Assembly: GCA_041666325.1 (NCBI GenBank)
Contig: JBAYHC010000003.1
Span: 159,102-223,101, forward strand
Direction of reading: 5' to 3'
Origin: Patescibacteria group bacterium
GTDB taxonomy: Bacteria; Patescibacteriota; UBA1384; XYA2-FULL-43-10; 1-14-0-10-43-13
DNA: 64,000 bases
Notes under the pieces: model-generated
The model's input: the letters and a program-made list of their open reading frames with translations, nothing else
The model's database searches: none
What the model was told of the DNA's origin: nothing
Shown: positions 1 through 64,000 of the stretch, in pieces
Layout: each line of letters opens with the position of its first letter
How positions within the stretch are numbered: the first letter of the stretch is position 1
Program-made: the position numbers and the translations under genes

Positions 1-79
1 CCAAGCCCAAAAAAAGACGGCCAAAATTAAAACGCGATCTCACAATTTCCCTATTATTCTCTTTTTTTACTTCTGACAT
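1..79 (-). CDS. 5' part of a hypothetical protein that runs off the window start (N-terminus MSEVKKENNREIVRSRF...)
   Basis: ATG at 77-79 (minus strand) preceded by TAAGGAG 4 nt upstream. The frame stays open to position 1. Co-directional with the pspC-like gene just upstream. Confidence 0.35.
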   Translation of the reverse strand, partial: MSEVKKENNREIVRSRFNFGRLFLGL

Positions 80-104
80 ATTTCTCCTTAATGTGCGAAT
101 TCAT

Positions 105-569
105 CTATTTCCGCTTAAACACAATGTATCCGCCGAGTAGAATTAAAACTAGCGGCCAGAAAACGTCCCAATCAATACCGAATCTGGGTAATAACTGATT
201 AAGAAGGAGCAAAGTACCGGACAATATCAAGATTGCGCCAATAAAATCCCGAACGCTCGCCTGGTCCCACTCTTTCTTCCGTTTTCCATCCTGACCCTCG
301 CTTGTATCGGCGCCGGTATCGCGAACAGATTCTTGTGCCGCTTCCTTCTTGCCCATATTCTTATTGTCTGGCGCTTCGGGGATGATTATCATCAGTAATA
401 TATACAAGGCCACCCCGAAACCACCAAAAAAGGTAAAAACGAAAAACGCCACCCTGACAAGTACCGGATCAACATCAAAATATTCACCTATGCCGCCAGC
501 CACTCCAGCTACAACCCTGTTGTTCCGAGAAAGATAGATCTTCTTTGGCTCAATACTTCCTTCTGCCAT
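105..569 (-). CDS. PspC-domain membrane protein
   Basis: Segment IYLSRNNRVVAGVAGGIGEYFDVDPVLVRVAFFVFTFFGG matches the PspC domain and is followed by TM helices. The track ORF 105..908 extends its N-terminus through a compositionally foreign GC-rich block, so an internal ATG (567-569) was chosen as start; 602 or 641 are alternatives. Confidence 0.6.
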   Translation of the reverse strand: MAEGSIEPKKIYLSRNNRVVAGVAGGIGEYFDVDPVLVRVAFFVFTFFGGFGVALYILLMIIIPEAPDNKNMGKKEAAQESVRDTGADTSEGQDGKRKKEWDQASVRDFIGAILILSGTLLLLNQLLPRFGIDWDVFWPLVLILLGGYIVFKRK

Positions 570-729
570 AATATTCAACGCTCCATTAAATAATTGCACC
601 ATTATTATATCATAATTCAGCAAAAAACGCGGAAGAGTCATTGCAATCAGATCTCCCAAGACCCCGCTGTGGCCAAAAAAACGGGAGGGCCTGGCGGGGC
701 TCTCCCTGATAGAACAGAGCGGGTCGGCG

Positions 730-1035
730 TCAGCCGACCGGTTGTGCGGCGGGCGCCCCCCTTGGCACACCCAGCAAGTACCGGATCGCTCCTTCCGACC
801 CAAGCTGGGCATGGAGGCGATCGAACTCGCCCCGGACGATGTCGAGGTCGAAACCCTCCGGCAACCGGAGAGACTCGGCATTGCCCAAGGGCTTGCCGTC
901 ATCGTCAACCGGCACGACGCACATAATGAGAATAGACGCGTTAGCTACGCCAACTTCTCGTGCCAGCCTCCTTGCCAGCGCCAGGGCCACCTCGGGCACA
1001 GGCAGCGCCACAGGGGCGCCATTTGCTACACTCAT
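730..1035 (-). CDS. hypothetical 101-aa protein in a GC-rich island
   Basis: ATG at 1033-1035 (minus) with a perfect AGGAGGTG Shine-Dalgarno 5 nt upstream. Codon usage is GC-rich (GCG/GCC/CCG/CTC), unlike its neighbours. No family recognised. Confidence 0.45.
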   Translation of the reverse strand: MSVANGAPVALPVPEVALALARRLAREVGVANASILIMCVVPVDDDGKPLGNAESLRLPEGFDLDIVRGEFDRLHAQLGSEGAIRYLLGVPRGAPAAQPVG

Positions 1036-1467
1036 CGCTCACCTCCTGGGATCCGAACATATTTCCAGCACTATACCATACAAATCCACCCGGCTCAACA
1101 ACCCGTTGACTAGCGCAACATCGAGAACTAGAATAATCAGAGACAAGCAAAGAGAGGAGAACTGATCGCCTCAAGAAACGATAATAACACGACCACAGTT
1201 ATTGCGGAGGTCGCTCTCCGCGTTGCCGATGTCGGCGGTTGGACAGACACATGGTTTGCCAAACACGGTTATGTCTGTAACCTAGCCCTGACGTGTCGGC
1301 TCTTTGGCAACAATGCTCCTTATCGCGGAGTTTCGGTAATCGTCCAGACAAGCAATCATCAGACCCCCGCTGGTACTGTCTCAATTAAGGCAGCCGATCC
1401 GCATTTTGACGTTGTTGCGTCAATCAAGTCGCTCAGAAGCGGTAATTTTGACAAGCACAACCTCCTA

Positions 1468-2256
1468 TTGGCGACATTGTCACTGCTCGAGCTGAAACCT
1501 CTCCTGAACCACGATGTCGAAATCTATATTACCAGTCCTGTTCCGCCCGGCGCATCGATGGGAACAAGCGCAACCGTCTCTGTCGCACTAATCAAAGCAG
1601 TGGGCTCACTTCTAACCAAAGAAGGCATTAGGGCACTTGCTCCAGCCGAAGAGGCCCTTCTTGCCCACAGAGCAGAGACCGAGGTGATGAGAGGAGAATC
1701 AGGTACGCAAGATCAATGGTCGGCTGCGTTTTCACATGGAGCACAATTTATCACCATATCACCATTCCCTCAGACCGAATTAGAACAAATCAATCTGTCG
1801 CCGAAGACTGTCCATCAACTTGAGAGTGGTCTCATAACCATATTCGTCGGCAGCCACAACAGTTCACATGTCCATACAACTGTGATAAAAAAACTGACAA
1901 ACAAAAAAGGAGATTCACCCTTACTCGAACGACTGCGGCAATTAGCGATTGATGCCAAAGACACACTCTCGAAAGGCAAATTGCAAGACTACGGCCGAAT
2001 CCTGAGCGCAAATACAGAAACACAGAGAAGCCTCCATCTTGACCTTGTCGGCCCAGACCACCTAAAAATCCTTCGCCTTGCCCATACTCTACCCGGATAT
2101 CTGGGTGGCAAAGTCAATGGCGCCGGAGGTGGAGGCGGTTCCGTAACATTGTTATTCGAGTCAAAAGCAGCTGCTACTAGGTTCTTTCATCTTGCAAACG
2201 AGACACACAAGAAAGAGGAATACCTTTATTATGAGCATAAGATTGCCGGCGCCTAG
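1468..2256 (+). CDS. GHMP-family sugar kinase (HddA/heptose-7-P-kinase-like); true N-terminus probably starts upstream at about 1165-1201
   Basis: GHMP motif 2 PPGASMGTSATVSVALIKA and motif 3 GGKVNGAGGGGGSV are present. The in-frame upstream segment encodes the N-terminal RVADVGGWTDTWF (GGxTD) motif, but no ATG/GTG/TTG precedes it. Confidence 0.7.
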   Translation: MATLSLLELKPLLNHDVEIYITSPVPPGASMGTSATVSVALIKAVGSLLTKEGIRALAPAEEALLAHRAETEVMRGESGTQDQWSAAFSHGAQFITISPFPQTELEQINLSPKTVHQLESGLITIFVGSHNSSHVHTTVIKKLTNKKGDSPLLERLRQLAIDAKDTLSKGKLQDYGRILSANTETQRSLHLDLVGPDHLKILRLAHTLPGYLGGKVNGAGGGGGSVTLLFESKAAATRFFHLANETHKKEEYLYYEHKIAGA

Positions 2257-2307
2257 CACTTACCCCAACCTCACAGCTAAAAGCAGTGCCAATTTAGGAA
2301 AATCACA

Positions 2308-2940
2308 CTACGGCACCTGTTGCAAAAGACTCACAACATCATCATCGCTAACAGGAAAAAACTCCTCGTAATAGCTCCTTGCCACGCCAGAAAATTCAAA
2401 TGGTACGTTGAGAACAACCAGGTCATCAACCTCGTCCCAGATACTCGTCACAAGCTCCTCTGGAATAACCGGCAATGCTGCGACGATTTGTCGCGGATTC
2501 TTGTGGCGAAGCTCCTCGATAGCAAGCAAAAGAGCGGTATCACCCGCATTGCCATCGTCAACTAAAATTGCAATTTTGCCACTAATTTCAGGGACTTGCT
2601 TGTATTTCTTGAGATAAGTTTGGCGCTGACGTTGAGCTTCCAGCTGCTCTACCTCCATCCTGTCCCGCAGCCATTCCTGATTTAAATATGCGATTTCATC
2701 CTGGTCGCATAGTCCATGGCCATCCTCAGCGATCGCACAGACCGCAAGATCAGGGTTTTGGGGGTGGCTAATTTTTCGGGTTATAATGATATCCAGGGGT
2801 GCTTTTAAATGTTTAGCAACATAATATCCAAGTACGACTCCGCCCTTTGGCAACGCATAGACGACCACATCATCTAGCCTGTATTCCTCCAGTGCTTCTG
2901 CCAACTGCTGACCCGCATCCATCCGATCACGAAAGCGCAT
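2308..2940 (-). CDS. predicted phosphoribosyltransferase (COG1926-like PRTase)
   Basis: PRPP-binding loop ILVDDGNAGDTAL. Overall resemblance to the predicted-phosphoribosyltransferase family. Confidence 0.65.
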   Translation of the reverse strand: MRFRDRMDAGQQLAEALEEYRLDDVVVYALPKGGVVLGYYVAKHLKAPLDIIITRKISHPQNPDLAVCAIAEDGHGLCDQDEIAYLNQEWLRDRMEVEQLEAQRQRQTYLKKYKQVPEISGKIAILVDDGNAGDTALLLAIEELRHKNPRQIVAALPVIPEELVTSIWDEVDDLVVLNVPFEFSGVARSYYEEFFPVSDDDVVSLLQQVP

Positions 2941-3242
2941 TGTGCCTCCTTACGTTTACTCACCATGAGCTAGGCACTTTTTGAAACAAACTTGCGTCGT
3001 TCTTAATTTTTCAACTTCGTTTCCGACCAATCATCGGTCATTTTTTGCATCTCAGGCCCACTCATGGCCATTCATTATATCACACGAACAAATAAGCAAA
3101 TAAGTTAGCAAGTGTTAGGCTTGTGCCCAAGACAGTAAGACAAACTGTTTACCTAATTTTGAATAGCTCAGGCAAACATATGCTTATTTGTTGTCAAATC
3201 TATGATATACTTTTATTAAATTGAAATTACAGGAGGAGGAAT

Positions 3243-3608
3243 ATGCCTAAATGGATTGACGAGATTGATCCGGAAAGTTTGATAGATAAAGACATTTTTG
3301 AACTCCTAGACCTCAAAGACGCCCCGGAGGATCGCAAGCATCAAATCCTAGAAGACATGATGGAAACCATTCAAAACCGTGTGGTGGCCAGAATTTTGGA
3401 TTCACTCAAAAAAGAAGAGGTTAAGGAATTTGAAGAACTGCTCGACGAGGACGACAACGATAAGGTCGCTCAATTTCTTCAGACAAGAAACATCGACCCT
3501 GTTACATTCACAGCCGAAGAAGCCCTAAATTATAAAATTGAAATTCTCAACCTCATTGCGGCTCAAGAAGATGCGAGCGATGCCGACAATCAAGCTCAGG
3601 ACAGGTAA
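3243..3608 (+). CDS. small acidic helical protein, module 1 partner; paralog of 5837..6160
   Basis: AGGAGGAGG RBS before the ATG. 121 aa, rich in D/E. Shares the LL(D/E)LxDxPE(D/E)RK...IQ(N/T)RV(V/T)ARI(L/F)D(S/E)L...NID...N(Y/F)K(I/A)E(I/L)L(N/S)L(I/L) pattern with ORF 5837..6160. Confidence 0.7.
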   Translation: MPKWIDEIDPESLIDKDIFELLDLKDAPEDRKHQILEDMMETIQNRVVARILDSLKKEEVKEFEELLDEDDNDKVAQFLQTRNIDPVTFTAEEALNYKIEILNLIAAQEDASDADNQAQDR

Positions 3609-3618
3609 GGGAGACAAA

Positions 3619-5685
3619 ATGTTTTTTGGAAAAAAACCGTCCGCACCAGAAGCTGCCCCGTCGCCGCCAGCTCCATCTGCTTCTGAAGAAAAACCTAAAA
3701 AAGCTCCGACCGAGAACAAGAATGCCAGCTCTCCGGAGGGAAGCCCCAAGCCCCCAGTCAAGCAAGAAGGTAAAAAAGAACCTGCTACAGAAAAGGAAAA
3801 TGAAGCTGAAAAAAAAGAAAAACGGCTTGCCTCACTGGCCGAGATTTCTGCTGAACTCGACAAACGCCAAAAAGAACGCGACGAAGCGCTCTATGGCAAT
3901 TTCCTGCCACCAAAAGTTGGTAAGTTCCTGCACGGTACCGCCGCCGGAAAATTGATCAAATCAATTGCCGCTATTGCCGCTGGCGCAACCGTCGCTACCG
4001 CCGCCACATCTATCGGCGGACTAGCCCTCCTGGCAATCGCTCCTGTACTGCACACTCAGGGCATCCGCCTTGCCGCCAGCGGCGGAATTGAAGTCATTCA
4101 GACTCTCGCCGACCTAATGCAAGGCAAAAACAGCAACCTCTACGCCGAGATGAACGCTGCTAGCGCCGATCTAGAAAAGAGCAAAGTCAAACTCGCGGAA
4201 TTAGAATTGGGCAAAGACAAAGCCGACCCCGAAGTACACCAAGCACAGTTGGCGGAAACGATCAAAGCTATCGCCGAAAAAGAAAAAACTATCATTGAAA
4301 AACATTCCAAACTTCTCACACTCGACAATAAACGAAAAATCTTTCGCAGAAAGGGCTCTTCTCTTGTAACGGCCGCATTCAGTATTCTGCATGGCGTCGC
4401 CCTTGGCACCCAAGACTTCGACAACGGTATAGTTAAATCAACCAACCTTTCTAGCCCCGACCACAAGATGGTCTGGTCCCTCTTCAAGGATAACAAATGG
4501 AATAATTTTGATTTTCTATACAACCCTTCCGACTCTGCCGGCGCTGCCATGGCAAGCGCCAAACATACTTACGACATGGCCGGACCGCTCGATTTCGGAA
4601 TTAGCGGGCAAGGACACATCGTCGGCCAGATGTCCAACTCGCACCTCATTCCAAGCTATTTTGGTTTAGCTACGGCGGCACTAGGCCTTTCCTTGGGCGC
4701 AAGATCAAATGAACAGCAAAAACCCGATTACACTCCCCCATCTTTTGCGACAGATGATACAGCGCGAAGAGCGGAACCAGAGAGCAAGGAAGCCAGAGAC
4801 ATAACGATCGAAAGCAGTGCATCCGTACGAGAAGGAGATCTAAAAAAGAAGCTGGGGGATCTCGCAAAAGAAAAAGAGGAAAACAAGAAAAAACTTCAAA
4901 AACTTGGCGAGGAAATTAAGGCTGCAGAAAAATCTCCGCAAACCCATGATAGCGACCGGCAGCTTCAAGCAAAAAGAAAAGAAAAAGAAAAACTGGAAAT
5001 ACGCCAGAAAGAAATCGACACCGAACTGAAGAAATATGAAAAAGTCATAGAGATTCAGAAAAAAATTGAGGCAAAGGACCAGGAGATAAAGAAAAACCAG
5101 AATGAGTGGAACGATTTGGACAGAGAAGATGGGGATAATCCTGACATAGCAGTAGAGAAAAAGGCACATGAAGACAAAGATACCGAGCTCCGAAACGAAC
5201 GAAAAGCGCTGGAGGCTGAACTTGAGGAGGAGCTGAGAAAGATAAGCAGCAAGAGTAGCAAACCGAAACCGGAGGCGGCCACCGAAACAAGCGCAGAAAA
5301 AGAAACCCCAAAGAAGCCTGATAGCGCTCCAGCCAAAAAGGCCGAAGACAAAGCGCAGGACGAAGAAGAAGAGGAGGAAGAGGAAGATGAGGAGAATCCG
5401 GAGACAGCAAGGCTCAGAAGGGTTCGCAATAATTTTACCAAACTCGCCAGGGATGAATCTCTTACTCCATCCAGTCTCTCAGACACGACCGTTCTAAGGA
5501 ACAAATTGGAGGTAGCAAAGAGTGGACCAATTGAGCGGGCTGTTCTAACCGCCAGTTACAACGAAGCCTACACTACACTTCATAAAGTTAAATTTACCGA
5601 TCACTCCCGCCAAAAAGAGTTGGTCAGGCATATCAAATCAGGCTTTATTTCTATTTTGGAAGAGATTGGCCCGGAAAAGAGTTGA
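3619..5685 (+). CDS. giant coiled-coil protein A (688 aa) with A/G-rich hydrophobic hairpin segments; paralog of 6203..9901
   Basis: ATG at 3619 with a GGGAG RBS; the track ORF 3538 start is an N-terminal over-extension in the same frame. Features: hydrophobic stretch AAIAAGATVATAATSIGGLALLAIAPVL, a second SLVTAAFSILHGVALG and a third GLATAALGLSLGA; long K/E-rich coiled coils; a poly-E run; and a C-terminal domain ARLRRVRNNFTKLARD...YNEAYTTL homologous to protein B. Confidence 0.75.
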   Translation: MFFGKKPSAPEAAPSPPAPSASEEKPKKAPTENKNASSPEGSPKPPVKQEGKKEPATEKENEAEKKEKRLASLAEISAELDKRQKERDEALYGNFLPPKVGKFLHGTAAGKLIKSIAAIAAGATVATAATSIGGLALLAIAPVLHTQGIRLAASGGIEVIQTLADLMQGKNSNLYAEMNAASADLEKSKVKLAELELGKDKADPEVHQAQLAETIKAIAEKEKTIIEKHSKLLTLDNKRKIFRRKGSSLVTAAFSILHGVALGTQDFDNGIVKSTNLSSPDHKMVWSLFKDNKWNNFDFLYNPSDSAGAAMASAKHTYDMAGPLDFGISGQGHIVGQMSNSHLIPSYFGLATAALGLSLGARSNEQQKPDYTPPSFATDDTARRAEPESKEARDITIESSASVREGDLKKKLGDLAKEKEENKKKLQKLGEEIKAAEKSPQTHDSDRQLQAKRKEKEKLEIRQKEIDTELKKYEKVIEIQKKIEAKDQEIKKNQNEWNDLDREDGDNPDIAVEKKAHEDKDTELRNERKALEAELEEELRKISSKSSKPKPEAATETSAEKETPKKPDSAPAKKAEDKAQDEEEEEEEEDEENPETARLRRVRNNFTKLARDESLTPSSLSDTTVLRNKLEVAKSGPIERAVLTASYNEAYTTLHKVKFTDHSRQKELVRHIKSGFISILEEIGPEKS

Positions 5686-5836
5686 TTTCAGGTTCTCCCG
5701 AAGGAGTGATTTAGGTAAAACGCACAAAGAGACACAAACTTGTCAAATCACACCAGGGATAGCCTGGTACTTCGCATAATCCAGAGTCGGTGGTGCTGCA
5801 TTCTCAGGCAAACAACCTTAAGACCAAAGGAGCAAT

Positions 5837-6160
5837 ATGCCCGCACAAAAGGAAATCGATATCACAGAGATCGCCGAAAAGAGTCTATTGGAAGTTCTGG
5901 GGCTACAAGATCTACCGCAGGAAAAACGCTCACCAATTATCGCTAACATGGTAAAAATCATTCAAACTAGAGTTACTGCCCGTATCTTTGACGAATTAGA
6001 TGATAACGGCCTTAAACAGTTTTCCGATTCAGACACTAACCCCAAAAAAACCCGAGCATTTCTCGAAAGTAAGGGCATCGATCTGGACAAGATAACCAGC
6101 GATGAAGTCGTCAATTTCAAAGCAGAACTACTATCTCTTCTTGGCTATAATGTTAAGTAA
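5837..6160 (+). CDS. small acidic helical protein, module 2 partner; paralog of 3243..3608
   Basis: AAGGAG RBS. 107 aa. Same motif pattern as 3243..3608. Confidence 0.7.
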   Translation: MPAQKEIDITEIAEKSLLEVLGLQDLPQEKRSPIIANMVKIIQTRVTARIFDELDDNGLKQFSDSDTNPKKTRAFLESKGIDLDKITSDEVVNFKAELLSLLGYNVK

Positions 6161-6202
6161 AAATTATTTTATTATGCACCAAAGAAAAACAGCGGAGGAA
6201 TT

Positions 6203-9200
6203 ATGACACCAGTGGGCGAAGCAGGCGGGCCAATGGATCCATCAATCATCGGCGATCCTTCTTATACCGTTAATCCGGACAATCAAACCTCTTCCCCCGG
6301 AAAAACAGTCGAGGTTACTGCTGATGCCAGCAAAAAAACAGAAGCTAACACTGATGCGGAAATTACAGCTCCAGTCGTAGAAAAAAGGAAAACACCGGAA
6401 AGATTACGCACAGAAAGACTTGGCATTGCCGGAGAACTCAGCAAAACAATAAAAGAAAGAGAGAATCGGCGCAGCGAAGAACACTGGGGCAAGGGACGTT
6501 GGGGTAAGTTTAAAGAGAAACTCAACACAACAGATTGGGGTAAAGCAATCAAAGTGGCCGGAAAAGTAGCCCTCGCCACAACCGGAGTGCTGGCAGCCTC
6601 AACCCTCAGTGGTGGTGCAGGATTATTGCTTGCTCCCCTTCTCTACAGCCAATCGCTCAAACTCGGCTTCGAGGGTGGCCTTGAAGGGATGCAGCATCTT
6701 CTTCGTGGCCGAAAGGAACGTCTCGGCCTCGAGGCCAAAAAACAAGACTTTCTAAAGAAATCGGACGAAAGAATCGCAAAAGTTCAGGCAGCCGAAAATG
6801 AGTTTAGAATTGCCAAAGGCAAAAAGGACAGAGGCGAAATCAACAACGAAGAATACCAAAAAGCTGTTGACCAATACTCATCCCAAGTCGAAAGTCTGAC
6901 TAAATCAATCAGCCGTCTCGAAAGCGACTACCTCAAAAAAGAGCGCGAATACATCAATCTCGAAAACAGCATGAAAATTCAGCGCGCTACAGAGAGCACT
7001 GCCCTTTCAGCCACATTTTCGCTCTTGATGGGCATGCCTCTCGGTGTTCAGGGTGCTGGTCACAACGTTATCTTCGCTCCTGGCCATGGCCTTCACTTCA
7101 TTTATAAAGTTGGCGAAACGATGAGCAGCACAGGAGTTCATGCAATTGGCACATCACTCACGCACACAGTCGGCGCAATCGCAACTGCTGCAAGCGCTAG
7201 TCGCGCCTATCTCGGTATGGGACTCGCTGGAGCCGGGCTATTAGCAACTGCAGGTAAAGAGATATTGAATGCGAAGAAAAACCATCAGGCAGACAAACAA
7301 GAGCGCGGCACCTCTCTCTGGGCCGAAGTTTCCAACGACTTGAAGGCTGTTGGGAAAAAAGAAACAGTCGGCCAACGAGAAGCGGAAGCGATGGCACAAG
7401 AGGGTTCAGCCGAAACCTATGAGCCGCCAGAAAATCTGAAAAAATTCGCCAAGAAAACAGCCGAACACTACAAAGAGATTGGTCGGCGTACGAATGAAAT
7501 TGATGCCGAGATGAGCTCACTTGACGAAGAAGAGCAAAGGCTAAAAACTGATCCGACCCCGACGGATCAGTCACGGATGCGGCTTGAGGCTATTCCCGCT
7601 CAACGCGAAAAGCTAAACAATGAAAAAGAAGAGCTTGCCCGAGAAACAGAGAAAATCAAAGAAACAGCTGAGCTGTACAACCTAACGGTAAATATCGCCG
7701 GCCGAATTACACAGAGAAAAAATGAGTTGAATCAGTTAGCCAGAGACTTATCCAGCCCCGCAACAATCCCCCTGATAGAGAAGGCCAAAGCAGAATTAGC
7801 CGATCTTTATAGCCTGAGAAAAGAAACGTGGCAAAAAATTGCAGAGAAGCAAAGACTGATCGACGAAGAAGCAGCCAGCGCTGCCGCGAGTCAGACATCG
7901 GAACAACCGGCACAACAGGAAAGCTCTCCGGCTCCCAGCGAAGCTGATTTTCGCAAGTTTTATCGAGAGAATGCAGCCGGTTTTGCCGAGCGAGAAAAAG
8001 CACGAGCGACCGGACAGGAACCATCAGAAGAATATGCCACTTTCGATAATATTTATCGAGAAATCGACAGAGCTGAAAATGAAATGCGCCAGAAGGAAAG
8101 GGAAATCAATGAGCTGCAAAACAGAATAGATCGTGGTGAAGTAACGGCAACAAGCCAGGTCAGAGAACAACTATTCGGACTAACTCGCGAGTATCTTGAT
8201 GCTGATCGACGAAGAGACAACCAAAAGCAACTGCTTCGTGAAATTTATAATCAGGCAAAAGGCGCGAAATCGCCCCGGCAAACCCAAGCTACCCCAGAGA
8301 ATCGTACTGTAACAGGAGACCAACCGCCCATTCTCGATAATGCCAGATCTGAAGGCAATAAGACTAGCCCTGAGCTTCCTAAATTCGAGAGTATCGATCC
8401 GGCGCAAATCATCAGAGCGGCCAGGGATCCCGGGGTACGTGCTCGGGTCATAAGCCGTCTTAACGGCGCTAACAGCGCCGAAAGTTTTGGCAGCCTGGAT
8501 GGCGTTACAGCTCTCGAAGAGGCAGTTATTCTGGATGAATTGACCAATCGCGCCAGAGCATTGATGGAAGATCCTCGCCTGAGTAATGCCACACCAGAAG
8601 CAGCATATGACACAGTTGTGTTGATGCTCGATCAGCCTGAGGTCGAAGAGGAAGTCGGGAAAGAGCAAACGACTACAGCAGAAGAAGTGCCGGGAGGACA
8701 GGAAAAGACACCGCAACCGGAAGAAGCAGAAACAGCCGAGGCAGCGCGCATGGACTTTGTAAAGCGAGCATTTACTGACATTCTTAGTGACACCTCCTAT
8801 GCCCCGGAGCGCATAAACGATGTCGATGAACTAAGGCTTCTCTTCGGCGACCCTCTAGAGCGCGGCAGGATGCAATCCAGAAAGTTTTATTATGAAGCTT
8901 ATCGTCAAGCCACGGTAACCCTGGTCACAACTCCAACACGCGATATTAGCCGTTACTCAGCAATCCTTCGTAACCTGGATGAGGGTTATCGCAAATTGTT
9001 AGCAAGAGTCGAATCAGACGATCGCGATGGTGGTTCGGGATCAGAAAAATCCCCAGACGAGAAAGATGCAGAACAAGGGAAACCACTAGAGCAAGGAGAA
9101 ACAGCAGAACCAAACGCCGAGATTAAACAAAAATTCGAAGAGCAACTCCAGAAAGACAAGCGCATCATTGCCGAGTCAACAGAAAGAGCAAAGGGATTTG

Positions 9201-9901
9201 AGAAATACAAGAACAGACTTGCTGGATTCTGCGAAACGTCGGTAGCCGAGATTACAAGAGAAAGTGCCAATATCAAAGATGAGCCAAGAAGGAAAGCAGC
9301 AGAGCTTCAGGCAAAGATGATCAGTCGTATCCCCGACTCAGTCGGAACAAAAAAGTTTCTTAGTTTGATGGATCAGGTGTCATCGCCCGCAGAACTAAAA
9401 CCCCTGGACAATGATCAGATTATCGCAATGGAACCCGGGCAAGCCAAGCAATATGCTGACCGAATCAGTGGTCAAAACCATGACATTGTAAGAAAATATC
9501 AGGAATTACCAACAAACATTACCAAGAGCTTAACTGGCACCATTGGACCGCTCAAGACCCTGGCAGAGGTTGCCTCGAGCATGCATGACAGCGCCAAAAA
9601 ATCCGAGGGCGATGACCTCGAGGTTATGGGCAGAATCGCAAAGACCTTCGAGGACAGTCTTGGGTCAAACTTTGATATTCAAAGGATAAAGGTCGAACCA
9701 AACCAGACTCCAAACTACGAAAAAATCGAACCTTTTGACATTGCCACCACTGATGACCCGACTAAAAACGAAACAGTAGAGAGCATTGTCTCAGAGGGCT
9801 ATATGTTTAACTCTGAGCTGGCCGGAGTACCTGGTGGCACCATTATCAAGCCCGCCCAAGCGGTCATCTATAAATACCAAGAAGCACCAGCGAGAGCATA
9901 G
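6203..9901 (+). CDS. giant coiled-coil protein B (1232 aa) with A/G-rich hydrophobic hairpin segments; paralog of 3619..5685
   Basis: GGAGG RBS. Hydrophobic stretches VAGKVALATTGVLAASTLSGGAGLLLAPLLY, SATFSLLMGMPLGVQGAG and VGAIATAASASRAYLGMGLAGAGLLATAG. Extensive charged coiled coil. C-terminal domain ARMDFVKRAFTDIL...YYEAYRQATVTL homologous to protein A. Confidence 0.75.
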   Translation: MTPVGEAGGPMDPSIIGDPSYTVNPDNQTSSPGKTVEVTADASKKTEANTDAEITAPVVEKRKTPERLRTERLGIAGELSKTIKERENRRSEEHWGKGRWGKFKEKLNTTDWGKAIKVAGKVALATTGVLAASTLSGGAGLLLAPLLYSQSLKLGFEGGLEGMQHLLRGRKERLGLEAKKQDFLKKSDERIAKVQAAENEFRIAKGKKDRGEINNEEYQKAVDQYSSQVESLTKSISRLESDYLKKEREYINLENSMKIQRATESTALSATFSLLMGMPLGVQGAGHNVIFAPGHGLHFIYKVGETMSSTGVHAIGTSLTHTVGAIATAASASRAYLGMGLAGAGLLATAGKEILNAKKNHQADKQERGTSLWAEVSNDLKAVGKKETVGQREAEAMAQEGSAETYEPPENLKKFAKKTAEHYKEIGRRTNEIDAEMSSLDEEEQRLKTDPTPTDQSRMRLEAIPAQREKLNNEKEELARETEKIKETAELYNLTVNIAGRITQRKNELNQLARDLSSPATIPLIEKAKAELADLYSLRKETWQKIAEKQRLIDEEAASAAASQTSEQPAQQESSPAPSEADFRKFYRENAAGFAEREKARATGQEPSEEYATFDNIYREIDRAENEMRQKEREINELQNRIDRGEVTATSQVREQLFGLTREYLDADRRRDNQKQLLREIYNQAKGAKSPRQTQATPENRTVTGDQPPILDNARSEGNKTSPELPKFESIDPAQIIRAARDPGVRARVISRLNGANSAESFGSLDGVTALEEAVILDELTNRARALMEDPRLSNATPEAAYDTVVLMLDQPEVEEEVGKEQTTTAEEVPGGQEKTPQPEEAETAEAARMDFVKRAFTDILSDTSYAPERINDVDELRLLFGDPLERGRMQSRKFYYEAYRQATVTLVTTPTRDISRYSAILRNLDEGYRKLLARVESDDRDGGSGSEKSPDEKDAEQGKPLEQGETAEPNAEIKQKFEEQLQKDKRIIAESTERAKGFEKYKNRLAGFCETSVAEITRESANIKDEPRRKAAELQAKMISRIPDSVGTKKFLSLMDQVSSPAELKPLDNDQIIAMEPGQAKQYADRISGQNHDIVRKYQELPTNITKSLTGTIGPLKTLAEVASSMHDSAKKSEGDDLEVMGRIAKTFEDSLGSNFDIQRIKVEPNQTPNYEKIEPFDIATTDDPTKNETVESIVSEGYMFNSELAGVPGGTIIKPAQAVIYKYQEAPARA

Positions 9902-9913
9902 CAAGACTTAACA

Positions 9914-9940
9914 AAAAATCAGGAATTTCCTGATTTTTTG
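9914..9940 (+). terminator. rho-independent terminator after giant gene B
   Basis: Hairpin AAATCAGGAATTTCCTGATTT followed by a T-run. Confidence 0.6.
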
Positions 9941-10026
9941 GTTTATGGGTAGCTGCATCTCTTTAGCACGGATTATCATCACCACACAGTAGGACACCGC
10001 CCCTGTAGATTTAGGCTATCCGGGTA

Positions 10027-10956
10027 TTAGGCAGTGGCTGTAACCAGCGCCACCCTTTTAGATTTAATAAAGAAAAACCCAACTATTGTGAATGTCAGGG
10101 CCGGCGAGAGCCAGTTTGGTATGTGAAATCCGAAGCTATCAAGCAACATGATAACGCCCAAGAAAAGGATTGAGTACATAGCACCATTTTTCAAGTAAAC
10201 ATACTTCTTGATCCGCTCAATGTTACCCAAAGTAAGCTGGCGAACAACGATTGCACCAAGACCGTTTCCTATCAGGATGAGTGGAACAGACAGCGTGAAG
10301 GCAAATGCGCCCAAGACTCCATCAATCGAGAAGGTGGCATCGATTACTTCAAGGTAAAGAATCTTACTCATATCAGACAGACTGCTACTTTTGTTAAGAA
10401 GCTGCTCCTCCCCCGCTTCGGCATTCTGCTTAAAACCGTGAGTGATAAAAAAGGCTGTTGAACCCACGACTGCTCCGAACGCCATCATCGGATCACTCTG
10501 TAGTGCGTACCAAACAATACAAGCCAAGAGAACTGAGGCAACAGCATAAAACCAAATACCCCTTGAAAAGAAAAACTTCTCATGAGGCAAGCCGAAGTTC
10601 TTCGTCTCCAAAAAAAGCCAATGGAAAAACAGAAAGATTAAGAATGTTCCTCCACCAACCAAAAGAACTGGAGCTGACTTTTCGACTGCTTCCGCTACAC
10701 TTGGATCATTAGAGAAAGCGGCAGTGATAGCACCAACCGGGCCAAGCGAAGGTGTCGTAACCCAAATAATAAGCCAGGGCAAGAGTCCACGAACTAAGAA
10801 AACGGCAAAAATCATGCCCCACAGCAAGAACCAACGTCGCCCTTTTTTGCTCATCGTTCCAAGAACTTCAGCATTGATAATAGCATTGTCAATACTTGAG
10901 ATAGTCTCAAACAAACAAAGCCCGCCAATGATTACAATTGCTGACATTAAACTCAT
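10027..10956 (-). CDS. TerC/DUF475-family integral membrane protein
   Basis: Motifs ETISSIDNAII and ATFSIDGVLGAFAFT (twin TerC-like DN/D motifs), multi-TM. ATG at 10954-10956 with a GGGAGG RBS 4 nt upstream; the track ORF uses a GTG 12 nt further up. Confidence 0.7.
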   Translation of the reverse strand: MSLMSAIVIIGGLCLFETISSIDNAIINAEVLGTMSKKGRRWFLLWGMIFAVFLVRGLLPWLIIWVTTPSLGPVGAITAAFSNDPSVAEAVEKSAPVLLVGGGTFLIFLFFHWLFLETKNFGLPHEKFFFSRGIWFYAVASVLLACIVWYALQSDPMMAFGAVVGSTAFFITHGFKQNAEAGEEQLLNKSSSLSDMSKILYLEVIDATFSIDGVLGAFAFTLSVPLILIGNGLGAIVVRQLTLGNIERIKKYVYLKNGAMYSILFLGVIMLLDSFGFHIPNWLSPALTFTIVGFFFIKSKRVALVTATA

Positions 10957-11071
10957 CTGACCTCCCACAAAATTAAGTTACCTTGAAGCAGTTATTTCCT
11001 TGCTATTCGCTGACGCTTGCCGCAAACAAAAAGAGGGAAAACGCATTACTACTTTCCATATTATAACAAAT

Positions 11072-11093
11072 AAATCAGGAATCTTCCTGATTT
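11072..11093. repeat. hairpin AAATCAGGAATCTTCCTGATTT, second copy of the 9914-9940 stem
   Basis: Near-identical TCAGGAA/TTCCTGA palindrome; on the minus strand it is followed by a T-rich tract. Confidence 0.45.
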
Positions 11094-11205
11094 ATTACAA
11101 GATGTGACAACGCCCGATAGAGCTTGCCCCGATCTTGATCCGGGAGCGACAAGGCACCCGCCTGCGAAAGCTAGTGCTTTAGCACTTGCGGGCAAGTAAT
11201 ATAAG

Positions 11206-11290
11206 GTATTGACCTGGTCTAATACCGCGAGGCTTCCGGCCCTGGCGATACCGAAAGCGAGACGGGCGCTCTGGGGTCAATACCTTTTAT
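11206..11290. ncRNA. candidate structured RNA element closed by a 12-bp perfect stem
   Basis: AAGGTATTGACC (11206-11217) pairs with GGTCAATACCTT (11279-11290), enclosing a GC-rich 61-nt core. Class and strand are undetermined. Confidence 0.25.
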
Positions 11291-11300
11291 TTTGGCATTA

Positions 11301-11378
11301 TGGTCGGGGAGAGAGGATTCGAACCTCCGATCTCAGGACCCCCAGCCCTGCGCATTAACCAGACTATGCTACTCCCCG
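11301..11378 (-). tRNA. tRNA-Pro (anticodon GGG) with encoded CCA
   Basis: Manual fold: acceptor CGGGGAG/CTCCCCG, D-stem GCAT/ATGC, anticodon stem CAGGG/TCCTG with loop CUGGGGG, T-arm GGAGG-TTCGAAT-CCTCT, discriminator A plus CCA. Confidence 0.8.
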
Positions 11379-11380
11379 GC

Positions 11381-11568
11381 AGAGCTTGTTTAACAACTAT
11401 TCCCGAAGGAAGAAGTGAGCAAATTTCGAGCCCCACCAAGGGGCCCCTCTGTGGGGCGAAAAACAGGAATTGTAAGGAGAGCTAGCCAAAGCTAACCTGA
11501 TGAGCAATTCGTGTTTTGCCACCGAAATTTGCCGCTTGTAACTATCAGATGCGATTGTTAAACAAGCT
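11381..11568. repeat. 188-bp element bounded by 16-bp perfect inverted repeats (AGAGCTTGTTTAACAA / TTGTTAAACAAGCTCT) with nested 10-bp inverted repeats; MITE-like or long-hairpin RNA
   Basis: Outer inverted repeat 11381-11396 / 11553-11568. Inner GCAAATTTCG / CGAAATTTGC at 11421-11430 / 11523-11532. It abuts the tRNA-Pro 5' end with only 2 bp between. Confidence 0.4.
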
Positions 11569-11842
11569 CTAACTCCGCCGAGACAAAATTGGCCGAAAAA
11601 GCCCAAGTGGGTAACCTCACGACCTGACCACGGTCAAATCAAATATTGGTCCAAGCTCCAATATATTGGAGCCAGCCCCAAGGGGACCCGAATATAAAAT
11701 GTTCGCCCAATTTTGACCTCAAGCGGAGCAGACCCATATTATCATATTTTGAGGTAATTAACAGCACGACAAGATGAAGCTCCAAACAAAGAGGTTGCAC
11801 TGCGTCTAGTCTGTAGACTCCTCGAAACATTGGGATTTCACG

Positions 11843-14170
11843 ATGTTAATTGCCATTTCTGGGCTTTTTGGTACAATGGATTCAAAGTACAAGAATGCTT
11901 TTTTCTTTAGCGCAATAAGAAGCGTGTCGATATTCAGTTTGATGGTTAAAAAACTCCTTATGTCAAAAACTGATCTTTACGTTCGACCAGCCTTCATAGC
12001 AACGAACGAAAAACTTCCAGATCGGTCCCTATTTGTTGGAAAAGTTGAACGACCCAACCTAGTTGGTGGTTTTTATTTTTATTTAATAGAAATTCTCTCC
12101 CCGCTCACACCGGCATCCAAGATAAAAAAGATTATTACCCACATATTAGAAAAGTCTGATCCTCCAGACGATCCCAATCTGCGCGAAGTTGTGTTCGAGG
12201 ATACTGTGGCGAAAATTAATGAATCACTCGAAGATCTGGCAAAAGAGGGAGAGCGAGACTGGGTCGGAAATTTTAACGCCGTCCTCGGCATAGTCTGCAA
12301 AGGGCACATTACAATATCGCAATCTGGCGGAGCCTCAGGGTACATATTTCGAAAAGGAACAATTTCAAGTATTACAGAAAAGTCCTCACCCGAGACACCT
12401 TCTTCGGCTGTCAATGTATTTTCAGAGATTACAAGTGGAACTCTCATTAACAACGATCGCCTTATTTTTGGAAGCACTGAGCTCTACAACCATCTCTCGC
12501 TAGACCGGCTACGACGCCTAAGCGAGAAAGTCCCTGCTCCGCTTGCAGCCACCGAGATAGCAAAATACCTAAAACGATCGAAGGTATTGATGGCAAATGC
12601 GGTCATAATTGAAGTTTGCGACCGAGAAGCAATCGAAAATGAAACGCTAGAAGCACAGCAAGAAGTAATCTATCTCGACGAACCAGGGATAGACCTCATT
12701 TCAGTAGTCAAGAAAAACTTATATCCCCTGTCACAAAAGGTTTTATCACACTCACGAGCAGCCGGAAGCGTCCTGGCTAAAAAGAGTAATGTCGTTCTCA
12801 AAAAATCCAAGGAAAACTGGCGAAGCAATTATGCTCCCCTAACCCAAAAAATACTGGACCACGGCAAATCCCAACTAGGAAACACACTGAATAATCTCAG
12901 CAAATCAGCAAAACCGGCTCTAGGCGGGACCCTGCAGAAAATAAAGCAGGACAAGGTGTACAAAAAAGCCACAATAAAAATTATACCGTACACGCAGAGA
13001 ACAAAAGACAGAGCCAATGGTACCACGAAAATAATTATCAGCCTTACCCAACGACTATTGCTTCGCGAAAACCGCAAGTACCTATACCTTGCCCTTATCC
13101 TAAGCTTCCTTTTCTTCGGCTATGTTAAGATACGAGCGAACAACCAGGATCTGGTCAAGGTAAATGAGGAAAAAAGTATAGTTTCTTCGTTTGATGAAGC
13201 ACAGAGCACCTTCGCCAAAGCCAAAGAAGATGTGGCCCTTGGTCGAGGCGATGGCGTGGACAAATATCAGCAAGCACTATCACTGGCTCAAAATGCCCTT
13301 AAATCAGATGTATCAAAGAACGAATCCGACAACTTGATTAAAGAAATTCAGAACTCCATCGATGTAGCGACAAAAACAACGCGACTCGCAAACACATCTG
13401 CACTCTTCAAGCTTGCGCCAGATATTCAACAGATTGCTCTTGTTGGTACAGAAATTTACGGGGCTGACTCGGAGGGAAAAATATTTGTTGCAGACACAAG
13501 AGACAAAGATGTCAGGCTTATTGCGTCAATTGGGAGGGACAACGGATCAGTAATTGATGCGACTTATGTCGAGTCCTCAAATAAAATCGTTTTTTACACC
13601 GACCAGAAAAAGGTTCTTGCACTGAATCCCACAACAAAAACAGTCGAAAATATCGCAATTGTAGAAAACCCTAACGAATGGGAAGATACTATATCGATTT
13701 CCAGTTATGTATCAAATATCTATCTCCTGGATTCAAGCAAAGGAACCGTCTGGAAACACCTAGCCAGAGATGGCGGATATTCAAAGGGAAGCAACTATGC
13801 CGATAGCAAAAAAGTTAGTCTCGCTGATGCCATAGATATTGCAGTCGACGGTGACATTTTTGCACTAAAAAAAGACTCAACCCTAGTTAAATTTATCAAG
13901 GGATCATATGATCCAACGTTTTCGCTCAAAAACATTCCGAAGCCGCACCAAAAAATTGAGGAGCCCGCAGAATTACACACCGATGCCGATTCCTCGAGTA
14001 TATTTATTCTCGACAAGAAGTTAAATAGAATCCTTCGCTTTGACAAGAGCGGTGAGTTCACAAACCAATATATACTCGACGGAATAGCAACAGAGCACTT
14101 TGTTGTTAACCCTCGCCTGCAAAAAATATGGTCGCTCTCCGATGGACAGATATTTGAAATAAATCTCTAG
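11843..14170 (+). CDS. membrane signalling-type protein: N-terminal degenerate PP2C-like domain, one TM helix, extracytoplasmic coiled coil and beta-propeller-like C-terminal repeats
   Basis: PP2C-like motifs ISQSGGASGYIFRKG (cf. VANVGDSRAYL) and NDRLIFGSTELYNHLS (cf. DDFLILASDGLWD), with a metal-binding Asp apparently replaced. TM segment YLYLALILSFLFFGYV. C-terminal segments KIFVADTRD / NIYLLDSSKG / SIFILDKKLNRILRFD read as propeller blades. No SD found for any candidate start, so the start is uncertain. Confidence 0.5.
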   Translation: MLIAISGLFGTMDSKYKNAFFFSAIRSVSIFSLMVKKLLMSKTDLYVRPAFIATNEKLPDRSLFVGKVERPNLVGGFYFYLIEILSPLTPASKIKKIITHILEKSDPPDDPNLREVVFEDTVAKINESLEDLAKEGERDWVGNFNAVLGIVCKGHITISQSGGASGYIFRKGTISSITEKSSPETPSSAVNVFSEITSGTLINNDRLIFGSTELYNHLSLDRLRRLSEKVPAPLAATEIAKYLKRSKVLMANAVIIEVCDREAIENETLEAQQEVIYLDEPGIDLISVVKKNLYPLSQKVLSHSRAAGSVLAKKSNVVLKKSKENWRSNYAPLTQKILDHGKSQLGNTLNNLSKSAKPALGGTLQKIKQDKVYKKATIKIIPYTQRTKDRANGTTKIIISLTQRLLLRENRKYLYLALILSFLFFGYVKIRANNQDLVKVNEEKSIVSSFDEAQSTFAKAKEDVALGRGDGVDKYQQALSLAQNALKSDVSKNESDNLIKEIQNSIDVATKTTRLANTSALFKLAPDIQQIALVGTEIYGADSEGKIFVADTRDKDVRLIASIGRDNGSVIDATYVESSNKIVFYTDQKKVLALNPTTKTVENIAIVENPNEWEDTISISSYVSNIYLLDSSKGTVWKHLARDGGYSKGSNYADSKKVSLADAIDIAVDGDIFALKKDSTLVKFIKGSYDPTFSLKNIPKPHQKIEEPAELHTDADSSSIFILDKKLNRILRFDKSGEFTNQYILDGIATEHFVVNPRLQKIWSLSDGQIFEINL

Positions 14171-14297
14171 TCCTCACCATTGACAGTTCGACTATTACAA
14201 GATAAAAGTAGTGTGACACGATTCAGGGCGCTGTAAAAGATGTGACCATGTTTTTTGTAGTTGCGGAAAAACAATTATCTGTAAGCAAAGGAGTTTC

Positions 14298-15032
14298 ATG
14301 AAATCGACATCCACGATTGTAATGGTCATAGTTATCGTGGCCATTGGGTTGGGAGGACTGTATTATAGCTTTAATCAGCAGCTATTCAAACAGAAACGAG
14401 AGTTATCCGACCAAGTAGTTGACCTAAAAACAAAGGTGACTGACCTTGAAAAAAATGCAACGGAGGTTAACAAGAGCATCAAGGCGCAAACTAGCACAAC
14501 CCCAACCAGTACAGAAAGTATAGCAACACCAGCAAGCAGCGGACAGACAGCAACAAAAACTCCTACATCTGGATCTCAAGCCAGCCAAACTGCACAAACC
14601 GATTCCAAGGACTGGAAAACTTTCTCAAGCGCTAAATACAATTACTCTGTTAAATACCCTAATGACTGGGAATACAAGGATATTACCAGCGGAAATTCAA
14701 TGAATGCAGTTGGTTTTCGCCCGAAGAACCTCAAAGAAGATACTCTATTTAACGTCGCCATAGAAAAAAGCAATCTTGATTACAGCATCGCTCTGGTCAA
14801 GAAAGAATTGGGAGGCAACAGTACATACAAAAGCAAGACCGCATCCACTCTAAACGGACAAGAATTCACAGTCCTGAATTTCGAAAGCAAAACCGACAGC
14901 AAAGTGAAGCCAGCGGTTTACCTCCTCGCTAAAGATGACCTGGTTTATCGCTTTACTGCCGGCACAAGCAGCGACAGCGCAATAAATTCTACTGTGGCAA
15001 CAATGATCAACACATTTCAACTGGCAAAGTAA
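14298..15032 (+). CDS. membrane-anchored hypothetical protein (N-terminal TM, coiled coil, S/T-rich linker, C-terminal globular domain)
   Basis: AAGGAG RBS. TM segment IVMVIVIVAIGLGGLYY. T/S-rich linker region. Confidence 0.55.
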   Translation: MKSTSTIVMVIVIVAIGLGGLYYSFNQQLFKQKRELSDQVVDLKTKVTDLEKNATEVNKSIKAQTSTTPTSTESIATPASSGQTATKTPTSGSQASQTAQTDSKDWKTFSSAKYNYSVKYPNDWEYKDITSGNSMNAVGFRPKNLKEDTLFNVAIEKSNLDYSIALVKKELGGNSTYKSKTASTLNGQEFTVLNFESKTDSKVKPAVYLLAKDDLVYRFTAGTSSDSAINSTVATMINTFQLAK

Positions 15033-15163
15033 AAACGATAAATACCAGGTCCCTCACTCTTTGTTCAGATAATTGTCAAGACAACCGAAAAATCAGCACA
15101 GAGGATAAAGGCTTCTCGCAGACACTGACTCTACGGATATTTGCATCTTGCAACAAGACGAAA

Positions 15164-15193
15164 TGCAACAATAACAAAATGCCTCAATTGAGG
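15164..15193. terminator. bidirectional rho-independent terminator
   Basis: Perfect palindrome AAAATGCCTCAATTGAGGCATTTT flanked by an A-run and a T-run, lying between convergent genes. Confidence 0.65.
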
Positions 15194-15210
15194 CATTTTG
15201 TTATTGTGAG

Positions 15211-16878
15211 TTACATTCTGTCTGGAGCACTTATACCAAGTATAAATAGAGCATTACGCAAAACGTATTTAGTTGCCTGAATCAGCGAAAGACGTGCCCC
15301 CATCAACTGTTTGTCCTCCGTGATTACTTGGCAATTGGTGTAAAAGTTATGAAAAAGTGTTGCAATGCGATAGGCATAATGGGGGATCGACTGAACCTGA
15401 AAATCGCTCAGTGTCTCTTCAAGTAATTCGGGAAACTTCACCAACTCTTTGTAGAGAGCGATTTCTTCTGGACTCCTTAGCAAGGATAAATCTGCAGCAT
15501 TCGAGGAACCTTCAGCGGGTATACTCTCCCCTGCCTTGTTTAGGATTCCCGCAATCCTAGCATGTGCATATTTAATGTAATACACAGGATTCTTATCCGA
15601 AGTATCTTTTGCCAATTCTATATCAAAGTCAAAGGGGGTATTTGGGTTTTGCGATAAAATAAAGTATTTGAAAACATCCGGATCCACCCCCTCTTCTATG
15701 ATTTCTCTTAAGGTGACAAAATTTCCGAATCTCTTACCCATTTTAACCGACTGCCCACCGCTCTTGAGTCGAACATACTGATACAGGATAATGTGCAAGC
15801 TGTCCCCAGGGTGTCCCAAAGCTTCGACAGCAGCCTTCAAACGAGGAATATGGCCATGATGATTCGCACCCCAGACATCAACAATAACCTCATAACCTCG
15901 ATCAAATTTATTTTTATGATAAGCAATATCGTCAGCAAAATATGTATAGCTCCCCCCTTCATCGCTCTTCCGAAGTACACTTTCCCTGTCTTGCAATTCC
16001 GGATCATCTGGTCGCTTAAACCAAAGTGCGCCCTCCTTGCTTACGGTTGCTCCGCTATCGCCGAGGGCCTTAATAACTCTATCTGTGCTGCCGTCAATTT
16101 CGTAAGTGCTCTGGCAGGCCCAATTATCAAAGTTAACATCAATCAGTTTACAATCAGCCTTAATGTTATCGACAATATTTCTCAGTCCCTCTCTTTTGAA
16201 AAACTGCAATAGCTCAGTTTCATCTTTTAAGCTGGCAAGCTCTTTCGCTTCTTTCTCCTGAATTTCTTCCGAGAGAAGCTTGATGTACTCTCCGGGATAT
16301 CCGCCCTCAGGGAAAGTGATCTTGTCGTCAAACTTAATCTCGTACCAATAATAGAGTGAGCGAGCAAATCGATCCACCTGGCCACCGATGTCGTTGATGT
16401 AGAACTCTCGCGTCACATCATAGTTAAAATTTGAGAACAAGTTAGAGATAGCTTCTCCGATAGGGCCCCCGCGTGCATTACCGATGTGCAATGGTCCAGT
16501 GGGATTAGCCGAAACATATTCGATATTAGCCTTGGCACCTTTTCCTAAATCAATTTGACCATATGACTCTTTTTGCTCAAGGATTTTTCCAATTTCTTCG
16601 AAATAGAACTCGTCTGACACGGTAATATTAATAAACCCGGGGCCAGCCAACTCAGCCCTGCTAATATAAGAAGATTTTTTAATCTCGATGATTACATTAT
16701 CAGCAACTTCGCGTGGCAATAATTCTGGTCTAAGTTGGCTAATTAGGAGAGCGATATTCGTAGCAAAATCACCCCACTCCTTTTTAGGAGGTTCACTTAA
16801 ACTAAAAGAAGCTGGAATATCGTAGCCAGCATGCGAAGCAGCCTTAATAATCTCTTTTCTGGCAATATCTTTAATCAT
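15211..16878 (-). CDS. argS: arginine--tRNA ligase
   Basis: PTGPLHIGNARGG (HIGH-type class I motif) and the ArgRS N-terminal LSEPPKKEWGDFATNIAL signature. 555 aa. Confidence 0.85.
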   Translation of the reverse strand: MIKDIARKEIIKAASHAGYDIPASFSLSEPPKKEWGDFATNIALLISQLRPELLPREVADNVIIEIKKSSYISRAELAGPGFINITVSDEFYFEEIGKILEQKESYGQIDLGKGAKANIEYVSANPTGPLHIGNARGGPIGEAISNLFSNFNYDVTREFYINDIGGQVDRFARSLYYWYEIKFDDKITFPEGGYPGEYIKLLSEEIQEKEAKELASLKDETELLQFFKREGLRNIVDNIKADCKLIDVNFDNWACQSTYEIDGSTDRVIKALGDSGATVSKEGALWFKRPDDPELQDRESVLRKSDEGGSYTYFADDIAYHKNKFDRGYEVIVDVWGANHHGHIPRLKAAVEALGHPGDSLHIILYQYVRLKSGGQSVKMGKRFGNFVTLREIIEEGVDPDVFKYFILSQNPNTPFDFDIELAKDTSDKNPVYYIKYAHARIAGILNKAGESIPAEGSSNAADLSLLRSPEEIALYKELVKFPELLEETLSDFQVQSIPHYAYRIATLFHNFYTNCQVITEDKQLMGARLSLIQATKYVLRNALFILGISAPDRM

Positions 16879-16888
16879 ACGACAAACA

Positions 16889-18067
16889 TTAATCCGCAGT
16901 TACTTTATAAGCTTTTTTCTTGCCAACTTGAAGAATCATTCCGTCCCGAATTGCTATCACACTACTCGGATCTGAAACTTTTGCACCGTCTACCTTGAGA
17001 CCGCCCTGGACAACAAGTCTTCTGGCCTCAGATTTGGAATTCGTCGCACCTAGAGCTATCAGGAGCATTGGCGGTTCGTAGTTCCCCTCTGCGAGCTCTA
17101 CTGGCGCAAGATCTGTCGGCAGCTCTTTGTTGCTAAAGACTCGAACAAACTCTTCCTCTGCCTTCAATGAATCTTCTGGGCTATGATAAATCGAGACAAT
17201 CTCGCGAGCCAGGGCCATCTTTGCCCCCCTTGGGTTCTGTCCGGCGTCCAGAGTCGACTTGATCGACGCAATTTCATCCTCATTCTTCCCCGTACATAAC
17301 TCAAAGTATGGGACGATCAAGCTATCGGGTACAGACATAACCTTACCGTACATCGTATTGGGTTCTTCGTTGACAGATATGTAATTACCGGCCGATTTGC
17401 TCATCTTTATCTTTCCGTCTGTCCCAACAAGCAATCTCGTGGTAACGATATCCTGAGGACGTTGTCCAACTTTCTTTTGCAGGTCGCGCCCGGCCAGCAA
17501 ATTAAAGATCTGGTCACTTCCGCCGAATTCAACGTCGGCCTCCAATGCGACAGAATCGTAGGCTTGCATTAGAGGATAAAGCATCTCATGCAGAGCAATA
17601 TCAGAACCATCTTCGAGTCTCTTTCGAAAATCTTCTCGCTCAATAATTTGAGCAACGGTAAATTTTCCAGCCAGCAGCAAGACATCATTGAATGTCAGCT
17701 TTGACAACCATTCGGAGTTATATCGAACTTCAGTCTTCTCTACATTGAGAATTTTTCCAACCTGGCTTAAATAGGTTTTTGCATTTTCCTTGATCTCCTC
17801 ATCTGAGAGAATAGGACGAGTAGTATTCCTGCCGGAGGGATCACCAATTTTGGTCGTATAGTCTCCAATTAAAAAAATGATCGTATGACCGTCATCTTGG
17901 AGCTCTTTTAATTTCCATAAAACAACTGCATGCCCCAAATGGATATCAGGTCTCGTCGGATCAACACCATATTTAATTCTGAGTTTGTCGCCCTTTTCCA
18001 GCCTCGCCCTGAGGGACTCTTCGCTGATAACCTTGTCAATTCCTCTTCCAAAAAAATCTTTTCGCAT
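16889..18067 (-). CDS. tyrS: tyrosine--tRNA ligase
   Basis: HLGH motif, KMSKS motif, GDPSGR, and a C-terminal S4-like RRLVVQGGLKVDG. 392 aa. Confidence 0.88.
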   Translation of the reverse strand: MRKDFFGRGIDKVISEESLRARLEKGDKLRIKYGVDPTRPDIHLGHAVVLWKLKELQDDGHTIIFLIGDYTTKIGDPSGRNTTRPILSDEEIKENAKTYLSQVGKILNVEKTEVRYNSEWLSKLTFNDVLLLAGKFTVAQIIEREDFRKRLEDGSDIALHEMLYPLMQAYDSVALEADVEFGGSDQIFNLLAGRDLQKKVGQRPQDIVTTRLLVGTDGKIKMSKSAGNYISVNEEPNTMYGKVMSVPDSLIVPYFELCTGKNEDEIASIKSTLDAGQNPRGAKMALAREIVSIYHSPEDSLKAEEEFVRVFSNKELPTDLAPVELAEGNYEPPMLLIALGATNSKSEARRLVVQGGLKVDGAKVSDPSSVIAIRDGMILQVGKKKAYKVTAD

Positions 18068-18095
18068 AATTCATCTCTTGAATAATAAGCCTTGT

Positions 18096-18117
18096 ACTTG
18101 TACAATATTGTACAAGT
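18096..18117. promoter_or_regulatory. 22-bp perfect palindrome ACTTGTACAATATTGTACAAGT in the divergent tyrS/PBP1A intergenic region
   Basis: Exact dyad symmetry; sits upstream of the PBP1A -35 element. Confidence 0.4.
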
Positions 18118-18123
18118 TTTCCT

Positions 18124-18152
18124 TTTACATACTACCAATCTAGTAGTATAAT
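18124..18152 (+). promoter_or_regulatory. sigma70-like promoter TTTACA-N17-TATAAT for the PBP1A gene; predicts a near-leaderless mRNA
   Basis: -35 at 18124-18129, 17-nt spacer, -10 TATAAT at 18147-18152, ATG at 18164. Confidence 0.5.
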
Positions 18153-18163
18153 GTAAAGCATCT

Positions 18164-20992
18164 ATGAAATTTAGATATAGAAGCAAAGAGACCCAAAGCG
18201 ATAACACCAAAAGAGTGTTTAGGGCACGAAGATTCAAGAGGTTCATCACAAAACGCCTCCCTCTTTATTTGTTGTACTTAACCGCATCTCTCATCTTCAT
18301 GTCTGCAGTTGCTTTTGCCTGGTTCACCAAAGATTTGCCCACGCCATCCAAGATTGCTAGCAGGAAGGCTTCTGAATCAACCAAGATCTACGACAGAACT
18401 GGTAATATTTTGCTATACGAAACTGGTGAACAGAAAAGGACTATTGTCAAAGAGGAGGACATTTCCCAATATCTGAAAGATGCCACAATAGCAACTGAGG
18501 ACACAAAATTTTACCAGCATCATGGCTTCGATAGCCGGGCCATCGCATCAGCCGTACTAGAAAAGGTATTAGGAAGAACAAGTCGGGCAAGGGGCGGATC
18601 AACAATTACTCAGCAATATGTTAAAAACGCCCTCTTAAATTCCAATCGATCTCTCACGCGCAAGGTCAAAGAACTTATTTTGGCAATCGAGCTGGAAGTC
18701 ATGTACAGCAAAGACGATATCCTCACCATGTATCTAAACGAGATCCCATACGGAAACAATACAGCTGGGGCAGAAGCGGCTGCACGAATGTACTACGGCA
18801 AAACTGCCAAGGATCTAACATTGTCTGAGGCCGCAACACTTGCTGGTATCCCCCAAAAACCAACTTATTATTCGCCATACGGCACTCACCTCAACGACCT
18901 CGTCAACCGAAGAAACTATGTCCTTGACCGCATGGTCGGAACTGGAAAGATTTCCAGTGAGGAGGCAGAAAAAGCCAAGCAGGAAGACACCACAACGATA
19001 GGCAAATCACTTCGCCCGCGTCGAGATACTATATTGGCTCCCCACTTCGCGATGTATGTGCTAGAAAAGGTGGCAGAAAAATATGGCGAGGAAAAAGTTC
19101 AGAAAGAGGGGTTGAAAATAATTACCTCTCTCGACTTTGACAAACAAAAAATCGCCGAAGAAGCCATCAATAAGGGCACTGACAAGATCACTAAATATGG
19201 CGCAACAAACGCGGCACTGGTTGCGGTTGACCCCAAGACTGGTCAGATTGTAGCCATGGTTGGTTCGCGAGATTATTTTGATGCTTCAATCGATGGCAAT
19301 GTTAACGTCGCTGATTCATTGCGACAACCAGGATCATCATTCAAGCCTATCGCATACGCTACTGCCTTCAAGAAAAAAGAGTACTCTCCCTCTAAAATAC
19401 TGTTCGATGTTGAAACAGATTTCGGCGGAGGCTATAAACCACAAAACTATAATGGACGATTCAATGGTCCAGTTACTATCCGTACCGCCCTCTCTAACTC
19501 ACTAAACATTCCCGCGGTCAAAATTCTTTCACTGGCAACAATGGATAATGTTCTGCGAACCGCTGATGATATGGGCATCACTACCCTGACTCAGCGCGAA
19601 CGCTATGGTCTTTCTCTTGTCCTTGGTTCCGGTGAAGTACGACCAGTAGAAATGGCTGGAGCGTTCGGTGTTTTCGCGAACGGTGGCATCAAGCATGATT
19701 TAAAAAGCGTGCTTAAAGTAACTGATTCCGATGGCAAGGTTCTCTACGAATACAAGCCCAACAAAGATTTTGGGTCAAAGGTACTTGACCCTCAAGTTGC
19801 CTATGAAATTAGCAACATCCTTTCGGACAATAACGCACGCTCAATGGTTTTTGGTCCAAGATCAGCCCTGTTCTTCCCTGAGAGGCCTGTGGCCGTCAAA
19901 ACCGGCACAACTTCAGATTTCAAAGACGCTTGGACTGTTGGCTATACACCTTCACTCTCAACTGCAGTTTGGGTTGGAAATAGCAATGCCACCAAGATGC
20001 GCCAAGGAGCAGATGGTTCTGTTTTGGCGGCGCCAATATTCCATACATTCGTAGAACAGGCACTCAAGGATGTCAAATCAGAAGAGTTTGCCCGTCCCGA
20101 TGGTATCGTTGAATTGGAAGTAGAAAAATATTCAAACAACTTGGCCACTGAACACTCAAAAGAAAAGACAAAAGACATCTTCGCTAGTTGGCAGGTTCCA
20201 ACCGAGAAGGACAGCACTAATGTGGCGGTCAAGCTATGCTTGGGCACAGATAAGCGTGCACCAGCTGACTTCCCCGACAATCTGACCGAGACAAGAACCG
20301 TGTCCCTGGTTCACTCTGAGAGACCGGACAATCCAAATTGGGAAAACCCTGTTCGCTCATGGGCAGAAGCGAATGGCTATGGCGGAGGATCTATTCCTAG
20401 TGATTACTGCACACAAAAAGACTTCGTGCCGAGCATTTCCATAACTTCCCCACTAGATGGATCAACTGTTTCGGGTGACATAACTATAGGCGCAAACGTC
20501 AGTAGCACATTTGAGGTTAGTTCTGTAGAATTCTTTATCGACGACATATCGATTGGCAGCACAGCTGCACTGCCCTACGCAATCCCCTACAATACAAAAA
20601 ATCTCTCGACAGAGCGAACGCACAAGGTTCAAGCTGTTGCAGTGGACAAGAATGGCTCAACATCCAAAGCCGATATCACAATTGGCATCGCACGGGACCA
20701 AGAGCCCCCCGCAATCAGTCAAATCTCTGCCGTTTCAACCAACGCTACTGCATCAATCTCATGGACAACTTCAGAAGAGACGGTTTCTCAGGTTTTTTAC
20801 GACATTATTGCAAGGCAAGCGCTCTCGGATTATCGGCAAACCAGTACCCGGTCTACCTCGCCTGGCAAAAATCATTCTGCGTCACTCTCAGCACTCACCC
20901 CCAACACAAGATATTACTACCGAGTAGTTTCAACAGATTCCAACGGAAACTCAACTGCTTCAGAAGAGAGAACTTTTGTTACCCTGCCCTAA
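18164..20992 (+). CDS. class A penicillin-binding protein (PBP1A-type transglycosylase/transpeptidase) with a C-terminal Ig/FN3-like extension
   Basis: GT51 motifs EDTKFYQHHGFD and GGSTITQQ. Transpeptidase motifs SSFKP, SNS and KTGT. About 250 extra C-terminal residues that look beta-rich. Confidence 0.88.
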   Translation: MKFRYRSKETQSDNTKRVFRARRFKRFITKRLPLYLLYLTASLIFMSAVAFAWFTKDLPTPSKIASRKASESTKIYDRTGNILLYETGEQKRTIVKEEDISQYLKDATIATEDTKFYQHHGFDSRAIASAVLEKVLGRTSRARGGSTITQQYVKNALLNSNRSLTRKVKELILAIELEVMYSKDDILTMYLNEIPYGNNTAGAEAAARMYYGKTAKDLTLSEAATLAGIPQKPTYYSPYGTHLNDLVNRRNYVLDRMVGTGKISSEEAEKAKQEDTTTIGKSLRPRRDTILAPHFAMYVLEKVAEKYGEEKVQKEGLKIITSLDFDKQKIAEEAINKGTDKITKYGATNAALVAVDPKTGQIVAMVGSRDYFDASIDGNVNVADSLRQPGSSFKPIAYATAFKKKEYSPSKILFDVETDFGGGYKPQNYNGRFNGPVTIRTALSNSLNIPAVKILSLATMDNVLRTADDMGITTLTQRERYGLSLVLGSGEVRPVEMAGAFGVFANGGIKHDLKSVLKVTDSDGKVLYEYKPNKDFGSKVLDPQVAYEISNILSDNNARSMVFGPRSALFFPERPVAVKTGTTSDFKDAWTVGYTPSLSTAVWVGNSNATKMRQGADGSVLAAPIFHTFVEQALKDVKSEEFARPDGIVELEVEKYSNNLATEHSKEKTKDIFASWQVPTEKDSTNVAVKLCLGTDKRAPADFPDNLTETRTVSLVHSERPDNPNWENPVRSWAEANGYGGGSIPSDYCTQKDFVPSISITSPLDGSTVSGDITIGANVSSTFEVSSVEFFIDDISIGSTAALPYAIPYNTKNLSTERTHKVQAVAVDKNGSTSKADITIGIARDQEPPAISQISAVSTNATASISWTTSEETVSQVFYDIIARQALSDYRQTSTRSTSPGKNHSASLSALTPNTRYYYRVVSTDSNGNSTASEERTFVTLP

Positions 20993-22284
20993 GAAATTTG
21001 CTCAGCAAGCTGTGCAACGTTTTTGAGACTATTTACCGGCTTAAATCCAAGACTACTGGCTTCTTTTTCGCGATCTAATTGGCGCCTTACCGTGCGGACT
21101 TCTCCCGACAGACCCACCTCACCAAAGATACAAGACTTCACTGGCAAAGGCCTGCCCTTGTATGATGAAATAATTGCCGCACAAACAGCGAGGTCGGCTG
21201 CTGGTTCAGATAATTTTATTCCACCGATCACATTGAGATAAATATCAGAGTTGCCCAAGTTGATTCTAGTTGTTTTGCTAATAACGGCAGCCAATAGATT
21301 CACACGGTTCAAATCAAAGCCCGAGCTAGTTCTTTTGGGGTAACCAAAGTTTGTCGATACCACCAGGGCCTGAACCTCAACCAGAAGCGGCCTGGTACCT
21401 TCTAGTGCAACCGTGATGACATTGCCGGGATTATCCCTATACTCAGCTAAAAAAAGTTCTGACGGATTCGTTACCTCAACCAACCCCTTTTCCTGTATAG
21501 AAAATATACCAACTTCATTGGTGGCGCCGAAGCGATTCTTTATGCCGCGAAGTAAACGTGCATCGTGAAAACGATCTCCCTCAAAGTACAAAACAACATC
21601 TACGATATGCTCAAGCATTCGTGGCCCAGCCAGAACACCATCCTTTGTCACATGGCCTACGATAATTATTGGTATGCCGGATATTTTTGCTAGACGTTGC
21701 AGGAATATCCCACATTCCCTGACCTGGGTAACACTTCCCGCCGTCCCTGTAACCGAGTTAAGGTAAACAGTTTGAATTGAATCTACAATGACAAGACTTG
21801 GCTTGGTTGCAAGAATCCTGTTCTCAAGGGCCTCCAGGTCACCGCTAGAGATTAATTCTAGGTCAGGAGAGGTAATACCGAGACGATTAGCCCTTTCTTT
21901 AATCTGGCTAGCGGATTCTTCGGCGCTAACATAGAGCGTATTAGAAATGTTATCTGAAGTTTGGAGCAGTATTGTTGACTTGCCAATACCAGGCTCACCG
22001 CCAATGAGAACCATTGATCCTGGTACAATACCACCACCCAAAACCCGATCAAACTCAGATATCCCAGTGGTAATCCGAAAATTATTTTCTACATTAACGT
22101 CAGCCAACTTCTTGGGAATAAGCTTGGGCTGAGTTTTAATACTTTGACCCCCCTGTGACATTTCGGGTATTGTCATCTCAGAGATGGTATTCCACTCGCC
22201 GCACGCACCACACTGGCCAGACCAAGCAGAGAAATCGTTTCCACAGTTGCTGCAAAAAAATACCTTCTTGGCTTTCTTAGTCAT
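20989..22284 (-). CDS. radA: DNA repair protein RadA/Sms
   Basis: N-terminal Zn finger CSNCGNDFSAWSGQCGACGEW, Walker A GGEPGIGKST, the KNRFG motif, and a Lon-like C-terminal domain. Confidence 0.88.
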   Translation of the reverse strand: MTKKAKKVFFCSNCGNDFSAWSGQCGACGEWNTISEMTIPEMSQGGQSIKTQPKLIPKKLADVNVENNFRITTGISEFDRVLGGGIVPGSMVLIGGEPGIGKSTILLQTSDNISNTLYVSAEESASQIKERANRLGITSPDLELISSGDLEALENRILATKPSLVIVDSIQTVYLNSVTGTAGSVTQVRECGIFLQRLAKISGIPIIIVGHVTKDGVLAGPRMLEHIVDVVLYFEGDRFHDARLLRGIKNRFGATNEVGIFSIQEKGLVEVTNPSELFLAEYRDNPGNVITVALEGTRPLLVEVQALVVSTNFGYPKRTSSGFDLNRVNLLAAVISKTTRINLGNSDIYLNVIGGIKLSEPAADLAVCAAIISSYKGRPLPVKSCIFGEVGLSGEVRTVRRQLDREKEASSLGFKPVNSLKNVAQLAEQIS

Positions 22285-23950
22285 GCTTCCTCATATCTAA
22301 TATATTGAGACACACCTCCGACGAACCATTCCATGTGTCAAGATTCAAATAAAAAGCTACATCATAGTCACCATGCAAAAGATCCTTATCCGAAAAATTG
22401 AAAAATATAGACTTCAACCGCTTGGAATCCTTGCAAACCCGTAAACTCAGGTGGTTCTTTGCACTGCCCACGAGTCTTGTGTCTTGTAATGTCACCCCTC
22501 TCAAGACAAAAATTGGCTTATTGTTTCCCAGACCAAAGGGTTGCAGCTGATCTATTTTATCATACAGACGCTCATTGATATCGAATGCGTCGAGCTCCGC
22601 ATCAATAAACAATTTTCTCACTAACAAACTTTCATCAATTTCACGGTTCGAGACAGCTGTCATTGCCTCGACAAAGGCAGGAAAAGATTCTTTCTTGACA
22701 GTTAGGCCGGCTGCCCCACTGTGACCGCCGAATTTCTCCACACTCGATGATACTTTCTCTATTAAGTCTAAAATATGCACCCCTTCAACACTGCGGGCGC
22801 TTCCCGTCAATACATCACCCTCATCGGCAAAAACAAAAGACGGCCGATAGAATTTTTCCGTGAGTCGACTGGCAGGAGGACCAAGCACACCTCGCTCCCA
22901 CTTTCCCTTTACGATGATGACTTTGCCCTGAAACTTGTCCAAATTAATCTGAGCCAGTGATTCCTCAAAAACCTTCTCCATCATTTTCTGACGCTCAGTA
23001 TTTTTAACATTCAGAAGCTCTGCGTCTCTCTTGGCTTTAGACACATCATTTGTTGTCAAAAGCTCATACGATCTGACAGCATGGTCAATTCTTCCGGGCG
23101 TATTAACCCTCGGACCAATCTGGAAGCCAACAGAATAAGCATCAACCTTAGACGGCACAATGCCAGAAACTACTATTAATTCCCGCAATCCTAAGTTGCG
23201 ACTTTTCCTCATCACGTCAAGTCCATACTTAGCAAAAACACGGTTTTCGCCTGTCAACGGAACCATATCTGCTATTGTTGAAAGCGCGACCAAATCTAAA
23301 TTCCATTTCAGGAACGATTCGCTTATCTCCGGAAAAATCGAGGAAAGAGCCTGAATTAGTTTGTATGCCACACCACAGCCGCAGAGGTTTTGGTATGGAT
23401 ACACGCACTTCTCCAACTTTGGGTTGATGACAGCAAATGCATCCGGAATCTTGTCTCCGGGCAGATGGTGATCAGTTATTATCAGATCAACCATCTTATC
23501 CTGGCAGTACTGAGCCTCAACTGTATTTCTAATTCCTAAATCAATCGAAATTATTAACGCGCACCCCTTCTCGATAAGATAGTCAATGCCACGTTGGCTA
23601 AGGCCATAACCGTCGGCCCTGGTTGGAATATAAATTTCAGTATCTACCCCGATCTTTTGTAGCGCTCGGAACATAAGTGCCGCACCAGGTACGCCGTCTG
23701 CATCATAGTCAGCAAAAATGCCAATCTTCTCGGCTCTCTCTTTCGCTCCTCGAATCCTCTCAACAGCTTTTGCCATATCAGGAAGAAGAAAGGGGTCATG
23801 AACCCCTGTATCAAAGCTGGGATTGATGATCTCTTCAACATGGGGATCTTTCTCTGTGCCAAGAAAGCCGCGGTTCGCCAAAATCTGGAGTATGATTTCG
23901 TCATACTTTTTTTCGGCTATTATCCAGTTTTTTTCTAGTAAGCTCTCCAA
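22277..23950 (-). CDS. recJ: single-stranded-DNA-specific exonuclease RecJ
   Basis: DHH motifs (DYDADGV, ITDHH), a DHHA1 region, and a C-terminal OB domain. 557 aa. Confidence 0.85.
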   Translation of the reverse strand: MESLLEKNWIIAEKKYDEIILQILANRGFLGTEKDPHVEEIINPSFDTGVHDPFLLPDMAKAVERIRGAKERAEKIGIFADYDADGVPGAALMFRALQKIGVDTEIYIPTRADGYGLSQRGIDYLIEKGCALIISIDLGIRNTVEAQYCQDKMVDLIITDHHLPGDKIPDAFAVINPKLEKCVYPYQNLCGCGVAYKLIQALSSIFPEISESFLKWNLDLVALSTIADMVPLTGENRVFAKYGLDVMRKSRNLGLRELIVVSGIVPSKVDAYSVGFQIGPRVNTPGRIDHAVRSYELLTTNDVSKAKRDAELLNVKNTERQKMMEKVFEESLAQINLDKFQGKVIIVKGKWERGVLGPPASRLTEKFYRPSFVFADEGDVLTGSARSVEGVHILDLIEKVSSSVEKFGGHSGAAGLTVKKESFPAFVEAMTAVSNREIDESLLVRKLFIDAELDAFDINERLYDKIDQLQPFGLGNNKPIFVLRGVTLQDTRLVGSAKNHLSLRVCKDSKRLKSIFFNFSDKDLLHGDYDVAFYLNLDTWNGSSEVCLNILDMRKHD

Positions 23951-23989
23951 TTTTCCTCTCTGCCCGCCTCTCCGTCGTTTTTGATCTAT

Positions 23990-24802
23990 CTACTTGTAGT
24001 AGGCCCAACCATCGATTCTTAGATCAACATACTCGTGCACATCACCCCTCTTCTCCACTAGAACCTTTTTTAAATTATCGAGCTGTTTCTTGCTTGATCT
24101 CATAGTGTTCAGTTTGACATAAAAGCCAGCTTCTGTGTGCAACACAACATCAAATGTTGTTTCCTCAACCTCAAAAAAAGTTGGCTTAATGTTAGTGGCA
24201 TCAAAAAATTGAGAATACACGTTGGTAATAAAGCTCACAAAATTGGGAGAAACGAGTATCAGTCCTGGCTCAGCTGTAATATTTTTTTTATCAATGATCA
24301 GAGGAGGCGTACCGATCTTTGACTCGTCACCCGCCGCAACCTTTCTGATGGCCTCACCATTAGAATTAATAATATATTTGTTCTCTCCGGATTGCCAGAG
24401 AACACGAGCGTCTTTTTCCTGAACAACTATTTTGATGGCATTCGGAATTCCACGATAAATCTCCAGATCATTTATTTCTGGAAACTGTATTAGTAGGTCT
24501 TGCTTTAGCTTAGCAGCATGCAGCCTAAAAATGTTTAGCCCCCTTGGCACAGTACTCGCTATTGTCTCAGAAGGCAGAAGATTGCCGCCCTCGACTATAA
24601 CCTCTGATATTTTAAAGACATTCGAAAAAAATACAAAATAAACAGACGAGCCAAGAAGTGCAAGAAAAAGCACTAATCTCATACCAGACTTGGATAGAAC
24701 AATTTTGTCTTGTATCTGGTTCGAGCCGTAAACTAGAGGCGAGCGGTAATTACCTCGTCTTCTATTAATGGATGATCGATTTTTTCTATAAAGTGCTACC
24801 AT
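23990..24802 (-). CDS. ftsQ: cell division protein FtsQ/DivIB
   Basis: N-terminal TM plus POTRA-like domain. Position between murB and recJ within the dcw cluster. Confidence 0.7.
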   Translation of the reverse strand: MVALYRKNRSSINRRRGNYRSPLVYGSNQIQDKIVLSKSGMRLVLFLALLGSSVYFVFFSNVFKISEVIVEGGNLLPSETIASTVPRGLNIFRLHAAKLKQDLLIQFPEINDLEIYRGIPNAIKIVVQEKDARVLWQSGENKYIINSNGEAIRKVAAGDESKIGTPPLIIDKKNITAEPGLILVSPNFVSFITNVYSQFFDATNIKPTFFEVEETTFDVVLHTEAGFYVKLNTMRSSKKQLDNLKKVLVEKRGDVHEYVDLRIDGWAYYK

Positions 24803-25725
24803 TTTCCGACATATCCTATAGATTCCTCTAAGACAATACCTGTGCGACCTACAACCCGCTGCTTCATGGCCTCGATCAACGCTCTGACATCGCCAGCTTT
24901 TGCATTACGGTAATTTACTATTGAGTTTGAGTGGTCCCTGAGGACCCTTGCCCCACCAACCTTTAGAGAACTAACCCTGGCTAAATCAAGACATGATTCA
25001 GCTGTCCTAAATTCATCTGGATCCTTGAAAATATTGATTATGGCCTTGTCGATCCTTGTGATCTTGGCCCGGTTGCCGTATTCACGAACGAGTCTTAATA
25101 TTTCGTCCTTCCGTCTCCGCGTGAGCTGCAACCTAGCTGTCAAAATTACTGGACCGAAAGATGTAACGCCAAGATTTTTTAGTTTTGTAGTACCATTACC
25201 AAAACTCATCCAGTGCGCAGGATAGCTCTCGACAGATAGCTCTCCACCTTTATTTAACAATATAGTTATTGATTTTACAAAATCACCTATACTTAATTTA
25301 TTTTGCCCAATATTCCCATACAGAGCGCTACCAACAGTGTCCGGCTGACCGGTAAGAAACTCCAATCCGCCCAGATCTCTCCCTGCAGACAAATTGATCA
25401 AGCTCGGAAGGTCAACACCGGAATCAACTATTACCTCCGAGGAATCCGGGCTAAAAATTATATTATTGCTCTCATTCTTGATGACTATGCCATCAAAACC
25501 TTCATCTGAAAGTATTATCTTCTGACACCTTCCCACAACCAGATAGGGGATATTCTGCCTGCACGCAAACGCAACAGCATTTCCCAACTGGTTGATGTTA
25601 GTGGCAACATAGAAGTACCGGACGGTCCCTCCGACTCCCAGTGGCGAGCATAAAGAAAATTGCACATTTTCTTTCAACCCTTCGCCAAGTAAATTAACTG
25701 GTAAGTCAGTGGTTTGGTTGCTCAT
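24796..25725 (-). CDS. murB: UDP-N-acetylenolpyruvoylglucosamine reductase
   Basis: FAD-binding N-terminus LGVGGTVRYF and a MurB C-terminal domain. dcw context. Confidence 0.8.
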   Translation of the reverse strand: MSNQTTDLPVNLLGEGLKENVQFSLCSPLGVGGTVRYFYVATNINQLGNAVAFACRQNIPYLVVGRCQKIILSDEGFDGIVIKNESNNIIFSPDSSEVIVDSGVDLPSLINLSAGRDLGGLEFLTGQPDTVGSALYGNIGQNKLSIGDFVKSITILLNKGGELSVESYPAHWMSFGNGTTKLKNLGVTSFGPVILTARLQLTRRRKDEILRLVREYGNRAKITRIDKAIINIFKDPDEFRTAESCLDLARVSSLKVGGARVLRDHSNSIVNYRNAKAGDVRALIEAMKQRVVGRTGIVLEESIGYVGKW

Positions 25726-26981
25726 CTGCTCGCGAGCTCCTGTGCAATCAGATAGACGGGGGGGATACCTATTGTAAGCAAGACGCTATCAGCGTCAAGA
25801 TGCTCCGAGAGATATGAAACGATAGCATTATCGTCGTCCATTAGTTTGGCTAATTGCTTGCCGTTGTTGATGCCATCAACCAGATCCTGCGAGTCGATGT
25901 CCACCTTCTCGTCTCTACCCGGCACAAAGTAAATTGGCTTAACAATGACTTCCGACGCCCCATCAAAAGATCGTGTAAACTTAGATAGAAGAGACCTGAT
26001 TCGCTTATACTGATGCGGCCAGAATACGACATATTTTCGCTTATCAGGATATCGTTCTGACAATGCGTCTATAGTCGCTTTAATCTCACTTGGGTGATGC
26101 CCATAATCATCAATCAGGTCAGCGCCATTGTATTTACCTACAAGCTCAAACCGTCTGTGTGCTCCTGTAAATGTTGCGAAAACACTTTTCAGGGCATCGT
26201 CACCTATCCCCAGTTGATCTGCCAGTGCGACAATGGCGAGAGCGTTTTGGATATTGTGGTTCCCTGGTATAGATAGATCGTAAATAAAACTATTATATTT
26301 TTCAGATGAAAAACCGTATGGAATTTTCTTTGCCTTACTATCTGATCCCTCAACAAGTTCACGAACATTTGTATCGTCGTGACAATAGATAATAGCGCCA
26401 TTACTCGAAACGTGTTTAAGATAATCAGCAAAGGCCTCAGTTATCTCAGGTAATCCGCCGGGATAAGTATCAAGGTGCTCCTCTTCAATATTTGTTAATA
26501 TCAGGATTTCCGGATAAACATCCAGAAAGCTTCTGTCATATTCGCACACCTCTGCTACAAACCAGTCAGATCGACCGAACCGGAGTACTCCCCCGAACTC
26601 CTTGATCTCCTCACCCACCAACACCGTTGGGTCATATCCGGCCTTATCGAGCAATAGACCAGCCATGGCTGTAATTGTCGTCTTGCCGTGCATACCAGAC
26701 ACAGCAACAAGGTGTTTATCTTGCGTTATTTCACCCAACAATTCAGACCGCTTTATCACCTTGATTCCGCGACGGTTTGACTCCTCTACCTCGACCCAAC
26801 CTGGTGATCCTGGACTAACTGCGGATGTTCGCACAACAATGTCAGTCCCCTCCAAGACATTTTTGGCCTGATGGCCGCCACTCTTGAGGTCAGAACCAGA
26901 AACATTGTGGCCCATCAGCTCCATATATTCCTTGAGGCCCCGCATCGAAACACCCCTATCACCTATAAAATGATATTTCAT
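25722..26981 (-). CDS. murC: UDP-N-acetylmuramate--L-alanine ligase
   Basis: N-terminus MKYHFIGDRGVSMRGL (HFIG-GG motif) and Mur ligase GxxGKT-like GMHGKTT. ATG at 26979-26981 with a GGAG RBS; the track ORF uses a TTG 33 nt upstream. Confidence 0.82.
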   Translation of the reverse strand: MKYHFIGDRGVSMRGLKEYMELMGHNVSGSDLKSGGHQAKNVLEGTDIVVRTSAVSPGSPGWVEVEESNRRGIKVIKRSELLGEITQDKHLVAVSGMHGKTTITAMAGLLLDKAGYDPTVLVGEEIKEFGGVLRFGRSDWFVAEVCEYDRSFLDVYPEILILTNIEEEHLDTYPGGLPEITEAFADYLKHVSSNGAIIYCHDDTNVRELVEGSDSKAKKIPYGFSSEKYNSFIYDLSIPGNHNIQNALAIVALADQLGIGDDALKSVFATFTGAHRRFELVGKYNGADLIDDYGHHPSEIKATIDALSERYPDKRKYVVFWPHQYKRIRSLLSKFTRSFDGASEVIVKPIYFVPGRDEKVDIDSQDLVDGINNGKQLAKLMDDDNAIVSYLSEHLDADSVLLTIGIPPVYLIAQELASR

Positions 26982-26982
26982 T

Positions 26983-28107
26983 TTACTCCATTGCCTTGAT
27001 AATTTCCCCGGCAACCCTGTCTAAACCATCAGCCGGGAAAAACCGCTTGGCGTTATTACCAAGCTCCTTGATTCTTTTTCTGCTGTCACTAAACAAATTA
27101 TCGACCGTTCTGTTGATCAACTCAGGAGAAAGATCATCGTCTTTAATCAGAACGGCTGCATCAGCGACCTCTAGTAGCTTAGAGTTCTTGTACTGATGAT
27201 CAGACGCAGCGTACTTCCAGGGAACTAGAATCATTGCTTTTCCTCTTAGTGCTAGCTCTGAAATGGTAGTAACGCCAGCCCTCGCGATGACTAAATCGGC
27301 CGCTTCGATTGACTCCAGCATTCGATCTCTTCCTCCCTCTATGCGCAAGAAATCTGTCACAAAATAATGTGACCTTAGCTCTGGGGGCAAAGCGTTGCGA
27401 TGATTCATTACCCAGTCAACGCTGTGATCACCGGTCTGATGTATGATATTGTATGAAGATAACAGCTTGGACAGTGCCGGCAAAACGTTTCTATTCAGGG
27501 GCATTGCACCGAGACTGCCGCCAGTGATGAATATGACCGGCCGCTTGTCAGGAAAACCGAAATAAGAACGATCCACCTCAATGTCACTTTTGATCTCGCT
27601 CCTGACAATAGGTCCACTAAACACAAGATTATTTTTATTATCATGACCATAAATATCTGGGGAGTAGGTTACAAAAACCTTCTTTGCGCATCTTGACCCT
27701 ATTCGGTTGGCAAGGCCTATCTTGGTATCAGACTCATGAACAAAATACGGAACACGAAATAGGTTGGCTGAAAAAATTATGGGCAGGGAAACGTAGCCGC
27801 CTTTGGAAAAAACTAGGCCTGGCCGCTCTCGCCAAATCAAGATCAAAGATTGCCAGAAACCAATAATAAATTTTATTAACTCACCAATATTGCGCAAGGT
27901 AATATGACGGCGCATCTTGCCAGCCATAATTTTTTGGTATGTAGGAATGGATGAATAAAAGTTTTGTTCGATATCTCCACCGTCACCAACTACAACTATA
28001 CGCAAACCTGGATTAATCTGTTTTATCTTCTTGTACAGCTCAAAAGTTGGCACAATGTGTCCGCCTGTCCCGCCACCGACCAAAACCACAGTTTTATTCT
28101 TTGTCAT
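26983..28107 (-). CDS. murG: undecaprenyldiphospho-muramoylpentapeptide beta-N-acetylglucosaminyltransferase
   Basis: N-terminus MTKNKTVVLVGGGTGGHIVP (GGTGGH motif). Start set at the internal ATG 28105-28107 rather than the track start. Confidence 0.85.
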   Translation of the reverse strand: MTKNKTVVLVGGGTGGHIVPTFELYKKIKQINPGLRIVVVGDGGDIEQNFYSSIPTYQKIMAGKMRRHITLRNIGELIKFIIGFWQSLILIWRERPGLVFSKGGYVSLPIIFSANLFRVPYFVHESDTKIGLANRIGSRCAKKVFVTYSPDIYGHDNKNNLVFSGPIVRSEIKSDIEVDRSYFGFPDKRPVIFITGGSLGAMPLNRNVLPALSKLLSSYNIIHQTGDHSVDWVMNHRNALPPELRSHYFVTDFLRIEGGRDRMLESIEAADLVIARAGVTTISELALRGKAMILVPWKYAASDHQYKNSKLLEVADAAVLIKDDDLSPELINRTVDNLFSDSRKRIKELGNNAKRFFPADGLDRVAGEIIKAME

Positions 28108-28120
28108 AATCAAATCCAGG

Positions 28121-29209
28121 CTACGCCTTCCTATGCTTAGAAATATTACACAAGACACCAACTGCGGCAAGCAAGAAAACTAGGGACGTGCCGCCATAAC
28201 TCACGAAAGGCAAAGGGATTCCCGTCAGCGGAACAAGAGAGAGCATGGCTGCAATGTTTATTATCGCCTGAAAAAAAACCCATGAGGTGATCGCAGCTGC
28301 TACTAGACGAGAAAACTGATCTTGGGCTTCGAATGCAATCTTGTAACCGCGCATTGCTATGAACATAAAGACGGCAATCAAAATCATTGAGCGTATCAAA
28401 CCCAGCTCTTCTGCAATAATAGCAAAAATTGAGTCAGTGTGCGCCTCTGGAAGATAAAGATACTTTTGACGACTCTGTCCAAAACCAAGTCCCCACACCC
28501 CCCCCGAGCCAATAGCAATCAGGGCATTACGGATGTGGTAGCCGGAACCAAGGGCGTTAGACTCTGGATTCAGGAATGTTAAAACCCGCTCCATACGATA
28601 CGGTTCAAGCTTCACTGCAAGCCAGAGCAACAGTCCTCCGAGCCCTGCACCGGCTACCAAGTGCAAAAGGGAAGAACCAGCAGCCACAAAAATCGAGGTA
28701 GAGATTATGACTAATATGGCCAAGGTGCCAAGATCTTTTTGTACCAGCATGAGACCGGACACAAGACCGACAATAGTAATAAATGGCCAGAACATTTGGC
28801 GTATTGCTCTCAGGTTTTCGCCTTTGCCAGACATCCAGCCTGCAAGATAAAAGGTAAATGTCAGTTTTGCAATTTCAGACGGCTGAAACTGAGTAAAGCC
28901 TAGACTAACCCATCTTCCTGCCCGACCAAAAATTATTGGTAAAACCAAGAGGACTAGAGTAATGGCTAGCATTTTAGCAGAGTTCTTCTGCCAAAATCGA
29001 TAGTCAATCGACTGAAATACAATCCATACGACAATTCCGATACCAGCCCAAAGGAACTGTTTTTTTAGAAAGTACTTATCAGTCGCTTCATCAGTAATTT
29101 GAAGTGAATAATACTTAGAAACAGAGTATATCATGATCAAACCAAAAACTATCAGGGCAAAAATGGCCAGGGCCAACCAATAGTCAGAATGTTGTTTGCG
29201 CGTATTCAT
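28121..29209 (-). CDS. ftsW: lipid II flippase/peptidoglycan polymerase FtsW (SEDS family)
   Basis: 10-TM SEDS-type sequence; position between murD and murG. Confidence 0.82.
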   Translation of the reverse strand: MNTRKQHSDYWLALAIFALIVFGLIMIYSVSKYYSLQITDEATDKYFLKKQFLWAGIGIVVWIVFQSIDYRFWQKNSAKMLAITLVLLVLPIIFGRAGRWVSLGFTQFQPSEIAKLTFTFYLAGWMSGKGENLRAIRQMFWPFITIVGLVSGLMLVQKDLGTLAILVIISTSIFVAAGSSLLHLVAGAGLGGLLLWLAVKLEPYRMERVLTFLNPESNALGSGYHIRNALIAIGSGGVWGLGFGQSRQKYLYLPEAHTDSIFAIIAEELGLIRSMILIAVFMFIAMRGYKIAFEAQDQFSRLVAAAITSWVFFQAIINIAAMLSLVPLTGIPLPFVSYGGTSLVFLLAAVGVLCNISKHRKA

Positions 29210-29329
29210 AGATCATACCTGGTAAGCAGATAAGAATTAGGTTAGTAAGTTGGCACCCTTACTTGCTAGCTTGTCCCGATAACCGCTTGGCGGTAGCGGG
29301 ACCCCGATACTTTCCGAAATATAATAATG

Positions 29330-30760
29330 TTATCGGGGCTTACTAGCTTTTAAACTTAGCACAGCTGACTTAAATTTCTCTCCGCGATCTTTATAATTCT
29401 TGAACATACCGAAACTAGCGCAGGCCGGGGAAAGTACCACAACATCACCGGACTTAGCCAAATTATTAGCATTTGCAATAACCTCTTCGATAGTTTCTCC
29501 GCCCTTAACTAACTCTTTGTTGTATCCGAATTTCAGAAGGGACTGCCTGATACGCTCTGCCTCGGCTCCAATCAGCACAACACCAACCACATTTGAAGAA
29601 ACAATCTTCTGTGCTAATTCTGAGAAGTCTGCACCCTTGCTGCTACCGCCAAGAATTAGAATTTTGTCTTTCTTGAGAGAGGAGATGGCCGCCATTGTTG
29701 GGCCAGGAGTAGTGCCGAAGGAATCGTCAACATATGTGACACCGCCAATAGTCGCCACAAGCTCTAATCGATGAGGTAGTCCTAAAAATTCTTTAGCGAC
29801 TTTACGAATAGCTACCAACGGAACCCCTATTTCGCTTGCAGCAATAGCTGATGCAGCGATGTTTTCTAGATTATGACGACCCAGCAACATGATTTCACTT
29901 TGACGGCAAATCACTTCCTCTTCGCCGGCAACACGAAGAATCACCTCTATGTCGCCAGCAACATCTCTTATATATGCGTCGCAAGTTGAATCTTCTACTG
30001 AAGAGAAATAAGATATTTTCGATTTAATCCCACTTAGCCACGCTGCTGGAAAGGTGGACCTCCTGTTTAGTATGACTAAGTCTCCTCTTTCTTGGTGCAG
30101 AACAATATTCATTTTGGCTTGCTGGTATTCAAGAATGCTGTGATGATAATCCTGGTGCTCGACATCAAGGTTGGTTACTATGGCAATATGAGGACTACGA
30201 TCTAAGTCCATTAATTGAAAACTTGATAGTTCGAAAACAACATTACTCTCAGGTGCAAGAACTGGTAATAGTGTTGCTGCCGGCTCGCCAATATTTCCTA
30301 CCAAATATGATTCACCGCCAACAGAACCCTCTTTGATCATACGATAAACAAGTGACGAAGTTGTTCCCTTGCCCTTCGTACCCGTTACGCCGATAGTGGG
30401 ACTCGGAGACAGTTCAAAGAATAATTTTGTCTGGCTAGAAATCTCCACCCCTCGTTCCCTCGCCTCTACAATTTTTGGGTGCAAACTTGAGATTCCTGGA
30501 GTACGAAAGATTATATCAAACTCAGCTAGGTGCTCTAGGTAGCCATCTCCCAAAATTTTCTTCACAGACCCGTCTGTCAGTATGGCTTCGATGTCATGAA
30601 GCAGGTCTGGCTCAGCTTTTTCGATTATTTCATGATCATTTCTCTGGTCAAGAATGGTAATCTGCGACACCTTGTCTCTTAAGAACTTTGCGACAGCAAT
30701 TCCCTCGATAGCCAAACCCAAAATTGCAACGCTTTTGTTCTTGAATCGATTATATTCCAT
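29330..30760 (-). CDS. murD: UDP-N-acetylmuramoylalanine--D-glutamate ligase
   Basis: MurD N-terminus SVAILGLAIEG and Mur ligase motifs GTKGKGTT. ATG at 30758-30760 with an AGAGGA RBS. Confidence 0.82.
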   Translation of the reverse strand: MEYNRFKNKSVAILGLAIEGIAVAKFLRDKVSQITILDQRNDHEIIEKAEPDLLHDIEAILTDGSVKKILGDGYLEHLAEFDIIFRTPGISSLHPKIVEARERGVEISSQTKLFFELSPSPTIGVTGTKGKGTTSSLVYRMIKEGSVGGESYLVGNIGEPAATLLPVLAPESNVVFELSSFQLMDLDRSPHIAIVTNLDVEHQDYHHSILEYQQAKMNIVLHQERGDLVILNRRSTFPAAWLSGIKSKISYFSSVEDSTCDAYIRDVAGDIEVILRVAGEEEVICRQSEIMLLGRHNLENIAASAIAASEIGVPLVAIRKVAKEFLGLPHRLELVATIGGVTYVDDSFGTTPGPTMAAISSLKKDKILILGGSSKGADFSELAQKIVSSNVVGVVLIGAEAERIRQSLLKFGYNKELVKGGETIEEVIANANNLAKSGDVVVLSPACASFGMFKNYKDRGEKFKSAVLSLKASKPR

Positions 30761-30773
30761 ATTATTGTTCCTC

Positions 30774-31790
30774 TTAGAAGTCACCTCGTCCCAGCAAGGC
30801 AACAACCATGCCAGCAACGGCGAAAATCATACTTATAACCCAGAAGCGCATTGTAATCTTGTATTCGGGCCAACCTATGGCTTCGAGGTGATTGTGCAAT
30901 GGAGAAGAGAGAAATATCTTCTTGCCACGAAATTTCTTAGACAACTGTTGAACGATATAGCTTAGGGCTTCGATCGTGAAAACGAATGTAATAATCGGCA
31001 AAACAACAACAGAGTTGGTTAGGAAGGCAACAACGCCAAGCGTCATGCCAAGCGCCATGCTTCCAGTATCCCCCATAAAGAAACGGGCTGGCGGAATATT
31101 AAACCACAAGAACGCAAGCAGGGAGCCCATAATTGTAGCGCAAAACGCAGCAAGTTCCACCTTCCCCATGGTCAATGCGATAAATGCGAAAGCGCCATAC
31201 GCCATCACAAAAATACCGCCAGCCAAACCATCCTCGCCATCACCAAGATTAGAGGCAAAAGAAATCCAAACCAAAGCGAGAATAAAAAGTGGAATATACC
31301 ACAGACCAATAGTGAAGTCACCAAGTGCGGGAATATGGATTGAGTTCCACTCAAGCTTGTAATAAAACCACCATGCACCTACTGCAGAAATTGCTGTGTA
31401 GAGCGGCAACTTCTGCTTGAAACTTAACCCTCCGCCCTTCTCGCCAATCCCTTTAATATTCCAGAGATCATCAATGGCTCCAACTATTCCAGTCGCTATT
31501 AAGGCAAAAAGCGGAAGCCATGTTGCGGCCCTTTCGAGATTGAAAATTAGGGTCAGAACTGTCGTTGTTCCTAAAATCAGTATTCCAGCCATAGTGGGCG
31601 TGCCCGCCTTCTTGGCATGAAGTTCTGCGTAAATAGGCGCGTCCTTGCTTTCCCTGATACGCTTGCCAAGCTTATTTCTATACAAAAAATTAGTAAACAT
31701 CGGCGTCCAAGCAACAGTTATTGCAAATGCAGCAAGGGCCAGCCAAAGCATCCTTGATACGTCCTGTGTTGAAATAAGCAGTATTTCCAT
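30774..31790 (-). CDS. mraY: phospho-N-acetylmuramoyl-pentapeptide transferase
   Basis: Polytopic membrane protein with MraY motifs (GLIDDL-like GAIDDLWNIKG, DGxDGLA-like NLGDGEDGLAGG). Confidence 0.85.
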   Translation of the reverse strand: MEILLISTQDVSRMLWLALAAFAITVAWTPMFTNFLYRNKLGKRIRESKDAPIYAELHAKKAGTPTMAGILILGTTTVLTLIFNLERAATWLPLFALIATGIVGAIDDLWNIKGIGEKGGGLSFKQKLPLYTAISAVGAWWFYYKLEWNSIHIPALGDFTIGLWYIPLFILALVWISFASNLGDGEDGLAGGIFVMAYGAFAFIALTMGKVELAAFCATIMGSLLAFLWFNIPPARFFMGDTGSMALGMTLGVVAFLTNSVVVLPIITFVFTIEALSYIVQQLSKKFRGKKIFLSSPLHNHLEAIGWPEYKITMRFWVISMIFAVAGMVVALLGRGDF

Positions 31791-31877
31791 AGAAACTCCG
31801 TAGCTAGTATGAATTAAGCTTTTAAGAATTAAGCTACACCCACACCGTCTAGCTTACTTGCCTACAAGCCTACCTGT

Positions 31878-33140
31878 CTAGCGTTTTTTTCTATTCCATT
31901 CACCACCCTGACGGACAAGGAATTCTTTTGCCTGGTTAGGGTTTTTCATTAACAACTTTACCACCTCTTCAAAGAAATTTCTGTTTTGTGAGGCCTTTAT
32001 CAAAACCAGATCGCCATCTTTAATAATACCATCAAGACATGGTACCAGCGCACTTCTGCTTGCAAAAACCAAAGAACGACCATCGTCATTAAACACCTTG
32101 GCCATATCTTTTGCATAAGGACCAACGAAGACGGCCAGATCGCAACGATCTTTTGCGTATTCCGCAACCTCTTTGTGAGCCTCTTCGCTGTGATCACCAA
32201 GCTCATTCATATTACCTATGATCGCAACTTTCCTTGAATTGGTTTGAACATCAGACAGAAAGTCGAGTGCGGCACTGACCGAAGCGGGACTTGCGTTATA
32301 TGTATCATCGATAATCGAAATATCGTTTTTGCCCTCAATAAGCCGCATCCGGCCAGAAACCGGCTTGATCCCCTCAAGTGACTTTGCAGTTTTGAGCAAA
32401 GACAAATCAAGGAGGTCGGCTACAGCCAGGGCGAACAACTGCGAATATATCATCTGCCGACCCAAGAGCGATGACTTTACGGCTATTTTCCGACCTGTCA
32501 TTGTTACCCGATACTCGGTGCCGTCAAGCGATAGCTTGATACCTTCAGCTCGATAGTCAACACTCTTGCTCTCAATACCAACCCGAATCACATCTCCATC
32601 AGCAAATTTAACCAGTCTGGCATCATCTGAGTTGATGACACTTCTGCCATCGCCCGCAAGAGAATCCAACAATAGCAGTTTCTCGCTTGCATACTCTTCG
32701 TACGATGTAAAGTTGGCCAGATGAGCCTTGGTTATAGCTGTTAAGACAGCAATTTTGGGTCGAAAGATCGTCATCAGATGCCTCATATCGCCGGGCTTGT
32801 CAACACCAAGTTCCAGCACCAAATACTTTGGGTAGCTTCTTATCAACATGGCCTTGATCAAAAACTTAACCACGAAAAGCGGCCAGACCGTCTTGCCCGG
32901 TACCTTCTTATAGCCAAGGATAGTCAGAGGAACGCCTATCTCAGTATTAAGATTACCAGCATTTGACCAAACCATCGAGGCACCGAAGGCTTCCGAAAGA
33001 ACGTGATGGATCGCCTCCTTGGTCGAGCTCTTCCCCACTGAGCCAGTGACAGCAATAATATAAGGGTCAAAGCGATTAATTACCCGCCGAGCACCAAAAG
33101 CAAGGATGCGGTTAATAATTTTTAGAAAAATATTCTTCAT
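31878..33140 (-). CDS. murF: UDP-N-acetylmuramoyl-tripeptide--D-alanyl-D-alanine ligase
   Basis: AVTGSVGKSSTKE P-loop and the MurF-typical NLNTEIGVPLTIL. No murE lies between ftsI and murF. Confidence 0.8.
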   Translation of the reverse strand: MKNIFLKIINRILAFGARRVINRFDPYIIAVTGSVGKSSTKEAIHHVLSEAFGASMVWSNAGNLNTEIGVPLTILGYKKVPGKTVWPLFVVKFLIKAMLIRSYPKYLVLELGVDKPGDMRHLMTIFRPKIAVLTAITKAHLANFTSYEEYASEKLLLLDSLAGDGRSVINSDDARLVKFADGDVIRVGIESKSVDYRAEGIKLSLDGTEYRVTMTGRKIAVKSSLLGRQMIYSQLFALAVADLLDLSLLKTAKSLEGIKPVSGRMRLIEGKNDISIIDDTYNASPASVSAALDFLSDVQTNSRKVAIIGNMNELGDHSEEAHKEVAEYAKDRCDLAVFVGPYAKDMAKVFNDDGRSLVFASRSALVPCLDGIIKDGDLVLIKASQNRNFFEEVVKLLMKNPNQAKEFLVRQGGEWNRKKR

Positions 33141-33237
33141 GTTTAATGCCTAGGTCAATAAGTGTGTGAGCAAGCAGGTTGGTAAGTCGTTGAACTGAAT
33201 GTGGATCAACTTAACATATACTTTACTTGCTTACTTG

Positions 33238-35004
33238 CTACCTCAGGGGCTTAACTTCTCGGGTCGGTGTTATGCGATAGTAATAATTGAGGAGAAATCC
33301 TGAGATCTCACCAAAAAGCGAACCGGCAGTGTTTTCGGCATATTTCGCGGCCTTTGGCTTCTCGAGTTTAACCAACATTGCATACTGAGGGTCATTGGCG
33401 GGACCATACCCGGCCAGTGAATGATTGAAGATACCAAGCCCGTCCTCAGACTGCTCGTACTTACCATCTTTGGCGATCTGTGCAGTACCTGTTTTTCCCG
33501 CGATCTCAAAACCCGGCACCCCAGCCCTCCACGCATGACCCTTGTCGACGGTTTGTACCAACATATCAGTTAAAAGGCTTGCAGTCGATTCTTTGATAAC
33601 CCGCTTGCCCTCTCTTTTCTCAACATTTTTCTCTGTACCATCGGCCATGATTATTTTATCAACAACATGAGGATAGATATAGACACCCTTGTTCGCAATG
33701 GCAGCGTACGCGGCGACCATTTGCATTGGAGTAACATTGACACCTTGTCCAAACGAAATTGTCGCCCTCTCGATGTCATGCCACTGCTTGAGCGGTTTAG
33801 TATACCCTATCTCCTCTGTGTCAAGATCAATTCGAGTCTTGTCAAACAGGTTAAAATCAGACAAATAGCTGTGCATCTTTTCCTTGCCAAGTTTCTCTGA
33901 GAGCCAGACCATAGCCACATTGTCAGAGTTCTGCAAAATCTCAGCCATGTTCTCCTTACCGAAGGCCTTATCCTCGGCTGTATGGATAGTGAAGCCATCC
34001 ACAACAACACTCGCACCAAACTCCTCAGTCGTGTCAGGCTGAACCAGTCCCTGGTCAAGAGCAGCAGCCATAACTAGGGGCTTGATAATGCTTCCGGGTT
34101 CGTAAAGATGAGCAATCGAGGGGTTAATGAAGAGCTCGGGCTTTTCTTTGGCAACAGTTCGGAAGTTATTAGGGTCGTAAGCGGGCGCGGACACCATAGC
34201 AACAACTCCGCCGGTCTTAATATCAATAACAACAACGGTACCAGAATCGGCTTGATACGTTTCCAATGCTTCGTTTAGTTTTTTCTCAATAAAATATTGA
34301 ACGGACCGATCAATGGTAAGCACATAGCTTGCTCCGTTCTCCGGTTCATGCTGATCAATCAGATTGATGATCCGGCCAAGAGTATCCTTTTCTCCCTTGA
34401 TGTTGCCCTCTGACCCTTTTAGCTCGTGGTTATAGTGGCCTTCAAAGCCGTAGTTTCCTTCACCGTCAGCGTTAACAAATCCCAGCACATGCGAAGCCAG
34501 CGCCACCTCGGGATAATATCGGCTATATTCCGGAACTACCAAAACACCCGGCATCCTCTTGCCCTTAATGACATTGGCCTCATCCAGAGACAAACCCTTT
34601 TTTAGTGGAGGGACATATAGTTTTTCATTGTTGATCTTTTCAAATATCTCAGTCTCGGCTACACCGATAAGCGGAGATAGCTCCAAAGCAGTTTTGTTCT
34701 TGTCCTTAATATTATAAGGCACCGCCCAAACCGCAAATCGCTTAACATCAAAAGCCAATGGGTAATAACGGTCTGGCTCAAAATACGAGTCATGGACATA
34801 GATCTTCCCGCGTTGACCCAACTCAACTTTCTCAAACCGTTGCTGGTCTTGAGCAAGAGCCAGATAATGGCTATGCTTCGCTATTTGAATATCAAAAAGA
34901 CGGCCAAAAAGCCCGAATGTTAAAAGAATAGCTAGCACGCTAGCCGCCCTCAAGCGGCTTCTGGTAACTTTTGAATAGTCCATGATTTCGCTAAATTGCC
35001 CCAA
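33238..35004 (-). CDS. ftsI: class B penicillin-binding protein (FtsI/PBP2-type transpeptidase)
   Basis: N-terminal TM plus dimerisation domain. Transpeptidase motifs SxxK (PGSIIKP), SDN-like SDN and KTGT. Start codon ambiguous between M1 and M8. Confidence 0.82.
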   Translation of the reverse strand: MGQFSEIMDYSKVTRSRLRAASVLAILLTFGLFGRLFDIQIAKHSHYLALAQDQQRFEKVELGQRGKIYVHDSYFEPDRYYPLAFDVKRFAVWAVPYNIKDKNKTALELSPLIGVAETEIFEKINNEKLYVPPLKKGLSLDEANVIKGKRMPGVLVVPEYSRYYPEVALASHVLGFVNADGEGNYGFEGHYNHELKGSEGNIKGEKDTLGRIINLIDQHEPENGASYVLTIDRSVQYFIEKKLNEALETYQADSGTVVVIDIKTGGVVAMVSAPAYDPNNFRTVAKEKPELFINPSIAHLYEPGSIIKPLVMAAALDQGLVQPDTTEEFGASVVVDGFTIHTAEDKAFGKENMAEILQNSDNVAMVWLSEKLGKEKMHSYLSDFNLFDKTRIDLDTEEIGYTKPLKQWHDIERATISFGQGVNVTPMQMVAAYAAIANKGVYIYPHVVDKIIMADGTEKNVEKREGKRVIKESTASLLTDMLVQTVDKGHAWRAGVPGFEIAGKTGTAQIAKDGKYEQSEDGLGIFNHSLAGYGPANDPQYAMLVKLEKPKAAKYAENTAGSLFGEISGFLLNYYYRITPTREVKPLR

Positions 35005-35042
35005 TAATTACAACGAAGCATACTACCTTGCTTGCCCTAACT

Positions 35043-35405
35043 TCAACGGATGCCCGCAACAGCATACGACTCTTTGACATGCTCGACACTTGAAACAGGC
35101 TCCAAAACATTTTTTTCTACGCCGTTGTCGATCTCTTTTAGCGACTTTAATCTAGTTTGCTCAACCTCCAGGCGCTCTTTCTCAAGCTGCAAATCCGCCT
35201 GCTTTGACTCCAGGTTCCTGATCCTAACACTTCTGTTAGCCCCTGCTGTCGATTGAGTTAAATATACCAAAGAAAGCAATGCACAGATAGCGATTGCAAC
35301 AAATTTTATTGCATTTGGGCCAATTACAATTTCTCGGTTTACAGTCTTATGGCGTCGGTTCTGAACTCTCTCTGCCCCGCTTGAAACTGAAATAATTCGA
35401 TTCAC
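35043..35405 (-). CDS. ftsL: cell division protein FtsL-like (TM plus coiled coil)
   Basis: 120 aa, single TM FVAIAICALLSLVYL followed by coiled coil. Position between mraZ and ftsI. Confidence 0.6.
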   Translation of the reverse strand: MNRIISVSSGAERVQNRRHKTVNREIVIGPNAIKFVAIAICALLSLVYLTQSTAGANRSVRIRNLESKQADLQLEKERLEVEQTRLKSLKEIDNGVEKNVLEPVSSVEHVKESYAVAGIR

Positions 35406-35588
35406 TTTCCCTCCCGATCATTTGAGCTTGCTTATCTTTCTTTTCCAGAGCCAGCACCTTTTGTTTTTGTCTTAGTGCCCATGTTTTTGTTTTTGATGTC
35501 ACACATTTTATTCCTTTGCCCTCCTCCGACCTGATACAAAGGAATGTTTGTGCTGACTCTAGAAAAAAAGATAAGTTGTCAAGTGTTA

Positions 35589-36020
35589 TTAAAATCCAAT
35601 CTCTGCAAGATTTTCGGCAATCTGATCTGAATTGGCTTCCATCTGCTTCTTAAAATCTTCCCAAGCGTCCTCTGGCCAGATTTCTAGACGGTTATACACA
35701 CCTGTGATAACAACCTTGCCATTAATGCCTGCATATTCTTTAAGGTATCCCGGAAGATTAACTCTTCCTGCTTTGTCCAACTTGGTATCCATTGCTCCGG
35801 CGAGCATGAGCCTTGCAAAACTCCTGGCGTCCTTTTGAGTAATAGGAAGATCTGACAGCTTCTCGGCAATTTTCTCCCACTCTTTTTGGGTATAAACCCA
35901 GAGACAATGATCAAGGCCTCGCGTTACAACACAACCGGAAATCAAATCATCGCGAAACCTAACCGGAATAGAAAGCCGCCCCTTCTCGTCAATAGAATGT
36001 TTATATTCTCCTATAAACAT
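35589..36020 (-). CDS. mraZ: transcriptional regulator MraZ
   Basis: MFIGEYKHSIDEKGRLSIP plus a second MraZ repeat AGRVNLP. 143 aa. Confidence 0.88.
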   Translation of the reverse strand: MFIGEYKHSIDEKGRLSIPVRFRDDLISGCVVTRGLDHCLWVYTQKEWEKIAEKLSDLPITQKDARSFARLMLAGAMDTKLDKAGRVNLPGYLKEYAGINGKVVITGVYNRLEIWPEDAWEDFKKQMEANSDQIAENLAEIGF

Positions 36021-36173
36021 GTTTCATCCTTAAAGCGTAAAAAGGCAACGGTCACAATAACCATTACTAATCGCCTACATCCTGGAGCAAATTATTCTAG
36101 TTAGGCCTTAGTTTTCAACGAGATCATTTTGTTTTTGAACTTTTTGTTTTAGAACGGGTTGCGGGTGTGTTTC

Positions 36174-36200
36174 CACTTTTTCCCACTATTTCCCACTTGT
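36174..36200 (-). promoter_or_regulatory. MraZ operator: three direct repeats AGTGGGAAAT / AGTGGGAAAA / AGTGGAAAC on the coding strand, with 5-nt spacers
   Basis: GTGGG-N5-GTGGG-N5-GTGGA matches the known MraZ direct-repeat operator architecture; located about 150 nt upstream of mraZ. Confidence 0.6.
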
Positions 36201-36306
36201 TTCCATTCTATGGAACATTTACTTAATGGTCAACTATAAATCCCCCACTTATGTGGATAACCCCTTGTATATATAGGGTAATTTCTCGGGATTATCATGT
36301 CCATAA

Positions 36307-36338
36307 AACAAAAAACCAGCCATACCGCTGGTTTTAAG
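36307..36338 (-). terminator. rho-independent terminator for the glyQS/small-membrane-protein transcript
   Basis: Hairpin AACCAGCGGTATGGCTGGTT followed by TTTTTTG on the minus strand. Confidence 0.6.
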
Positions 36339-36354
36339 CTTAATTGTATAATCT

Positions 36355-36576
36355 CTATTTTCGCTTCTTTTTTCGCTTCGCTTGGTAGCTATCGAGGGCA
36401 ACTCCCAACAGCATGGTCACGAATCCATAAGCCAAAATAATTATGTACACATTGCCTGACCTGATATCGGATGGAGAGGTAGCCACAACCGAATTATACA
36501 TAGCGAACAACAATATTATCGACAGTAACCCAAGAATCAAACCAAGAACAAAATGCTTCGTTGCCGACGCGTACAT
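36355..36576 (-). CDS. small two-TM membrane protein (73 aa) with a basic C-terminal tail
   Basis: Two hydrophobic helices and a KRKKKRK tail; directly downstream of glyQS. Confidence 0.45.
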   Translation of the reverse strand: MYASATKHFVLGLILGLLSIILLFAMYNSVVATSPSDIRSGNVYIIILAYGFVTMLLGVALDSYQAKRKKKRK

Positions 36577-36587
36577 GGCCCCTCCTA

Positions 36588-37961
36588 TTAACTAAGCTTG
36601 CCTTTGATCAACGCACCCAGATCCTCAATTTTGATTCTAGCCTGCTCCATAGTATCTCGATCGCGAAGAGTGACAGTTTTGTCCTGAAGGGTATCAAAAT
36701 CAACCGTGATGCACCAAGGCGTGCCGATCTCATCCTGACGACGATAACGACGTCCAACTGAACCAGATTCATCGTAGAACGCGTCAACGCCATTTTGGCG
36801 CAAGTCAGTGAAAATCTTCTGAGCGATCTCCGGCAAGCCTTCCTTCTTAATGAGGGGGAAAACCCCAACTTTGATCGGGGCAAGCTTTGGACTTAGCCGC
36901 AATGTAATCTCGCCAGACGCTCGACCATCTGTACCGTCTGATTCGTCGTAAGCGTCAACCATGAAGGCTAGCATTGCCCTATCTACTCCCATCGACGGCT
37001 CGACTACGTAAGGAATAAACTTCTCGCCCTTCTCTTCGTCGAAATATCTCAGGTCGGCGCCGGAATGCTCTGTGTGCTGTTTAAGATCATAGTCTGTCCG
37101 CTGGGCAATTCCGGCCAGCTCGGAGGTACCAAAGGGAAAATCATATTCAATATCCGAGGTACCAGATGAATAGTGTGATAACTCATCCTTGGCATGCTCC
37201 CTGGTGTGCAAGTTCTCCTTTTTGATACCAAGATCGGTGTAAAACCCCTCGATTGCTTCGATCCAAGCACGATACCACTTGTCTGACTCTTCCTTGTCTG
37301 GACCAACAAAGAACTCTACCTCTGCCTGCTCGAACTCTCGCGTCCGAAAAATGAAATTGCCTGGAGTGATCTCGTTTCGAAACGCCTTACCAATCTGAGC
37401 AATACCGAAGGGCAACTTAACTCGACTGGACTGGAGTACGTTTTGGAAATTAATAAATATGCCCTGAGCCGTCTCAGGACGAAGATAAGCAGTCGAAACC
37501 GAATCTTCTGTCACGCCGATAAATGTCTTGAACATCAAATTAAAATCTTTGGCCTCGGTAAACTCGTGCATTCCGCCAAGCGGACAATTGAACATTGCCT
37601 TGTCTTCTTTACTAGCCGTCAACCAGTCATTTGCCATACCACCCATACGATCACGTGCCTCTTGAATATGATCAGCGCGGAAACGCTGATGGCACTTCTT
37701 GCACTCAACTAGCGGATCAGAGAAAGATGAGAGATGGCCGCTGGCCTCCCAGACTTTCGGATTTTGGATAATAGCTGAATCAAGACCGACAATGTCGGCG
37801 CGCTGAGAGACAAAACGCTTCCACCACTCATCCTTGATGTTCTTTTTCATCTGCGCACCGAGTGGACCGTAATCGAAAGCATTGGCAAAACCGCCGTAAA
37901 TCTCTGAGGCAGGATAAATGAAACCGCGGCGCTTACAAAGAGAAGCTATCTTCTCCATCAT
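36588..37961 (-). CDS. glyQS: glycine--tRNA ligase (single-chain alpha2 type)
   Basis: N-terminus MMEKIASLCKRRGFIYPASEIYGG and class II motifs. The track ORF extends 18 aa further upstream; no SD for either start. Confidence 0.85.
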   Translation of the reverse strand: MMEKIASLCKRRGFIYPASEIYGGFANAFDYGPLGAQMKKNIKDEWWKRFVSQRADIVGLDSAIIQNPKVWEASGHLSSFSDPLVECKKCHQRFRADHIQEARDRMGGMANDWLTASKEDKAMFNCPLGGMHEFTEAKDFNLMFKTFIGVTEDSVSTAYLRPETAQGIFINFQNVLQSSRVKLPFGIAQIGKAFRNEITPGNFIFRTREFEQAEVEFFVGPDKEESDKWYRAWIEAIEGFYTDLGIKKENLHTREHAKDELSHYSSGTSDIEYDFPFGTSELAGIAQRTDYDLKQHTEHSGADLRYFDEEKGEKFIPYVVEPSMGVDRAMLAFMVDAYDESDGTDGRASGEITLRLSPKLAPIKVGVFPLIKKEGLPEIAQKIFTDLRQNGVDAFYDESGSVGRRYRRQDEIGTPWCITVDFDTLQDKTVTLRDRDTMEQARIKIEDLGALIKGKLS

Positions 37962-38124
37962 GCTATCTTTTGGTTTTTCGGTCTCAACTTCGTTATTCAT
38001 AAAAATGCCATTCATTAAGGATTGAAATCATATTATCAAACTCGAGGCAATTTTTAAAGCCGCACCTTTACATTCGCCATCTTGATTGGTAAGATCACTG
38101 CGAGCCAACAAGGGAGGTGAAAGC

Positions 38125-38805
38125 GTGCATTATGAACCAAACTGGCCACACGAGGTCATATCTGAAGCGGCGTGCAACAGGACCACAGCGATTAGGCTTG
38201 CAACGGCTTCGAGGCGCGCAATCCTTGGTCGTTCACATCAAACCAAGAGGATTCCCATACAAGCATTACTTGACATCGGCGGCTTTCTTTACGAGAGACG
38301 GTCAGAGGGCTTGTTCCGAGACCAGCTAATTACCCGCGGGAACAATCCAAATCTTGCCAAGCAATTTCTAATTACTGCCGACCCAAGGATGCGCTTGGTC
38401 CTTCCGCCAAAAGTCAGGACAACGAAGGGTGATGAATCAATCACCTATTGGGACGACAAACTGTCGCCCACCAAAGAGCGGTTCACTATTGGCCACGAGG
38501 TTGCACACACATTCCTTTTTGACCGAGATAAAGACACGCCAACCAAGGTCGGTTGGTGGGTAGCGGCAGGTATTTTCGACCGCAGAGTCGAATACTTCTG
38601 CGATGTTTATGCTGCCGCTCTTCTGATCCCGCCGATCTATGTCAAAATTGTTGCCAGCGCACTCGCCGGCCACGGCCCAGCAATTGACACAGACACCATC
38701 ATCGATCACTTTGGAATTCCAATCAAAGTCCTCTACTGGATGGTGATGAGTTTATCAAAAACATACTGGAGCATTCACCACCAGCATTTCCTAGAATTTG
38801 ATTAG
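38125..38805 (+). CDS. ImmA/IrrE-family (COG2856) zinc metallopeptidase
   Basis: HEVAH zinc motif within TIGHEVAHTFLF. GTG start at 38125 with an AGGGAGG RBS 7 nt upstream. Confidence 0.65.
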   Translation: MHYEPNWPHEVISEAACNRTTAIRLATASRRAILGRSHQTKRIPIQALLDIGGFLYERRSEGLFRDQLITRGNNPNLAKQFLITADPRMRLVLPPKVRTTKGDESITYWDDKLSPTKERFTIGHEVAHTFLFDRDKDTPTKVGWWVAAGIFDRRVEYFCDVYAAALLIPPIYVKIVASALAGHGPAIDTDTIIDHFGIPIKVLYWMVMSLSKTYWSIHHQHFLEFD

Positions 38806-38822
38806 TATACTACTTCCCCCGC

Positions 38823-38844
38823 GCTGCCATCCGGCAGCTTTTTT
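38823..38844 (+). terminator. rho-independent terminator after the ImmA-like gene
   Basis: GCTGCCATCCGGCAGC followed by TTTTTT. Confidence 0.55.
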
Positions 38845-38967
38845 AATAAAAAAGCGGAGGAAAAGATCCTCAGACGGAAACGCAATCGGTATAAGTTAAC
38901 GCGTCCGAGACTAGATCCATGCAACCGCCCTTGGTATCAGCAAAGTCTGAGCCCGGTCGAGAAACCA

Positions 38968-38996
38968 TTGACTGATACGTATTATTGTGCTATAAT
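38968..38996 (+). promoter_or_regulatory. near-consensus sigma70 promoter TTGACT-N17-TGcTATAAT (extended -10)
   Basis: -35 at 38968-38973, TG at 38987-38988, -10 TATAAT at 38991-38996. Confidence 0.6.
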
Positions 38997-39027
38997 GTAT
39001 AGCAGTATGGTTTGGAAGGAGATCGCT

Positions 39028-39282
39028 TTGGACAAGATCAGCGTCAACCCAGAAGCACTCTCCCCGGTAGCTCGCGAGAAGGTTTTCCCCCTCGTTAGAC
39101 TACTGGACTCCAGCCCCGATATCATTCTCCGTGACCTTGCTCCAGAAAATGCCGGAAGCGTCGGTAACCTGATCGATACCACCAATCCGGCTGACTGGAA
39201 CCTCTATATATCTCTAGCTGAAGCCGCTGACCAAAAAGCTGGCAATGCCAGCAAGGAGACAGCAATGCTCTGCCGGAGATGA
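39028..39282 (+). CDS. small hypothetical protein (about 85 aa) between a strong promoter and a strong terminator
   Basis: AAGGAG RBS at 39016-39021 followed by an in-frame TTG at 39028. The track ORF 38968..39282 starts upstream of the predicted TSS. No family recognised. Confidence 0.4.
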   Translation: MDKISVNPEALSPVAREKVFPLVRLLDSSPDIILRDLAPENAGSVGNLIDTTNPADWNLYISLAEAADQKAGNASKETAMLCRR

Positions 39283-39292
39283 GAGTCCGCTT

Positions 39293-39321
39293 GAGTGCGC
39301 ACCCCGCGCACTCATTTTTTT
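39293..39321 (+). terminator. rho-independent terminator
   Basis: GAGTGCGC-ACCCC-GCGCACTC followed by ATTTTTTT. Confidence 0.7.
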
Positions 39322-40060
39322 ATCCGGAAACATTTTGGAGAAAGCGTTCACTCTTAACGTTTGATTCCAATATGTCTCTGATATAGGCAGAGAGGAGCAC
39401 TGCCGCTTCGTCGGCCAATGATGATTCAACATTCAAATGACCGATAAGACCAAAACCTTTTTCCTCGATGATTCTGAAAAATTTAATCAGATTGTCAGAT
39501 ACAGCGTAACCATGACGAAATAGCCTTTGGCACTCTGAGCAAATTATGCCGCCCTCCAAACCGTCCCAGAAATTGTTGCCTGGCTTCAGTTGCACATGAC
39601 AATGGCGGCAGTGAGATAGCTCGGGCCAAAAACCAGCTTGTTTCAGAAGGCCGATCTCAAAGACACGCAGAACCAATGGATCTTCGGTTGTTGCCAAACT
39701 CTGCAGGCTTTGCACCAAAAGAGAGAAAACCTCGGAGGATTTTAGTTCTTCCTTCTCGAACCTATCCACCAACTCTCCGACATAAAAAGCATTGGCAATT
39801 TTTCTTATATCTGTCTGGATTAGGGAAAAATCTGACTTAATTGAAGCGCCTGTGACGGTAAAAAATGTGCGACCTGGATAAAGCTGAAGATCAACAAGCA
39901 TAAACGGTTCAAGGCTACCAGCAAGCCGCGCTGAGATTTTGCGCACACCGCGAGCCATCGCCTTAACTTTGCCAAAACGCTCAGTAAATATAGTCAGGAT
40001 TCTATCTGCTTCAGAAAAATCTTGCCGCTTGATGACTATCCCCAACGTCTTTTGATTCAT
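39320..40060 (-). CDS. recO: DNA repair protein RecO
   Basis: N-terminal OB fold region GIVIKRQDFSEADRILTIFT and a C-terminal zinc motif CRHCH...CSEC. 246 aa. Confidence 0.8.
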   Translation of the reverse strand: MNQKTLGIVIKRQDFSEADRILTIFTERFGKVKAMARGVRKISARLAGSLEPFMLVDLQLYPGRTFFTVTGASIKSDFSLIQTDIRKIANAFYVGELVDRFEKEELKSSEVFSLLVQSLQSLATTEDPLVLRVFEIGLLKQAGFWPELSHCRHCHVQLKPGNNFWDGLEGGIICSECQRLFRHGYAVSDNLIKFFRIIEEKGFGLIGHLNVESSLADEAAVLLSAYIRDILESNVKSERFLQNVSG

Positions 40061-40129
40061 GCCGTTAGTATATCAGAAAGCTGATCTCGGCAACGTTTGA
40101 TTTTTTGACAATATTGATTTTCAGAGAAC

Positions 40130-40154
40130 AAAAAAAGGGACGCGGATGCGCCCC
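40130..40154 (-). terminator. rho-independent terminator for the 40174..40560 gene
   Basis: Minus strand GGGGCGCATCCGCGTCCC followed by TTTTTTT. Confidence 0.5.
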
Positions 40155-40173
40155 AACAATATTGAGCAATAAT

Positions 40174-40560
40174 CTAACCGCGGAATGCGCAGGCAAGCTT
40201 GGCAGCGTCGCCCCTGTCCGTACAATAAAGAGGGTCGCCACTATCTGGCGCATGAAGCACGAACGGTTCGCAGCCGGCGTAGCCGACATGTCCACGATCC
40301 AAGTCACGGGTTAACCTACCAATGGCAATAAGCGCGGTCAGAGCTACGGGGTAAGCTTCAGGGTTGCAATCACGCATTGTCTTTAGGCTAGTCCAATCAA
40401 TCATGATCTTGCCTTCCCCGCAATCGTCCAGCATGAGCATTAAAACGAGATCGTAACAGCTTCCAATCAATCCGAGGCGATCAGACGCTTCCTCTGCTTC
40501 CGCTGTCTCTGGAACATCAAATGGATAGCCACCAACAACAATGCTCCTTGCTATTTTCAA
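40174..40560 (-). CDS. hypothetical protein (128 aa, Cys-containing)
   Basis: GAGGAGGAG RBS upstream of the ATG. No family recognised. Confidence 0.5.
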   Translation of the reverse strand: MKIARSIVVGGYPFDVPETAEAEEASDRLGLIGSCYDLVLMLMLDDCGEGKIMIDWTSLKTMRDCNPEAYPVALTALIAIGRLTRDLDRGHVGYAGCEPFVLHAPDSGDPLYCTDRGDAAKLACAFRG

Positions 40561-40696
40561 TCGCTCCTCCTCTCAGGACCATCGGTCCCAGATCGATGCC
40601 ATGGCTAAGGGCAACACACCCTTCGTCCCTAGCTTGCATAGCACATGATATTACCACTTGCCGAGTATGGTTGCAAACTAACTTATACTTAGAAAA

Positions 40697-40731
40697 TTAA
40701 AAGACAGCTGTTTTGGGCTGTCTTTTAATTG
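40697..40731 (-). terminator. rho-independent terminator after the CYTH gene
   Basis: AAAGACAGC-TGTTTTGG-GCTGTCTTT palindrome with flanking T/A runs. Confidence 0.55.
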
Positions 40732-40746
40732 CTTCGGCCTGTACGG

Positions 40747-41238
40747 TTAGGCGATCAACTGTTTAATTTGGGAAAAATTCTTACTTGCCAGATATTGATT
40801 GGATGCCCATTTTTCGCTGGTTATCTCTCGTCCCAACCAGCTGGGTAAAGAAAAATCCCTCTTCAGATCCTCATCAGGGAAAACAACCTCGGCGAGTACC
40901 AGTCCCGTCAAATTCCCCTCGAAAACATCTATCCGAAGCTCCATCCCCTCGTCGCCGGCCATGTAGTAATAGCGTTTTTTTCGCAACTGTTTTATCGTTA
41001 TATCAAAAATCTTCTTAAATTCTTCCTTGGAGATGTGCACGTTGGCATACTCTCGATAACTTAAATCACCGGGAATCGGAATCGATTTATGTGTTAGTGA
41101 AAATTCATCACCTCTTTTGCGAACTCTGACAGCATCGGGCGAATCTGTCAAATAGCCCTGTTCAATCTTCTCAAACCTCTTCTCGGTTGTATCTTTCGGC
41201 AACTCCCTAACAAGATAGGTTGCCTCTATGCGCATCAT
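40747..41238 (-). CDS. CYTH-domain protein (triphosphate tunnel metalloenzyme, class IV adenylyl cyclase/thiamine-triphosphatase-like)
   Basis: N-terminal RIEATYLV (cf. EIERKFLV) and ELRIDVFEG (cf. EiEvDeF-G) motifs. 163 aa. Confidence 0.6.
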   Translation of the reverse strand: MMRIEATYLVRELPKDTTEKRFEKIEQGYLTDSPDAVRVRKRGDEFSLTHKSIPIPGDLSYREYANVHISKEEFKKIFDITIKQLRKKRYYYMAGDEGMELRIDVFEGNLTGLVLAEVVFPDEDLKRDFSLPSWLGREITSEKWASNQYLASKNFSQIKQLIA

Positions 41239-41290
41239 ATTGCCTCCTTTTAAGTCTACTGATCAACTTGGTCTCATTCACAAAGTTTAC

Positions 41291-42043
41291 CTAGGAACCC
41301 AGAGCATCTTCGACAATTTTTAATTGATCAGGGTTATTGATACCAAGAGCTTCGCTCTCCTTCGATACTGGCACAGATATTATTTTTCTACCCTGGCCTG
41401 CTGCAACCCTAACCATATCAGTTAAATAGTACTCTTTCTGGACGTTCCTGGTATCCAATTTATCCAAATTCTCCCATAGCCACGGTGCATCAAAAACATA
41501 GAAGCACGGATTGCACTCTTTTATCTTAAGTTGCTCAGCGCTACAGTCTTTCTGCTCTACACTATTAATGACATTCCCGGAGCTATCCTTGATCAACCGA
41601 CCGTAAACCCAAAACTCAGGGTCTTCAAATTCGACTGACAACATTGCTATGGTTGGTTGCTCCCTCTCGTAAGCGTCCAACAAGCGTTTGATCGTCTCTG
41701 TCTTAAACATCGGCATATCACCATAGCAAACTATAACCATGTCTGATTCACCCCGAAGCAGTTCTTTTGCCTGAGCCACAGCATGGCCAGTGCCAAGTTG
41801 TTCATCCTGAACAGCGTAGATAACCTCATCCCCAAGATATTCTTCGACCATCTCTTTGTGGTAGCCAACAACCACAGCAATCAACAGGACCCCCGCATTC
41901 CGCACATGATCAACGGAATATCTAATCATCGGCACACCATTAACAGGAAACATAACCTTTGGGATAAGGGAACTCTCGCCGTCATTCATTCTTGTTCCTT
42001 TGCCCGCTGCCAAAATTACCGCCGAAACTTTCTTCATGTCCAT
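41291..42043 (-). CDS. sugar-1-phosphate nucleotidyltransferase (GlmU N-terminal-domain-like UDP-GlcNAc pyrophosphorylase, no acetyltransferase domain)
   Basis: AVILAAGKGTRM and AVQDEQLGTGHAV motifs. 250 aa; lacks the left-handed beta-helix domain. Confidence 0.7.
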   Translation of the reverse strand: MDMKKVSAVILAAGKGTRMNDGESSLIPKVMFPVNGVPMIRYSVDHVRNAGVLLIAVVVGYHKEMVEEYLGDEVIYAVQDEQLGTGHAVAQAKELLRGESDMVIVCYGDMPMFKTETIKRLLDAYEREQPTIAMLSVEFEDPEFWVYGRLIKDSSGNVINSVEQKDCSAEQLKIKECNPCFYVFDAPWLWENLDKLDTRNVQKEYYLTDMVRVAAGQGRKIISVPVSKESEALGINNPDQLKIVEDALGS

Positions 42044-42079
42044 CCTTCTTATTTTGATAACCTCGCCCTCGCGCTGATA

Positions 42080-42979
42080 TTATTTCTGGCAGGCAGGACA
42101 ATAGTGCGTCCCGCGACCGCCCAGGGTAATCCGCTCAATCAGTCCGCCACAATTTTCCGGACACGGCTGACCATCCCGACGGTAAACCTTCAGAAAATTC
42201 TGCATCCCACCTTTTTTGCCCTCTGAGTCAACATAGTCGCTGTCAGTCGTTCCGCGATTCTTGATTGCCAGCCCCAGTATCTCAACAACACTCTGCCTCA
42301 AATTTTGCCATTCGAGAGGAGATATCTCCTTTACTGGTCGCAACGGCGATATCCTAGCAGCAAAAAGAGACTCGTCGGCATAAATATTGCCAATACCGGC
42401 AATTATCTTTTGGTCGGTTAGAAACTGTTTGATCTTCCGTCTCGGCAAGCGTTTCGCCTGTGCCGCAAGGTATGGAACAGTAAAATCTGGCAAGGCCTGT
42501 CCCGAGTCAGAGTCGATGGGCTCTGGCCCATATTCATCCATAAATATCTTCGCTACCTGTTCGTCAGTTAGAACTTTGCACCAACCGAACATTCTCAAAT
42601 CATTAAAGAATAGCTTCGCTTTATCATCAAAAGTAAACACAAGACGGGTGGCGCTATTGGGTAGGTCGGCGTGCCAATCATGAGACGGATGTCCGCCGGC
42701 GAAAGAGTCTCGTATTTCGTATTTCGTATTACGTATTTCGGGACGATAGATCAATTGTCCGGTCATCTTAAGGTGAAAGAGCAAATTTGTACCGCCAGAA
42801 AGTTGTACACGCAAAACCTTGGCTCGACGATCCACGGCTAAAATCTTTCGCCCGACAACATCCTCTCGCTTTCCAATCAATCGGCGAGGACCCAAAACAT
42901 CAATCGCTTGAATTACCTTGCCGATGATCTTGTCCTGCAAACCTCGCTTGATTGTTTCCACTTCGGGTAATTCTGGCAC
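42080..42979 (-). CDS. mutM: formamidopyrimidine-DNA glycosylase (Fpg/MutM; Nei-like)
   Basis: PELPEVETIKRGL N-terminus after the start Met/Val, an H2TH region, and a C-terminal zinc finger CPENCGG...CPACQ. GTG start at 42977-42979 with an AAGGAG RBS; the track ORF over-extends the N-terminus. Confidence 0.8.
   Translation of the reverse strand: MPELPEVETIKRGLQDKIIGKVIQAIDVLGPRRLIGKREDVVGRKILAVDRRAKVLRVQLSGGTNLLFHLKMTGQLIYRPEIRNTKYEIRDSFAGGHPSHDWHADLPNSATRLVFTFDDKAKLFFNDLRMFGWCKVLTDEQVAKIFMDEYGPEPIDSDSGQALPDFTVPYLAAQAKRLPRRKIKQFLTDQKIIAGIGNIYADESLFAARISPLRPVKEISPLEWQNLRQSVVEILGLAIKNRGTTDSDYVDSEGKKGGMQNFLKVYRRDGQPCPENCGGLIERITLGGRGTHYCPACQK
42711..42740. repeat. heptanucleotide microsatellite (CGTATTT)x4 (one unit CGTATTA) inside the fpg coding sequence
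   Basis: Direct reading gives cgtatttcgtatttcgtattacgtatttcg. It encodes EIRNTKYEIR within an insertion relative to canonical Fpg. Confidence 0.8.
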
Positions 42980-43166
42980 AAGGCTCCTTTCAGTCGTAAG
43001 TAACAATTTACAAGACACAAACGGCAAATCACCGTTCCGAGCCAGACCCCGCCAAAGGCGGTGACAAATTTCAATATTCAGTACTTAAGTGTTAAACAGC
43101 CTGGATATTGATGGATTGGTTGCTGGGCACTGTCCGCCCGGAAGGGTCCCCTTCTGGTATCTTCGA

Positions 43167-43814
43167 CTATTTACTATGTATTTCAAATCGATCAATTAGT
43201 TCTCCGAGCTGTGTAAAATTACTGATTGCAATATTGCCAAATTCGACAGTCGGCTCCATAGGATCGGACTGCTGTCCGATCCTATTTATTTCAATCGCTA
43301 ATGAATTTGCAAATTTCTTAGCAACGTTCTGCACCGAATCTCCCCTGTCATCAATAAAAATAAACGGATCGCTTTGCCCTACAAGCTCATCCAGATACAG
43401 CCACTTCTGTTCATCGGTAAGATAGACGTTATCAAAGTAATGCGATATAGATGAGCTCACTATCTTCACTCTCTGAAAATCCTTGTCGCCCATACTCAAG
43501 AGATAGAGGCCAAACTTCTCCCTGTCAACCGCCCGTAAGAACTGAATCGCATCTTCAAATATCATGTCCTTGGCCTGATGATAAAGACGTTGAAGTAAGT
43601 AATGGGCAGTGGCCCTGTCTCCCAGCTCCATCTCGGACAGAAGATCAAGTTGCTTGACCGGAGAGTACCTGTAATCCGAACACGCGATCTCGTAGGCTTT
43701 TTCAATATTAGAGTAAGAAAACCCAGACTTCGCCAAGGTGCTCCATATCAAAGCCTTAAATGAATCCGTATCAAAAATCGTTCCATCAAAATCAATAAAA
43801 ATCTTGGTTTTCAT
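43167..43814 (-). CDS. HAD-superfamily hydrolase
   Basis: Motif I FIDFDGTIFDT, and motif IV FIDD. 215 aa. Confidence 0.7.
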   Translation of the reverse strand: MKTKIFIDFDGTIFDTDSFKALIWSTLAKSGFSYSNIEKAYEIACSDYRYSPVKQLDLLSEMELGDRATAHYLLQRLYHQAKDMIFEDAIQFLRAVDREKFGLYLLSMGDKDFQRVKIVSSSISHYFDNVYLTDEQKWLYLDELVGQSDPFIFIDDRGDSVQNVAKKFANSLAIEINRIGQQSDPMEPTVEFGNIAISNFTQLGELIDRFEIHSK

Positions 43815-43898
43815 TGTCTAAATCTTACCTCATTTACCACCATGATGCCAACCCAAATCGAATAAACTCACGCTTGACAAATATTTTAGTTTTAACTA

Positions 43899-43996
43899 CG
43901 ATAAAGTTACTACGACTAGCGATGCTAAAAACAAAAAGACGCGCAGTATCCGATAAAACAAAACGACCGAGGGAACGGTCTTTTTAGTTACTAAAT
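43899..43996 (+). ncRNA. candidate small RNA or PadR leader, bounded by a promoter-like TTGACA-N17-TACGAT and an intrinsic terminator
   Basis: -35 at 43864-43869, -10 at 43887-43892. Hairpin GACCGAGGGAACGGTC at 43975-43990 followed by TTTTT. Confidence 0.25.
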
Positions 43997-44059
43997 CCCT
44001 ACAAAATTACCCGTCTCGGCCGAGACCCGAGCCAAGGTCGGACAAATTCGACGAAAATA

Positions 44060-44131
44060 CCAAATTACGAATTCCCTAGAGGTGATGATTAAGATTCGTA
44101 CTTTCGTAATTTCGATCAATTCGTAATTTGG
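44060..44131. promoter_or_regulatory. operator-like repeat cluster upstream of the PadR gene
   Basis: 13-bp perfect inverted repeat CCAAATTACGAAT (44060-44072) / ATTCGTAATTTGG (44119-44131), plus extra direct TTCGTAATTT copies at 44103-44112 and a partial one at 44095-44101. Confidence 0.5.
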
Positions 44132-44157
44132 TCAGGGATAATTCCGAAAGAATTATT

Positions 44158-44502
44158 ATGGATCTGACATCAGAAGGCTACTGGAGGAAACTGATTAACC
44201 AAGGACTAATCCGGTTCTTTCTTTTAAAGGTGCTGTACAAAGACAAAGAAAGCTATGGCTATCGCTTGGTTAAACGCGTCGAAGAACTCTCGGAAGGCAC
44301 CTGCAGACCGACTGAATCGACAATCTATCCTGCTCTCGATCAGCTCTATCGTGAAAATTATGTCACTGTAATGGAAATCTCCGTTGGCTCTCGCATCAGA
44401 AAAGTTTATGCACTAACAGATCGAGGCCGTGCTGCCTACCGTGCCGCCGCTAAATCATACGGCGAAATTATCCCTCTTCTTCGCCAAGCAATTATGCTCT
44501 AA
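44158..44502 (+). CDS. PadR-family transcriptional regulator
   Basis: Winged-HTH signature GYRLVKRVEELSEGTCRPTESTIYPALDQLYRENYV. Internal ATG at 44158 chosen as start. Confidence 0.75.
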   Translation: MDLTSEGYWRKLINQGLIRFFLLKVLYKDKESYGYRLVKRVEELSEGTCRPTESTIYPALDQLYRENYVTVMEISVGSRIRKVYALTDRGRAAYRAAAKSYGEIIPLLRQAIML

Positions 44503-44584
44503 TGTAATTTTCTGGGATTGCCAAAATTGATCTCCTGGGCTATATTTTATATGGTTCAAAAACACTCCCGAAAGGAGACGCACC

Positions 44585-45139
44585 TTGACCAACAGAATTG
44601 CGGTCGTGGGGGACTTCTTGCCGCAAACAGGCTGGACCAAAGAGGCACAGCTCGTAGTTTGGGCGGAAGTCCATCGCCGCCGACAAGCGAATGATCCGAT
44701 GCTTGATATTGATATCGTAGCTTTTTGCCAAACCTGGCCATTAGATGACCGCAAGTTTGGCGGAAACCAACAGACAGACTATTGGAAGTCGGCCATGGAT
44801 ATAGTCTTTCCAAATGCCGGTTTCCTGGTGGTCTTTGCCTTTCAGAAGTATGCCCATCCGCCACACCCCGGATTAACTTCTCATCCTGGCTACATCTCAA
44901 CCGAATATTACTATGGTCCGTTCCATCAAGATGCCCACCACCTGGTTGAGTTTATCAATAGCCTCTCACCAACCATTACCCGCTGGCAGTCACAATGGCA
45001 GATCTCCTGCCCGCATTGTCAGGTGAGAGTTCTGCTCAACCGAACAAAGTTTTGCGCCTATCATTGGCACAGAGCATATCCTACTACCAGCTTTGATTGC
45101 CCGTGCCCTCATTGCGGTCAGTCTCTTTCCATCATATAG
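44585..45139 (+). CDS. hypothetical protein with a C-terminal CxxC...CxxC zinc ribbon
   Basis: AAGGAG RBS then a TTG start. C-terminal CPHCQ...CPCPHCG. Confidence 0.5.
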   Translation: MTNRIAVVGDFLPQTGWTKEAQLVVWAEVHRRRQANDPMLDIDIVAFCQTWPLDDRKFGGNQQTDYWKSAMDIVFPNAGFLVVFAFQKYAHPPHPGLTSHPGYISTEYYYGPFHQDAHHLVEFINSLSPTITRWQSQWQISCPHCQVRVLLNRTKFCAYHWHRAYPTTSFDCPCPHCGQSLSII

Positions 45140-45161
45140 CACGCATTCCCTAACTTGCCGT

Positions 45162-45188
45162 TGCCCTCCTGACCAGAGGGCTTTTTTG
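45162..45188 (+). terminator. rho-independent terminator
   Basis: GCCCTC-CTGACCA-GAGGGC followed by TTTTTTG. Confidence 0.65.
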
Positions 45189-45206
45189 TATAAAAAAATG
45201 GCTTTG

Positions 45207-45324
<118 letters not shown>

Positions 45325-45539
45325 CAAAACCATTTTATCAATACTGAATAGTAAATATCTTTTCCAGATGAGGTGCCCCGACATTGGAGCACCGATATCT
45401 GAAAAAGCTGAGCTAGATCTCAAGCGACAGCCAAGCCCCACATACCCGACAAAGTCAGGTATCGAGGTAAAGCCACCGCTAAGTATCATATGCGCTCAAA
45501 AGAATAGGATAAATCCAAGAATTGCTCGTCAAAAATTGA

Positions 45540-48462
<2,923 letters not shown>

Positions 48463-48483
48463 ATATTCTCTAGAGGTCAACGC

Positions 48484-48586
48484 CATTGCATAGCACTGAA
48501 AACCGCAAAGCGACAAAGACCCAAAACCGAAAATTTCGATTTTGGTATTTTGGGGTTTTTGGGATCCTCGGTGCTATGCATTGGGC
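48484..48586. other. about 100-nt hairpin in the 23S 5' leader (14-bp perfect closing stem CCATTGCATAGCAC / GTGCTATGCATTGG)
   Basis: Inverted repeat read directly from the sequence; the interior is itself near-palindromic (CCAAAACCGAAAATTTCGATTTTGG). Confidence 0.5.
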
Positions 48587-49221
48587 TGACTTATTTGACG
48601 AGCAATTGCTGAATTTAATTTCACACTAATTGCTCAATCATTCCCTGATCTCTTTAAGCTTGAGATCCACGGGAATATGTCGGAAGAATTCTTGGTGAAT
48701 TATCTATTCTTCACTTTACTATTCTAGATTGTCAAAGTGCGAGACAGAATCTTAACATACGAACCCTGAAAAAGAACAGCAATGTTCTCTTCAGAACAAA
48801 AACCCTATCTCGTAATTAAGATCCTAAAACAAATGATAGGGACAACGTCACCTGACTTCCTGCGCCTTGCCCATAATCCCCCCTGTTGTAGCGCTCAATT
48901 ACTGAATTATTCGATGCGCCGCCAGAGCACCAGGCCAGATTTAGAGCGGCAGGGTGATGGTCTTTCAACACACAATCCAAGTTACCATATTCATAATCAT
49001 CCTGTCAAGACTTATTCCCAAGTTTTTTCCAATCTCGTTCAATAACCCTATCTGCATCGCACATGACAAATTTTACCGCCCCCCAACTTTCATCGGCAGA
49101 GCGGCAAAAAAACAAACACCTGGGTAATAAAACGCATAGAGCGACAAGGCCATCAATAGATTTGCTCATTTTCATCTAATCGAAAAAATCTGCAGCAAAG
49201 ATAGTGACCAAGATGGCACAG

Positions 49222-49662
49222 TTACTTTGAGGATTGTTGGTCGATTGCCTCACTGATTTTCGAGTCGCCCCTAATATCCTCATAGTAAAGGATTTGGTCC
49301 CGATTAATGTACATTACTCCTTCGGGGCCATGGATCTCGCTTCCAAGTTTGACCAATGAAAGATTCTTTGCAGCGCTTGATCCGGAGCCGCTGAGGTTCG
49401 ATTGGTTCTCATCCCTTAGCTTGGCCAAATCCTCTGGCTTGAAATAGTATACATCCCGAAGCACCACTATCTGCTGGTCAGCGTTTGAAACATGACCAAA
49501 GTACATCTGACCATTTGTGAGAAAAACGGCCTGCTTCTTTGCATTGGCCCCTTGTGTCGTTTCCGGCCGCGAAGAACGACGAGAGCCATAAAGTCTATAC
49601 CCATAATAGCTAGCGACTCCAACCAAGACCAAAACCGAGATTGTCAGCACAAATTTTTTCAT
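49222..49662 (-). CDS. secreted or membrane-anchored hypothetical protein
   Basis: ATG at 49660-49662 with an AAGGAG RBS. N-terminal MKKFVLTISVLVLVGVASYY signal/anchor. Confidence 0.55.
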   Translation of the reverse strand: MKKFVLTISVLVLVGVASYYGYRLYGSRRSSRPETTQGANAKKQAVFLTNGQMYFGHVSNADQQIVVLRDVYYFKPEDLAKLRDENQSNLSGSGSSAAKNLSLVKLGSEIHGPEGVMYINRDQILYYEDIRGDSKISEAIDQQSSK

Positions 49663-49984
49663 AATTCTCCTTGTGTTTCGCATAAAAAGTAAATTTTACT
49701 CTCTGCCGATGAATTATAACCGATAGTTTGTGACGATAATTTAGACAGATTAAACAAAAAACGAAAAATTATTACCTTTTCTTTGTCGTTAAGGCACATT
49801 TATTTGGGTCATTTACTATCAGATACTGAAGTCGAACATGCAGCTTGGATTAACTGGATAAACGAACAAGGGGTGAGCAAGATAGTCTTAATTTTCATTA
49901 TTGAGAATTATTACTCCGGTCGATACCCCCACGACTAACCGAAAAGTCTGCATGGCCATAGATTAGTAAAAATAGGAGAAAGCA

Positions 49985-50959
49985 GTGAATACAATTACAC
50001 GCATTAAGAACGCAACGCGCACCTTGGCCTTGTCTGGTGCACTTGTTCTGACAAGTGGTGCAGGTTTGACAATGGCTGGCTTCAGCAACACTTCGACTAC
50101 AACCAGCGGTACGACAGTATCAGGCAGCAGCTCAACATTGGCTGACATCACGAGTAAAAACCAACTTACCGGACCACAATCACTCAACAAGAATATTACG
50201 AAGATCAATCGCGATCTCAACGTCAAGGTCCTGAACGTTAACCATGAGGACAATTACGTTGATTTTTACCTCAACACTGGCAAGAATGATCTTTTCAAAA
50301 ACACAAAAGTTGAGGACGTATCAACTGGCAGCATCAATGCACGCGTTGCCCTGAATAATAAATCAAACGTTGGCGGCACAAGTGGCAGCACAACCGGCAC
50401 ATCGACACAATCAGTTCTATCAGGCGCTGCAAGCGATCCTGTTCTTAGCAACGCAATCACCGGCCCAGAGTCTGCCAACATCAACAAGGTAGCGCTAAAC
50501 ACTAGCCGCAACCTAGAGATCAAGAACATTGCTGATATCAACAATGATGTTGACATAAATGCCAACACGGGCAAAAACGATGTTATGAAAAACACAGTCG
50601 TTGGAGATGTTTCGACAGGCAACATCAACGTTGCAGGCAGTATCAACAACGTTGCAAACAGCGATCAGTGCATAACCTGCCCTGATTTGTTGGGCCTTTT
50701 CAATGGCAGCGGTAGCGGGGCTGCAAACGTTAGTTCAGACCTTTCTAACAGCACAACCGGTCCAGACTCAGTCAATATCAACAAAGTAAAGGTTAACGAT
50801 TACACGAACGTCGAGGTCAAGAATATCGCCCACATTGACAACAACGTCGATGTTTATGCCAACACAGGCCACAACGATGTTGTGAAAAACACAGTCGTTG
50901 GAGATGTTTCGACAGGTAACGTTAGCGTAGACTTTGCAGTTACCAACCAGGCCAACTAA
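49985..50959 (+). CDS. secreted Asn/Thr-rich repeat protein (3 repeats of about 95 aa)
   Basis: Signal peptide. Repeat unit TGP(D/E)S-N-N...ANTGxND(V)xKNTVVGDVSTGNIN. Paralog of 51029..52975. Confidence 0.65.
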   Translation: MNTITRIKNATRTLALSGALVLTSGAGLTMAGFSNTSTTTSGTTVSGSSSTLADITSKNQLTGPQSLNKNITKINRDLNVKVLNVNHEDNYVDFYLNTGKNDLFKNTKVEDVSTGSINARVALNNKSNVGGTSGSTTGTSTQSVLSGAASDPVLSNAITGPESANINKVALNTSRNLEIKNIADINNDVDINANTGKNDVMKNTVVGDVSTGNINVAGSINNVANSDQCITCPDLLGLFNGSGSGAANVSSDLSNSTTGPDSVNINKVKVNDYTNVEVKNIAHIDNNVDVYANTGHNDVVKNTVVGDVSTGNVSVDFAVTNQAN

Positions 50960-51028
50960 CACGCAGATTGACGAAGGTTAAGGGTTCACACCCTTAACCG
51001 CGCCAGTCTGTGAAGAATAATCAAGGAT

Positions 51029-52975
51029 ATGCCCATGAAAAAGATTATTAGTTATAAAAAGGTAGCACGAGTGTTTGTCACTCTCGCTACAATATTTTCT
51101 CTCCTTCTGCCAATTTCAGCCGCCACGCCAACCTTTGCTGTTGGGCCAGACCAACCAGTGGGGCCGCAAGGACCAGTTGGTCCACAGGTTCCAGTGGGGC
51201 CGCAAGGACCAGTTGGTCCACAGACAGATGGTGAGATACAAACACAAACAGCAACCAGTGGCGCTACAGCTGATCCAGTCATCACAGAAAGCAATAATGT
51301 TACTGGGCCTGATTCGACAAACACAAATCAAACATCATCGAATTCAGAGACAAATATCGAAAACATAAATGATGCAAATATCGAAAACCAAACAACACTG
51401 ACAGCCAATACTGGCAAAAACGACATTGGCAAGAACACTGTGACAGGAGATGTTTCCACAGGATCGATTAACGGTTCTGTCAACGTCATCAATATTGCCA
51501 ACTCCGAACTGGCCCCCGGAAGCACTGTCGGGTCACAGACTGTTGATGGATCACAAACCGGTCAGATAGTATTGAATCCGATCAACCAGAGGTCAGACCT
51601 TTCCAATACCAGCACCGGGCCTGACTCCACAAACAACAATACTGTCTCTAGTAATAACATCATCAAAGTTGTCGACCAAAACAACGCAGAAGCTCTGAAC
51701 AACCTAGTCATCGATGCCAATACCGGCCAAAACAACATCGGTGGTAATACTAAAATCGGAGATGTCACGACTGGAAACATTAACCTCTCAGCCAATCTGA
51801 TCAATCTGCTGAATGTTATGTCGCCGAATTTGACTCTAACACTAGACATTTGGTCAGTGCTCGGAAATTTCAGTGGAGATATAATTCTTAGCAATGGCAC
51901 GACCGGGCCACAATCAAACAATGAAAATAGCATCAACACGAGCGACAGCACTGCAATATCAACTACAAACAACAGCACGATTGATAACGTCTTCAATTTC
52001 CAAACCAACACCGGAGGCAACACAACGGATTCAGGTACCGCAATAGGTAATGTGTCTACAGGTGAAGCAAAAGTGCAGAGCTCAACAACTAACGTAGCCA
52101 ATCTGGATACACCAGTGCTTTATCTGATTAATGTCTTTGGCGAATGGGACGGAGCTCTGGACGGTGTCGATCCGAACAGTGTGATCATTAACACAATGAC
52201 GGGACCGGGCTCAACCAATTTTAATGAGAAAGAGAATAATCAAAGCGTTGATATCACTACAGAGAATAATGCCTCGGCAAGCAACATCGTGACCGTCAAA
52301 GCCAACACTGGCGACAACCATGTCGGCAAGAACACAGTCACTGGCAATCTTAAAACCGGATCAATAAATGTCACTGCTAGCGCCGTCAATATCCTCAATT
52401 CATTCGGGGACAATGCAAAAAATCTAATCCTGAAGGTAATCAATATCTTTGGTAATTGGAAGGGCAATGTTGCAAAACAACCAAAACCAGCCAATAGCAA
52501 TGGTGGTTCGAACAACCAGGTCCCAGGAGGAACGAGTCAGAACAATCCTACACCCGCGACAACATCGACAGAGAGTCCGCAAGCCCCTACTACTAATAAT
52601 GAATCAACTCCAGCGATGCAATCAACCGCAGCCATCGAGAGCAGCACCGGCAGCACAACAAGCAACAATGTTTCAGCCAATCAGAATAGCCAAAAACCAG
52701 CCCAGTCTCCTGTCAACAAGCTCGCAAGCTCAACCAGAAGGGTCCTGTCATCCGAGCAACAACTACCACAAACAATAGATGAGAAGATGGTCCCAACAGA
52801 AAATTCCGTTGATACAGCCGGTGATTTCTCGGGCGTTGTTCTGGCTGCCACAGATGAACAATTGCCATTGGGAGGATCGAGAACACCCTTAGTACACATT
52901 GCTTTGAGCGCTCTTGGAATAACCTTACTCTGGGGACTAGTAGAATTGTTGGCCAGATATTCTAGAGGAAGATAG
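51029..52975 (+). CDS. secreted repeat protein with collagen-like GXY tract, four Asn/Thr-rich repeats, Pro/Thr/Ser-rich stalk and a C-terminal Gly-Gly + TM + basic-tail anchor
   Basis: Signal peptide, (GPQGPVGPQVPV)x2, the same ANTGxN...GDVSTGxIN repeats, and a C-terminal LPLGGSRTPLVHIALSALGITLLWGLVELLARYSRGR. Confidence 0.65.
   Translation: MPMKKIISYKKVARVFVTLATIFSLLLPISAATPTFAVGPDQPVGPQGPVGPQVPVGPQGPVGPQTDGEIQTQTATSGATADPVITESNNVTGPDSTNTNQTSSNSETNIENINDANIENQTTLTANTGKNDIGKNTVTGDVSTGSINGSVNVINIANSELAPGSTVGSQTVDGSQTGQIVLNPINQRSDLSNTSTGPDSTNNNTVSSNNIIKVVDQNNAEALNNLVIDANTGQNNIGGNTKIGDVTTGNINLSANLINLLNVMSPNLTLTLDIWSVLGNFSGDIILSNGTTGPQSNNENSINTSDSTAISTTNNSTIDNVFNFQTNTGGNTTDSGTAIGNVSTGEAKVQSSTTNVANLDTPVLYLINVFGEWDGALDGVDPNSVIINTMTGPGSTNFNEKENNQSVDITTENNASASNIVTVKANTGDNHVGKNTVTGNLKTGSINVTASAVNILNSFGDNAKNLILKVINIFGNWKGNVAKQPKPANSNGGSNNQVPGGTSQNNPTPATTSTESPQAPTTNNESTPAMQSTAAIESSTGSTTSNNVSANQNSQKPAQSPVNKLASSTRRVLSSEQQLPQTIDEKMVPTENSVDTAGDFSGVVLAATDEQLPLGGSRTPLVHIALSALGITLLWGLVELLARYSRGR
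51159..51230. repeat. perfect 36-bp tandem duplication encoding PVGPQGPVGPQV twice
   Basis: ccagtggggccgcaaggaccagttggtccacag(gtt/aca) repeated back-to-back. Confidence 0.75.
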
Positions 52976-53077
52976 CTCCAGTGCTTTTAAAACTAAAACC
53001 TCACCGTATTTGGGTGAGGTTTTAGTTTTTCTTTTGTTATAATAATCAGCTTATCGCTTCTTCTGGCAAAATAGCTT

Positions 53078-54259
53078 TTGATTTTAATCGGGATAAAACT
53101 CATGGGTCCAATTCCTTTGTTCTGGGAGGAACACAACCACAACGTCACAAAAATAATCGGTGATTATGATTTAATTTCAAGCCTAGACCACCTTTGCATC
53201 TCCTCGTCCAATCCCCGCCGGATCGGCAAGAAGGTTGTCATACCTGGCAAATACGTCAAGCTCCCTGCTGTTCGCGAGATAGAGATCGGAGGAGCTCAAT
53301 GCACGCTTATGCCAATCAACTACCAGGACAAACACGTTGCATTCCTGCTCATAAATAAGCATTTTGATAGTCTCGAAAACTATCTACCGCTGATTCAGAG
53401 CTTGGCTGAACTTTCTGTTGCTCACTATGTCGAAAAAAGTAAATACACACCGGACTCAACAGATGTGTTTGTTTCCAACTTGCTCAATCATGATGCCTAC
53501 GATCTTTCAGTCTACAGGACCGAAGCAAGGTCTTTGGGTTATAACTTTAAAATGAAGCGCATCGCCATAGCAATTCACCTGGCAAACTTTAGCTACAGAC
53601 AGCTCTTCTCCCCAAACCATACTGGCTTTGAACGCGAAGAAACTATCAAGAAATGGAAGAAAAGGATCGAATACACCATCAATAGCTTTTTCACCAGCAG
53701 TAAGGATATAATTACTGCCTATATCGGAGAAGATACGTTCGCAGTTTTCAAAACGGTAGAAAAAGACGAAGATGAAAAACTAGGCAGACACATCAAGTTA
53801 TCTCACAGAGCCATCTTCAGCCCTCTCCGTGACGCTTCGATCTCCGATATCACAGTCGGCTTCAGCAATGCCTATTCTGGTCTAATAGGGATAATAAAAT
53901 CGTCCAAAGAGGCGAAAATGGCCCTATCTCTCGGCAATCGAACCAAGGGACCTAATCACAGCTACCACATCGATGATTTTGGTCTCCTGAGCCTGATAGC
54001 ACATGTCGACGAAGAAACTCAAAAACGATTCGCCCAAAGAATTCTGGGGAAAATCACCGACAGCAATATACTCCTCACTCTTGAAATCTTGCTGGAGGAA
54101 AACTTCAATATCTCTCATGCCGCAGAACGCCTCAAGGTCCATCGCAACACAATCATCTACCGCATCCATCAGATCGAGGATATCTTGGGGTACGACCCGC
54201 GGTCATTTGATTCGGTGGTTAATTTCAAAATTGCCTTGTTGATAAACAAGAGATTCTAG
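53078..54259 (+). CDS. PucR/CdaR-family transcriptional regulator
   Basis: C-terminal PucR-type HTH NISHAAERLKVHRNTIIYRIHQIEDILGYDPRS. Confidence 0.65.
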   Translation: MILIGIKLMGPIPLFWEEHNHNVTKIIGDYDLISSLDHLCISSSNPRRIGKKVVIPGKYVKLPAVREIEIGGAQCTLMPINYQDKHVAFLLINKHFDSLENYLPLIQSLAELSVAHYVEKSKYTPDSTDVFVSNLLNHDAYDLSVYRTEARSLGYNFKMKRIAIAIHLANFSYRQLFSPNHTGFEREETIKKWKKRIEYTINSFFTSSKDIITAYIGEDTFAVFKTVEKDEDEKLGRHIKLSHRAIFSPLRDASISDITVGFSNAYSGLIGIIKSSKEAKMALSLGNRTKGPNHSYHIDDFGLLSLIAHVDEETQKRFAQRILGKITDSNILLTLEILLEENFNISHAAERLKVHRNTIIYRIHQIEDILGYDPRSFDSVVNFKIALLINKRF

Positions 54260-54260
54260 G

Positions 54261-54734
54261 CTAGCTTGATCCTGTGATCTCACTGAATCGCCTCGAGACA
54301 TAGCTCTTGTAACGCTTTTGCAGATCGCTGATAGCCTCTTTGTCCAGCCTGCCATTTTCAAGCGAAATCCAAACAGAGGGCATGTCATAGAGATATCGAC
54401 CGATTCCCCACTGCACGGCAGCTCTTTTCATTGCATCAGAAAATCCACCCTTTGTTGGCTCAATATTTGTCTCCTCTGCTCCATCATACTTTGTAATCCA
54501 CTCGCTCTTATCATCGATTCGAATTGAAATTCCACACTTCACACCCTTACTATCCCACCGGTCAAATTCGTTCTTCCAATTAAGCGGGCCAACAATTTCA
54601 TCTAATCTCTCTTGGATCGCTCGATTTGTAACATACGCAAGAGCCATTCCACTTGTTCGGTCGGCATTTATTGAACCGATGCGCCACTCAATATCACCTG
54701 CCTCGAATGGCTTCCGAAGATTGCCCAAATTCAT
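54261..54734 (-). CDS. Rad52/Rad22-family single-strand annealing protein (Sak/DdrA-like)
   Basis: IQERLDEIVGPLNW (cf. RAD52 ALRQRLGPEY) and GGFSDAMKRAAVQWGIGRYLY (cf. [21 protein letters not shown]). 157 aa. Confidence 0.7.
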   Translation of the reverse strand: MNLGNLRKPFEAGDIEWRIGSINADRTSGMALAYVTNRAIQERLDEIVGPLNWKNEFDRWDSKGVKCGISIRIDDKSEWITKYDGAEETNIEPTKGGFSDAMKRAAVQWGIGRYLYDMPSVWISLENGRLDKEAISDLQKRYKSYVSRRFSEITGSS

Positions 54735-54919
54735 CTCGCTCCTTTTCCAATATAATCAATCATTGCATTATAGACTGCGCCGAGCCTTCTCCCAAGTAAT
54801 AATTAGTTTGATTTGTCAGCCGCGCAAATAAAAAAATGGCCTCTGGATAATGGGCCAAGAGAGCCTAAATTTACAAACTAAAAACGTCCAAATGTTGAAC
54901 TTGGCAATAAGTTCCGAGC

Positions 54920-56176
54920 CTATGGCCGACCAGATACAGTTTTCTGCATCAATATCCGCTTGTCCAACACGTTCATTTTATCTTGAGCATTATAAACAAT
55001 CGGTTCTACTAGGCTGTAGCCAGGCTTGCTCGCCAATATTTTATACTTGCTTTGAGAGAGTAATGCGGAGAACTTACCGTTCTTGTCCGAAATGACAGTC
55101 TTGATTAGCCTGGTGCCAGTATCGTCCATGACGCGGATTAGGGCGAGAGACAGGGGTTGAGAATTATTTTTGTCTAGCACAGATCCCCAAGGAGAATACC
55201 TGAATTTTGCGTAGGCGTTGTAGATCCAAACAACCCAAAGCAGAATATACGTAACAACGATGGGCCAATCAGAGGATGCGAAAGTCCTAGAAATTTTTCC
55301 TATTATCGTCACCGTTCCGATAGCGAGACTGGCGAAAGAAACATAAACCATGAAACGCTCAAACTTTGCCAAAGAAACAACCCAATGGTACTTTTCCTTA
55401 ATCGATTCACTTGTTGGCACCAGAGCAATTCTCGGAACAATCAAGCTCTCTCGCAAGCTTTTAACTTCTATCACTGCGTTCGGTTGATAATATTTATCGG
55501 GTACTAAAGAAAAGTCATATGATTTTTTAATAGCATTGATAACATATCTACCAGGAGGAGCGATAAAACCATATTGACCATCGCTATCAGTATAAGCAAA
55601 GGCAACCACCTTGCCTTCTCCTGCGCTGCTTTCTGTCTTCGACCCAGCCTCAACTAGCTCAACACGAACCATCGGGATTGGCACCTCTGTTCCAATCTCA
55701 ACTACTCGTCCCCAACCTCTCTTTTTCCGACGAAATCCAACCAGATAGATGATCGAGTTCCAAAGAGAAAGAGAAAACTCCCTCAAAGAAGAGAAAACGG
55801 TTACGGCATTTGCAGCTGGAGCAGCCATAGCACCAATACCAGCTATGCTCAGGGCAGCCGCTGAAATTGCATTAGGAACCTGTTCTGAAGGTATGCCGAT
55901 ATATTCTGCAATCTTCATTATTGGAGCTTCCACTATTTCGATTGGATCAGGCACATTTGGATCCGAGAAAATTCCACCATATCCTCTAACCTCCTTAGTG
56001 AAACCAAAGGTCGAAATAAAATAAAGGGCAATAAAAATAACTGCTGCACGAGTGATCGTTAGCAGAAACATACCTTCATTTTTATTATCCCTGAAAGATT
56101 TTATTTTATCTCCGTATGCAATGACTATATTATAATGTTTATTGCGATGAGGAGCAAACATGGCCAGTGCTTGCAA
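54920..56176 (-). CDS. membrane protein with carboxypeptidase-regulatory-like (transthyretin-like) beta-sandwich domains
   Basis: Segments GRVVEIGTEVPIPMVRVELVEAGS...YTDSDGQYGF and ALIRVMDDTGTRLIKTVISDKNGKFSA; several TM helices. Start uncertain. Confidence 0.5.
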   Translation of the reverse strand: MQALAMFAPHRNKHYNIVIAYGDKIKSFRDNKNEGMFLLTITRAAVIFIALYFISTFGFTKEVRGYGGIFSDPNVPDPIEIVEAPIMKIAEYIGIPSEQVPNAISAAALSIAGIGAMAAPAANAVTVFSSLREFSLSLWNSIIYLVGFRRKKRGWGRVVEIGTEVPIPMVRVELVEAGSKTESSAGEGKVVAFAYTDSDGQYGFIAPPGRYVINAIKKSYDFSLVPDKYYQPNAVIEVKSLRESLIVPRIALVPTSESIKEKYHWVVSLAKFERFMVYVSFASLAIGTVTIIGKISRTFASSDWPIVVTYILLWVVWIYNAYAKFRYSPWGSVLDKNNSQPLSLALIRVMDDTGTRLIKTVISDKNGKFSALLSQSKYKILASKPGYSLVEPIVYNAQDKMNVLDKRILMQKTVSGRP

Positions 56177-56255
56177 TAATGATCCCGCTTAAACTTTGTG
56201 GACGCTTGAGCACTATGTTATCTTGTAATGACAGATATGTATAATTTGGCTAACC

Positions 56256-57770
56256 ATGATACCATTCAAGCCCACCCACACCACTAGTTTTTTTGTTTAC
56301 TACGTTATTCTCTTCGGCACAATTGCTTTGGGCATTTTTTTGCGCTTCTATCACTTGGGACAACAGTCTTACTGGATGGACGAAGGCTATACTATCAACG
56401 CAGTACTATCAATTACCGAAAAGGGTCGCTCTGTTCTAGACTCTGGCCAACCATACTTCTGTCCACTTTACTGCTATCCTACTGCATGGTTAACAAAAAT
56501 ACTAGGAGAAAATGCCGCCACCTATCGCCTCATGTCTGCACTCGTTGGCAGTCTATTTATAATTGTGTTTTGGACTACGGTCAAAAATATTTACGGCAAG
56601 AACATCGCACTGGTCGGCACTATTTTTGTTTCTCTTTCTTACTGGCAGATTGCATGGTCTCGTCAGGCGAGATGGTATACCCTCCTTACGCTAGCTACAT
56701 GGCTATCAATATATTTTCTTTACCAATACGTTCACCATGAGAAAAATAACAATAGCCGGATAGCTTTAAGTTTAGTCTTTCTTGTTATTGCCATCATTGT
56801 TCAACCAATTGCCTATTTGCTGATCCCGATATATACAACGTTTCTGGCTTGGTCGAAGAAATCATTGAGGGAAATATTAGCAGTGCTCTGTCTTGCGACA
56901 ATTGTATATCTTGTGTCAGAGATACTGAGCACAAACAAGGACAACAATTTTGTTATGAACGTTTTGGGACAAATTAAACTCAACTACACCTTGCCGTACT
57001 ATCTCGGCTTCTATATCCGTAGCTACTGGCCATTGATCTTTTTCGGTCTGATTGCGCTATCCAAAAAGAAACAAAATGATACCGGCAGTTTCTACAAACT
57101 TGGGATCTGCACTTTCCTAATTTACCTAATATCCATATCCCTGTTTACGAACATAATTCACTATCGATACCTGTTTCACCTCACACCATTCCTTTACCTC
57201 TCGGCCTCGATCGGAGCGCTTACCATCCTTGACCAAATTAAACTAACATGGACCAAATATCTCGTCTTGACGATGATTGTAACTGTTTTTTTCGCAACCG
57301 GTCACGGCATATTGCAACCAAAAAGTTTCTATTCCCTTGAATCAGATGATCCGTCGAAGATCAAGCGACCCTATTATGCCTACACCCCCCAGCCAGATTT
57401 CAACGCAGTCTATCGTTTTATCGGACAGAATCGCCAGAATGGTGATATTGTTATTTCCTCTCATCCACAATTTAACAAAATATTTCTGAATGAGCCGGGC
57501 TATTGGATTCAATACGATTATTTGGGCATCAGCGATAGACCAAATACTGTAATAAACGGAAAAGAATACTATGTCGGGGCAGAAACCATCGCTAGCAAAA
57601 ATGCGCTAGAAAAAATAGTACTTAGTGGTACACACGGATTTATCATTACCGACTTTTCCGCTTCTAGCAAAATAGATGAGAGCACAATGAATTACATCGC
57701 AGCCAACCTTCAACAGGTTTTCTCAAAAACAGAGAATGCCTACTCCAAGATTCACGTCTATCGATTCTAG
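56256..57770 (+). CDS. GT-C glycosyltransferase of the PMT/ArnT (GT39/GT83-like) family
   Basis: Polytopic; the conserved WMDEGYT (DE motif) lies in the first extracytoplasmic loop. Confidence 0.7.
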   Translation: MIPFKPTHTTSFFVYYVILFGTIALGIFLRFYHLGQQSYWMDEGYTINAVLSITEKGRSVLDSGQPYFCPLYCYPTAWLTKILGENAATYRLMSALVGSLFIIVFWTTVKNIYGKNIALVGTIFVSLSYWQIAWSRQARWYTLLTLATWLSIYFLYQYVHHEKNNNSRIALSLVFLVIAIIVQPIAYLLIPIYTTFLAWSKKSLREILAVLCLATIVYLVSEILSTNKDNNFVMNVLGQIKLNYTLPYYLGFYIRSYWPLIFFGLIALSKKKQNDTGSFYKLGICTFLIYLISISLFTNIIHYRYLFHLTPFLYLSASIGALTILDQIKLTWTKYLVLTMIVTVFFATGHGILQPKSFYSLESDDPSKIKRPYYAYTPQPDFNAVYRFIGQNRQNGDIVISSHPQFNKIFLNEPGYWIQYDYLGISDRPNTVINGKEYYVGAETIASKNALEKIVLSGTHGFIITDFSASSKIDESTMNYIAANLQQVFSKTENAYSKIHVYRF

Positions 57771-58717
57771 TTTTCAATAATCTCAGCGATTTCATAATTA
57801 GTAATCTTCTTGGTAGCATAGAAATTTTTAACCACCATGTCCATAAGCAAACCAAAGATAATTAATTGAAAGCCAGCAAAAGTGCCCGAGACAGCAAGAT
57901 AGGTCAGCGACGACGAAGAGAGATCGGCACCTAGATAAATCTTATTATAAAAAGCAATTCCTCCTGCCATAAATGATGCCAAGAAAACAGCAATACCCAG
58001 AGTTCCAAAGAGGTGAAGCGGACGGTTGACATACTTCCCCCAAAACCAGAGAGAAAGAATATCTAGTGCCCCCTTAATCGTTCTCTTCCAGTTATACTTG
58101 GTCTTGCCATATTTTCTGGAGTGGTGTTTCACCACTTCTTCCCCAATCCTATAGCCCCTAATTTTCAGCAAAGCAGGTATAAATCGATGCATTTCACCAT
58201 ACAGATCTATATTATCAAAACACTCACGTTTAAAAATTTTTAGGGTGCAACCACTATCGTGAATGCCATCGTGAATTAGCATGCTCCGTAGAATGTGCGC
58301 TCCCCTTGAGGCAAGGCGCTTAAAAATAGGATCCTTTCTATATTTGCGCCAGCCACAAATACAATCGTAGTTGCCTTCTTTGATCTTTTTGAGTAATTTG
58401 GGAATATCTGCCGGATCATTTTGGCCGTCACCATCCAGGGTTACTATATATTCTTTTTTGGCCTTTTTGATGCCCGCATCAAGAGCAGCCGTCTGCCCAA
58501 ATTTTTTGCGCAATCTAATTATTGTTATCCCTGGCAGGCCAGCCAATATCTTGCTCGTCTTATCAAAAGATCCATCATCAACAAAAATGATCTCGGCGAC
58601 TATCTCATTTTTATCGCAAACAGACTTTATCTTTTGGTACAATGCAGAAATAGCACCCGCCTCATTGTGTGCAGGCACCACGATCGATATGTGCGGTTTT
58701 TCTTCAGTGGTTCTCAT
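57767..58717 (-). CDS. GT2 polyprenol-phosphate glycosyltransferase (Dpm1/ArnC-like)
   Basis: ISIVVPAHNE, FVDDGSFD and TLDGDGQNDP motifs, plus two C-terminal TM helices. Internal ATG at 58715-58717 chosen; the track ORF adds 48 aa. Confidence 0.75.
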   Translation of the reverse strand: MRTTEEKPHISIVVPAHNEAGAISALYQKIKSVCDKNEIVAEIIFVDDGSFDKTSKILAGLPGITIIRLRKKFGQTAALDAGIKKAKKEYIVTLDGDGQNDPADIPKLLKKIKEGNYDCICGWRKYRKDPIFKRLASRGAHILRSMLIHDGIHDSGCTLKIFKRECFDNIDLYGEMHRFIPALLKIRGYRIGEEVVKHHSRKYGKTKYNWKRTIKGALDILSLWFWGKYVNRPLHLFGTLGIAVFLASFMAGGIAFYNKIYLGADLSSSSLTYLAVSGTFAGFQLIIFGLLMDMVVKNFYATKKITNYEIAEIIEN

Positions 58718-58949
58718 GTCGCCAACCCAAACATTAGTAGATGGATATCTAATACGGACGATACTAAAACACACCATAAAACACAACTGTGCTTTGCCTG
58801 TAGCCGACAGGACAGGTGCACTACTACACTTCCGAGCACGTCCTTCGACTCTGAGGGACACTCAGGACTCGAAGAGAGCAATACCGAATGACTGCGGGCA
58901 TTACCACATCTTGTAATAAAATTAGTAGTCAAACCAAAGGGTCTAAATA

Positions 58950-59858
58950 ATGAAATGCTGTCCAATCTGCAGTAACTCGAAACCGATCGTCGATCGGAGA
59001 CTAAATAAAATAAAATTGGTAAAGTGCACAAAATGCGAGTTTGTTTACGCTGACCTGCCTGACGAGACAATAGTAAGAGAAAATTCTTCGTATTCCGAAA
59101 ACGCCGACTACCAATACAGCATCCAACAGACAAGCCTAGATAAGCTCTGGTTCAAATCTATCGCTCTAAAGCTAGTCAATGCTAGCGGAACGAACAAGGG
59201 GAAAATTTTGGACATTGGCTGCGGAAATGGCGTTTTCCTGGCATCTTTTCCCCAAAATTGGGACAAGTTCGGCCTAGACGTTTCACCCTGGTCAAAAAAG
59301 GGAGCGCTGCAAAACCGATATCATTTGATTCAAAAAGAACTGGAAAACGCCGAGCTACCAGACAATCACTTCGATATCATTACCAGTTTCTCAACCTTTG
59401 AGCATATCCCCCAGCCCAAGAAGCATTTAAAGGAAATACTAAGAATATTGAAGCCGGGAGGAATCGTATACATCGGGGCCGTGCCGAATTATGGCACAAT
59501 CAGTGTGCTGTTAAATCTCTCTAGCTTTGCGCGTAACGTTCCACCAGAACACTGCAATTTTTTTACAAAAAAAACTTTATCGTATCTGTTGGCTATGTCT
59601 GGAGTTGATGCAGAACTCAAATATAAGAAAATTAGAACTTATGGTATACCGGAAATACACAGGATTTATAGATACATAAACCAAAAGACCAGCAAAAATA
59701 ACAAACTTGCATTGAAAAACAACGGTCCATGCACAGCCGGACAGACAAAGACACGCCTTGGCCTATCCTGGCTGTTATCCGTCTACGATGCACTACCGTT
59801 TCCCTTCTTCACCGGTGACAAACTCGAGCTCTTAGCCATGAAGAAAGATAATAAATGA
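58950..59858 (+). CDS. class I SAM-dependent methyltransferase with an N-terminal zinc ribbon
   Basis: CPICSN...CTKCEF, then motif I ILDIGCGNGVF. Confidence 0.65.
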   Translation: MKCCPICSNSKPIVDRRLNKIKLVKCTKCEFVYADLPDETIVRENSSYSENADYQYSIQQTSLDKLWFKSIALKLVNASGTNKGKILDIGCGNGVFLASFPQNWDKFGLDVSPWSKKGALQNRYHLIQKELENAELPDNHFDIITSFSTFEHIPQPKKHLKEILRILKPGGIVYIGAVPNYGTISVLLNLSSFARNVPPEHCNFFTKKTLSYLLAMSGVDAELKYKKIRTYGIPEIHRIYRYINQKTSKNNKLALKNNGPCTAGQTKTRLGLSWLLSVYDALPFPFFTGDKLELLAMKKDNK

Positions 59859-61006
59859 AAAATCTACTTGTCCTAAATTATGAGTTTCCCCCGCTTGGCG
59901 GCGGAGCTGGTCCAGTTAGCTACGAGGTTGCCAGGGCCCTATCTGAAATGGGAAATTATAATATCGATGTTGTAACGATGGGCTTCAGCGGCCTGAACAC
60001 ATACGAAGAGATCAATCCTCTCTTTCGCATCCATCGAGTAAGATGCTTGCGCTCAAAAAAAGAGATTTGCTACCCCTGGGAACAAGCAACTTACCTTTTT
60101 TCGGCCTACCGAAAATGCAAACTACTAATGGCGAATAAAAAGTATGATATTTGTCATACTCACTTTTTGATTCCAACCGGAATTCTTGCCTTGCTTCTAA
60201 AACGGAGGTTTGTTCTGCCATACATCATCACGACCCATGGAAGCGACGTCCATGGGCACATTCCTCGCCTGAATAAGTATCATGCCATAATGAAACCCCT
60301 GTCTCGATCAATTGTTTCTAACGCCTTGGCTATCACATCACCATCACAAAAATTGTTATTAGAAATTGAACAACATTTTGACAACATAAAATCGAAAACC
60401 ACTATTATTTCTCATGGCATAATACCAGATATGTTTATCCCTGCTTCCCATAAAGGCAACCATATCCTTGTAGTAAATCGGCTTGTACCGATAAAGAGAA
60501 CAGATGAAATAATTAGAGCAATTTCAGAATGTCATCTAGGAAACTGGGATGTTAACATTGTTGGAGATGGCCCAGAGATTGGCAATCTCAAAAAGCTATC
60601 GAGGCAACTCAAAGTTGCCCATAAGATTAAATTCTGGGGATGGATCGATCACGGCGACAATAAGTTAAAAGATATATACAGCAAGGCGAAGGTTTTTGTT
60701 TCTGCAAGCAACAACGACAGCTTCAATATAAGTATCTTGGAGGCAATACAAGCCGGCTGCATTATAATTGCAAGCAACAAGAATGGCTTGATTGATGCTC
60801 TTGATAAATCTGGTGCAAAAATAATTACTTACCAGTCCGGCGATATGAAGGGATTAATCGCTAAACTTACCCATGCAATAAATCACACCGAGCACTACGA
60901 CGAAGCAGTGCTTCGCAATCGAGAAATAATCAACGCTGACTATAGCTGGAAGAAGATTGCTGCATCTTATCATTCAATTATTAACCATGTCCTTGACCAT
61001 GTCTAA
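59855..61006 (+). CDS. GT4-family (GT-B) glycosyltransferase
   Basis: GT-B architecture; C-terminal motif ...SNNDSFNISILEAIQAGCIIIAS (EX7E-type). Confidence 0.75.
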   Translation: MKNLLVLNYEFPPLGGGAGPVSYEVARALSEMGNYNIDVVTMGFSGLNTYEEINPLFRIHRVRCLRSKKEICYPWEQATYLFSAYRKCKLLMANKKYDICHTHFLIPTGILALLLKRRFVLPYIITTHGSDVHGHIPRLNKYHAIMKPLSRSIVSNALAITSPSQKLLLEIEQHFDNIKSKTTIISHGIIPDMFIPASHKGNHILVVNRLVPIKRTDEIIRAISECHLGNWDVNIVGDGPEIGNLKKLSRQLKVAHKIKFWGWIDHGDNKLKDIYSKAKVFVSASNNDSFNISILEAIQAGCIIIASNKNGLIDALDKSGAKIITYQSGDMKGLIAKLTHAINHTEHYDEAVLRNREIINADYSWKKIAASYHSIINHVLDHV

Positions 61007-62069
61007 AAAAATTTCCGCAGTCATAGTCAACTACAACAATAAGAAGGATATTGTCGAGCTACTCAGTGCCCTGATTGAGATGAAAGACACAGTCCAGGAA
61101 ATTATTGTTGTTGACGACTGCTCAACTGACAACGGTCCAGAACTGATTCGGCGCTTATTTCCCTCGGTACTCCTCCTAACAACATCGACAAATTCTGGCC
61201 CGGGATCAGCTCGAAATATCGGCATTAGGCAGGCAAAAAGCAAACTTGTACTGTGTCTTGATAGCGACATGGAAATACAGGCAAAAGATATCGAGAGACT
61301 GGTAAGTCACTCGGTCAAGAACACCAACTATCAATTCTATATACCGCGCATTGTTTTTAGTAGCAACCGCAAGCTAATCCAGCACGAGGATTGTCCGTTT
61401 CACTACCTGGGATTCTCCTTAAGATGCAGCAATTATGGCAAAAATATTCAAGACTGTGATAGCACTGCAAGAGCTATAGACACTTTCCAGAGCGGTTGTT
61501 TTCTCTTTGTAAGGAGGCCAAACCACACAGTCAGACCATTCGATGAAAATTATTTTTATGGCTTTGAAGACCTGGACTTTTCTTTTCAAAATACCATTGC
61601 TGGCAACAGAGCGATTCTGATTCCTACTGCAATTGCTTGCCACAAAAACACTCCTACGCAAGGACTGTCCTTCAAAAACAAGGGGAAGTACCCTACAAGG
61701 CGCCTGTTCTATATTGTGCGAAACAAATGGATTTTTGTTCTTAAAAACTATCCTATCACTACTCTCGTCCTAATTCTTCCGTTGGAGCTGATGCTTGATG
61801 CTGGCACTGCGCTATATTCAACTTTATACACGAACGATAAGTTTCTAGTATTAAAAAGTTACGCCTCCTTAATGCGCGCAATGCCGAATGTCCTATCGAG
61901 AAGAAGAAACCGATGCTCTTATCAACTAAATTCACCGGCGGCTCTTATCAAAAATAAACCAATGCCTTTGCCCCAAGTCCTTGAAAAGCAGACTCTGCTA
62001 TCTTCCCTGCTTCCGTATCTCAACAAGCTTCTGTTTGCCTACGGTAAATACATCTTAAGACTCAAGTAG
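60999..62069 (+). CDS. GT2-family glycosyltransferase
   Basis: ISAVIVNYNN...VVDDCSTD...DSD motifs. The ATG at 60999 overlaps the upstream stop (ATGTCTAA). Confidence 0.7.
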   Translation: MSKKISAVIVNYNNKKDIVELLSALIEMKDTVQEIIVVDDCSTDNGPELIRRLFPSVLLLTTSTNSGPGSARNIGIRQAKSKLVLCLDSDMEIQAKDIERLVSHSVKNTNYQFYIPRIVFSSNRKLIQHEDCPFHYLGFSLRCSNYGKNIQDCDSTARAIDTFQSGCFLFVRRPNHTVRPFDENYFYGFEDLDFSFQNTIAGNRAILIPTAIACHKNTPTQGLSFKNKGKYPTRRLFYIVRNKWIFVLKNYPITTLVLILPLELMLDAGTALYSTLYTNDKFLVLKSYASLMRAMPNVLSRRRNRCSYQLNSPAALIKNKPMPLPQVLEKQTLLSSLLPYLNKLLFAYGKYILRLK

Positions 62070-63092
62070 TTTCTTGTCTGATCGCAATGATTGCAATTTT
62101 AACAGCATAGACCGAAAAACAAACACTGGCAGCAGTATGATCATTCTGATCACGACGCACCTATCCTTGGTATTGGTAATCAACGCAAGGTTAAGACTCG
62201 AGTGCTTTGAGAAATAAATCTTTAATCCATTCTTCCACCCAAGCTCCAAGAGCTTATACGACTGAACAAAATGACTCCTGAAGACGAAAGCCCATCTTCT
62301 GGCCCATCTAATTTCCCGAATTGAAGAAATATAGTTAATTACCTTATAATCCTCCAGAATCATCTTGCCCGTAAGGCGATTCTTCTGAGTTACATTGCCG
62401 TCATGTACTCTGTAGTAATTTAGCCGCTCTGCTGAGTAGCAAACGTCTGAAATCAACAGAAATTTAGCCCAACACAGCCAATCCGCAGACTGGCTCATTG
62501 ATTCGTCTGCTAACCCAATTTGATTCCAACAATCGCTTCGGCAGACAACGCTGCTTGCATTTAGAATTTTGCCGGCATAATACGGGTATCGAGATAATTC
62601 GATTAGACCAGGGCTGAAAAAGTCGTTGCTCCACCGGACGCGATCATTCATAGATAACCGCTGAACACTCGGCCGCTGCCCAGCCTTGCTTACCACCCAT
62701 GACTGGCAATAAGCCAAGCCCGCAGTCGAATTAGCCTCCAATTTTTTAATCATCGTCTCAAGAAATTCCGGTGCTGAATAATCATCAGATTCGGCGATCC
62801 AGATATACTTTCCCCTCGCCTCTCTAATTCCTCTGTTCCATTGTATAAAGGGGCTTCCGCTGTTTGTATTATTAACAATAATCTTCGAGACATGAGGATT
62901 TTTCCGATACTTCTCAAATATCTCTAAACTATTGTCAGTGGAGGCATCGTCAAGAAAAATTACCTCAAAATCGCGCCAGGTTTGATCAAAAATTGTTTGC
63001 ATGCGCTGATCTAAAAATCTGGCATGATTGTAGTTGGGTACTATTACGCTGACTGTCGGCTGCCCAGAATGGTTTTTTAATAAGATGTTCAT
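62055..63092 (-). CDS. GT2-family glycosyltransferase
   Basis: VSVIVPNYNHARFL...FLDDASTD...ESDD motifs. Internal ATG at 63090-63092 chosen. Confidence 0.7.
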   Translation of the reverse strand: MNILLKNHSGQPTVSVIVPNYNHARFLDQRMQTIFDQTWRDFEVIFLDDASTDNSLEIFEKYRKNPHVSKIIVNNTNSGSPFIQWNRGIREARGKYIWIAESDDYSAPEFLETMIKKLEANSTAGLAYCQSWVVSKAGQRPSVQRLSMNDRVRWSNDFFSPGLIELSRYPYYAGKILNASSVVCRSDCWNQIGLADESMSQSADWLCWAKFLLISDVCYSAERLNYYRVHDGNVTQKNRLTGKMILEDYKVINYISSIREIRWARRWAFVFRSHFVQSYKLLELGWKNGLKIYFSKHSSLNLALITNTKDRCVVIRMIILLPVFVFRSMLLKLQSLRSDKKLLES

Positions 63093-63429
63093 TTTTAACT
63101 CTCTTGCTGATTGTAGTCCCGACAAAATAGCCTTCCGGGCCATATTTTTTCTATCACTAACCAGAAAATAACAGTGGTCATCTTCGATTACCAAACAAGG
63201 ACCTAAACAATGTCGCAACTCCAATCAAACGTTTCGAGAGAACTATTCTGGCTGGAATTGGCCACACTTTTTAAATATCTTTTATTGATTAACATATCAC
63301 ATATCGGTTATGATGACCGCGACGCTCGCCTGATTCTAGGCCCCTTTCTAGCTCACAATCAACAACTATGAACCGAGAGCAAATATGGCACTTAAAATAT
63401 AATGCTAACAATGTCTCAGAAAATTATCA

Positions 63430-64000
63430 AAAAGATTACCCGCGGTTTAAAGCTATCCCTATTCAGGTCAGCGTTCTATCCGGGCCACTTCTACTCGCCA
63501 CTACCAAGCCTTTCAGAAATTAAGCGGGCAAACATGTTTTTTGATCGCGGCAAACAACTTATTCGCGGAATTTCATTTAACGAAAAAGCCCAGATTAAGC
63601 TCCTGAAAGACCTGAAGAAATACTCCCTTGACTGCCCTTTTCCCGACACCAAAAAGAAAAACTTTCGCTATTTTTTCCTCAATGACTCTTATTCTTTCAG
63701 TGACGGCAATGTCCTCTACTCGATGATTAGACACTTGACCCCAAAGCGAATCATTGAGGTGGGATCAGGATATTCTACCTGTTTAATTCTAGACACGAAC
63801 GATCTTTATTACAACAATCGAATGAAGTGCAAGTTTATTGAACCGTATCCCAAAAAAGTATTCTCACTCATTCATGAGGAAGATAGAAAAAGAGTTATAA
63901 CCAAGCCCACCCAGAAGGTAGATCTTTCTCTTTTCAAGCAACTGGAAAACAACGATATCCTATTTATTGACTCGAGTCACGTCTCAAAGTTTAATAGCGA
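63430..64000 (+). CDS. class I SAM-dependent methyltransferase, 3'-truncated by the window end
   Basis: GHFYSPLPS motif and EVGSGYST (motif I-like). The open frame runs to position 64000. Confidence 0.55.

Follow-up and report, generated by a model that had tools for sequence, protein, structure and literature searches.

The small GC-rich unit and its junctions

Why should one short segment of a Patescibacteria genome be far richer in G+C than the DNA on either side of it? The segment lies in a 64-kb stretch of DNA (64,000 nucleotides, hereafter the window). An earlier note had described it as a GC-rich island of about 400 bp at positions 660-1060, carrying a complete open reading frame, and had proposed either a recent insertion from a high-GC organism or an assembly chimera. 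The island itself is borne out by the GC profile and by the maximum-scoring GC segment. Positions 655-1020 have a G+C content of 0.661, compared with a window mean of 0.449, and form the most extreme GC segment in the 64 kb. In 100-bp windows, G+C stands at 0.58-0.68 over 651-1050, compared with 0.34-0.49 on the side immediately before the island and 0.44 on the side immediately after, a sharp rather than a smooth change. Among 400-bp windows the highest value (0.65 G+C, z = 5.4) belongs to the one beginning at 656, and the runner-up anywhere in the 64 kb reaches only 0.552. As had also been claimed, the flanking pspC-like and GHMP-kinase genes are lower in G+C (0.46 and 0.49), and Pfam confirms both identities. 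The 23S rRNA gene of the window is also among the higher-GC regions of the 64 kb.

Tetranucleotide composition gave a divided answer. By raw distance the island ranks first among 637 windows (z = 5.9), but once base composition is corrected for, it is ordinary (z = 0.8, rank 123 of 637). What sets the island apart is thus its base composition rather than its oligonucleotide signature.

The sharp compositional break is the sole point in favor of a chimera, in which a high-GC fragment would have been misjoined into a low-GC contig. Against such a misjoin, assemblies of three other datasets, obtained with at least two assembly pipelines, reproduce the island and both junctions base for base: contigs L001, L083 and L084 (JGI 3300037810, SRR6484324 and SRR18595301) match with 0 mismatches over 1.6-11 kb, and none of them ends at the island. 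JGI 3300037810 is the GW1 landfill-groundwater sample, listed as SRS12485771 in bioRxiv 10.1101/2024.05.30.596742. There is also a record of the 101-aa protein from a 687-kb contig. Moreover, a diverged relative assembled from a further dataset, the fourth (contig L082, SRR22387853), carries an orthologous GC-rich gene at the same position, a finding that the note had named beforehand as an argument against a chimera, and the regulatory signals run across both junctions without a break and are conserved. Since the island and its junctions recur unchanged in assemblies of other datasets, we consider a chimera effectively refuted and its probability negligible.

The features of the locus, in window coordinates, are the following.

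105..569, minus strand: PspC-domain gene, downstream of the small gene and outside the island; Pfam PspC match to residues 9-66 (E = 1.6e-23) when the gene is read as 154 aa
655..1020, no strand assigned: GC-rich island, the maximum-scoring GC segment of the window (66.1% G+C)
675..706, minus strand: putative intrinsic terminator, with stem-loop GGGAGAGCC-CCGCCA-GGCCCTCCC (706..683), one G and T7 (681..675)
722..739, minus strand: hairpin GGTCGGC-TGAC-GCCGACC, an inverted repeat with a perfect 7-bp stem and the TGA stop in the loop
730..1035, minus strand: coding sequence of the 101-aa orphan protein, whose residues 1-39 and 67-101 form conserved blocks around a variable linker (40-66); orthologue P0005
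1040..1047, minus strand: Shine-Dalgarno sequence AGGAGGTG, read from the sequence
1070..1078, minus strand: putative extended -10 box TGGTATAGT, with 9/9 bases the same in L082
1093..1098, minus strand: putative -35 box TTGAGC from a promoter scan, with TTGA kept in L082 (TTGAAA)
1106..1134, plus strand: putative GHMP-kinase promoter (TTGACT, 17-nt spacer, TAGAAT; 10/12 matches in the scan), back-to-back with the small-gene promoter
1165..2256, plus strand: divergent GHMP-kinase gene (Pfam GHMP_kinases_N, E = 1.4e-9), the synteny anchor with L082

The island falls between the -10 box (1070-1078) and the stretch just past the terminator T-run (675-681), which makes it in essence the predicted ~390-nt transcript. 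We interpret it as one complete minus-strand, single-gene transcription unit with a predicted promoter and terminator. The promoter scan returned TTGAGC, a 17-nt spacer and TATAGT preceded by TG, and L082 has all of TGGTATAGT unchanged, in a spacer whose remaining bases reach only about 50-60% identity. The Shine-Dalgarno sequence reported in the note is present at 1047..1040, 4 nt before the ATG at 1035, and L082 conserves AGGAGG together with the start context AGCGATGAG and the stop context CCGGTCGGCTGA. The terminator stem-loop folds at -14.5 kcal/mol; it is not listed by a simple terminator scan because its stem contains an internal mismatch. The equivalent structure in L082, ATCAGGGAGAG, has a different stem interior, a UUCG loop and T7. 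These signals suggest that the unit has a promoter and a terminator that would be active in the cell.

Both neighbors carry gene calls that merit revision. Gene callers disagree on the length of the PspC gene (178 aa versus 221 aa), and its true start is likely ATG 569, whereas JGI calls ATG 641. An extended -10-like sequence, TGATATAAT, lies ahead of it at 612..604 and might serve as its promoter. The note was also right that ORF 105..908 (267 aa) is an artefactual extension: the PspC domain begins at residue 9 of the ATG 569 version, and the extension crosses the terminator of the small gene in a frame that is not kept in the orthologue (21-25% identity, 2-7 stops). On the other side, the GHMP kinase is truncated in gene calls because it has no canonical start codon. 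Its putative promoter retains GTCAACG and the -10 element (TAGAAT/TAAAAT) in L082, and its product is 69% identical to the L082 fragment in amino acids (about 70% in nucleotides).

Coding status and conservation of the small gene

The length of the open reading frame does not by itself speak for a gene, since 56% of island shuffles contain a stop-free run of 101 codons or more. The GC-rich codon usage reported for ORF 730-1035 (306 nt) is present, with GC1/2/3 values of 0.755/0.48/0.696 compared with host gene means of 0.50/0.38/0.46. The case for a gene comes instead from its orthologue. P0005, a protein of 93 aa that is 46% identical over its full length, is encoded beside the GHMP-kinase gene in L082, where the order of divergent GHMP kinase, spacer, small gene and terminator matches that of the window. 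The conservation is specific to the sense frame, which has 52% amino acid identity with L082 compared with 21-25% for other frames, and it is conservation of residues rather than of codons: different codons are used at 29 of the 47 identical residues, and differences at codon positions 1/2/3 number 30/40/61. Three indels separate the two genes, one of 8 codons (the only large one) and two of a single codon, all multiples of three. On the basis of this frame-specific conservation, we conclude that ORF 730-1035 is a real protein-coding gene. It is probably well expressed. Its 101-aa start is favored by the Shine-Dalgarno sequence and by a conserved N-terminus (MS...GA.P), and the 93-aa call of JGI appears to begin late.

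Competing frames were considered and rejected. The plus-strand ORFs at 594-926, 742-1113 and 839-1165 are not conserved: in L082 they show 21-25% identity or are broken by stops. For the mirror antisense frame, identity is 42%, which is a shadow of the sense frame, and L082 has four stops in it.

Selection on the protein is uneven along its length. By the NG86 method, pS is 0.777 and pN 0.363 for the small gene versus its orthologue, and pN rises to 0.65 in linker residues 40-66, which are unconstrained. These values point to purifying selection on residues 1-39 and 67-101, with the linker between them evolving freely. Because the family comprises only two sequence variants, every evolutionary statement about the gene is drawn from one pairwise comparison of 92 codons and 30 fourfold sites.

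The same substitutions bear on whether the island instead encodes a structured non-coding RNA, such as RNase P RNA, tmRNA or a novel sRNA, and has an open reading frame only by accident. Structured RNA genes commonly form GC-rich islands in lower-GC genomes, and the unit resembles GC-rich RNA genes (rRNA, RNase P RNA, tmRNA) in being a block of ~400 nt between a promoter and a terminator; its size of about 390 nt, its own predicted signals and the frequency of long chance ORFs among shuffles would all fit. The sense strand also folds more strongly than its shuffles, although only moderately so (z = -2.8). However, there is no Rfam match at gathering thresholds, permissive Rfam filters give chance-level matches (best E = 0.39, to an unrelated viral element), and ARAGORN found no tmRNA. 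Secondary structure is not conserved, in that the SCI of 0.30 lies below the shuffled-column mean of 0.36 ± 0.045, a comparison of two sequences with low power. Unlike the substitutions expected of an RNA gene, those seen here are clearly protein-like, being frame-specific, mostly synonymous and accompanied by an 8-codon indel. Structured RNA as the sole function is thus strongly disfavored, and we consider it very improbable.

The small protein belongs to a tiny orphan family with only two known sequence variants, both in one narrow Patescibacteria (CPR) lineage. An exhaustive HMMER search of 1.84 billion representative proteins, standing for about 15 billion, recovered only the protein itself and P0005, and phages, plasmids and viral contigs contain no homologue. 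The homology check proposed in the note therefore yielded an orthologue, but nothing in any other organism. Giant cadherin/Ig-repeat proteins (P0002-P0004) were rejected as homologues, their scores being sums of weak P-V-x-D-x-x-P-x-G-N matches over 8-9 repeats. A hunt based on the kinase, covering genome contigs, metagenome contigs and proteins, found relatives only at 50% kinase identity or less, and none of the 172 loci of these relatives carries a homologue of the small protein. Synteny is lost in all five such loci that were inspected, and for this reason the more distant relatives are uninformative as to presence or absence at the orthologous site. No paralogue of the small gene was found elsewhere in the 64-kb window.

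Sources of the GC excess

The G+C content expected from the amino acids of the protein together with host codon usage is 0.562, compared with 0.647 observed in the small gene. About half of the excess stems from a protein in which Ala, Gly, Pro, Arg and Val are abundant and Lys, Thr, Asn and Ile scarce, and the other half from a preference for G/C-ending codons. This preference is pronounced: GC3 is 0.703 versus 0.459 expected (z = 5), the maximum GC3 for any 101-codon stretch in 40 host genes is 0.614, and GC4 is 0.708 versus 0.431 ± 0.057 for the host.

The other proposal of the earlier note, that the island was inserted recently and came from a high-GC organism (an actinobacterium, for instance), is not supported, because synonymous divergence from L082 is the same as that of the neighboring gene, mobility signatures are absent and no homologue is found elsewhere. 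The value of pS is 0.78 for the small gene versus 0.75 for the adjacent GHMP kinase, conserved residues use different codons at frequencies of 60.4% versus 58.5%, and fourfold-site identity is 0.367 versus 0.377. Promoter and terminator are conserved as well, and the orthologous site is not empty in L082, the only relative with the same neighborhood. ARAGORN detected no tRNA or tmRNA at the island (the nearest tRNA is at 11301), no terminal or bordering repeats were found, and neither integrase nor transposase genes lie beside it. The unit resembles horizontally acquired genomic islets in its sharp change of composition, its atypical codon usage and its self-contained expression signals. Unlike them, it has no integrase, transposase, tRNA target, flanking repeats or donor homologue; the only known relative has the gene at the orthologous site, and the gene and its neighbor have diverged in step. 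Acquired DNA is usually AT-rich, and the excess here is towards GC.

Two other histories were weighed. In the first, a cassette from a very GC-rich donor would have entered the common ancestor shortly before the split from L082 and since been partly ameliorated. Such an ancient transfer would account for an amino acid composition and a codon usage that are both foreign to the host (GC4 of 0.71 versus 0.43), and for a unit that has its own predicted promoter and terminator. Under neutral F81 decay, however, point estimates of the ancestral GC4 are about 1.1-1.2, which is impossible, even though the upper confidence limit of these small samples permits an ancestral GC4 of about 0.9. The lack of homologues among the representative proteins, phages, plasmids and viral contigs searched, the GC-corrected tetranucleotide signature, which is not foreign, and the absence of integration scars further weigh against this history, which we judge quite improbable.

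In the second, the gene is native to the clade, and the copy in the window lineage would have been swapped recently by recombination with a GC-richer relative of the same Patescibacteria clade, leaving an allele that is compositionally foreign to the window genome. In L082 the GC4 of the small gene (0.617) is near that of its own neighbor (0.594, the host composition there being known from a single 528-nt gene fragment), and the anomaly in the window may therefore reflect allele replacement, with no need for selection. The break is also sharp and limited to the small gene, the adjacent GHMP kinase having a GC4 of 0.449 that is typical of the host, and a host-like GC-corrected tetranucleotide signature is what a related donor would be expected to leave. 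Conversely, synonymous and fourfold-site divergence from L082 match those of the GHMP kinase, which fits vertical descent; the GC4 of 0.71 in the window copy exceeds the 0.62 of its only known relative, with no GC-richer donor lineage known; and the identical allele occurs in three other datasets, with no variant seen. We regard a recent replacement as unlikely.

The reading that we favor has the small gene native to the lineage: it would already have stood beside the GHMP kinase in the common ancestor with L082 and would have diverged together with that gene, by vertical inheritance. Its preference for G/C-ending codons has outlasted the saturation of synonymous sites, and so is most probably maintained by some form of selection acting on the gene or its mRNA rather than being left over from a recent transfer. 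Selective maintenance of GC3 is the least secure step of this reading, and no specific agent of selection on GC was found, RNA structure not being conserved by the SCI. Translational selection was rejected as the cause, given that the highest-GC3 genes of the window reach only 0.54. Those identified encode a PucR-type regulator, a class II aminoacyl-tRNA synthetase and a penicillin-binding protein, which are not obviously highly expressed, and no evidence of a GC-ending set of optimal codons was found. As a whole, the reading of a native single-gene unit that has co-diverged with its neighbor under purifying selection, with a GC excess from two sources, appears probable to us.

A more far-reaching interpretation is that high G+C is itself selected, and is held at about 0.65 irrespective of a host GC of 0.45 or about 0.54, or else that the unit is a cassette exchanged among Patescibacteria by homologous replacement. 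We consider this doubtful. If high G+C were selected, the DNA or mRNA would have a function beyond coding: the transcript might be unusually stable, the RNA might be dual-function, or the DNA might physically separate or insulate the divergent kinase promoter from the envelope-stress genes.

An orphan family beside an envelope-stress module

The protein of 101 residues is acidic and soluble, with a mass of about 10.4 kDa, and is predicted to be mostly helical. It has no match in Pfam (E ≤ 1), NCBIfam, PHROGs, PADLOC or PDB sequences, and HTH, PadR, RHH and SHOCT models fail to match it even at E = 1. A suspected internal duplication of two helix-Gly-helix blocks was rejected when BLASTP gave no alignment. 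AlphaFold2 run on the two-sequence alignment produced a model with a pLDDT of 60.5, and the best Foldseek match of this low-confidence model in the PDB has only E = 2.7. A profile search of the PDB likewise returned no DNA-binding domain.

The surroundings of the gene offer some guidance. The neighborhood contains PspC, LiaF-Toastrack, GHMP-kinase and phosphoribosyltransferase (Pribosyltran domain) genes, and in the window organism the small gene lies directly upstream of, and in the same orientation as, the PspC gene and a gene with LiaF-TM plus Toastrack. This adjacency is seen in one genome only, as the L082 contig ends 87 bp past the small gene. Modules of PspC/LiaI-LiaF-TM/Toastrack genes that are free of pspA typically carry small transcription factors or adaptors (PadR-like wHTH with HAAS, RHH or SHOCT-like; PMC11237479). 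Like these regulators, the small gene adjoins such a module and has a small, predicted helical product. Unlike them, it matches no HTH, PadR, RHH or SHOCT model, and its own predicted terminator separates it from pspC. For an HTH-, RHH- or PadR-type regulator, neither domain models nor folds provided a match (Pfam, NCBIfam, PDB profile, Foldseek). Given the low-confidence model and the absence of a fold match, any function is only a guess. The protein might be a small cytoplasmic regulator or adaptor tied to the adjacent PspC/LiaI-LiaF-TM/Toastrack genes or to the divergent kinase, which is our best guess, though an unlikely one.

In other respects, the gene is an ordinary orphan with an unusual composition. 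Like other small orphan (ORFan) genes, it is short (101 aa), has no Pfam, NCBIfam, PHROG, PADLOC or PDB relative and belongs to one narrow lineage, and it is under purifying selection, as has been reported of many species-specific orphans (PMC11293555). Orphans track host GC and GC3 almost one to one, with those of phage or de novo origin having lower GC (PMC11293555), and orphans have also been found to be AT-richer (PMC3514957). The small gene differs from these surveyed orphans in lying 20 points above host GC and 24 points above host GC3.

These findings remove a suspected misassembly or foreign insertion from a Patescibacteria genome and correct three gene calls, in that the small gene encodes 101 aa rather than 93, some calls over-extend the PspC gene and the call for the GHMP kinase is truncated. 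They also add a two-member conserved orphan family located beside an envelope-stress module, in an episymbiont-type lineage whose small proteins are mostly uncharacterised. The one unusual feature of the gene is an excess of GC and GC3 that has survived saturating synonymous turnover, in contrast to orphans that normally track their host. As a hypothesis framed on two sequences, and if more orthologues agree, the gene would represent a compact natural case of gene-specific selection on base composition.

The GC-rich island and its predicted transcription unit

The earlier note described a GC-rich block at about 660-1060, and the sequence confirms it. Across 651-1050, 100-bp windows have 0.58-0.68 G+C, compared with 0.34-0.49 before and 0.44 just after, and positions 655-1020 (66.1% G+C versus a mean of 44.9%) form the maximum-scoring GC segment of the 64-kb window. 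The top 400-bp window starts at 656 and reaches 0.65, which exceeds the mean by 5.4 SD; the next best in all 64 kb is 0.552. By raw tetranucleotide usage the island ranks first among 637 windows (z = 5.9). Once base composition is corrected for, it no longer stands out (z = 0.8), although a test of this kind would normally use more than 366 bp. Thus, the anomaly is one of base composition and not of a foreign oligonucleotide signature. The second-highest GC peak (3877-4277, peak 3968-4167; 0.61 over 200 bp and 0.67 in one 100-bp window) falls within a 716-aa ORF at 3538-5685, whose GC4 of 0.52 is above the host mean.

The island coincides with what appears to be one complete minus-strand transcription unit. 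The signals below are assigned their functions from conservation in L082, a contig of a diverged relative (SRR22387853) that carries an orthologue of the small gene. The ORF at 730-1035 (minus strand), its Shine-Dalgarno sequence and its GC-rich codons match their earlier description.

Features of the predicted small-gene transcription unit
1098 to 1093, minus strand: predicted -35 element of the small-gene promoter, TTGAGC
1078 to 1070, minus strand: predicted extended -10 element, TGGTATAGT, all nine bases the same in L082
1047 to 1040, minus strand: Shine-Dalgarno sequence, AGGAGGTG, with AGGAGG conserved in L082
1035, minus strand: ATG start codon, context AGCGATGAG conserved in L082
739 to 722, minus strand: perfect 7-bp GC hairpin, GGTCGGC-TGAC-GCCGACC, with the stop codon in its loop
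732 to 730, minus strand: TGA stop codon, context CCGGTCGGCTGA conserved in L082
706 to 683, minus strand: predicted terminator stem-loop, then a T7 run at 681 to 675

The motif ATCAGGGAGAG is likewise conserved in the L082 locus, where the terminator retains its hairpin and T7 run but differs in the interior of the stem. Within the 130-bp spacer there is, in addition, a conserved predicted promoter, arranged back to back, for the divergent kinase gene. The hairpin around the stop codon may simply reflect GC-richness. By eye, a hairpin in a different register is possible over the stop codon of the L082 orthologue (about 920-945).

The small gene is flanked by genes for a PspC-domain protein and a GHMP kinase. 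As suspected from the first reading, ORF 105..908 carries an artificial extension: counted from ATG 569, the PspC domain begins at residue 9, and the extension crosses the small gene's terminator and overlaps the 3' end of that gene in a frame that lacks conservation. Gene callers variously assign pspC 154, 178 or 221 aa. Between the small-gene terminator and pspC lies an AT-rich interval (560-668, minus strand) with an extended -10-like sequence, TGATATAAT, at 612..604, and a weak second hairpin plus T-run is found at about 668..615 (minus strand; folding z = -0.3). If the predicted promoter at 612..604 is used, pspC would start at ATG 569 and not at ATG 641.

At the start of the GHMP-kinase gene (interval 1132-1468, plus strand), no ATG, GTG or TTG is placed to include the conserved N-terminal 100 residues, among them the WTDTWFAK motif common to homologues, and just CTG 1162 and ATC 1165 are available 3' of the Shine-Dalgarno sequence, GAGAGGAG (1152-1159). 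Lacking a canonical start, the kinase is truncated by gene callers to 262 aa, starting at TTG 1468. At the corresponding position, the orthologue in L082 carries GTG/ATG. For the kinase gene of the window, a non-canonical start codon is probable.

Near the island, at about 3,200-9,900 (1135-7793 on L083, one of the contigs that match the window), are two very large proteins (1,232 and 688 aa) without a Pfam match; ahead of each lies a small DUF5663 protein (of 107 and 121 aa), forming a repeated gene pair. Positions 45207-48465 (minus strand) hold a full-length 23S rRNA gene of 2,925 nt without insertions, together with a 5S rRNA gene. A 16S rRNA gene is absent both from the 15.5 kb upstream of it (to the window end at 64000) and from the window as a whole, and no tRNA gene was found within or beside the cluster; the rRNA genes therefore appear to be unlinked.

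Assembly and descent of the island

Two explanations had been proposed for the compositional break, an assembly chimera and a recent horizontal insertion. The chimera is effectively ruled out, since the island and both junctions recur base for base in contigs from three other datasets. The overlap is 2,593 bp for a 79.5-kb JGI contig (3300037810, from a landfill groundwater well in Southern Ontario), 11,035 bp for a Logan contig of 30 kb (SRR6484324) and 1,618 bp for a Logan contig of 3.2 kb (SRR18595301), and none of the three stops at the island. The matching runs possibly sampled the same population, but their reads are separate and went through different assemblers. A 687-kb contig on record carries the 101-aa protein as well, and a fourth dataset, SRR22387853, has the diverged orthologue in the same arrangement. 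Comparison of the three contigs with window positions 1-11035 gives zero mismatches over up to 11 kb; evidently, the same strain was sampled repeatedly.

Recent horizontal insertion is unsupported. In L082 the small gene occupies the same place, adjoining a GHMP-kinase gene that is 69% identical to that of the window in protein and about 70% in DNA. Synonymous divergence of the small gene equals that of this neighbor on all three measures used: conserved residues with different codons (60.4% for the small gene and 58.5% for the kinase), identity at fourfold-degenerate sites (0.367 and 0.377) and Nei-Gojobori pS (0.78 and 0.75). The simplest reading of these sequences is that the two genes descended together since the split of the two lineages. 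No tRNA, terminal repeat or mobility gene borders the island. No homologue of the small gene was found in phages, plasmids or IMG/VR contigs, and a library that represents about 15 billion proteins yielded none of the small protein from a high-GC organism. Among kinases, the next-closest relatives reach 48-50% identity, one being annotated Patescibacteria; among these, gene order is lost and the small gene is absent. Tested as a genomic islet, as a chimera and as a member of a known RNA or regulator family, the small gene fits none of these.

Coding status and possible role of the small protein

Stop-free runs of at least 101 codons arise in 56% of island shuffles, and several frames are open. 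ORF length is therefore no proof of a gene, and comparative evidence is decisive. Searched by word index, 5.8 billion protein clusters returned nothing but the small protein itself, and exhaustive HMMER scanning of 1.84 billion representatives revealed a single true relative, the L082 orthologue P0005 (93 aa, 46% identity), which is co-linear with the small protein from the first residue to a common C-terminal PVG-stop. Different codons are used at 29 of the 47 identical residues, differences at codon positions 1, 2 and 3 number 30, 40 and 61, and the sole large indel is exactly 8 codons. The annotated frame yields 52% amino-acid identity from just 53% nucleotide identity, compared with 21-25% in other frames, and the relative has four stops when read in the mirror antisense frame. 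Nei-Gojobori pS is 0.777 (saturated) and pN is 0.363, with two constrained blocks (residues 1-39, pN 0.32; residues 67-101, pN 0.25) separated by an unconstrained linker (pN 0.65). By this comparison, the small gene is protein-coding and under purifying selection. JGI annotates a 93-aa product starting at 1011, and the 101-aa form is on record elsewhere (P0006). The Shine-Dalgarno sequence, ATG 1035 and the N-terminus MS..GA.P common with the orthologue support the 101-aa length.

The same HMMER scan also matched three giant cadherin/Ig-repeat proteins (P0002-P0004, outside the window) with apparently significant E-values of 1e-10 to 1e-19. These were rejected, because the values arise from a short motif of the query (I-x-V-x-P-V-x-D-x-x-P-x-G-N) matching 8-9 tandem repeats; homology can thus be mimicked by summed repeat scores.

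The small protein is acidic (pI 5.0), with one conserved Cys and no transmembrane segment or internal repeat. AlphaFold2 with two sequences gives a mostly helical model of low confidence (pLDDT 60.5; helices at residues 13-28, 30-38, 64-78 and 80-88) that has no fold match, and no relative is present in Pfam, NCBIfam, PHROG, PADLOC or PDB. The gene lies upstream of, and is co-oriented with, genes for PspC-domain, LiaF-TM/Toastrack, putative ArsR-like (read from sequence), glutaredoxin and thioredoxin-reductase proteins. Since small regulators or adaptors usually accompany PspC/Toastrack modules that lack pspA (PMC11237479), such a role is our best guess by analogy, but one that we consider unlikely to be correct. 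Against this link, a terminator of its own follows the small gene, and one genome only shows the association.

Source of the GC excess

Ala, Gly, Pro, Arg and Val are abundant in the small protein, and Lys, Thr, Asn and Ile are scarce; this composition with host codon usage alone would yield 56% G+C, about half of the excess. Codon choice supplies the remainder, with a GC3 of 0.70 versus an expected 0.46 (z = 5). Among 40 host genes, no stretch of 101 codons rises above a GC3 of 0.61, and the highest-GC3 genes in the window reach 0.54 at most, those identified being not obviously highly expressed. GC4 is 0.71 for the small gene versus 0.43 ± 0.06 for the host. The adjacent kinase gene is host-like (0.45), and the break is therefore sharp and specific to the small gene.

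With synonymous sites saturated, any compositional remnant of an old transfer would be expected to have decayed under neutrality. An estimated per-lineage decay of 0.35-0.40 would imply an impossible ancestral GC4 of about 1.1-1.2, although sample sizes are low (30 and 69 sites) and the upper confidence limits still allow a value near 0.9. Together, these considerations favor maintenance of the high GC by selection. A serious rival is allele replacement, by which the small-gene copy would have come from a GC-richer relative; consistent with this, the GC4 of the orthologue in L082 (0.62) is close to that of its neighbor (0.59). The folding data point to no agent of such selection: as a single sequence the island folds only modestly more strongly than shuffles (z = -2.8 sense, -2.4 antisense), and RNA structure is not conserved between the small gene and its orthologue (SCI 0.30 versus 0.36 for shuffled columns).

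In large surveys, orphans match host GC and GC3 almost one to one, and those of phage or de novo origin have lower GC (PMC11293555); other reports find orphans to be AT-richer (PMC3514957). The GC-rich island is no artefact and is of modest interest: its gene is a lineage-restricted orphan small-protein gene, of a familiar kind, that departs from the orphan norm in composition.

Follow-up and report, generated by a model that had tools for sequence, protein, structure and literature searches.

The question raised by this locus is what kind of element occupies the 5' leader of a proline tRNA gene in a Patescibacteria genome, and whether it is a mobile insert or an RNA gene in its own right. The window (the whole stretch of DNA analysed, 64,000 nt of one contig of a Patescibacteria group bacterium) carries at this point a palindromic, non-coding sequence, designated E, which an earlier note made from the sequence alone had read as either a MITE (miniature inverted-repeat transposable element) or a 6S-like long-hairpin RNA. 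The coordinates of E, its parts and its neighbours are collected in Table 1. The window minus strand, which is the strand of tRNA-Pro and of the adjacent ncRNA X, is referred to as the a strand of E.

Table 1. Features of the E locus; positions are those of the window unless a related locus is named.
Feature	Position	Strand	Basis
Element E, palindromic, non-coding, 190 bp	11381-11570	-	inverted repeats, fold z, homologues, consensus hairpin of 60 pairs
E 5' terminal inverted-repeat arm, a strand, AGAGCTTGTTTAACAA	11555-11570	-	inverted-repeat search
E 3' terminal inverted-repeat arm, a strand, TTGTTAAACAAGCTCT	11381-11396	-	inverted-repeat search, fold
E inner helix (GCAAATTTCG / CGAAATTTGC), with the rod's distal part	11419-11532	-	helix 2 of the consensus structure
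E apical hairpin and 7x7 internal loop	11474-11503	-	alignment columns 70-99
Extra hairpin inside E, window-specific, GCCCCACAGAGGGGCCCCTTGGTGGGGC on the a strand	11430-11457	-	26-column gap in the L084/L086 copies
tRNA-Pro, anticodon GGG, directly downstream of E	11301-11378	-	ARAGORN; Rfam tRNA, 62.1 bits
ncRNA X, structured, unannotated, directly upstream of E	11573-11731	-	conserved in relatives, 34 pairs
Divergent gene, 736 aa, no Pfam match	11960-14170	+	homologues, N-terminal alignment
Perfect 13-bp hairpin followed by a T-rich tail	11069-11096	-	inverted-repeat search; terminator scan made no call
X homologue in L084	3445-3673	-	
X homologue in L086	3563-3731	-	
X homologue in L088	2140-2308	-	
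X homologue in L089	294-480	-	
X homologue in L090	251-436	-	
X homologue in L091	3625-3812	-	
X homologue in L092	3721-3852	-	
X homologue in L093	576-709	-	

Extent, fold and setting of the element

The nested inverted repeats that had been pointed out in this region are real, with the end of the element at 11570 (not 11568) and its length 190 bp (not 188 bp). The perfect 16-bp terminal repeats were found, as were the inner 10-bp repeats (11419-11428 and 11523-11532) and, between the latter, a GC-rich palindrome GCCCCACCAAGGGG/CCCCTCTGTGGGGC; a similar stretch, CCAAGGGG(A/G)CCC, is also present outside E, at 11678-11689. Perfect 16-bp inverted repeats within 400 nt of each other occurred in none of 30 simulated windows of the same dinucleotide content, and the real window has only three such loci; chance is excluded as the origin of the E repeat. 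The minimum free energy of the fold is -81.1 kcal/mol for either strand, with z scores of -7.2 (minus) and -8.1 (plus), and none of 200 shuffled sequences folds as well. The proposed rod-like shape holds for most of the element, the window copy adding one side hairpin (11430-11457) that is missing in homologues. At the tip of the rod lies the apical hairpin (11481-11496, GGTTAGC-TTTG-GCTAGC) above a 7x7 internal loop whose two sides, TC(A/G)TCA(G/A) and (T/C)CTCCT(T/C), are conserved in sequence, while at its base the closing helix stops 1-2 nt short of position +1 of the tRNA.

E was correctly placed by the earlier note 2 nt upstream of the 5' end of the tRNA-Pro gene (11378, minus strand). 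The accompanying argument, that this is a classic integration hotspot, fails because integrases that target tRNA genes use their 3' ends, whereas E sits in the 5' leader. The surrounding intergenic region is about 1 kb long and separates a DUF475 gene from a divergently oriented gene whose product has no Pfam match. The DUF475/TerC protein (10027-10956, minus) shares 70-77% identity with proteins of many Patescibacteria MAGs. For the divergent gene, the true start is probably the ATG at 11960 (MSKTDLY...) rather than 11843, since homologues are 711-740 aa long and their N-termini align there; the mechanically called ORF (11843-14170, 775 aa) is overlong by about 39 codons. A promoter-like site, TTGCCA-16-TACAAT (11850-11877), lies ahead of this gene. 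A scan of the minus strand between X and the tRNA found neither a promoter nor a terminator, and E fills the gap between them, so that a primary transcript X-E-tRNA-Pro is likely, running on through 11097-11300 (fold z = -3.1) and with its probable end at the hairpin at 11069-11096.

Several other features of the window were recorded. X, E, tRNA-Pro and a further palindrome follow each other within a dense non-coding locus of about 870 bp. The further palindrome directly follows the 3' end of tRNA-Pro (11097-11300, especially 11198-11291), where a 17-nt inverted repeat of 94% identity (AATATAAGGTATTGACC / GGTCAATACCTTTTATT) encloses 60 GC-rich nt; it was found in none of the relatives. The sequence AGAGCTTG, which forms the outer 8 nt of the E arm, is present again at 11119-11126. 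Terminator-like hairpins with a common core (ATCAGGAA / TTCCTGAT) flank the DUF475 gene on both sides (9912-9940 and 11069-11096). Genes for 23S and 5S rRNA, with inverted repeats beside them, are found at 45207-48465 (minus), 48483-48584 and 45195-45336, the last range being that of the repeat around 5S. The rRNA genes are unlinked, because the 64-kb window holds 23S and 5S without a 16S gene; no tRNA accompanies them there. An inverted repeat of 21 nt encloses the 5S gene, and an imperfect one of 27 nt is found shortly upstream of where 23S begins; both are probably processing stems. Two public contigs are identical to the window at the E locus, L081 (aligned by BLASTN) and L082 (read by eye). 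The former, a Logan contig from an independent assembly (SRR6484324), is 100% identical and breaks off at 11470, within about 5 nt of the middle of E, and the contig of a relative, L085, begins 83 nt ahead of its own copy of E. Such contig ends near E may be due to a repeat, to a break in assembly related to the hairpin, or to variation among strains.

Copies of the element and the adjacent ncRNA in related genomes

Nine further loci of the same Patescibacteria lineage were reached via homologues of the divergent gene (735 aa in relatives), which share 25-43% identity with the window protein. Full-length homologues of E occur in L084 (with L085 identical over the element) and in L086, at 3827-3990 in both L084 and L086, with a length of 164 nt. 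Their arms, AGAGTCTGTCTAATAACT / AGTTATTAGACAAACTCT, form 18-bp terminal inverted repeats with one mismatch and show three compensatory changes in the partner arm relative to the window. The alignment between the window copy and these homologues is gap-poor and full-length, with 62% identity overall (73% of aligned positions), and shuffled controls gave a mean of 32% and a maximum of 56%. An nhmmer profile of the three copies scored those same copies at E-values of 1e-48 to 1e-54, values that are circular and not independent evidence, since the profile was built from them. The motif of the 3' arm was found only in E copies across the 1 Mb of loci compared.

The position of the element differs between these genomes. 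The window copy lies at the junction of X and the tRNA with its a strand on the minus strand, while the copies of L084, L085, L086 and L091 lie immediately 5' of the ribosome binding site (RBS) of the 735-aa gene with the a strand on the plus strand; relative to this gene, the L084, L085 and L086 copies are oppositely oriented to that of the window. In the L084 type, E is downstream of a promoter-like TTGCAT-18-TAAAAT (read by eye; the promoter scan made no call), and the copies of relatives are placed within a putative 5' UTR of the 735-aa gene. L091 carries at the same spot a 74-nt, internally deleted derivative with arms of the window type. In L087, with a protein 71% identical to the one in L084, this promoter-like motif and the RBS are both present and a precise empty site lies between them: CAGGAGTTA is joined directly to GGTAAATTATG, where L084 reads CAGGAGTTA, 164 nt of element and then AAGGTAAATTATG. 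E is missing at this locus in six of the ten related genomes (L087, L088, L089, L090, L092 and L093), and a weak covariance-model match in the last of these (L093:3144-3302) was rejected as low-complexity repeats. Its distribution on the protein tree is patchy. The L084 and L091 copies may go back to one ancient insertion, in which case the documented E sites that are independent number only two.

Other parts of the intergenic region have also been rearranged. With L086 (3440-3515) and the window (11301-11378) as the reference for its orientation, the tRNA-Pro(GGG) gene points the other way with respect to X and the 735-aa gene in L084 (3336-3411), L089 (1-56) and L092 (2181-2253), and in L092 it is also farther off. 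Small rearrangements are concentrated in this region, and every RNA module comes through them whole. A large serine recombinase gene of L088 (431-2021) has its end within the 3' end of tRNA-Pro or right up to it, and the same conserved sequence is found beside the tRNA in L089 (1-140), which suggests an integrative element at tRNA-Pro. L087 (1-110) has the final part of an rve-type transposase gene a short way upstream of the promoter of the 735-aa gene.

ncRNA X is present in all nine of the related loci, always divergent from the 735-aa gene, and ranges from 130 to 230 nt. Compensatory changes affect 14 of its 34 pairs. The closing helix is long (GGUUCCGUCGG...CGGCGGAACC); a hairpin loop (ACCGUGGU) and the stretches CCACCCACUU and GACCAAUUU are invariant, and the hairpins in the middle are variable. 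Pairing of the GUGG in the loop with CCAC could also be formed. A promoter-like site, TTGAAA-16-TATGAT, was seen upstream of X in L084, and terminator-like hairpins were read directly in L084, L088, L089 and L091 (the scan made no call in L084). X is usually followed by tRNA-Pro(GGG). In L086 the tRNA comes after X, both being on one strand and no hairpin intervening, and it is exactly this gap that E fills in the window; the window copy takes the place of the X terminator or of the short spacer seen in relatives. X had no match in Rfam and is a candidate for a new Patescibacteria ncRNA; lacking an Rfam family, it is maybe of more interest than E itself.

Extra palindromes were observed within and around X. 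In L084 one of the variable hairpins contains an additional palindrome of about 72 nt (3555-3626, minus) with an 18-bp perfect stem (CCCTCACCCTTCAGAGAC...GTCTCTGAAGGGTGAGGG), which is missing in L086; the proteins next to it in these two genomes are 89% identical. A further insert of 57 nt, with a hairpin in it, separates the two promoters of L084. In this lineage small palindromes appear to be still in the course of being inserted or expanded. L090 has another, unrelated palindromic insert (AATAACCAATAATCAAGTTACAA...TTGTAACTTGGTTATT; 455-585, minus), placed between the X promoter and that of the 735-aa gene.

Copy number, possible mobility and known palindromic elements

The reading to which we give an about even chance is that E is a small, non-coding palindromic insert of the MITE, ERIC or Correia kind, which has been tolerated or exapted through its ability to fold upon itself. 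As in MITEs, its ends are terminal inverted repeats (16 bp and perfect in the window; 18 bp with one mismatch in L084 and L086), it is small (164-190 bp) and non-coding, the longest ORF across it not being conserved, and it is seen at differing sites and as filled and empty versions of one site (window, L084-L086, L091 and L087). The MITE reading of the earlier note gains from the second site and orientation, the precise empty site and the deleted derivative; the expected target-site duplication is absent at the window copy, where the flanks are TTA and TGC. If GAG...CTC is taken as the ends, TAA stands on both sides of the copies in L084-L086 and L091, and the empty site in L087 is 1 nt short of the sequence that this model predicts.

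Searches for further copies gave the following picture. The window was searched with the arms (exact and with 3 mismatches), with nhmmer (single sequence and three-sequence profile) and with a covariance model with filters off, and contains a single copy. Relatives have one copy per 10-kb locus. A covariance-model search of 983 kb of other Patescibacteria MAG loci (default filters) returned only generic hairpins, and among 80 Patescibacteria loci selected by synteny of the DUF475 gene none has E and none has X. The exact pattern of the inverted-repeat pair gave no matches in viral contigs, and one unrelated, AT-rich chance match with an intron-like structure (L083) in metagenome contigs; this last scan is uninformative about the source genome, because the source contig itself was not returned. 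BLASTN against plasmids and phages gave no match. Single-arm near-matches in L007 and L009 were rejected as chance, since no partner arm is present. No cognate transposase, IS-like partner or second arm was found in the window and the 1 Mb of loci. The E family is so far seen only in one Patescibacteria lineage.

The closest likenesses are with ERIC (Enterobacteria), Correia/NEMIS (Neisseria), RUP/BOX (pneumococcus) and QMITE (Coxiella) sequences, which are also non-coding, 100-200 bp long and bounded by terminal inverted repeats. Elements of the ERIC/Correia kind lie in transcribed intergenic DNA and form a long, stable stem-loop in the transcript, as E probably would, and they resemble E further in having a patchy presence with internally deleted variants. 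E differs from them in being a single copy in 64 kb, in having no target duplication in the window and no identified partner insertion sequence, in its Patescibacteria host, and in a conservation between two relatives that goes far beyond that of synonymous sites. According to a review of MITEs, target duplications fade with age, prokaryotic copy number can be as low as 1-22, the transcripts form stable stem-loops, and RNase III cuts the inverted-repeat stems of Correia elements (PMC10969869). The literature searched contained no report of MITE-like repeats or of 6S RNA in Patescibacteria, and the word "Patescibacteria" does not occur in a MITE census (PMC11602168).

The form of the ends provides a lead, and only a lead, to a possible family. 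Elements of the IS1031 group have GAG at their ends and make a 3-bp duplication (TNA). MITEs of the IS5 family (IS1031/IS427 type) would resemble E in the ends, where these are read as GAG...CTC, and in the 3-bp TAA flanks seen in L084-L086 and L091. No IS5-type transposase or matching IS ends were seen in the window and the related loci, and the flanks of E in the window are TTA/TGC.

Conservation of the fold and alternative readings

A consensus fold was computed with RNAalifold from the three distinct full-length copies. It is a single rod of 60 pairs in four helices, with the 7x7 internal loop and a 6-bp apical hairpin, and 93.9% of the alignment cells are paired. Nine of the 60 pairs are changed on both sides, a number reached by none of 500 shuffles, and slid controls gave 0-3. 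Between L084 and L086, E is 93.3% identical without gaps, compared with 75-89% for genes, 57-76% at third codon positions and 46-92% for other intergenic sequence. Since third codon positions have diverged so much further than E, the element is, as judged from this comparison, under purifying selection in these two genomes and not decaying junk. E has no conserved reading frame, its homologues carrying stop codons. A short peptide encoded on the b strand (an SD-like AAGGAG with an ORF of 13-14 codons) was rejected, since most of the differences that L084 and L086 show in it are non-synonymous and its stop codon shifts. The conservation extends over the whole length, including the internal loops, and at a level well above the neutral rate; it exceeds the needs of transposition alone and fits a functional RNA equally well.

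This strong conservation leaves room for E as a dedicated module of structured RNA that serves its own function, such as binding a protein or regulation, and is possibly 6S-like, released from its host transcripts and relocated by local rearrangement rather than transposition; we consider this rather unlikely. It would account for the conserved fold and for the compensatory changes, which occur in all four helices, and for the sequences of the loop and apical hairpin being conserved although the orthologous protein is only 42% identical. The high identity between the L084 and L086 copies points the same way, and in both settings it is the a strand that is putatively transcribed. In the a strand G-U cells outnumber A-C cells by 14 to 8, which would favour the module but is not significant. 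Both strands of E fold equally well, which tells against it. That other intergenic modules such as tRNA-Pro flip orientation too would agree with local rearrangement. Against a dedicated module stand the lack of E at this locus in most of the related genomes, including the precise empty site in one with a protein 71% identical, its reduction to 74 nt in another, and the finding of no promoter or terminator belonging to E. A more specific form of this proposal is similarly doubtful: E would be a portable structured-RNA module specific to the lineage and maintained by selection, whose rod, 7x7 loop (UCRUCAR / YCUCCUY) and apical hairpin bind a factor or form a switch controlled by RNase III, coupling the maturation of X and tRNA-Pro in the window, and the translation of the 735-aa membrane protein in relatives.

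The resemblance to 6S RNA (SsrS) that had been proposed lies in a length of about 190 nt, a largely double-stranded form and a position probably embedded in a longer transcript. 6S RNA has a large central bubble between two long stems, whereas the largest loop of E is the 7x7 loop under the 6-bp apical hairpin. No match to E was found in an Rfam scan that included the 6S families, either at the gathering score or at E <= 10, and no 6S was found in the relatives at E <= 5; scans of the region returned only tRNA and chance matches. Unlike 6S RNA, E is dispensable at this locus (missing in six of the ten related genomes) and truncated in a seventh, and the 6S-like reading is not upheld.

We regard as improbable a second alternative, in which E is a hairpin of local origin, acting in cis in processing or as an insulator (as a site for RNase III or in place of the missing terminator of X), that was never mobile and resembles the 5'-UTR hairpin of relatives by common descent of the intergenic region. 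The window copy is found exactly where relatives have the intrinsic terminator of X or a short spacer, stems of the kind that process rRNA occur elsewhere in the window (e.g., the 21-nt inverted repeat around 5S, 45195-45336), and nearby hairpins expand and contract among close relatives, as does the 72-nt palindrome in X of L084 but not L086. Common descent would, however, require relocation and inversion across X and two promoters, while the place and orientation of X are constant in ten genomes, and the clean boundaries of the L087 empty site point to insertion or excision of a discrete unit. A role for E as a DNA switch that inverts, or as a site of recombination (an inverton, integron attC or similar), is very unlikely: perfect 16-bp inverted repeats do flank 158 bp, the window arms (GTTTAAC / GTTAAAC) match the integron attC core consensus, which is RYYYAAC / GTTRRRY, and a large serine recombinase abuts tRNA-Pro in L088, but the interior of E is itself palindromic, which does not resemble a promoter segment that inverts, L084/L086 do not share the attC-like core (they have GTTATTA), neither of the two flanking genes (the only ones scanned) has a recombinase or integrase domain, and orientation changes only along with position, never at one site.

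For a palindromic insert tolerated or exapted through its fold, the following course of events may be proposed. E would have been moved by a transposase supplied in trans, and in the window would have come to sit in the transcribed spacer between ncRNA X and tRNA-Pro(GGG), where it is most likely transcribed on the minus strand within an X-E-tRNA-Pro precursor. The two halves are predicted to form about 60 bp with each other, giving a closed rod in which the flanks meet again, so that the insert would be tolerated in the tRNA leader and, in relatives, between a promoter and an RBS; the closed fold would also be the reason that pairing is maintained, selection then preserving the fold. The long, perfect closing helix (18-bp) is a plausible substrate for RNase III, whose cleavage would free X from the pre-tRNA, and RNase P would cut 2 nt downstream of E. 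Both the co-transcription of E and its processing by RNase III are inferred from the arrangement of the locus.

Patescibacteria genomes are very small and streamlined, and MITE-like repeats are unreported in them in the literature searched. If the proposed reading is true, E would be a palindromic insert that has moved between transcripts and is now held at 93% identity where synonymous sites are at about 60%, and would represent a clean case of an insert retained or exapted for its RNA fold.

What the first reader, a model, noticed from the sequence alone, without database searches (positions are those of the whole stretch)
49985..52975. Tandem secreted Asn/Thr-rich repeat proteins: collagen-like tract, slippage-prone 36-bp duplication and a sorting-signal-like C-terminus
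Two adjacent paralogs share a roughly 70-95-aa repeat (TGPDS.N.N...ANTGxNDVxKNTVVGDVSTGNIN) that I cannot assign to a known family.

The larger protein additionally has:
- a signal peptide followed by (GPQGPVGPQVPV)2 collagen-like GXY triplets, encoded by a perfect 36-bp tandem duplication (51159-51230) and therefore length-variable;
- a long P/T/S/Q-rich stalk;
- a C-terminus with LPLGG/GlyGly + hydrophobic helix + RYSRGR, the tripartite layout of sortase, rhombosortase or exosortase sorting signals.

These are likely surface fibrils or adhesins. They sit next to a glycosylation locus and are rich in potential O-/N-glycosylation sites.
Basis: partly seen in the sequence, partly recalled or inferred. 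Interest (0 to 1): 0.65.

Follow-up and report, generated by a model that had tools for sequence, protein, structure and literature searches.

The report
Unannotated Patescibacteria surface-repeat protein pair
Two adjacent genes of an ultra-small (Patescibacteria/CPR) bacterium encode a secreted and a membrane-anchored protein built from the same unannotated ~100-residue Asn/Thr/Gly-rich beta repeat. The pair is conserved across this phylum and probably forms a cell-surface structure, but here it is not a sortase-sorted or collagen protein as first proposed.

Summary
The repeats are real. There are 3 copies in ORF A (49985-50959) and 4 in ORF B (51035-52975), 32-63% identical over a 71-aa core. 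No Pfam, NCBIfam, PHROGs, PDB-sequence or Foldseek (PDB, BFVD) match was found.

The repeat profile hits 3,327 50%-identity clusters. Every named member is Patescibacteria. The pair of A (3 repeats, no anchor) and B (4 repeats, stalk, TM helix) is adjacent in 17 of 17 loci, always with a strong hairpin between the two genes.

The "collagen" tract is two runs of 3 GXY triplets. The "36-bp duplication" is 33 exact bases at a 36-base offset (51155-51223).

LPLGG is not conserved. What is conserved in B's C-terminus is the TM helix itself (W-x3-E...R/K, 32 of 49 close homologs). The window holds no sortase, rhomboid or exosortase.

In 11 of 17 related loci a sortase follows the B gene, but it co-occurs perfectly (10/10 vs 0/6) with a third paralog ending in FFPAG + TM + basic tail. 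The window lacks both.

Best reading: A is an abundant secreted subunit and B is its membrane-anchored base, together forming a CPR-specific surface layer or fibril. This is a new, unannotated family of a known general kind. The assembly mechanism is inferred, not shown.

The parts
49985..50959 (+). ORF A (324 aa, GTG start): secreted, anchorless 3-repeat protein ('A-type'). Proposed major subunit.
   Evidence: ORF. (AGGAG 6 nt upstream of the GTG). (28 homologs of ~290 aa with the same signal peptide, all ending exactly at the end of repeat 3). (3 repeat hits).
49985..50080 (+). Signal-peptide-like N-terminus of A (MNTITRIKNATRTLALSGALVLTSGAGLTMAG). The boundary is approximate.
   Evidence: Read directly from the sequence. 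Aligned N-termini of homologs P0124-P0126.
50156..50446 (+). A repeat 1
50447..50743 (+). A repeat 2. Its linker carries a CxxC (C229, C232).
50744..50956 (+). A repeat 3. Core only: it lacks the post-core 'INIFGxWxG'-type strand, and the protein ends here in all A-type homologs.
50962..51012 (+). Intercistronic stem-loop between A and B, with no T-run. Proposed partial terminator or mRNA stabiliser that would give more A than B.
   Evidence: dG -29.9 kcal/mol, z -7.2, 0 of 200 shuffles as stable. (a strong hairpin in the A-B spacer of 12 of 12 loci, without sequence conservation).
51029..52975 (+). ORF B (648 aa from ATG 51029; more likely 646 aa from ATG 51035): the 4-repeat, membrane-anchored 'B-type' protein.
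   Evidence: (P0001 is 100% identical, 646 aa, annotated as a Patescibacteria group bacterium). (AAGGA lies 7 nt before 51035).
51029..51139 (+). Signal peptide of B (…LLLPISAATPTFA | VGP…)
   Evidence: sequence. (helix 8-26). (homologs).
51140..51223 (+). Pro/Gly tract (xPx)9 with Gly interrupted twice. The family consensus is GPxxPx. It lies at the mature N-terminus, i.e. the membrane-distal tip.
   Evidence: (only a weak low-complexity match to the BclA collagen-like region, E 2.4e-4).
51155..51223 (+). In-frame tandem DNA repeat: 33 exact bases at a 36-base offset (1.9 copies).
51290..51601 (+). B repeat 1
   Evidence: (beta domain 109-190, pLDDT 85-93).
51602..51889 (+). B repeat 2
   Evidence: (213-287, pLDDT 83-96).
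51890..52186 (+). B repeat 3
   Evidence: (312-389, pLDDT 81-94).
52187..52483 (+). B repeat 4
   Evidence: (410-482, pLDDT 83-95).
52484..52861 (+). Low-complexity S/T/N/P/Q spacer ('stalk'), predicted disordered.
   Evidence: pLDDT below 50 over 500-618. (composition).
52862..52876 (+). LPLGG pentapeptide, 9 aa before the hydrophobic helix. Not conserved in the family.
52886..52972 (+). C-terminal TM helix with the conserved W-G-x-x-E motif (LLWGLVELLA), plus the basic tail RYSRGR.
   Evidence: helix 620-647, pLDDT 77-92. (motif in 32 of 49 close homologs vs 1 of 2392 background windows).
52989..53039 (+). Intrinsic terminator ending the A-B operon (17-bp stem plus a T-run).
   Evidence: (dG -25 kcal/mol, z -6.4).
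49222..49683 (-). Divergent 153-aa N-terminally anchored protein of unknown function. A conserved neighbour of the cassette in the sortase-less locus type.
   Evidence: 42-50% identical orthologs in the same position in L004, L006, L010. (137-141-aa genes in the same position in L014, L015, L018). (no family hit).
53078..54259 (+). PucR/CdaR-family transcription regulator, a recurrent neighbour of the cassette. The true start is probably near 53103-53144.
   Evidence: HTH_30 1.5e-18, GGDEF_2 5e-8. (the same family next to the cassette in L004, L006, L010, L014, L018, L019).

Best explanation
A and B are a bicistronic operon. It encodes the two components of a Patescibacteria-specific cell-surface structure built from an unannotated ~100-aa Asn/Thr/Gly-rich beta repeat.

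B is the membrane-anchored base. It is Sec-exported. Its C-terminal helix (conserved W-G-x-x-E) plus the RYSRGR tail acts as a stop-transfer anchor, giving type-I topology. A ~130-aa disordered S/T/P/Q/N spacer carries the four-repeat beta module and a short Pro/Gly tip outward through the wall.

A is the secreted, anchorless three-repeat paralog. It is made in excess, because of the hairpin after its gene. It associates with B and with itself through the homologous repeats to form the exposed layer or fibril.

Related genomes add a third, two-repeat paralog with an FFPAG + TM + basic sorting signal and a dedicated sortase, which would give covalent wall attachment. This lineage has lost both and relies on B's TM anchor.

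Shown: the repeat family, the domain architecture, the conserved A-B gene pair and hairpin, the conserved TM motif, the absence of a sortase in the window, and the sortase/FFPAG co-occurrence elsewhere.

Inferred: surface location, A-B co-assembly, stoichiometry, and the nature of the structure.
For: REPEAT FAMILY
- Seven copies, 32-63% identical.
- The profile finds 3,327 clusters at E<=1e-3 and 976 at E<=1e-30 among 1.84 billion representatives.
- All named members are Patescibacteria, Berkelbacteria, Saccharibacteria or Parcubacteria.
- There is no Pfam, NCBIfam, PHROGs or PDB match.

ARCHITECTURE
- Four beta domains with block-mean pLDDT of about 81-96, a disordered stalk, and a confident C-terminal helix.
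- pTM is 0.53 even though 40% of the chain is disordered. The same repeat modelled alone collapses (pLDDT 50, no strands). This suggests the four repeats form one integrated body.
- Exactly 4 repeats is the modal count, in 92 of 148 proteins.

OPERON
- A-type and B-type genes are adjacent and co-oriented in 17 of 17 loci.
- There is an SD before both genes and a strong terminator only after B.
- A stable hairpin sits in the A-B spacer in 12 of 12 loci tested.

ANCHOR
- W-x3-E-x2-6-R/K occurs in 32 of 49 close homologs versus 1 of 2392 background windows.
- A-type proteins always end at the repeat core with no anchor.

NO SORTING ENZYME HERE
-.

SORTASE TRACKS THE FFPAG PARALOG
- 10 of 10 versus 0 of 6 loci, Fisher p = 1.2e-4.
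- The closest homolog's locus (P0002, L018) has the same sortase-less layout as the window.
Against: - There is no experimental or co-folding evidence that A binds B. Only monomer AF2 was possible.
- The most conserved residues (T-G-P-x-S-x-N-x-N at the start of each repeat) fall in low-pLDDT segments. The model therefore does not explain the key motif.
- The single-repeat collapse might reflect a heterogeneous alignment rather than biology.
- Only 64 kb of a 224-kb contig was visible, so a sortase acting on LPLGG could be encoded elsewhere.
- LPx[TAG]G-like motifs are enriched upstream of the TM helix in the family: 21 of the 120 listed homologs within 70 aa, mostly among the closest ones, against 0.036 expected per 70 aa.
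- There are no expression or proteomic data.
Confidence: 0.55

Rival explanations
1. B is a sortase (or rhombosortase/exosortase) substrate: LPLGG/Gly-Gly + hydrophobic helix + RYSRGR is a cleaved sorting signal, and B ends up covalently attached to the wall.
For: - The tripartite layout is present.
- LPx[TAG]G-like motifs are enriched within 70 aa upstream of the TM helix in B-type homologs, in 21 of 120. A few are canonical, e.g. P0018 with LPVTG and P0047 with LPEAG directly before the helix.
- A sortase gene directly follows the B-type gene in 11 of 17 loci.
- More than half of CPR genomes encode a sortase (PMC6744442).
Against: - There is no sortase, rhomboid or exosortase in the 64-kb window.
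- The NCBIfam LPXTG, GlyGly-CTERM and PEP-CTERM models and Pfam Gram_pos_anchor give no hit.
- LPLGG is not positionally conserved. The column where other homologs carry LPx[TA]G aligns to QLPQTI in B, about 30 aa further upstream.
- The B-type proteins that do sit beside a sortase (P0003, P0029, P0033) have no LPXTG-like motif.
- The sortase co-occurs perfectly with a different paralog carrying FFPAG.
- The TM helix is sequence-conserved, which is unusual for a discarded sorting peptide.
Confidence: 0.15
2. This is a functional-amyloid or beta-solenoid fibre system analogous to curli CsgB/CsgA, Fap, or the long and short chaplins. B is the anchored nucleator. A is the secreted polymerising subunit, whose repeats stack into a cross-beta or solenoid fibre.
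For: - The pair consists of an anchored and a secreted paralog built from the same Asn/Gly/Ser/Thr-rich repeats.
- The invariant residues are only G, N, S and T, as in turn-forming and Asn-ladder positions.
- A single repeat does not fold alone in AF2, but the four-repeat module does.
- The top Foldseek PDB hits, although insignificant, are FapC (9nqd), CsgA (8c50) and SufD beta-helices.
- In relatives, a sortase-anchored paralog exists alongside the secreted one, as with the chaplins. The comparison with chaplins rests on my own knowledge of that system.
Against: - The Foldseek E-values are 0.45-2 with TM-scores of 0.04-0.08, i.e. noise level.
- hhalign of the repeat profile against E. coli CsgA gives a probability of 0.2%.
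- The repeat is ~100 aa with four strands, far larger than curli or Fap repeats.
- B's four repeats carry position-specific decorations, which suggests a defined globular module rather than open-ended stacking.
Confidence: 0.12
3. A and B are independent adhesins or host-recognition proteins of an episymbiont, or components of an S-layer. They happen to be paralogs and do not assemble on each other.
For: - CPR bacteria are largely episymbionts with CPR-specific surface proteins (PMC6744442; 10.64898/2026.03.03.709456).
- S-layer proteins have been predicted in Patescibacteria (10.1101/2024.05.28.596244).
- B's layout (signal peptide, beta domains, Thr/Ser-rich stalk, C-terminal TM helix) is the layout of TM-anchored S-layer proteins. 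That comparison rests on my own knowledge.
- Distant homologs fuse the repeat module to DUF11, Big_7 or dockerin domains, which fits a modular binding or display role.
Against: - The strict A-B adjacency in 17 of 17 loci, the conserved intercistronic hairpin, and the anchorless A with a truncated last repeat all argue for a functional pair.
- There are no SLH or other known S-layer domains.
Confidence: 0.15

Closest known systems
Streptomyces chaplins (long, sortase-anchored ChpA-C plus short secreted ChpD-H), and curli CsgB/CsgA
   Same: A paralog set in which an anchored member and a secreted anchorless member share the same repeat or domain and are encoded together. In relatives, one paralog carries a sortase signal. 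Composition is rich in Asn, Gly, Ser and Thr.
   Different: There is no sequence or profile similarity (hhalign against CsgA gives 0.2%). The repeat is ~100 aa rather than ~20-50 aa. The anchor here is a conserved TM helix. Amyloid behaviour is untested.
LPXTG cell-wall-sorted surface proteins of Gram-positive bacteria (sortase substrates)
   Same: Signal peptide, repeats, a Pro/Ser/Thr-rich wall-spanning spacer, and a C-terminal hydrophobic segment with a basic tail. Related loci carry an adjacent sortase.
   Different: There is no conserved LPXTG in B, no hit to the LPXTG models, and no sortase in the window. The TM helix is sequence-conserved. In relatives the sortase pairs with an FFPAG-bearing paralog, a motif I do not know from the described sortase classes.
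TM-anchored S-layer systems (e.g. Sulfolobales SlaA/SlaB; C. glutamicum PS2, which has a C-terminal TM helix)
   Same: An exposed component plus a component with a stalk and a C-terminal TM helix, co-transcribed with the exposed component first. TM-anchored S-layer proteins are described in 10.1101/2024.05.28.596244.
   Different: A and B are paralogs of each other. There is no evidence for a 2-D lattice and no similarity to known S-layer folds in the PDB Foldseek search.
Pam pili of Candidatus Mycosynbacter amalyticus (a CPR-specific donor-strand-exchange pilus; bioRxiv 10.64898/2026.03.03.709456)
   Same: CPR-restricted, Sec-exported, previously unannotated surface-filament proteins, with operon members anchored by C-terminal TM helices. 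The donated strand is the most conserved element. By analogy, the repeat-initial TGPxSxNxN here is the most conserved element and is unmodelled in the monomer.
   Different: Pam pilins are two-domain proteins (a 9-strand beta-sandwich plus a truncated Ig-like domain) with PapD-like chaperones in the operon. Here there are 3-4 homologous ~100-aa repeats and no chaperone-like gene.
Bacterial collagen-like proteins (BclA, Scl)
   Same: A short Gly/Pro-rich tract after the signal peptide. There is a weak profile match to the BclA collagen-like region (E 2.4e-4). One homolog (P0008) has 13 GXY triplets.
   Different: In B the longest uninterrupted GXY run is 3, and the family consensus is GPxxPx. 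Pfam Collagen gives no hit for B and is below its cut-off even for P0008 (25.7 vs 27.2 bits).

Membership tests
LPXTG sortase substrate (TIGR01167 / PF00746) | LPXTG-type pentapeptide immediately before the hydrophobic segment, conserved among orthologs | tested here: not met
   B has LPLGG, which lacks the Thr/Ala at position 4. NCBIfam and Pfam give no hit at E<=1. The motif is absent at this position in most homologs, and an LPx[TAG]G-like motif is present in only 21 of the 120 listed homologs.
LPXTG sortase substrate (TIGR01167 / PF00746) | Hydrophobic segment followed by a basic tail at the extreme C-terminus | tested here: met
   …HIALSALGITLLWGLVELLA-RYSRGR. AF2 predicts a helix at 620-647.
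LPXTG sortase substrate (TIGR01167 / PF00746) | A sortase encoded in the genome | tested here: inconclusive
   None in the 64-kb window (tblastn with 5 CPR sortases; Pfam scans). The rest of the 224-kb contig and the MAG could not be read. Sortases are adjacent in 11 of 17 related loci, but they are linked to the FFPAG paralog.
GlyGly-CTERM / rhombosortase | Match to the GlyGly-CTERM domain model, plus a rhombosortase gene | tested here: not met
   No NCBIfam hit at E<=1. No rhomboid-family protein among the window ORFs scanned. The 'GG' is not conserved in homologs.
PEP-CTERM / exosortase | PEP motif + TM + Arg-rich tail, plus an exosortase gene | tested here: not met
   No PEP motif, no NCBIfam hit, and no exosortase in the window.
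Collagen triple-helix repeat (PF01391) | A long uninterrupted (G-X-Y)n run | tested here: not met
   The longest run in B is 3 triplets, occurring twice. No Pfam hit. Only a weak low-complexity match to BclA.
DUF11 / Cna-B type repeat | Profile match of the repeat to PF01345 / PF05738 | tested here: not met
   No hit for A or B at E<=1. In P0100 and P0082 the DUF11 domains lie at 478-591, after the repeat module at 76-473.
Curli / Fap functional amyloid | Sequence or fold similarity to the CsgA or FapC beta-solenoid repeats | tested here: not met
   hhalign against CsgA gives a probability of 0.2%. Foldseek E-values are 0.45 (FapC) and 2.1 (CsgA), with TM-scores below 0.1.
Curli / Fap functional amyloid | Amyloid fibre formation by the secreted subunit, nucleated by the anchored paralog | not testable with these tools
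   Requires biochemistry.
Pam pilus (CPR donor-strand-exchange pilus) | Two-domain pilin (beta-sandwich NTD, linker strand, truncated Ig-like CTD) with PapD-like TM-anchored chaperones in the operon | tested here: not met
   The architecture here is 3-4 homologous repeats. The neighbouring genes are a 153-aa protein with no family hit and a PucR regulator, with no chaperone-like gene. Direct sequence comparison was not possible.
Unannotated 'TGPxS...NTGxN' repeat cassette (A-type + B-type), defined here | A-type (3 repeats, no anchor) immediately upstream of B-type (GPxxPx tract, 4 repeats, spacer, TM helix), with an intercistronic hairpin | tested here: met
   The window matches all of these features. 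The same layout is seen in 17 of 17 loci, and the hairpin in 12 of 12 tested.

The most novel reading that the evidence does not exclude
The TGPxS/NTGxN repeat defines a new beta fold and a phylum-wide, CPR-specific surface-fibre or lattice system with three paralog classes.
- C-type is wall-linked by a dedicated sortase that recognises a non-canonical FFPAG signal.
- B-type is anchored by a conserved W-G-x-x-E TM helix.
- A-type is the free major subunit.

Assembly would occur by inter-subunit complementation. A's always-truncated last repeat, and the invariant but unmodelled TGPxSxNxN strand, would be completed in trans. This would be analogous to, but unrelated to, donor-strand exchange in chaperone-usher and Pam pili.
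Probability: 0.2. Interest if true: 0.8.

Novelty: new variant of a known kind. Interest (0 to 1): 0.52.

Why it matters
Patescibacteria make up a large share of bacterial diversity, mostly live attached to other cells, and their envelopes are almost uncharacterised.

This cassette is widespread: 3,327 50%-identity clusters match the repeat. It has no model in Pfam or NCBIfam, and I found no paper describing it. It appears built for high expression of a secreted subunit on a membrane-anchored base.

If it forms the outer layer or fibrils of these cells, it is a candidate for the structures seen by cryo-EM on ultra-small bacteria, and a candidate for host contact.

The related-locus observation gives a concrete, testable new sortase-substrate pair: a dedicated sortase that tracks an FFPAG + TM + basic paralog.

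For annotation, the result also shows that a tripartite C-terminus alone is not enough to call a sorting signal.

Tried and rejected
FAMILY AND STRUCTURE SEARCHES THAT FOUND NOTHING
- Pfam, NCBIfam and PHROGs scans of A and B gave nothing but noise: PepSY_2 at E 0.034, a glucuronidase model at 0.002, and a PHROG 'DNA polymerase' hit on the Pro/Gly tract.
- PDB sequence-profile searches with the full-length and single-repeat profiles gave only BclA low complexity and a chance hit to ribosomal protein L30.
- Foldseek of the B model against PDB and BFVD gave no hit at E<=1e-3.
- A single-repeat AF2 model failed (pLDDT 50), so it was not used for fold search.

HYPOTHESES REJECTED
- DGR / hypervariable target. 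No reverse transcriptase is in the window, and there is no near-identical TR/VR pair. The DNA repeats are only 60-93% identical paralogous segments.
- Isopeptide, ester or thioester cross-linked domains. The invariant residues are only G, N, S and T. There is no conserved K, Q, C, H, D or E.
- N-glycosylation enrichment. Sequon counts equal shuffled expectation.
- A conserved glycosylation link. Glycosyltransferases are not consistently near the cassette in the 17 loci.
- The antisense ORFs inside A and B (e.g. 51562-52101, minus strand) show 'conservation' in BLAST only because they mirror the conserved repeats.

SEARCHES WITH LIMITED YIELD
- The search for related loci with the 60-sequence alignment failed because no stretch was conserved enough. 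The 15-sequence alignment gave only 6 loci.
- A search with the C-type paralog gave only 8 hits.
- Five literature searches found no description of this family. The Pam pilus preprint describes a different protein family.

Full report
SETTING

The window comes from a Patescibacteria (CPR) genome. ORF B is 100% identical to an NCBI protein annotated [quoted passage not shown], on a 224-kb contig. The closest relatives with names are Berkelbacteria and other Patescibacteria MAGs.

The finding lies between a 23S-5S rRNA pair (45207-48465, minus strand) and a PucR/CdaR-type regulator. The window also carries a dcw/peptidoglycan cluster, so the organism makes a wall.

THE OBSERVATION

Both ORFs exist as described. 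The repeat is real. TGPxS motifs start at aa 62, 159 and 258 of A and at aa 92, 196, 292 and 391 of B. The seven units align without difficulty and are 32-63% identical over a 71-aa core, with a period of 96-104 aa.

A's GTG start is supported by an AGGAG 6 nt upstream and by about 20 homologs that share the same signal-peptide-like N-terminus. B more probably starts at ATG 51035, because AAGGA lies 7 nt upstream and NCBI calls it at 646 aa.

Three details needed correction.
- The tandem DNA repeat is 33 exact bases at a 36-base offset (51155-51223, 1.9 copies), not 2 x 36 at 51159-51230.
- The "collagen-like" tract is nine xPx triplets in which Gly is interrupted twice, so the longest GXY run is 3. 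The family consensus is a GPxxPx hexad of variable length. Pfam Collagen does not hit.
- The glycosylation genes are real but start 3.3 kb downstream, beyond a strong terminator and three unrelated genes. N-x-S/T sequons are no more frequent than composition predicts.

WHAT THE PROTEINS ARE

No library recognises either protein: Pfam, NCBIfam and PHROGs and PDB sequences by profile.

AlphaFold2 with a 60-sequence alignment models B as follows:
- a signal helix;
- a disordered Pro/Gly and Thr-rich N-terminal region;
- four beta-rich domains at 109-190, 213-287, 312-389 and 410-482, with block-mean pLDDT of roughly 81-96;
- a disordered spacer at 500-618;
- a confident C-terminal helix at 620-647.

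pTM is 0.53 although 40% of the chain is disordered. When repeat 4 is modelled alone with a 63-sequence repeat alignment it collapses completely (pLDDT 50, no strands). Each of B's four repeats also has its own position-specific conserved extension: APGSSVG after repeat 1, D-W-LLG-GDI after repeat 2, FYIVNVFG-W-G after repeat 3, and IINIFGNW-G after repeat 4. Together these results suggest the four repeats form one integrated body rather than independent beads. I could not inspect coordinates, so this remains inference.

One unexplained point stands out. The most conserved residues of the family, T-G-P-x-S-x-N-x-N at the start of every repeat, are invariant in the 15 closest homologs. Yet they fall exactly in the low-confidence segments 197-215, 291-309 and 391-409.

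HOW WIDESPREAD IT IS

The repeat profile matches 3,327 representatives of 50%-identity clusters at E<=1e-3, of which 2,455 are at E<=1e-10 and 976 at E<=1e-30. Four repeats is the modal count.

Every member that carries a name is from Patescibacteria, Parcubacteria, Berkelbacteria or Saccharibacteria. In distant Parcubacteria members the repeat module is fused upstream of DUF11, DUF7507 and NPCBM_assoc domains, and in others to dockerin or Big_7.

GENE NEIGHBOURHOOD

I examined 17 distinct loci: the window, 10 found through exact protein look-ups, and 6 from a genome scan.

In 17 of 17 loci, an A-type gene lies immediately upstream of a B-type gene on the same strand.
- A-type: about 290 aa, signal peptide, 3 repeats, ending exactly at the end of the third repeat core, with no anchor.
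- B-type: about 600-700 aa, Pro/Gly tract, 4 repeats, spacer, TM helix.

The A-B spacer holds a strong stem-loop in all 12 loci I folded, with no sequence conservation. In the window it spans 50962-51012, with dG -29.9 kcal/mol and z -7.2. A 17-bp-stem intrinsic terminator follows B. This is the usual signature of an operon tuned to make more of the first product than the second.

Two locus types exist.
- In 11 of 17 loci, a sortase gene (PF04203) follows B directly. It passes the general sortase model TIGR01076 but none of the class-specific cut-offs.
- In the remaining 6 (the window, L006, L010, L014, L015 and L018, the last being the locus of B's closest homolog) there is no sortase. Instead there is a conserved divergent gene of about 130-153 aa, usually with a PucR/CdaR regulator.

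THE SORTING-SIGNAL QUESTION

B's tail has the tripartite look, but several results argue against a cleaved signal in this genome.
- LPLGG is not conserved in position.
- The LPXTG, GlyGly-CTERM and PEP-CTERM models do not hit.
- The window encodes no sortase, rhomboid or exosortase.
- No other secreted protein in the window has such a tail.

What is conserved is the helix itself. W-x3-E followed by R/K occurs in 32 of 49 close homologs, against 1 of 2392 background windows. Saccharibacteria-type members conserve an acidic residue just before the basic tail. A sequence-conserved helix points to a retained membrane anchor, possibly one that contacts a partner, rather than a discarded sorting peptide.

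The picture is not entirely clean, however. LPx[TAG]G-like motifs are enriched upstream of the helix in B-type homologs: 21 of the 120 listed homologs have one within 70 aa, against 0.036 expected per 70 aa. A few are canonical (P0018, P0047).

The sortase in related loci has a better candidate substrate. Every sortase-containing locus whose upstream region is visible (10 of 10) has a third paralog, and none of the six sortase-less loci does (Fisher p = 1.2e-4). This third paralog has 2 repeats, a Pro/Gly/Ala spacer, then FF[PAQ][AS]G immediately before a hydrophobic helix and basic residues. Thirteen examples were collected, and the motif is FFPAG in nine of them. The window's lineage lacks both the third paralog and the sortase.

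MECHANISM (BEST SUPPORTED)

B is exported by Sec and retained by its C-terminal helix and basic tail. Its long disordered spacer places the four-repeat module and the Pro/Gly tip outside the wall. A is secreted in excess and held at the surface by association with B, and probably with itself, through the homologous repeats. The result would be a surface layer or fibril.

The steps that are shown are the architecture, the operon structure, the conservation patterns and the absence of a sortase in the window. The steps that are inferred are localisation, A-B binding, stoichiometry and the higher-order form.

The rivals are sortase-mediated anchoring of B, a curli/chaplin-like amyloid system, and independent adhesins or an S-layer. 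They are listed separately with their evidence.

COMPARISON WITH KNOWN SYSTEMS

Functionally, the system resembles pairs of anchored and secreted paralogs (chaplins, CsgB/CsgA) and TM-anchored S-layer pairs. It fails the membership tests for LPXTG substrates, GlyGly-CTERM, PEP-CTERM, collagen, DUF11 and curli.

The recently described CPR-specific Pam pilus (bioRxiv 10.64898/2026.03.03.709456) is a different family: two-domain Ig-like pilins with PapD-like chaperones. It does show that CPR cells build unannotated, Sec-dependent surface filaments with TM-anchored base components.

Five literature searches found no description of the present family.

VERDICT

This is a real, widespread and unannotated CPR surface-protein cassette. 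It is a new variant of a known general kind (anchored and secreted surface repeat proteins), of moderate interest. A more novel reading (a new fold, complementation-based assembly and an FFPAG sortase signal) remains open.

Noticed in passing
Related loci L001, L002, L004, L007, L009, L012, L013, L016, L017, L019 (for example L004:6083-6979 and the sortase at L004:9962-10564): A third paralog class has 2 repeats, a spacer, FF[PAQ][AS]G, a TM helix and a basic tail. It co-occurs perfectly with a small sortase placed directly after the B-type gene (10/10 vs 0/6 loci, p = 1.2e-4). FFPAG is a candidate non-canonical sortase sorting motif in Patescibacteria.
   Followed up: partly
window 50962-51012, and the A-B spacers of 11 other loci: A strong hairpin with no T-run is present between the A-type and B-type genes in 12 of 12 loci, without sequence conservation. 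It is probably a conserved device for differential expression or mRNA stability.
   Followed up: yes
window 45207-48465 (minus strand): 23S and 5S rRNA genes have no 16S gene upstream: 48466-49221 holds none, and a protein gene follows. The rRNA operon therefore appears unlinked within this window.
   Followed up: no
window 54261-54734 (minus strand): A 157-aa Rad52/Rad22-family protein (Pfam 9e-17) matches the phage Erf-like ssDNA-annealing family phrog_1097 at 1.9e-55. It looks like a phage-type recombinase sitting alone between a regulator and a membrane protein.
   Followed up: partly
window 3538-5685, 6203-9901, 11843-14170 (plus strand): Three large ORFs (715, 1232 and 775 aa) have no Pfam match at E<=1e-4. 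They do not contain the repeat studied here.
   Followed up: no
window 49222-49683 (minus strand): A 153-aa N-terminally anchored protein with no family match is conserved (42-50% identity) and divergently placed next to the cassette in the sortase-less locus type, and also in L004. It may be a functional partner.
   Followed up: partly
window 50669-50680 (A aa 229-232): A CxxC pair (CITC) in the linker after A's repeat 2 holds the only cysteines in A; B has none. A similar CxxC (CHGC, CITC) occurs at the same place in the closest A-type homologs.
   Followed up: no
window 54920-56176 (minus strand) and 56256-63224: A multi-TM protein with two CarboxypepD_reg-like domains is followed by a PMT_2 (GT-C) glycosyltransferase, three GT2, a methyltransferase and a GT4. 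This is a plausible envelope-glycan locus, but it is not linked to the cassette in other genomes.
   Followed up: partly
B aa 197-215, 291-309, 391-409 (window about 51617-51673, 51899-51955, 52199-52255): The invariant TGPxSxNxN segment that opens each repeat is the best-conserved part of the family, yet it is the only part of the repeat module that AF2 leaves at pLDDT below 50. This is unexplained. It may be an intermolecular or ligand-dependent element.
   Followed up: partly

Follow-up and report, generated by a model that had tools for sequence, protein, structure and literature searches.

A Sak-type single-strand annealing protein gene, probably captured from a phage, among housekeeping genes of a Patescibacteria chromosome

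Results and discussion

A phage-type gene in chromosomal surroundings

The 64-kb window (the whole stretch of DNA that was analysed) belongs to a 687-kb contig and contains 23S and 5S rRNA genes, the dcw cluster, a glycosyltransferase cluster and genes for RecJ, RadA, Fpg, RecO and tRNA synthetases. The rRNA genes (45207..48465, minus strand; Rfam scores of 2508 bits for the large subunit and 97.6 bits for 5S) mark the locus as chromosomal. RecO (39320..40060, minus strand) was identified by its two domains (RecO_N, E 1e-21; RecO_C, E 1e-25), and RecJ, a 5'-3' exonuclease of single-stranded DNA (22277..23950, minus strand), by the Pfam domains DHH, DHHA1 and RecJ_OB. The gene under study (54261..54734, minus strand) begins with ATG and encodes a Rad52/Sak-type single-strand annealing protein (SSAP) of 157 aa (NCBI MFA5927397.1 / MFA6532130.1). 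Upstream of it and in the same direction lies a gene for a 418-aa membrane protein with a CarboxypepD_reg domain (54920..56176, minus strand; Pfam), which opens a glycosyltransferase/PMT_2 envelope cluster and has an 82% identical homologue in locus L027; on its other side is a convergent gene for a PucR/CdaR-family regulator, the stop codon of which ends at 54259, while that of the Rad52-type gene starts at 54261.

The initial annotation had described an orphan Rad52-family gene 1 bp from a PucR regulator on the opposite strand, coexisting with RecO and lacking phage structural, integrase or exonuclease genes nearby, and all of these points are borne out by gene tables and Pfam scans for most of the window. 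In the parts of the window with annotation, no integrase, terminase, capsid gene or exonuclease partner came to light, in a scan in which several genes had no Pfam match and few proteins were compared with PHROGs. The ordinary setting of phage cargo (integrase, terminase, structural genes, replication module and SSB) does not appear in the annotated window, and no att-like direct repeats were found flanking the gene. The missing exonuclease carries little weight, since RecE-like exonucleases adjoin the recombinases Redbeta, Erf or Sak4 and not Sak (Lopes et al. 2010, PMC2896510).

The annealing protein

Both sequence blocks that had been quoted for the open reading frame, RLDEIVGPLNW and SDAMKRAAVQWGIGRYLY, are present in the minus-strand translation, and membership in the Rad52/Sak family of SSAPs is borne out by matches to Pfam family PF04098, Rad52_Rad22 (61.8 bits against a cut-off of 20.3, E 9e-17, residues 5-124, profile positions 8-143 of 153) and to PHROG 1097 (E 2e-55), both of which are far beyond chance. 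The product of the 'sak' gene of Lactococcus phage ul36.t1 has 50.8% identity over residues 6-120 (E 4e-32), and proteins of Paenibacillus (SV21), P22-like Salmonella and other phages have 55-60% identity. Members of PHROG 1097 in P22-like phages are often annotated as 'Erf-like ssDNA annealing protein'.

The AF2 model of the protein (pLDDT 90) matches models of viral Rad52/59/22 proteins (E 3e-13, TM 0.57-0.76), and its elements follow one another as beta-hairpin, helix, three-stranded sheet and helix, which we take to be the order in RAD52. A Foldseek comparison of the model with solved structures in the PDB gave no match below E 0.1, and a single-protein search and two profile searches of PDB sequences did not match RAD52. 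Eukaryotic Rad52 (N-terminal domain) and Mgm101 belong to the same Pfam family, PF04098, but sequence identity to them is very low: an hhalign comparison with human RAD52 is weak (E 0.03 over 54 columns). This alignment pairs R18, Y34 and R38 with human R55, Y65 and R70, and K103 and R104, matched by eye, are the likely counterparts of human K152 and R153. Across the 120 homologues in the alignment, Y34, K103 and R104 do not vary and R18 and R38 are at least 90% conserved; in a set of 18 sequences these last two are invariant as well.

The protein shares with ul36 Sak its Pfam family, its invariant basic and aromatic residues and probably its N-terminal fold, but has neither the PxLPxWALP segment usual in phage Sak nor its long, variable C-terminal region, which in some phage proteins contains CxxC pairs; unlike eukaryotic Rad52, it also lacks a C-terminal half that binds Rad51 and RPA. 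In place of the variable tail of ordinary phage Sak is a short conserved helix (residues 132-154, motif DLxKRYxxYVxKR[FY]) that is specific to one clade. As this helix is common to the two closest phage-like copies, it is a trait of the lineage and not a truncation that arrived with domestication. As a protein it is a typical Rad52-family member, and NCBI already lists it as 'Rad52/Rad22 family DNA repair protein'.

Expression signals and composition

The best promoter-like site between positions 52900 and 55000 is a sigma-70-like candidate upstream of the Rad52-type gene (54767..54795, minus strand; TTGGGA-17-TATAAT), proposed by consensus match, with 10 of 12 positions in agreement. The CTATAATG -10 region is also found upstream of the closest orthologue (L027); the sequence around it was searched for in the window as a possible shared operator, and no second occurrence was found. 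A Shine-Dalgarno sequence, AAGGAG (54740..54745, minus strand), can be read 5 nt upstream of the ATG. The gene appears to be transcribed on its own. Its GC content (0.456) and GC3 (0.449) are host-like when compared to the window means of 0.449 and 0.459.

The PucR regulator and the surface-protein block

The regulator is encoded by an open reading frame at 53078-54259 on the plus strand, in which the ATG at 53102 is the likelier start, as in the JGI call of 385 aa (53102..54259, plus strand); it has a GGDEF_2 domain and a C-terminal HTH domain, HTH_30 (E 1.5e-18; both from Pfam), and partial matches to CdaR-like NCBIfam models. A strong intrinsic terminator on the same strand (52989..53029; inverted repeat I3, 17-bp stem, 100% complementary) lies between this gene and the upstream surface-protein genes, and so PucR is apparently transcribed alone. 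The nearest of those genes (51029..52975, plus strand) encodes a 648-aa repeat-rich secreted protein, recognised from its translation and tandem repeat, with collagen-like GPQ repeats and a C-terminal membrane anchor; it had no match in the Pfam scan and has homologues in L005, L006, L029, L030 and other loci. A 324-aa protein (49985..50959, plus strand) has repeats paralogous to those of the 648-aa protein and contains the 59-nt repeat family D2, and a 153-aa membrane protein, m153 (49222..49683, minus strand), is the last member of what is a four-gene block: PucR, repeat proteins of about 600 and about 300 aa, and m153.

All six chromosomal copies of the Rad52-type gene adjoin one end of this block, and the genes on the side away from the block differ among the six loci. 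The gene adjoins PucR in the window, L026 and L027, is directly downstream of m153 in half of the orthologous loci, and has at least three genes between it and PucR in L005, L006/L007 and presumably L025. Where the two genes converge, in three loci, their stop codons are separated by 1 nt or 19 nt or overlap by 9 nt; a search of the window detected no terminator between the two genes. Together with the internal DNA repeats of 59-173 nt (up to 93% identical) in the block genes, this arrangement speaks for a coupling in which PucR would control the Rad52-type gene, annealing would rearrange the repeats, or antisense transcription would interfere with PucR. Coupling of any of these kinds is nevertheless very unlikely. 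The linkage may be mere inheritance from a single capture event; PucR is adjacent in only three of six loci, always tail-to-tail; the block occurs without a Rad52-type gene in L029, L030, L039, L047 and other loci, and the m153 family in 80 metagenome loci, all lacking such a gene; and no shared operator was found. Control by PucR in particular, raised in the initial annotation, finds no support in the window, where the two genes are convergent and therefore have no common promoter.

The same neighbourhood could be read, with a high degree of improbability, as one in which the annealing protein belongs functionally to a module with PucR, the repeat surface proteins and m153, or in which the five genes are a moving or rearranging cassette. 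In such a module, annealing-driven expansion, contraction or shuffling of the repeats might vary the surface of an episymbiont-type bacterium. The cassette variant, in which the five genes might be a unit that is moved or rearranged, comes from the circularly permuted gene order of the Rad52-type gene and the block between two arrangements; local duplication with subsequent loss was judged likelier than a circular mobile cassette, since part of the block is duplicated in L005 and neither an integrase nor repeats delimit the unit. Small open reading frames upstream of the Rad52-type gene in L005 were considered as a phage remnant and rejected: they have no meaningful PHROG or Pfam match (one marginal PHROG match, E 0.002) and are antisense artefacts of an uncalled repeat-protein gene and a second copy of m153.

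Relatives and selection

Among 5.8 billion proteins, eight have the same C-terminal helix, and the score drops from 283 to 216 bits at the next match. Six of the eight are chromosomal copies from Patescibacteria, and the other two (P0007, P0008) sit in phage-like modules on phage-like contigs and are 59-66% identical to the chromosomal copies. The six form a single clade in the tree, with 100% bootstrap support, apart from the phage-like copies, and are 67-80% identical to one another. The nearest relatives outside the chromosomal clade are on the phage-like contigs L008 and L028, and in the closest of these, L028, the Rad52-type gene is paired with SSB; the chromosomal gene, unlike phage Sak, has no SSB or Arf-type cofactor beside it and no phage genes nearby. 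A scan of GTDB species representatives found only 15 distant loci, with 43-60% identity, all from outside Patescibacteria (Firmicutes, Lentisphaeria and others), but that scan was pattern-limited, so that the absence of sister genomes from it is weak evidence.

Orthologues of the Rad52-type gene have 71-73% identity, compared to 36-53% for their syntenic neighbours in the same genomes, with dN of 0.20-0.23, pS of 0.69-0.81 (saturated) and dN/dS of approximately 0.11 or lower. Because strong conservation is intrinsic to the N-terminal domain of Sak (identity is 55-60% even with phage proteins from Salmonella and Paenibacillus), identity among the six copies is a weaker proof of selection at the level of the host. 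Within the recovered contig, the related genomes L029 and L030 have the same block beside 23S rRNA but not the gene; as at least these two block-bearing relatives do without it, the gene is dispensable and accessory.

These comparisons bear on whether the gene is inert cargo, the last gene left of a decayed prophage, with no role in the host. The family is overwhelmingly borne by phages or prophages (166 phage records, 39 IMG/VR loci), its nearest members outside the clade are on the phage-like contigs already mentioned, and the two related genomes without the gene would fit with such cargo. Inert cargo is quite unlikely, however, in view of a reading frame that is intact in six genomes despite the divergence of its neighbours, a dN/dS of about 0.1 or lower at saturated synonymous sites, the fully host-like composition, a promoter-like site and Shine-Dalgarno sequence of its own, and the lack of a second phage gene in the annotated parts of the window. 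The resemblance of the chromosomal copies to P0007 and P0008, including the unusual C-terminal helix, also allows for a role in defence, in which the host Sak would co-assemble or compete with the closely related Sak proteins of phages that infect Patescibacteria; immunity systems are known to target phage recombinases (PMC11846896). This conjecture is extremely improbable: no PADLOC model matched, and the adjacent genes in the window include none for defence.

Capture from a phage and possible role in the host

The gene stands alone among housekeeping genes and six related genomes have it intact, so that it was probably captured from a phage and now serves the host. That a phage Sak gene was captured once, long ago, and has since been held under purifying selection is well supported by the sequence comparisons. 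The proposal in the initial annotation of a domesticated SSAP fits with the chromosomal clade of six, the purifying selection, the host-like composition and the promoter-like site, and loses only its suggestion of control by PucR.

Deinococcus radiodurans DdrA is, like the Patescibacteria gene, a chromosomal, non-prophage member of the Rad52 family that is kept by its host. Harris et al. in 2004 reportedly found that DdrA protects 3' ends rather than annealing strands. DdrA belongs to the response to radiation and desiccation. A DdrA-like function, in which the protein would bind and protect 3' ends of single-stranded DNA after damage or desiccation instead of annealing them, possibly within a stress regulon, is unlikely. 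The orthologue P0006 (OQA04927.1) is named DdrA at NCBI, an automatic annotation; DdrA is a precedent for a chromosomal bacterial homologue of Rad52, and the only well-studied one for domestication (PMC515370); and a borderline IrrE-like M78 peptidase is encoded in the window at 38086-38805, 16 kb away. Against these points, the best matches of the protein are phage Sak or 'Erf-like' proteins with 50-60% identity, there is no DdrO-like XRE partner beside the M78 gene, and the sequence around the -10 region of the Rad52-type gene is unique in the window. A link to DdrA of the IrrE/DdrO type, considered after the M78 match, was dropped because neither a DdrO partner nor a shared motif was found.

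The explanation that we prefer, and regard as probable though well short of certain when taken as a whole, is that a Sak-type SSAP gene was captured once from a phage and kept as a stand-alone chromosomal gene. The ancestor of a small lineage of Patescibacteria (CPR) would have acquired the gene in one event, and the gene would since have been maintained with its own transcription. By analogy to ul36 Sak and human RAD52, the protein is predicted to assemble into rings, to bind single-stranded DNA in a basic groove that includes R18, Y34, R38, K103 and R104 (the presumed equivalents in the family of human R55, Y65, R70, K152 and R153), and to anneal complementary strands without ATP. The single-stranded DNA substrate may be supplied by the host RecJ, a candidate resection partner, and SSB. 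RecO, the bacterial functional analogue of Rad52, anneals SSB-coated single-stranded DNA and mediates the loading of RecA; its fold and family are unrelated to those of the Rad52-like protein, and its gene is a housekeeping gene found universally, while the Rad52-like gene is an accessory one with a patchy distribution. Alongside RecO, the captured protein would give the host a RecA-independent annealing activity or a recombination-mediator activity.

The genomes of Patescibacteria are very small, and accessory functions would be expected to disappear from them. The retention of a phage annealing protein under purifying selection in such genomes beside RecO, RecJ and RadA suggests that it is useful to the host, perhaps for RecA-independent annealing or as an aid in processing incoming single-stranded DNA. 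This would be the second independent case, after DdrA of Deinococcus, of a bacterium adopting a Rad52-family protein, although the conceptual gain is modest because the protein is conventional and already labelled at NCBI. At 157 aa, it is also a compact candidate tool for recombineering in lineages that have no genetic system.

Identity and predicted activity of the annealing protein

The gene at 54261-54734 on the minus strand, with an ATG start and both Rad52 blocks quoted in the initial annotation, encodes a protein of 157 aa that matches Pfam Rad52_Rad22 (PF04098) over residues 5-124 with 61.8 bits (E 9e-17; curated cut-off 20.3 bits) and PHROG 1097 ('Erf-like ssDNA annealing protein') with E 2e-55; a scan of NCBIfam matched no model. 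NCBI, under the organism label 'Patescibacteria group bacterium', already names the product 'Rad52/Rad22 family DNA repair protein' (MFA5927397.1, MFA6532130.1). By profile match and by similarity to a characterised member, the protein is assigned to the Rad52/Sak family, of which the gene is a further member with an unusual and well-documented chromosomal history.

On sequence evidence this family is large and typical of phages. The protein has more than 3,000 homologues at E <= 0.001, and a profile of its own clade scores 7,638 matches at E <= 1e-20. Homologues are present in 166 GenBank phage records, including Paenibacillus phage SV21 (60% identical), many P22-like Salmonella phages (55-58%, annotated 'Erf', with an Arf cofactor) and Lactococcus phage ul36 ('sak', 50.8% over residues 6-120); these identities show how strongly the N-terminal domain is conserved, even between phages whose hosts are unrelated. 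The 39 loci in IMG/VR include none above 61% identity. The 'Erf' label of the Salmonella phage proteins (NC_005841 ST104, NC_004348 ST64T, NC_011976 epsilon34) is at odds with their placement in Rad52_Rad22 by Pfam, a mismatch that could mislead annotation transfer. A survey of the superfamily covers 1,178 bacterial Rad52-family entries and does not discuss the Patescibacteria lineage (PMC11783212), and a literature search combining both terms gave no study of such proteins in Patescibacteria, its one result being unrelated.

A confident AlphaFold2 model built with 120 homologues (pLDDT 90.2, pTM 0.84) has a beta-hairpin at residues 15-35, followed by a helix at 37-47 and a sheet of three strands at 53-87; two further helices (97-108 and 113-117) lead to a long C-terminal one (132-154). 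The model resembles predicted viral Rad52/59/22 proteins (E 3e-13 to 2e-6, TM 0.57-0.76); a Foldseek search of the PDB yielded no significant match (Redbeta had E 0.18), and sequence-profile searches found no PDB chain. A weak hhalign match (E 0.03, 54 columns) to an approximate sequence of human RAD52 pairs R18, Y34, R38 and W53 with R55, Y65, R70 and W84. Across the 120 aligned homologues Y34, K103 and R104 never vary, and R18 and R38 are at least 90% conserved; in an alignment of 18 sequences, R18 and R38 do not vary either. The predicted Rad52-type fold and candidate groove residues are supported, although the comparisons with solved structures were negative or weak. Sak of phage ul36 and RAD52 form rings, hold ssDNA in a basic groove and anneal without ATP. 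By analogy, the window protein would form rings, ssDNA would sit in its basic groove and complementary strands would be annealed without ATP, the substrate plausibly being supplied by host RecJ and SSB. The only likeness to DdrA is that of a bacterial Rad52 homologue kept by its host; no link to a regulon of the DdrA type was found.

Chromosomal setting

The window is chromosomal. Complete 23S (45541-48465) and 5S (45207-45323) rRNA genes, both on the minus strand and identified with Rfam, lie 6 kb from the Rad52 gene. Precomputed Pfam tables for a 687-kb ENA contig carrying the same DNA identify a dcw cell-wall cluster from MraZ to FtsQ and, in the window, RadA/Sms (20989-22284), RecJ (22277-23950), PBP1, TyrRS and ArgRS; additional Pfam scans identify Fpg, a class II aminoacyl-tRNA synthetase and MraZ in the window. 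RecO, with both of its domains, is encoded at 39320-40060 and so coexists with the Rad52 gene, as proposed initially. The other side of the Rad52 gene is an envelope cluster with a CarboxypepD_reg membrane protein, a PMT_2 glycosyltransferase, several GT2/GT4 enzymes and methyltransferases.

The description of the gene as an orphan lacking phage partners also stands. Gene tables and Pfam scans extending over most of the 64 kb reveal no gene for an integrase, terminase, capsid, SSB or exonuclease; several genes there match no Pfam family, and only a few proteins were scanned against PHROG. No att-like direct repeats were found flanking the gene, and its composition is that of the window, with GC 0.456 and GC3 0.449 against means of 0.449 and 0.459. 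Since no phage context was found in the annotated parts of the window, the gene is not ordinary phage cargo.

A small clade beside a surface-protein block

In ordinary family members the core is followed by a PxLPxWALP segment and then by a long variable tail, whereas alignment of the window protein with seven others reveals a short conserved terminal helix, DLxKRYxxYVxKR[FY], instead. The profile built from these eight retrieves only those eight, after which the score falls from 283 to 216 bits; because just the same eight are retrieved among 5.8 billion database proteins, the clade is tiny. Two members come from phage-like contigs: P0008 shares its 35-kb contigs with Amidase_2, YopX, DUF1064 and an N6/N4 methyltransferase, and P0007 lies between a series of small overlapping ORFs and a downstream SSB gene. 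The six chromosomal members (P0001 to P0006) all border, at one or the other end, a common block of four genes, which encodes a PucR regulator, two repeat-rich secreted proteins of about 600 and 300 aa and the membrane protein m153. The Rad52 gene is convergent with PucR in the window and its identical contigs L001-L004, in L027 and in L026 (P0002 and P0005, respectively); it is directly downstream of m153 in L006/L007 (P0006, 'bacterium ADurb.Bin400'), L025 (P0004) and L005 (P0003). The far flank, where visible, is a glycosylation or envelope cluster. This constant position beside a surface-protein block in two permuted arrangements is the sole feature that could lead to something new.

The block (49222-54259 in the window) is also found in L005, L006, L025, L029, L030, L039, L047 and L056, and adjoins 23S rRNA in the window, L029 and L030. 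Its two secreted proteins are built of repeats of the type NTGxNDxxKNTxxGDVSTG, and one of them has collagen-like GPQ repeats and a C-terminal anchor; no Pfam family was found in the block except in PucR. The family of m153, of about 150 aa, occurs in at least 80 metagenome loci. In L005, six small plus-strand 'genes' annotated upstream of Rad52 (6250-8883) are antisense artefacts of an uncalled minus-strand repeat-protein gene, which, with a second copy of m153 (9217-9630), indicates a partial duplication of the block. A gene with a weak match to SMODS, the nucleotidyltransferase of CBASS-like systems, adjoins the PucR end of the block in L005 (1-802). In the window, none of six local proteins matched a PADLOC defence model.

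The PucR gene (53078-54259, plus strand; JGI start ATG 53102) encodes a PucR C-terminal HTH (E 1.5e-18) and a GGDEF_2 domain, and its stop codon is, as first described, one base from that of the Rad52 gene on the opposite strand. The suggestion that PucR controls Rad52 is not borne out: the genes are tail to tail and therefore cannot have a common promoter, only three of the six genomes have them side by side, and PucR is set apart from the upstream surface-protein genes by a terminator with a 17-bp stem (52989-53029). The repeat-protein block is the more likely target, because PucR stays with it in genomes without Rad52. In the convergent arrangement 1 or 19 nt lie between the stop codons, or these overlap by 9 nt, and no terminator was detected between the two genes in the window, so the transcripts may overlap; this closeness is the sole hint of coupling.

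Evidence for retention, and a possible single gain with losses

A neighbor-joining tree with 300 bootstraps sets the six chromosomal proteins apart from both phage-like copies and from two ordinary Sak proteins in 100% of replicates, and its pairs window-L027 (97%) and L005-L025 (90%) match the resemblance between the adjoining genes. Among the window, L005 and L006, Rad52 is 71-73% identical, compared with just 36-53% for the syntenic PucR, repeat proteins and m153; part of this contrast is a family trait and not host-specific selection, because the N-terminal domain evolves slowly throughout the family. Synonymous sites are saturated (pS 0.69-0.81) and dN is 0.20-0.23; a dN/dS of 0.11 is the sole finite estimate among the chromosomal pairs. 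The gene is preceded by a Shine-Dalgarno sequence, AAGGAG, and by TTGGGA-17-TATAAT (54795-54767), which scores highest among sigma-70-like sites in the region and whose -10 region also precedes the closest orthologue. The single chromosomal clade, the identity contrast, the low dN relative to pS and the gene's own promoter-like site and Shine-Dalgarno sequence argue against a decaying remnant and for a gene captured long ago and retained, and support the 'domesticated' reading of the initial annotation, every observed part of which (Rad52 ORF, adjoining PucR gene, RecO) holds.

Scanning of metagenome contigs with an m153 alignment found 80 loci, several with the repeat-protein block, and none has a Rad52 homologue, even by tblastn at E <= 10. 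L029 has PucR, both repeat proteins and m153, followed by 23S rRNA 81-90% identical to that of the window, and L030 has the same synteny from m153 to 23S (83-85%). Carriers and non-carriers of Rad52 are intermixed in a low-resolution m153 tree; this and the absences from related loci indicate that the gene is accessory. One gain followed by losses would fit the pattern.

Other features of the window

The 23S and 5S genes are together at 45207-48465 (minus strand) with no 16S alongside, and one public assembly ends exactly at the 5S gene. In L029 (13726-15282) the related 23S is interrupted by about 1.5 kb of extra sequence, which may be an intron, as is common in the Patescibacteria phylum. 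An uncharacterised plus-strand cluster (3243-9901) upstream of a TerC gene alternates two DUF5663 proteins with very large proteins of 688 and 1232 aa lacking any Pfam match. Near recO, a 239-aa protein (38086-38805, plus strand) has an HEVAH zinc-protease motif and scores 22.5 bits against Peptidase_M78 'IrrE N-terminal-like', a borderline hit given the cut-off of 22; no gene for an XRE/DdrO-type partner adjoins it. Between this gene and recO (38968-39325, plus strand), a strong sigma-70-like promoter read by eye, TTGACT-17-TATAAT, precedes a segment of about 320 nt that closes with a GC hairpin and T run. The segment matches no Rfam family, folds far better than its shuffles (z = -4.9) and contains an ORF of 104 aa; it may be a novel small RNA or encode a small protein.
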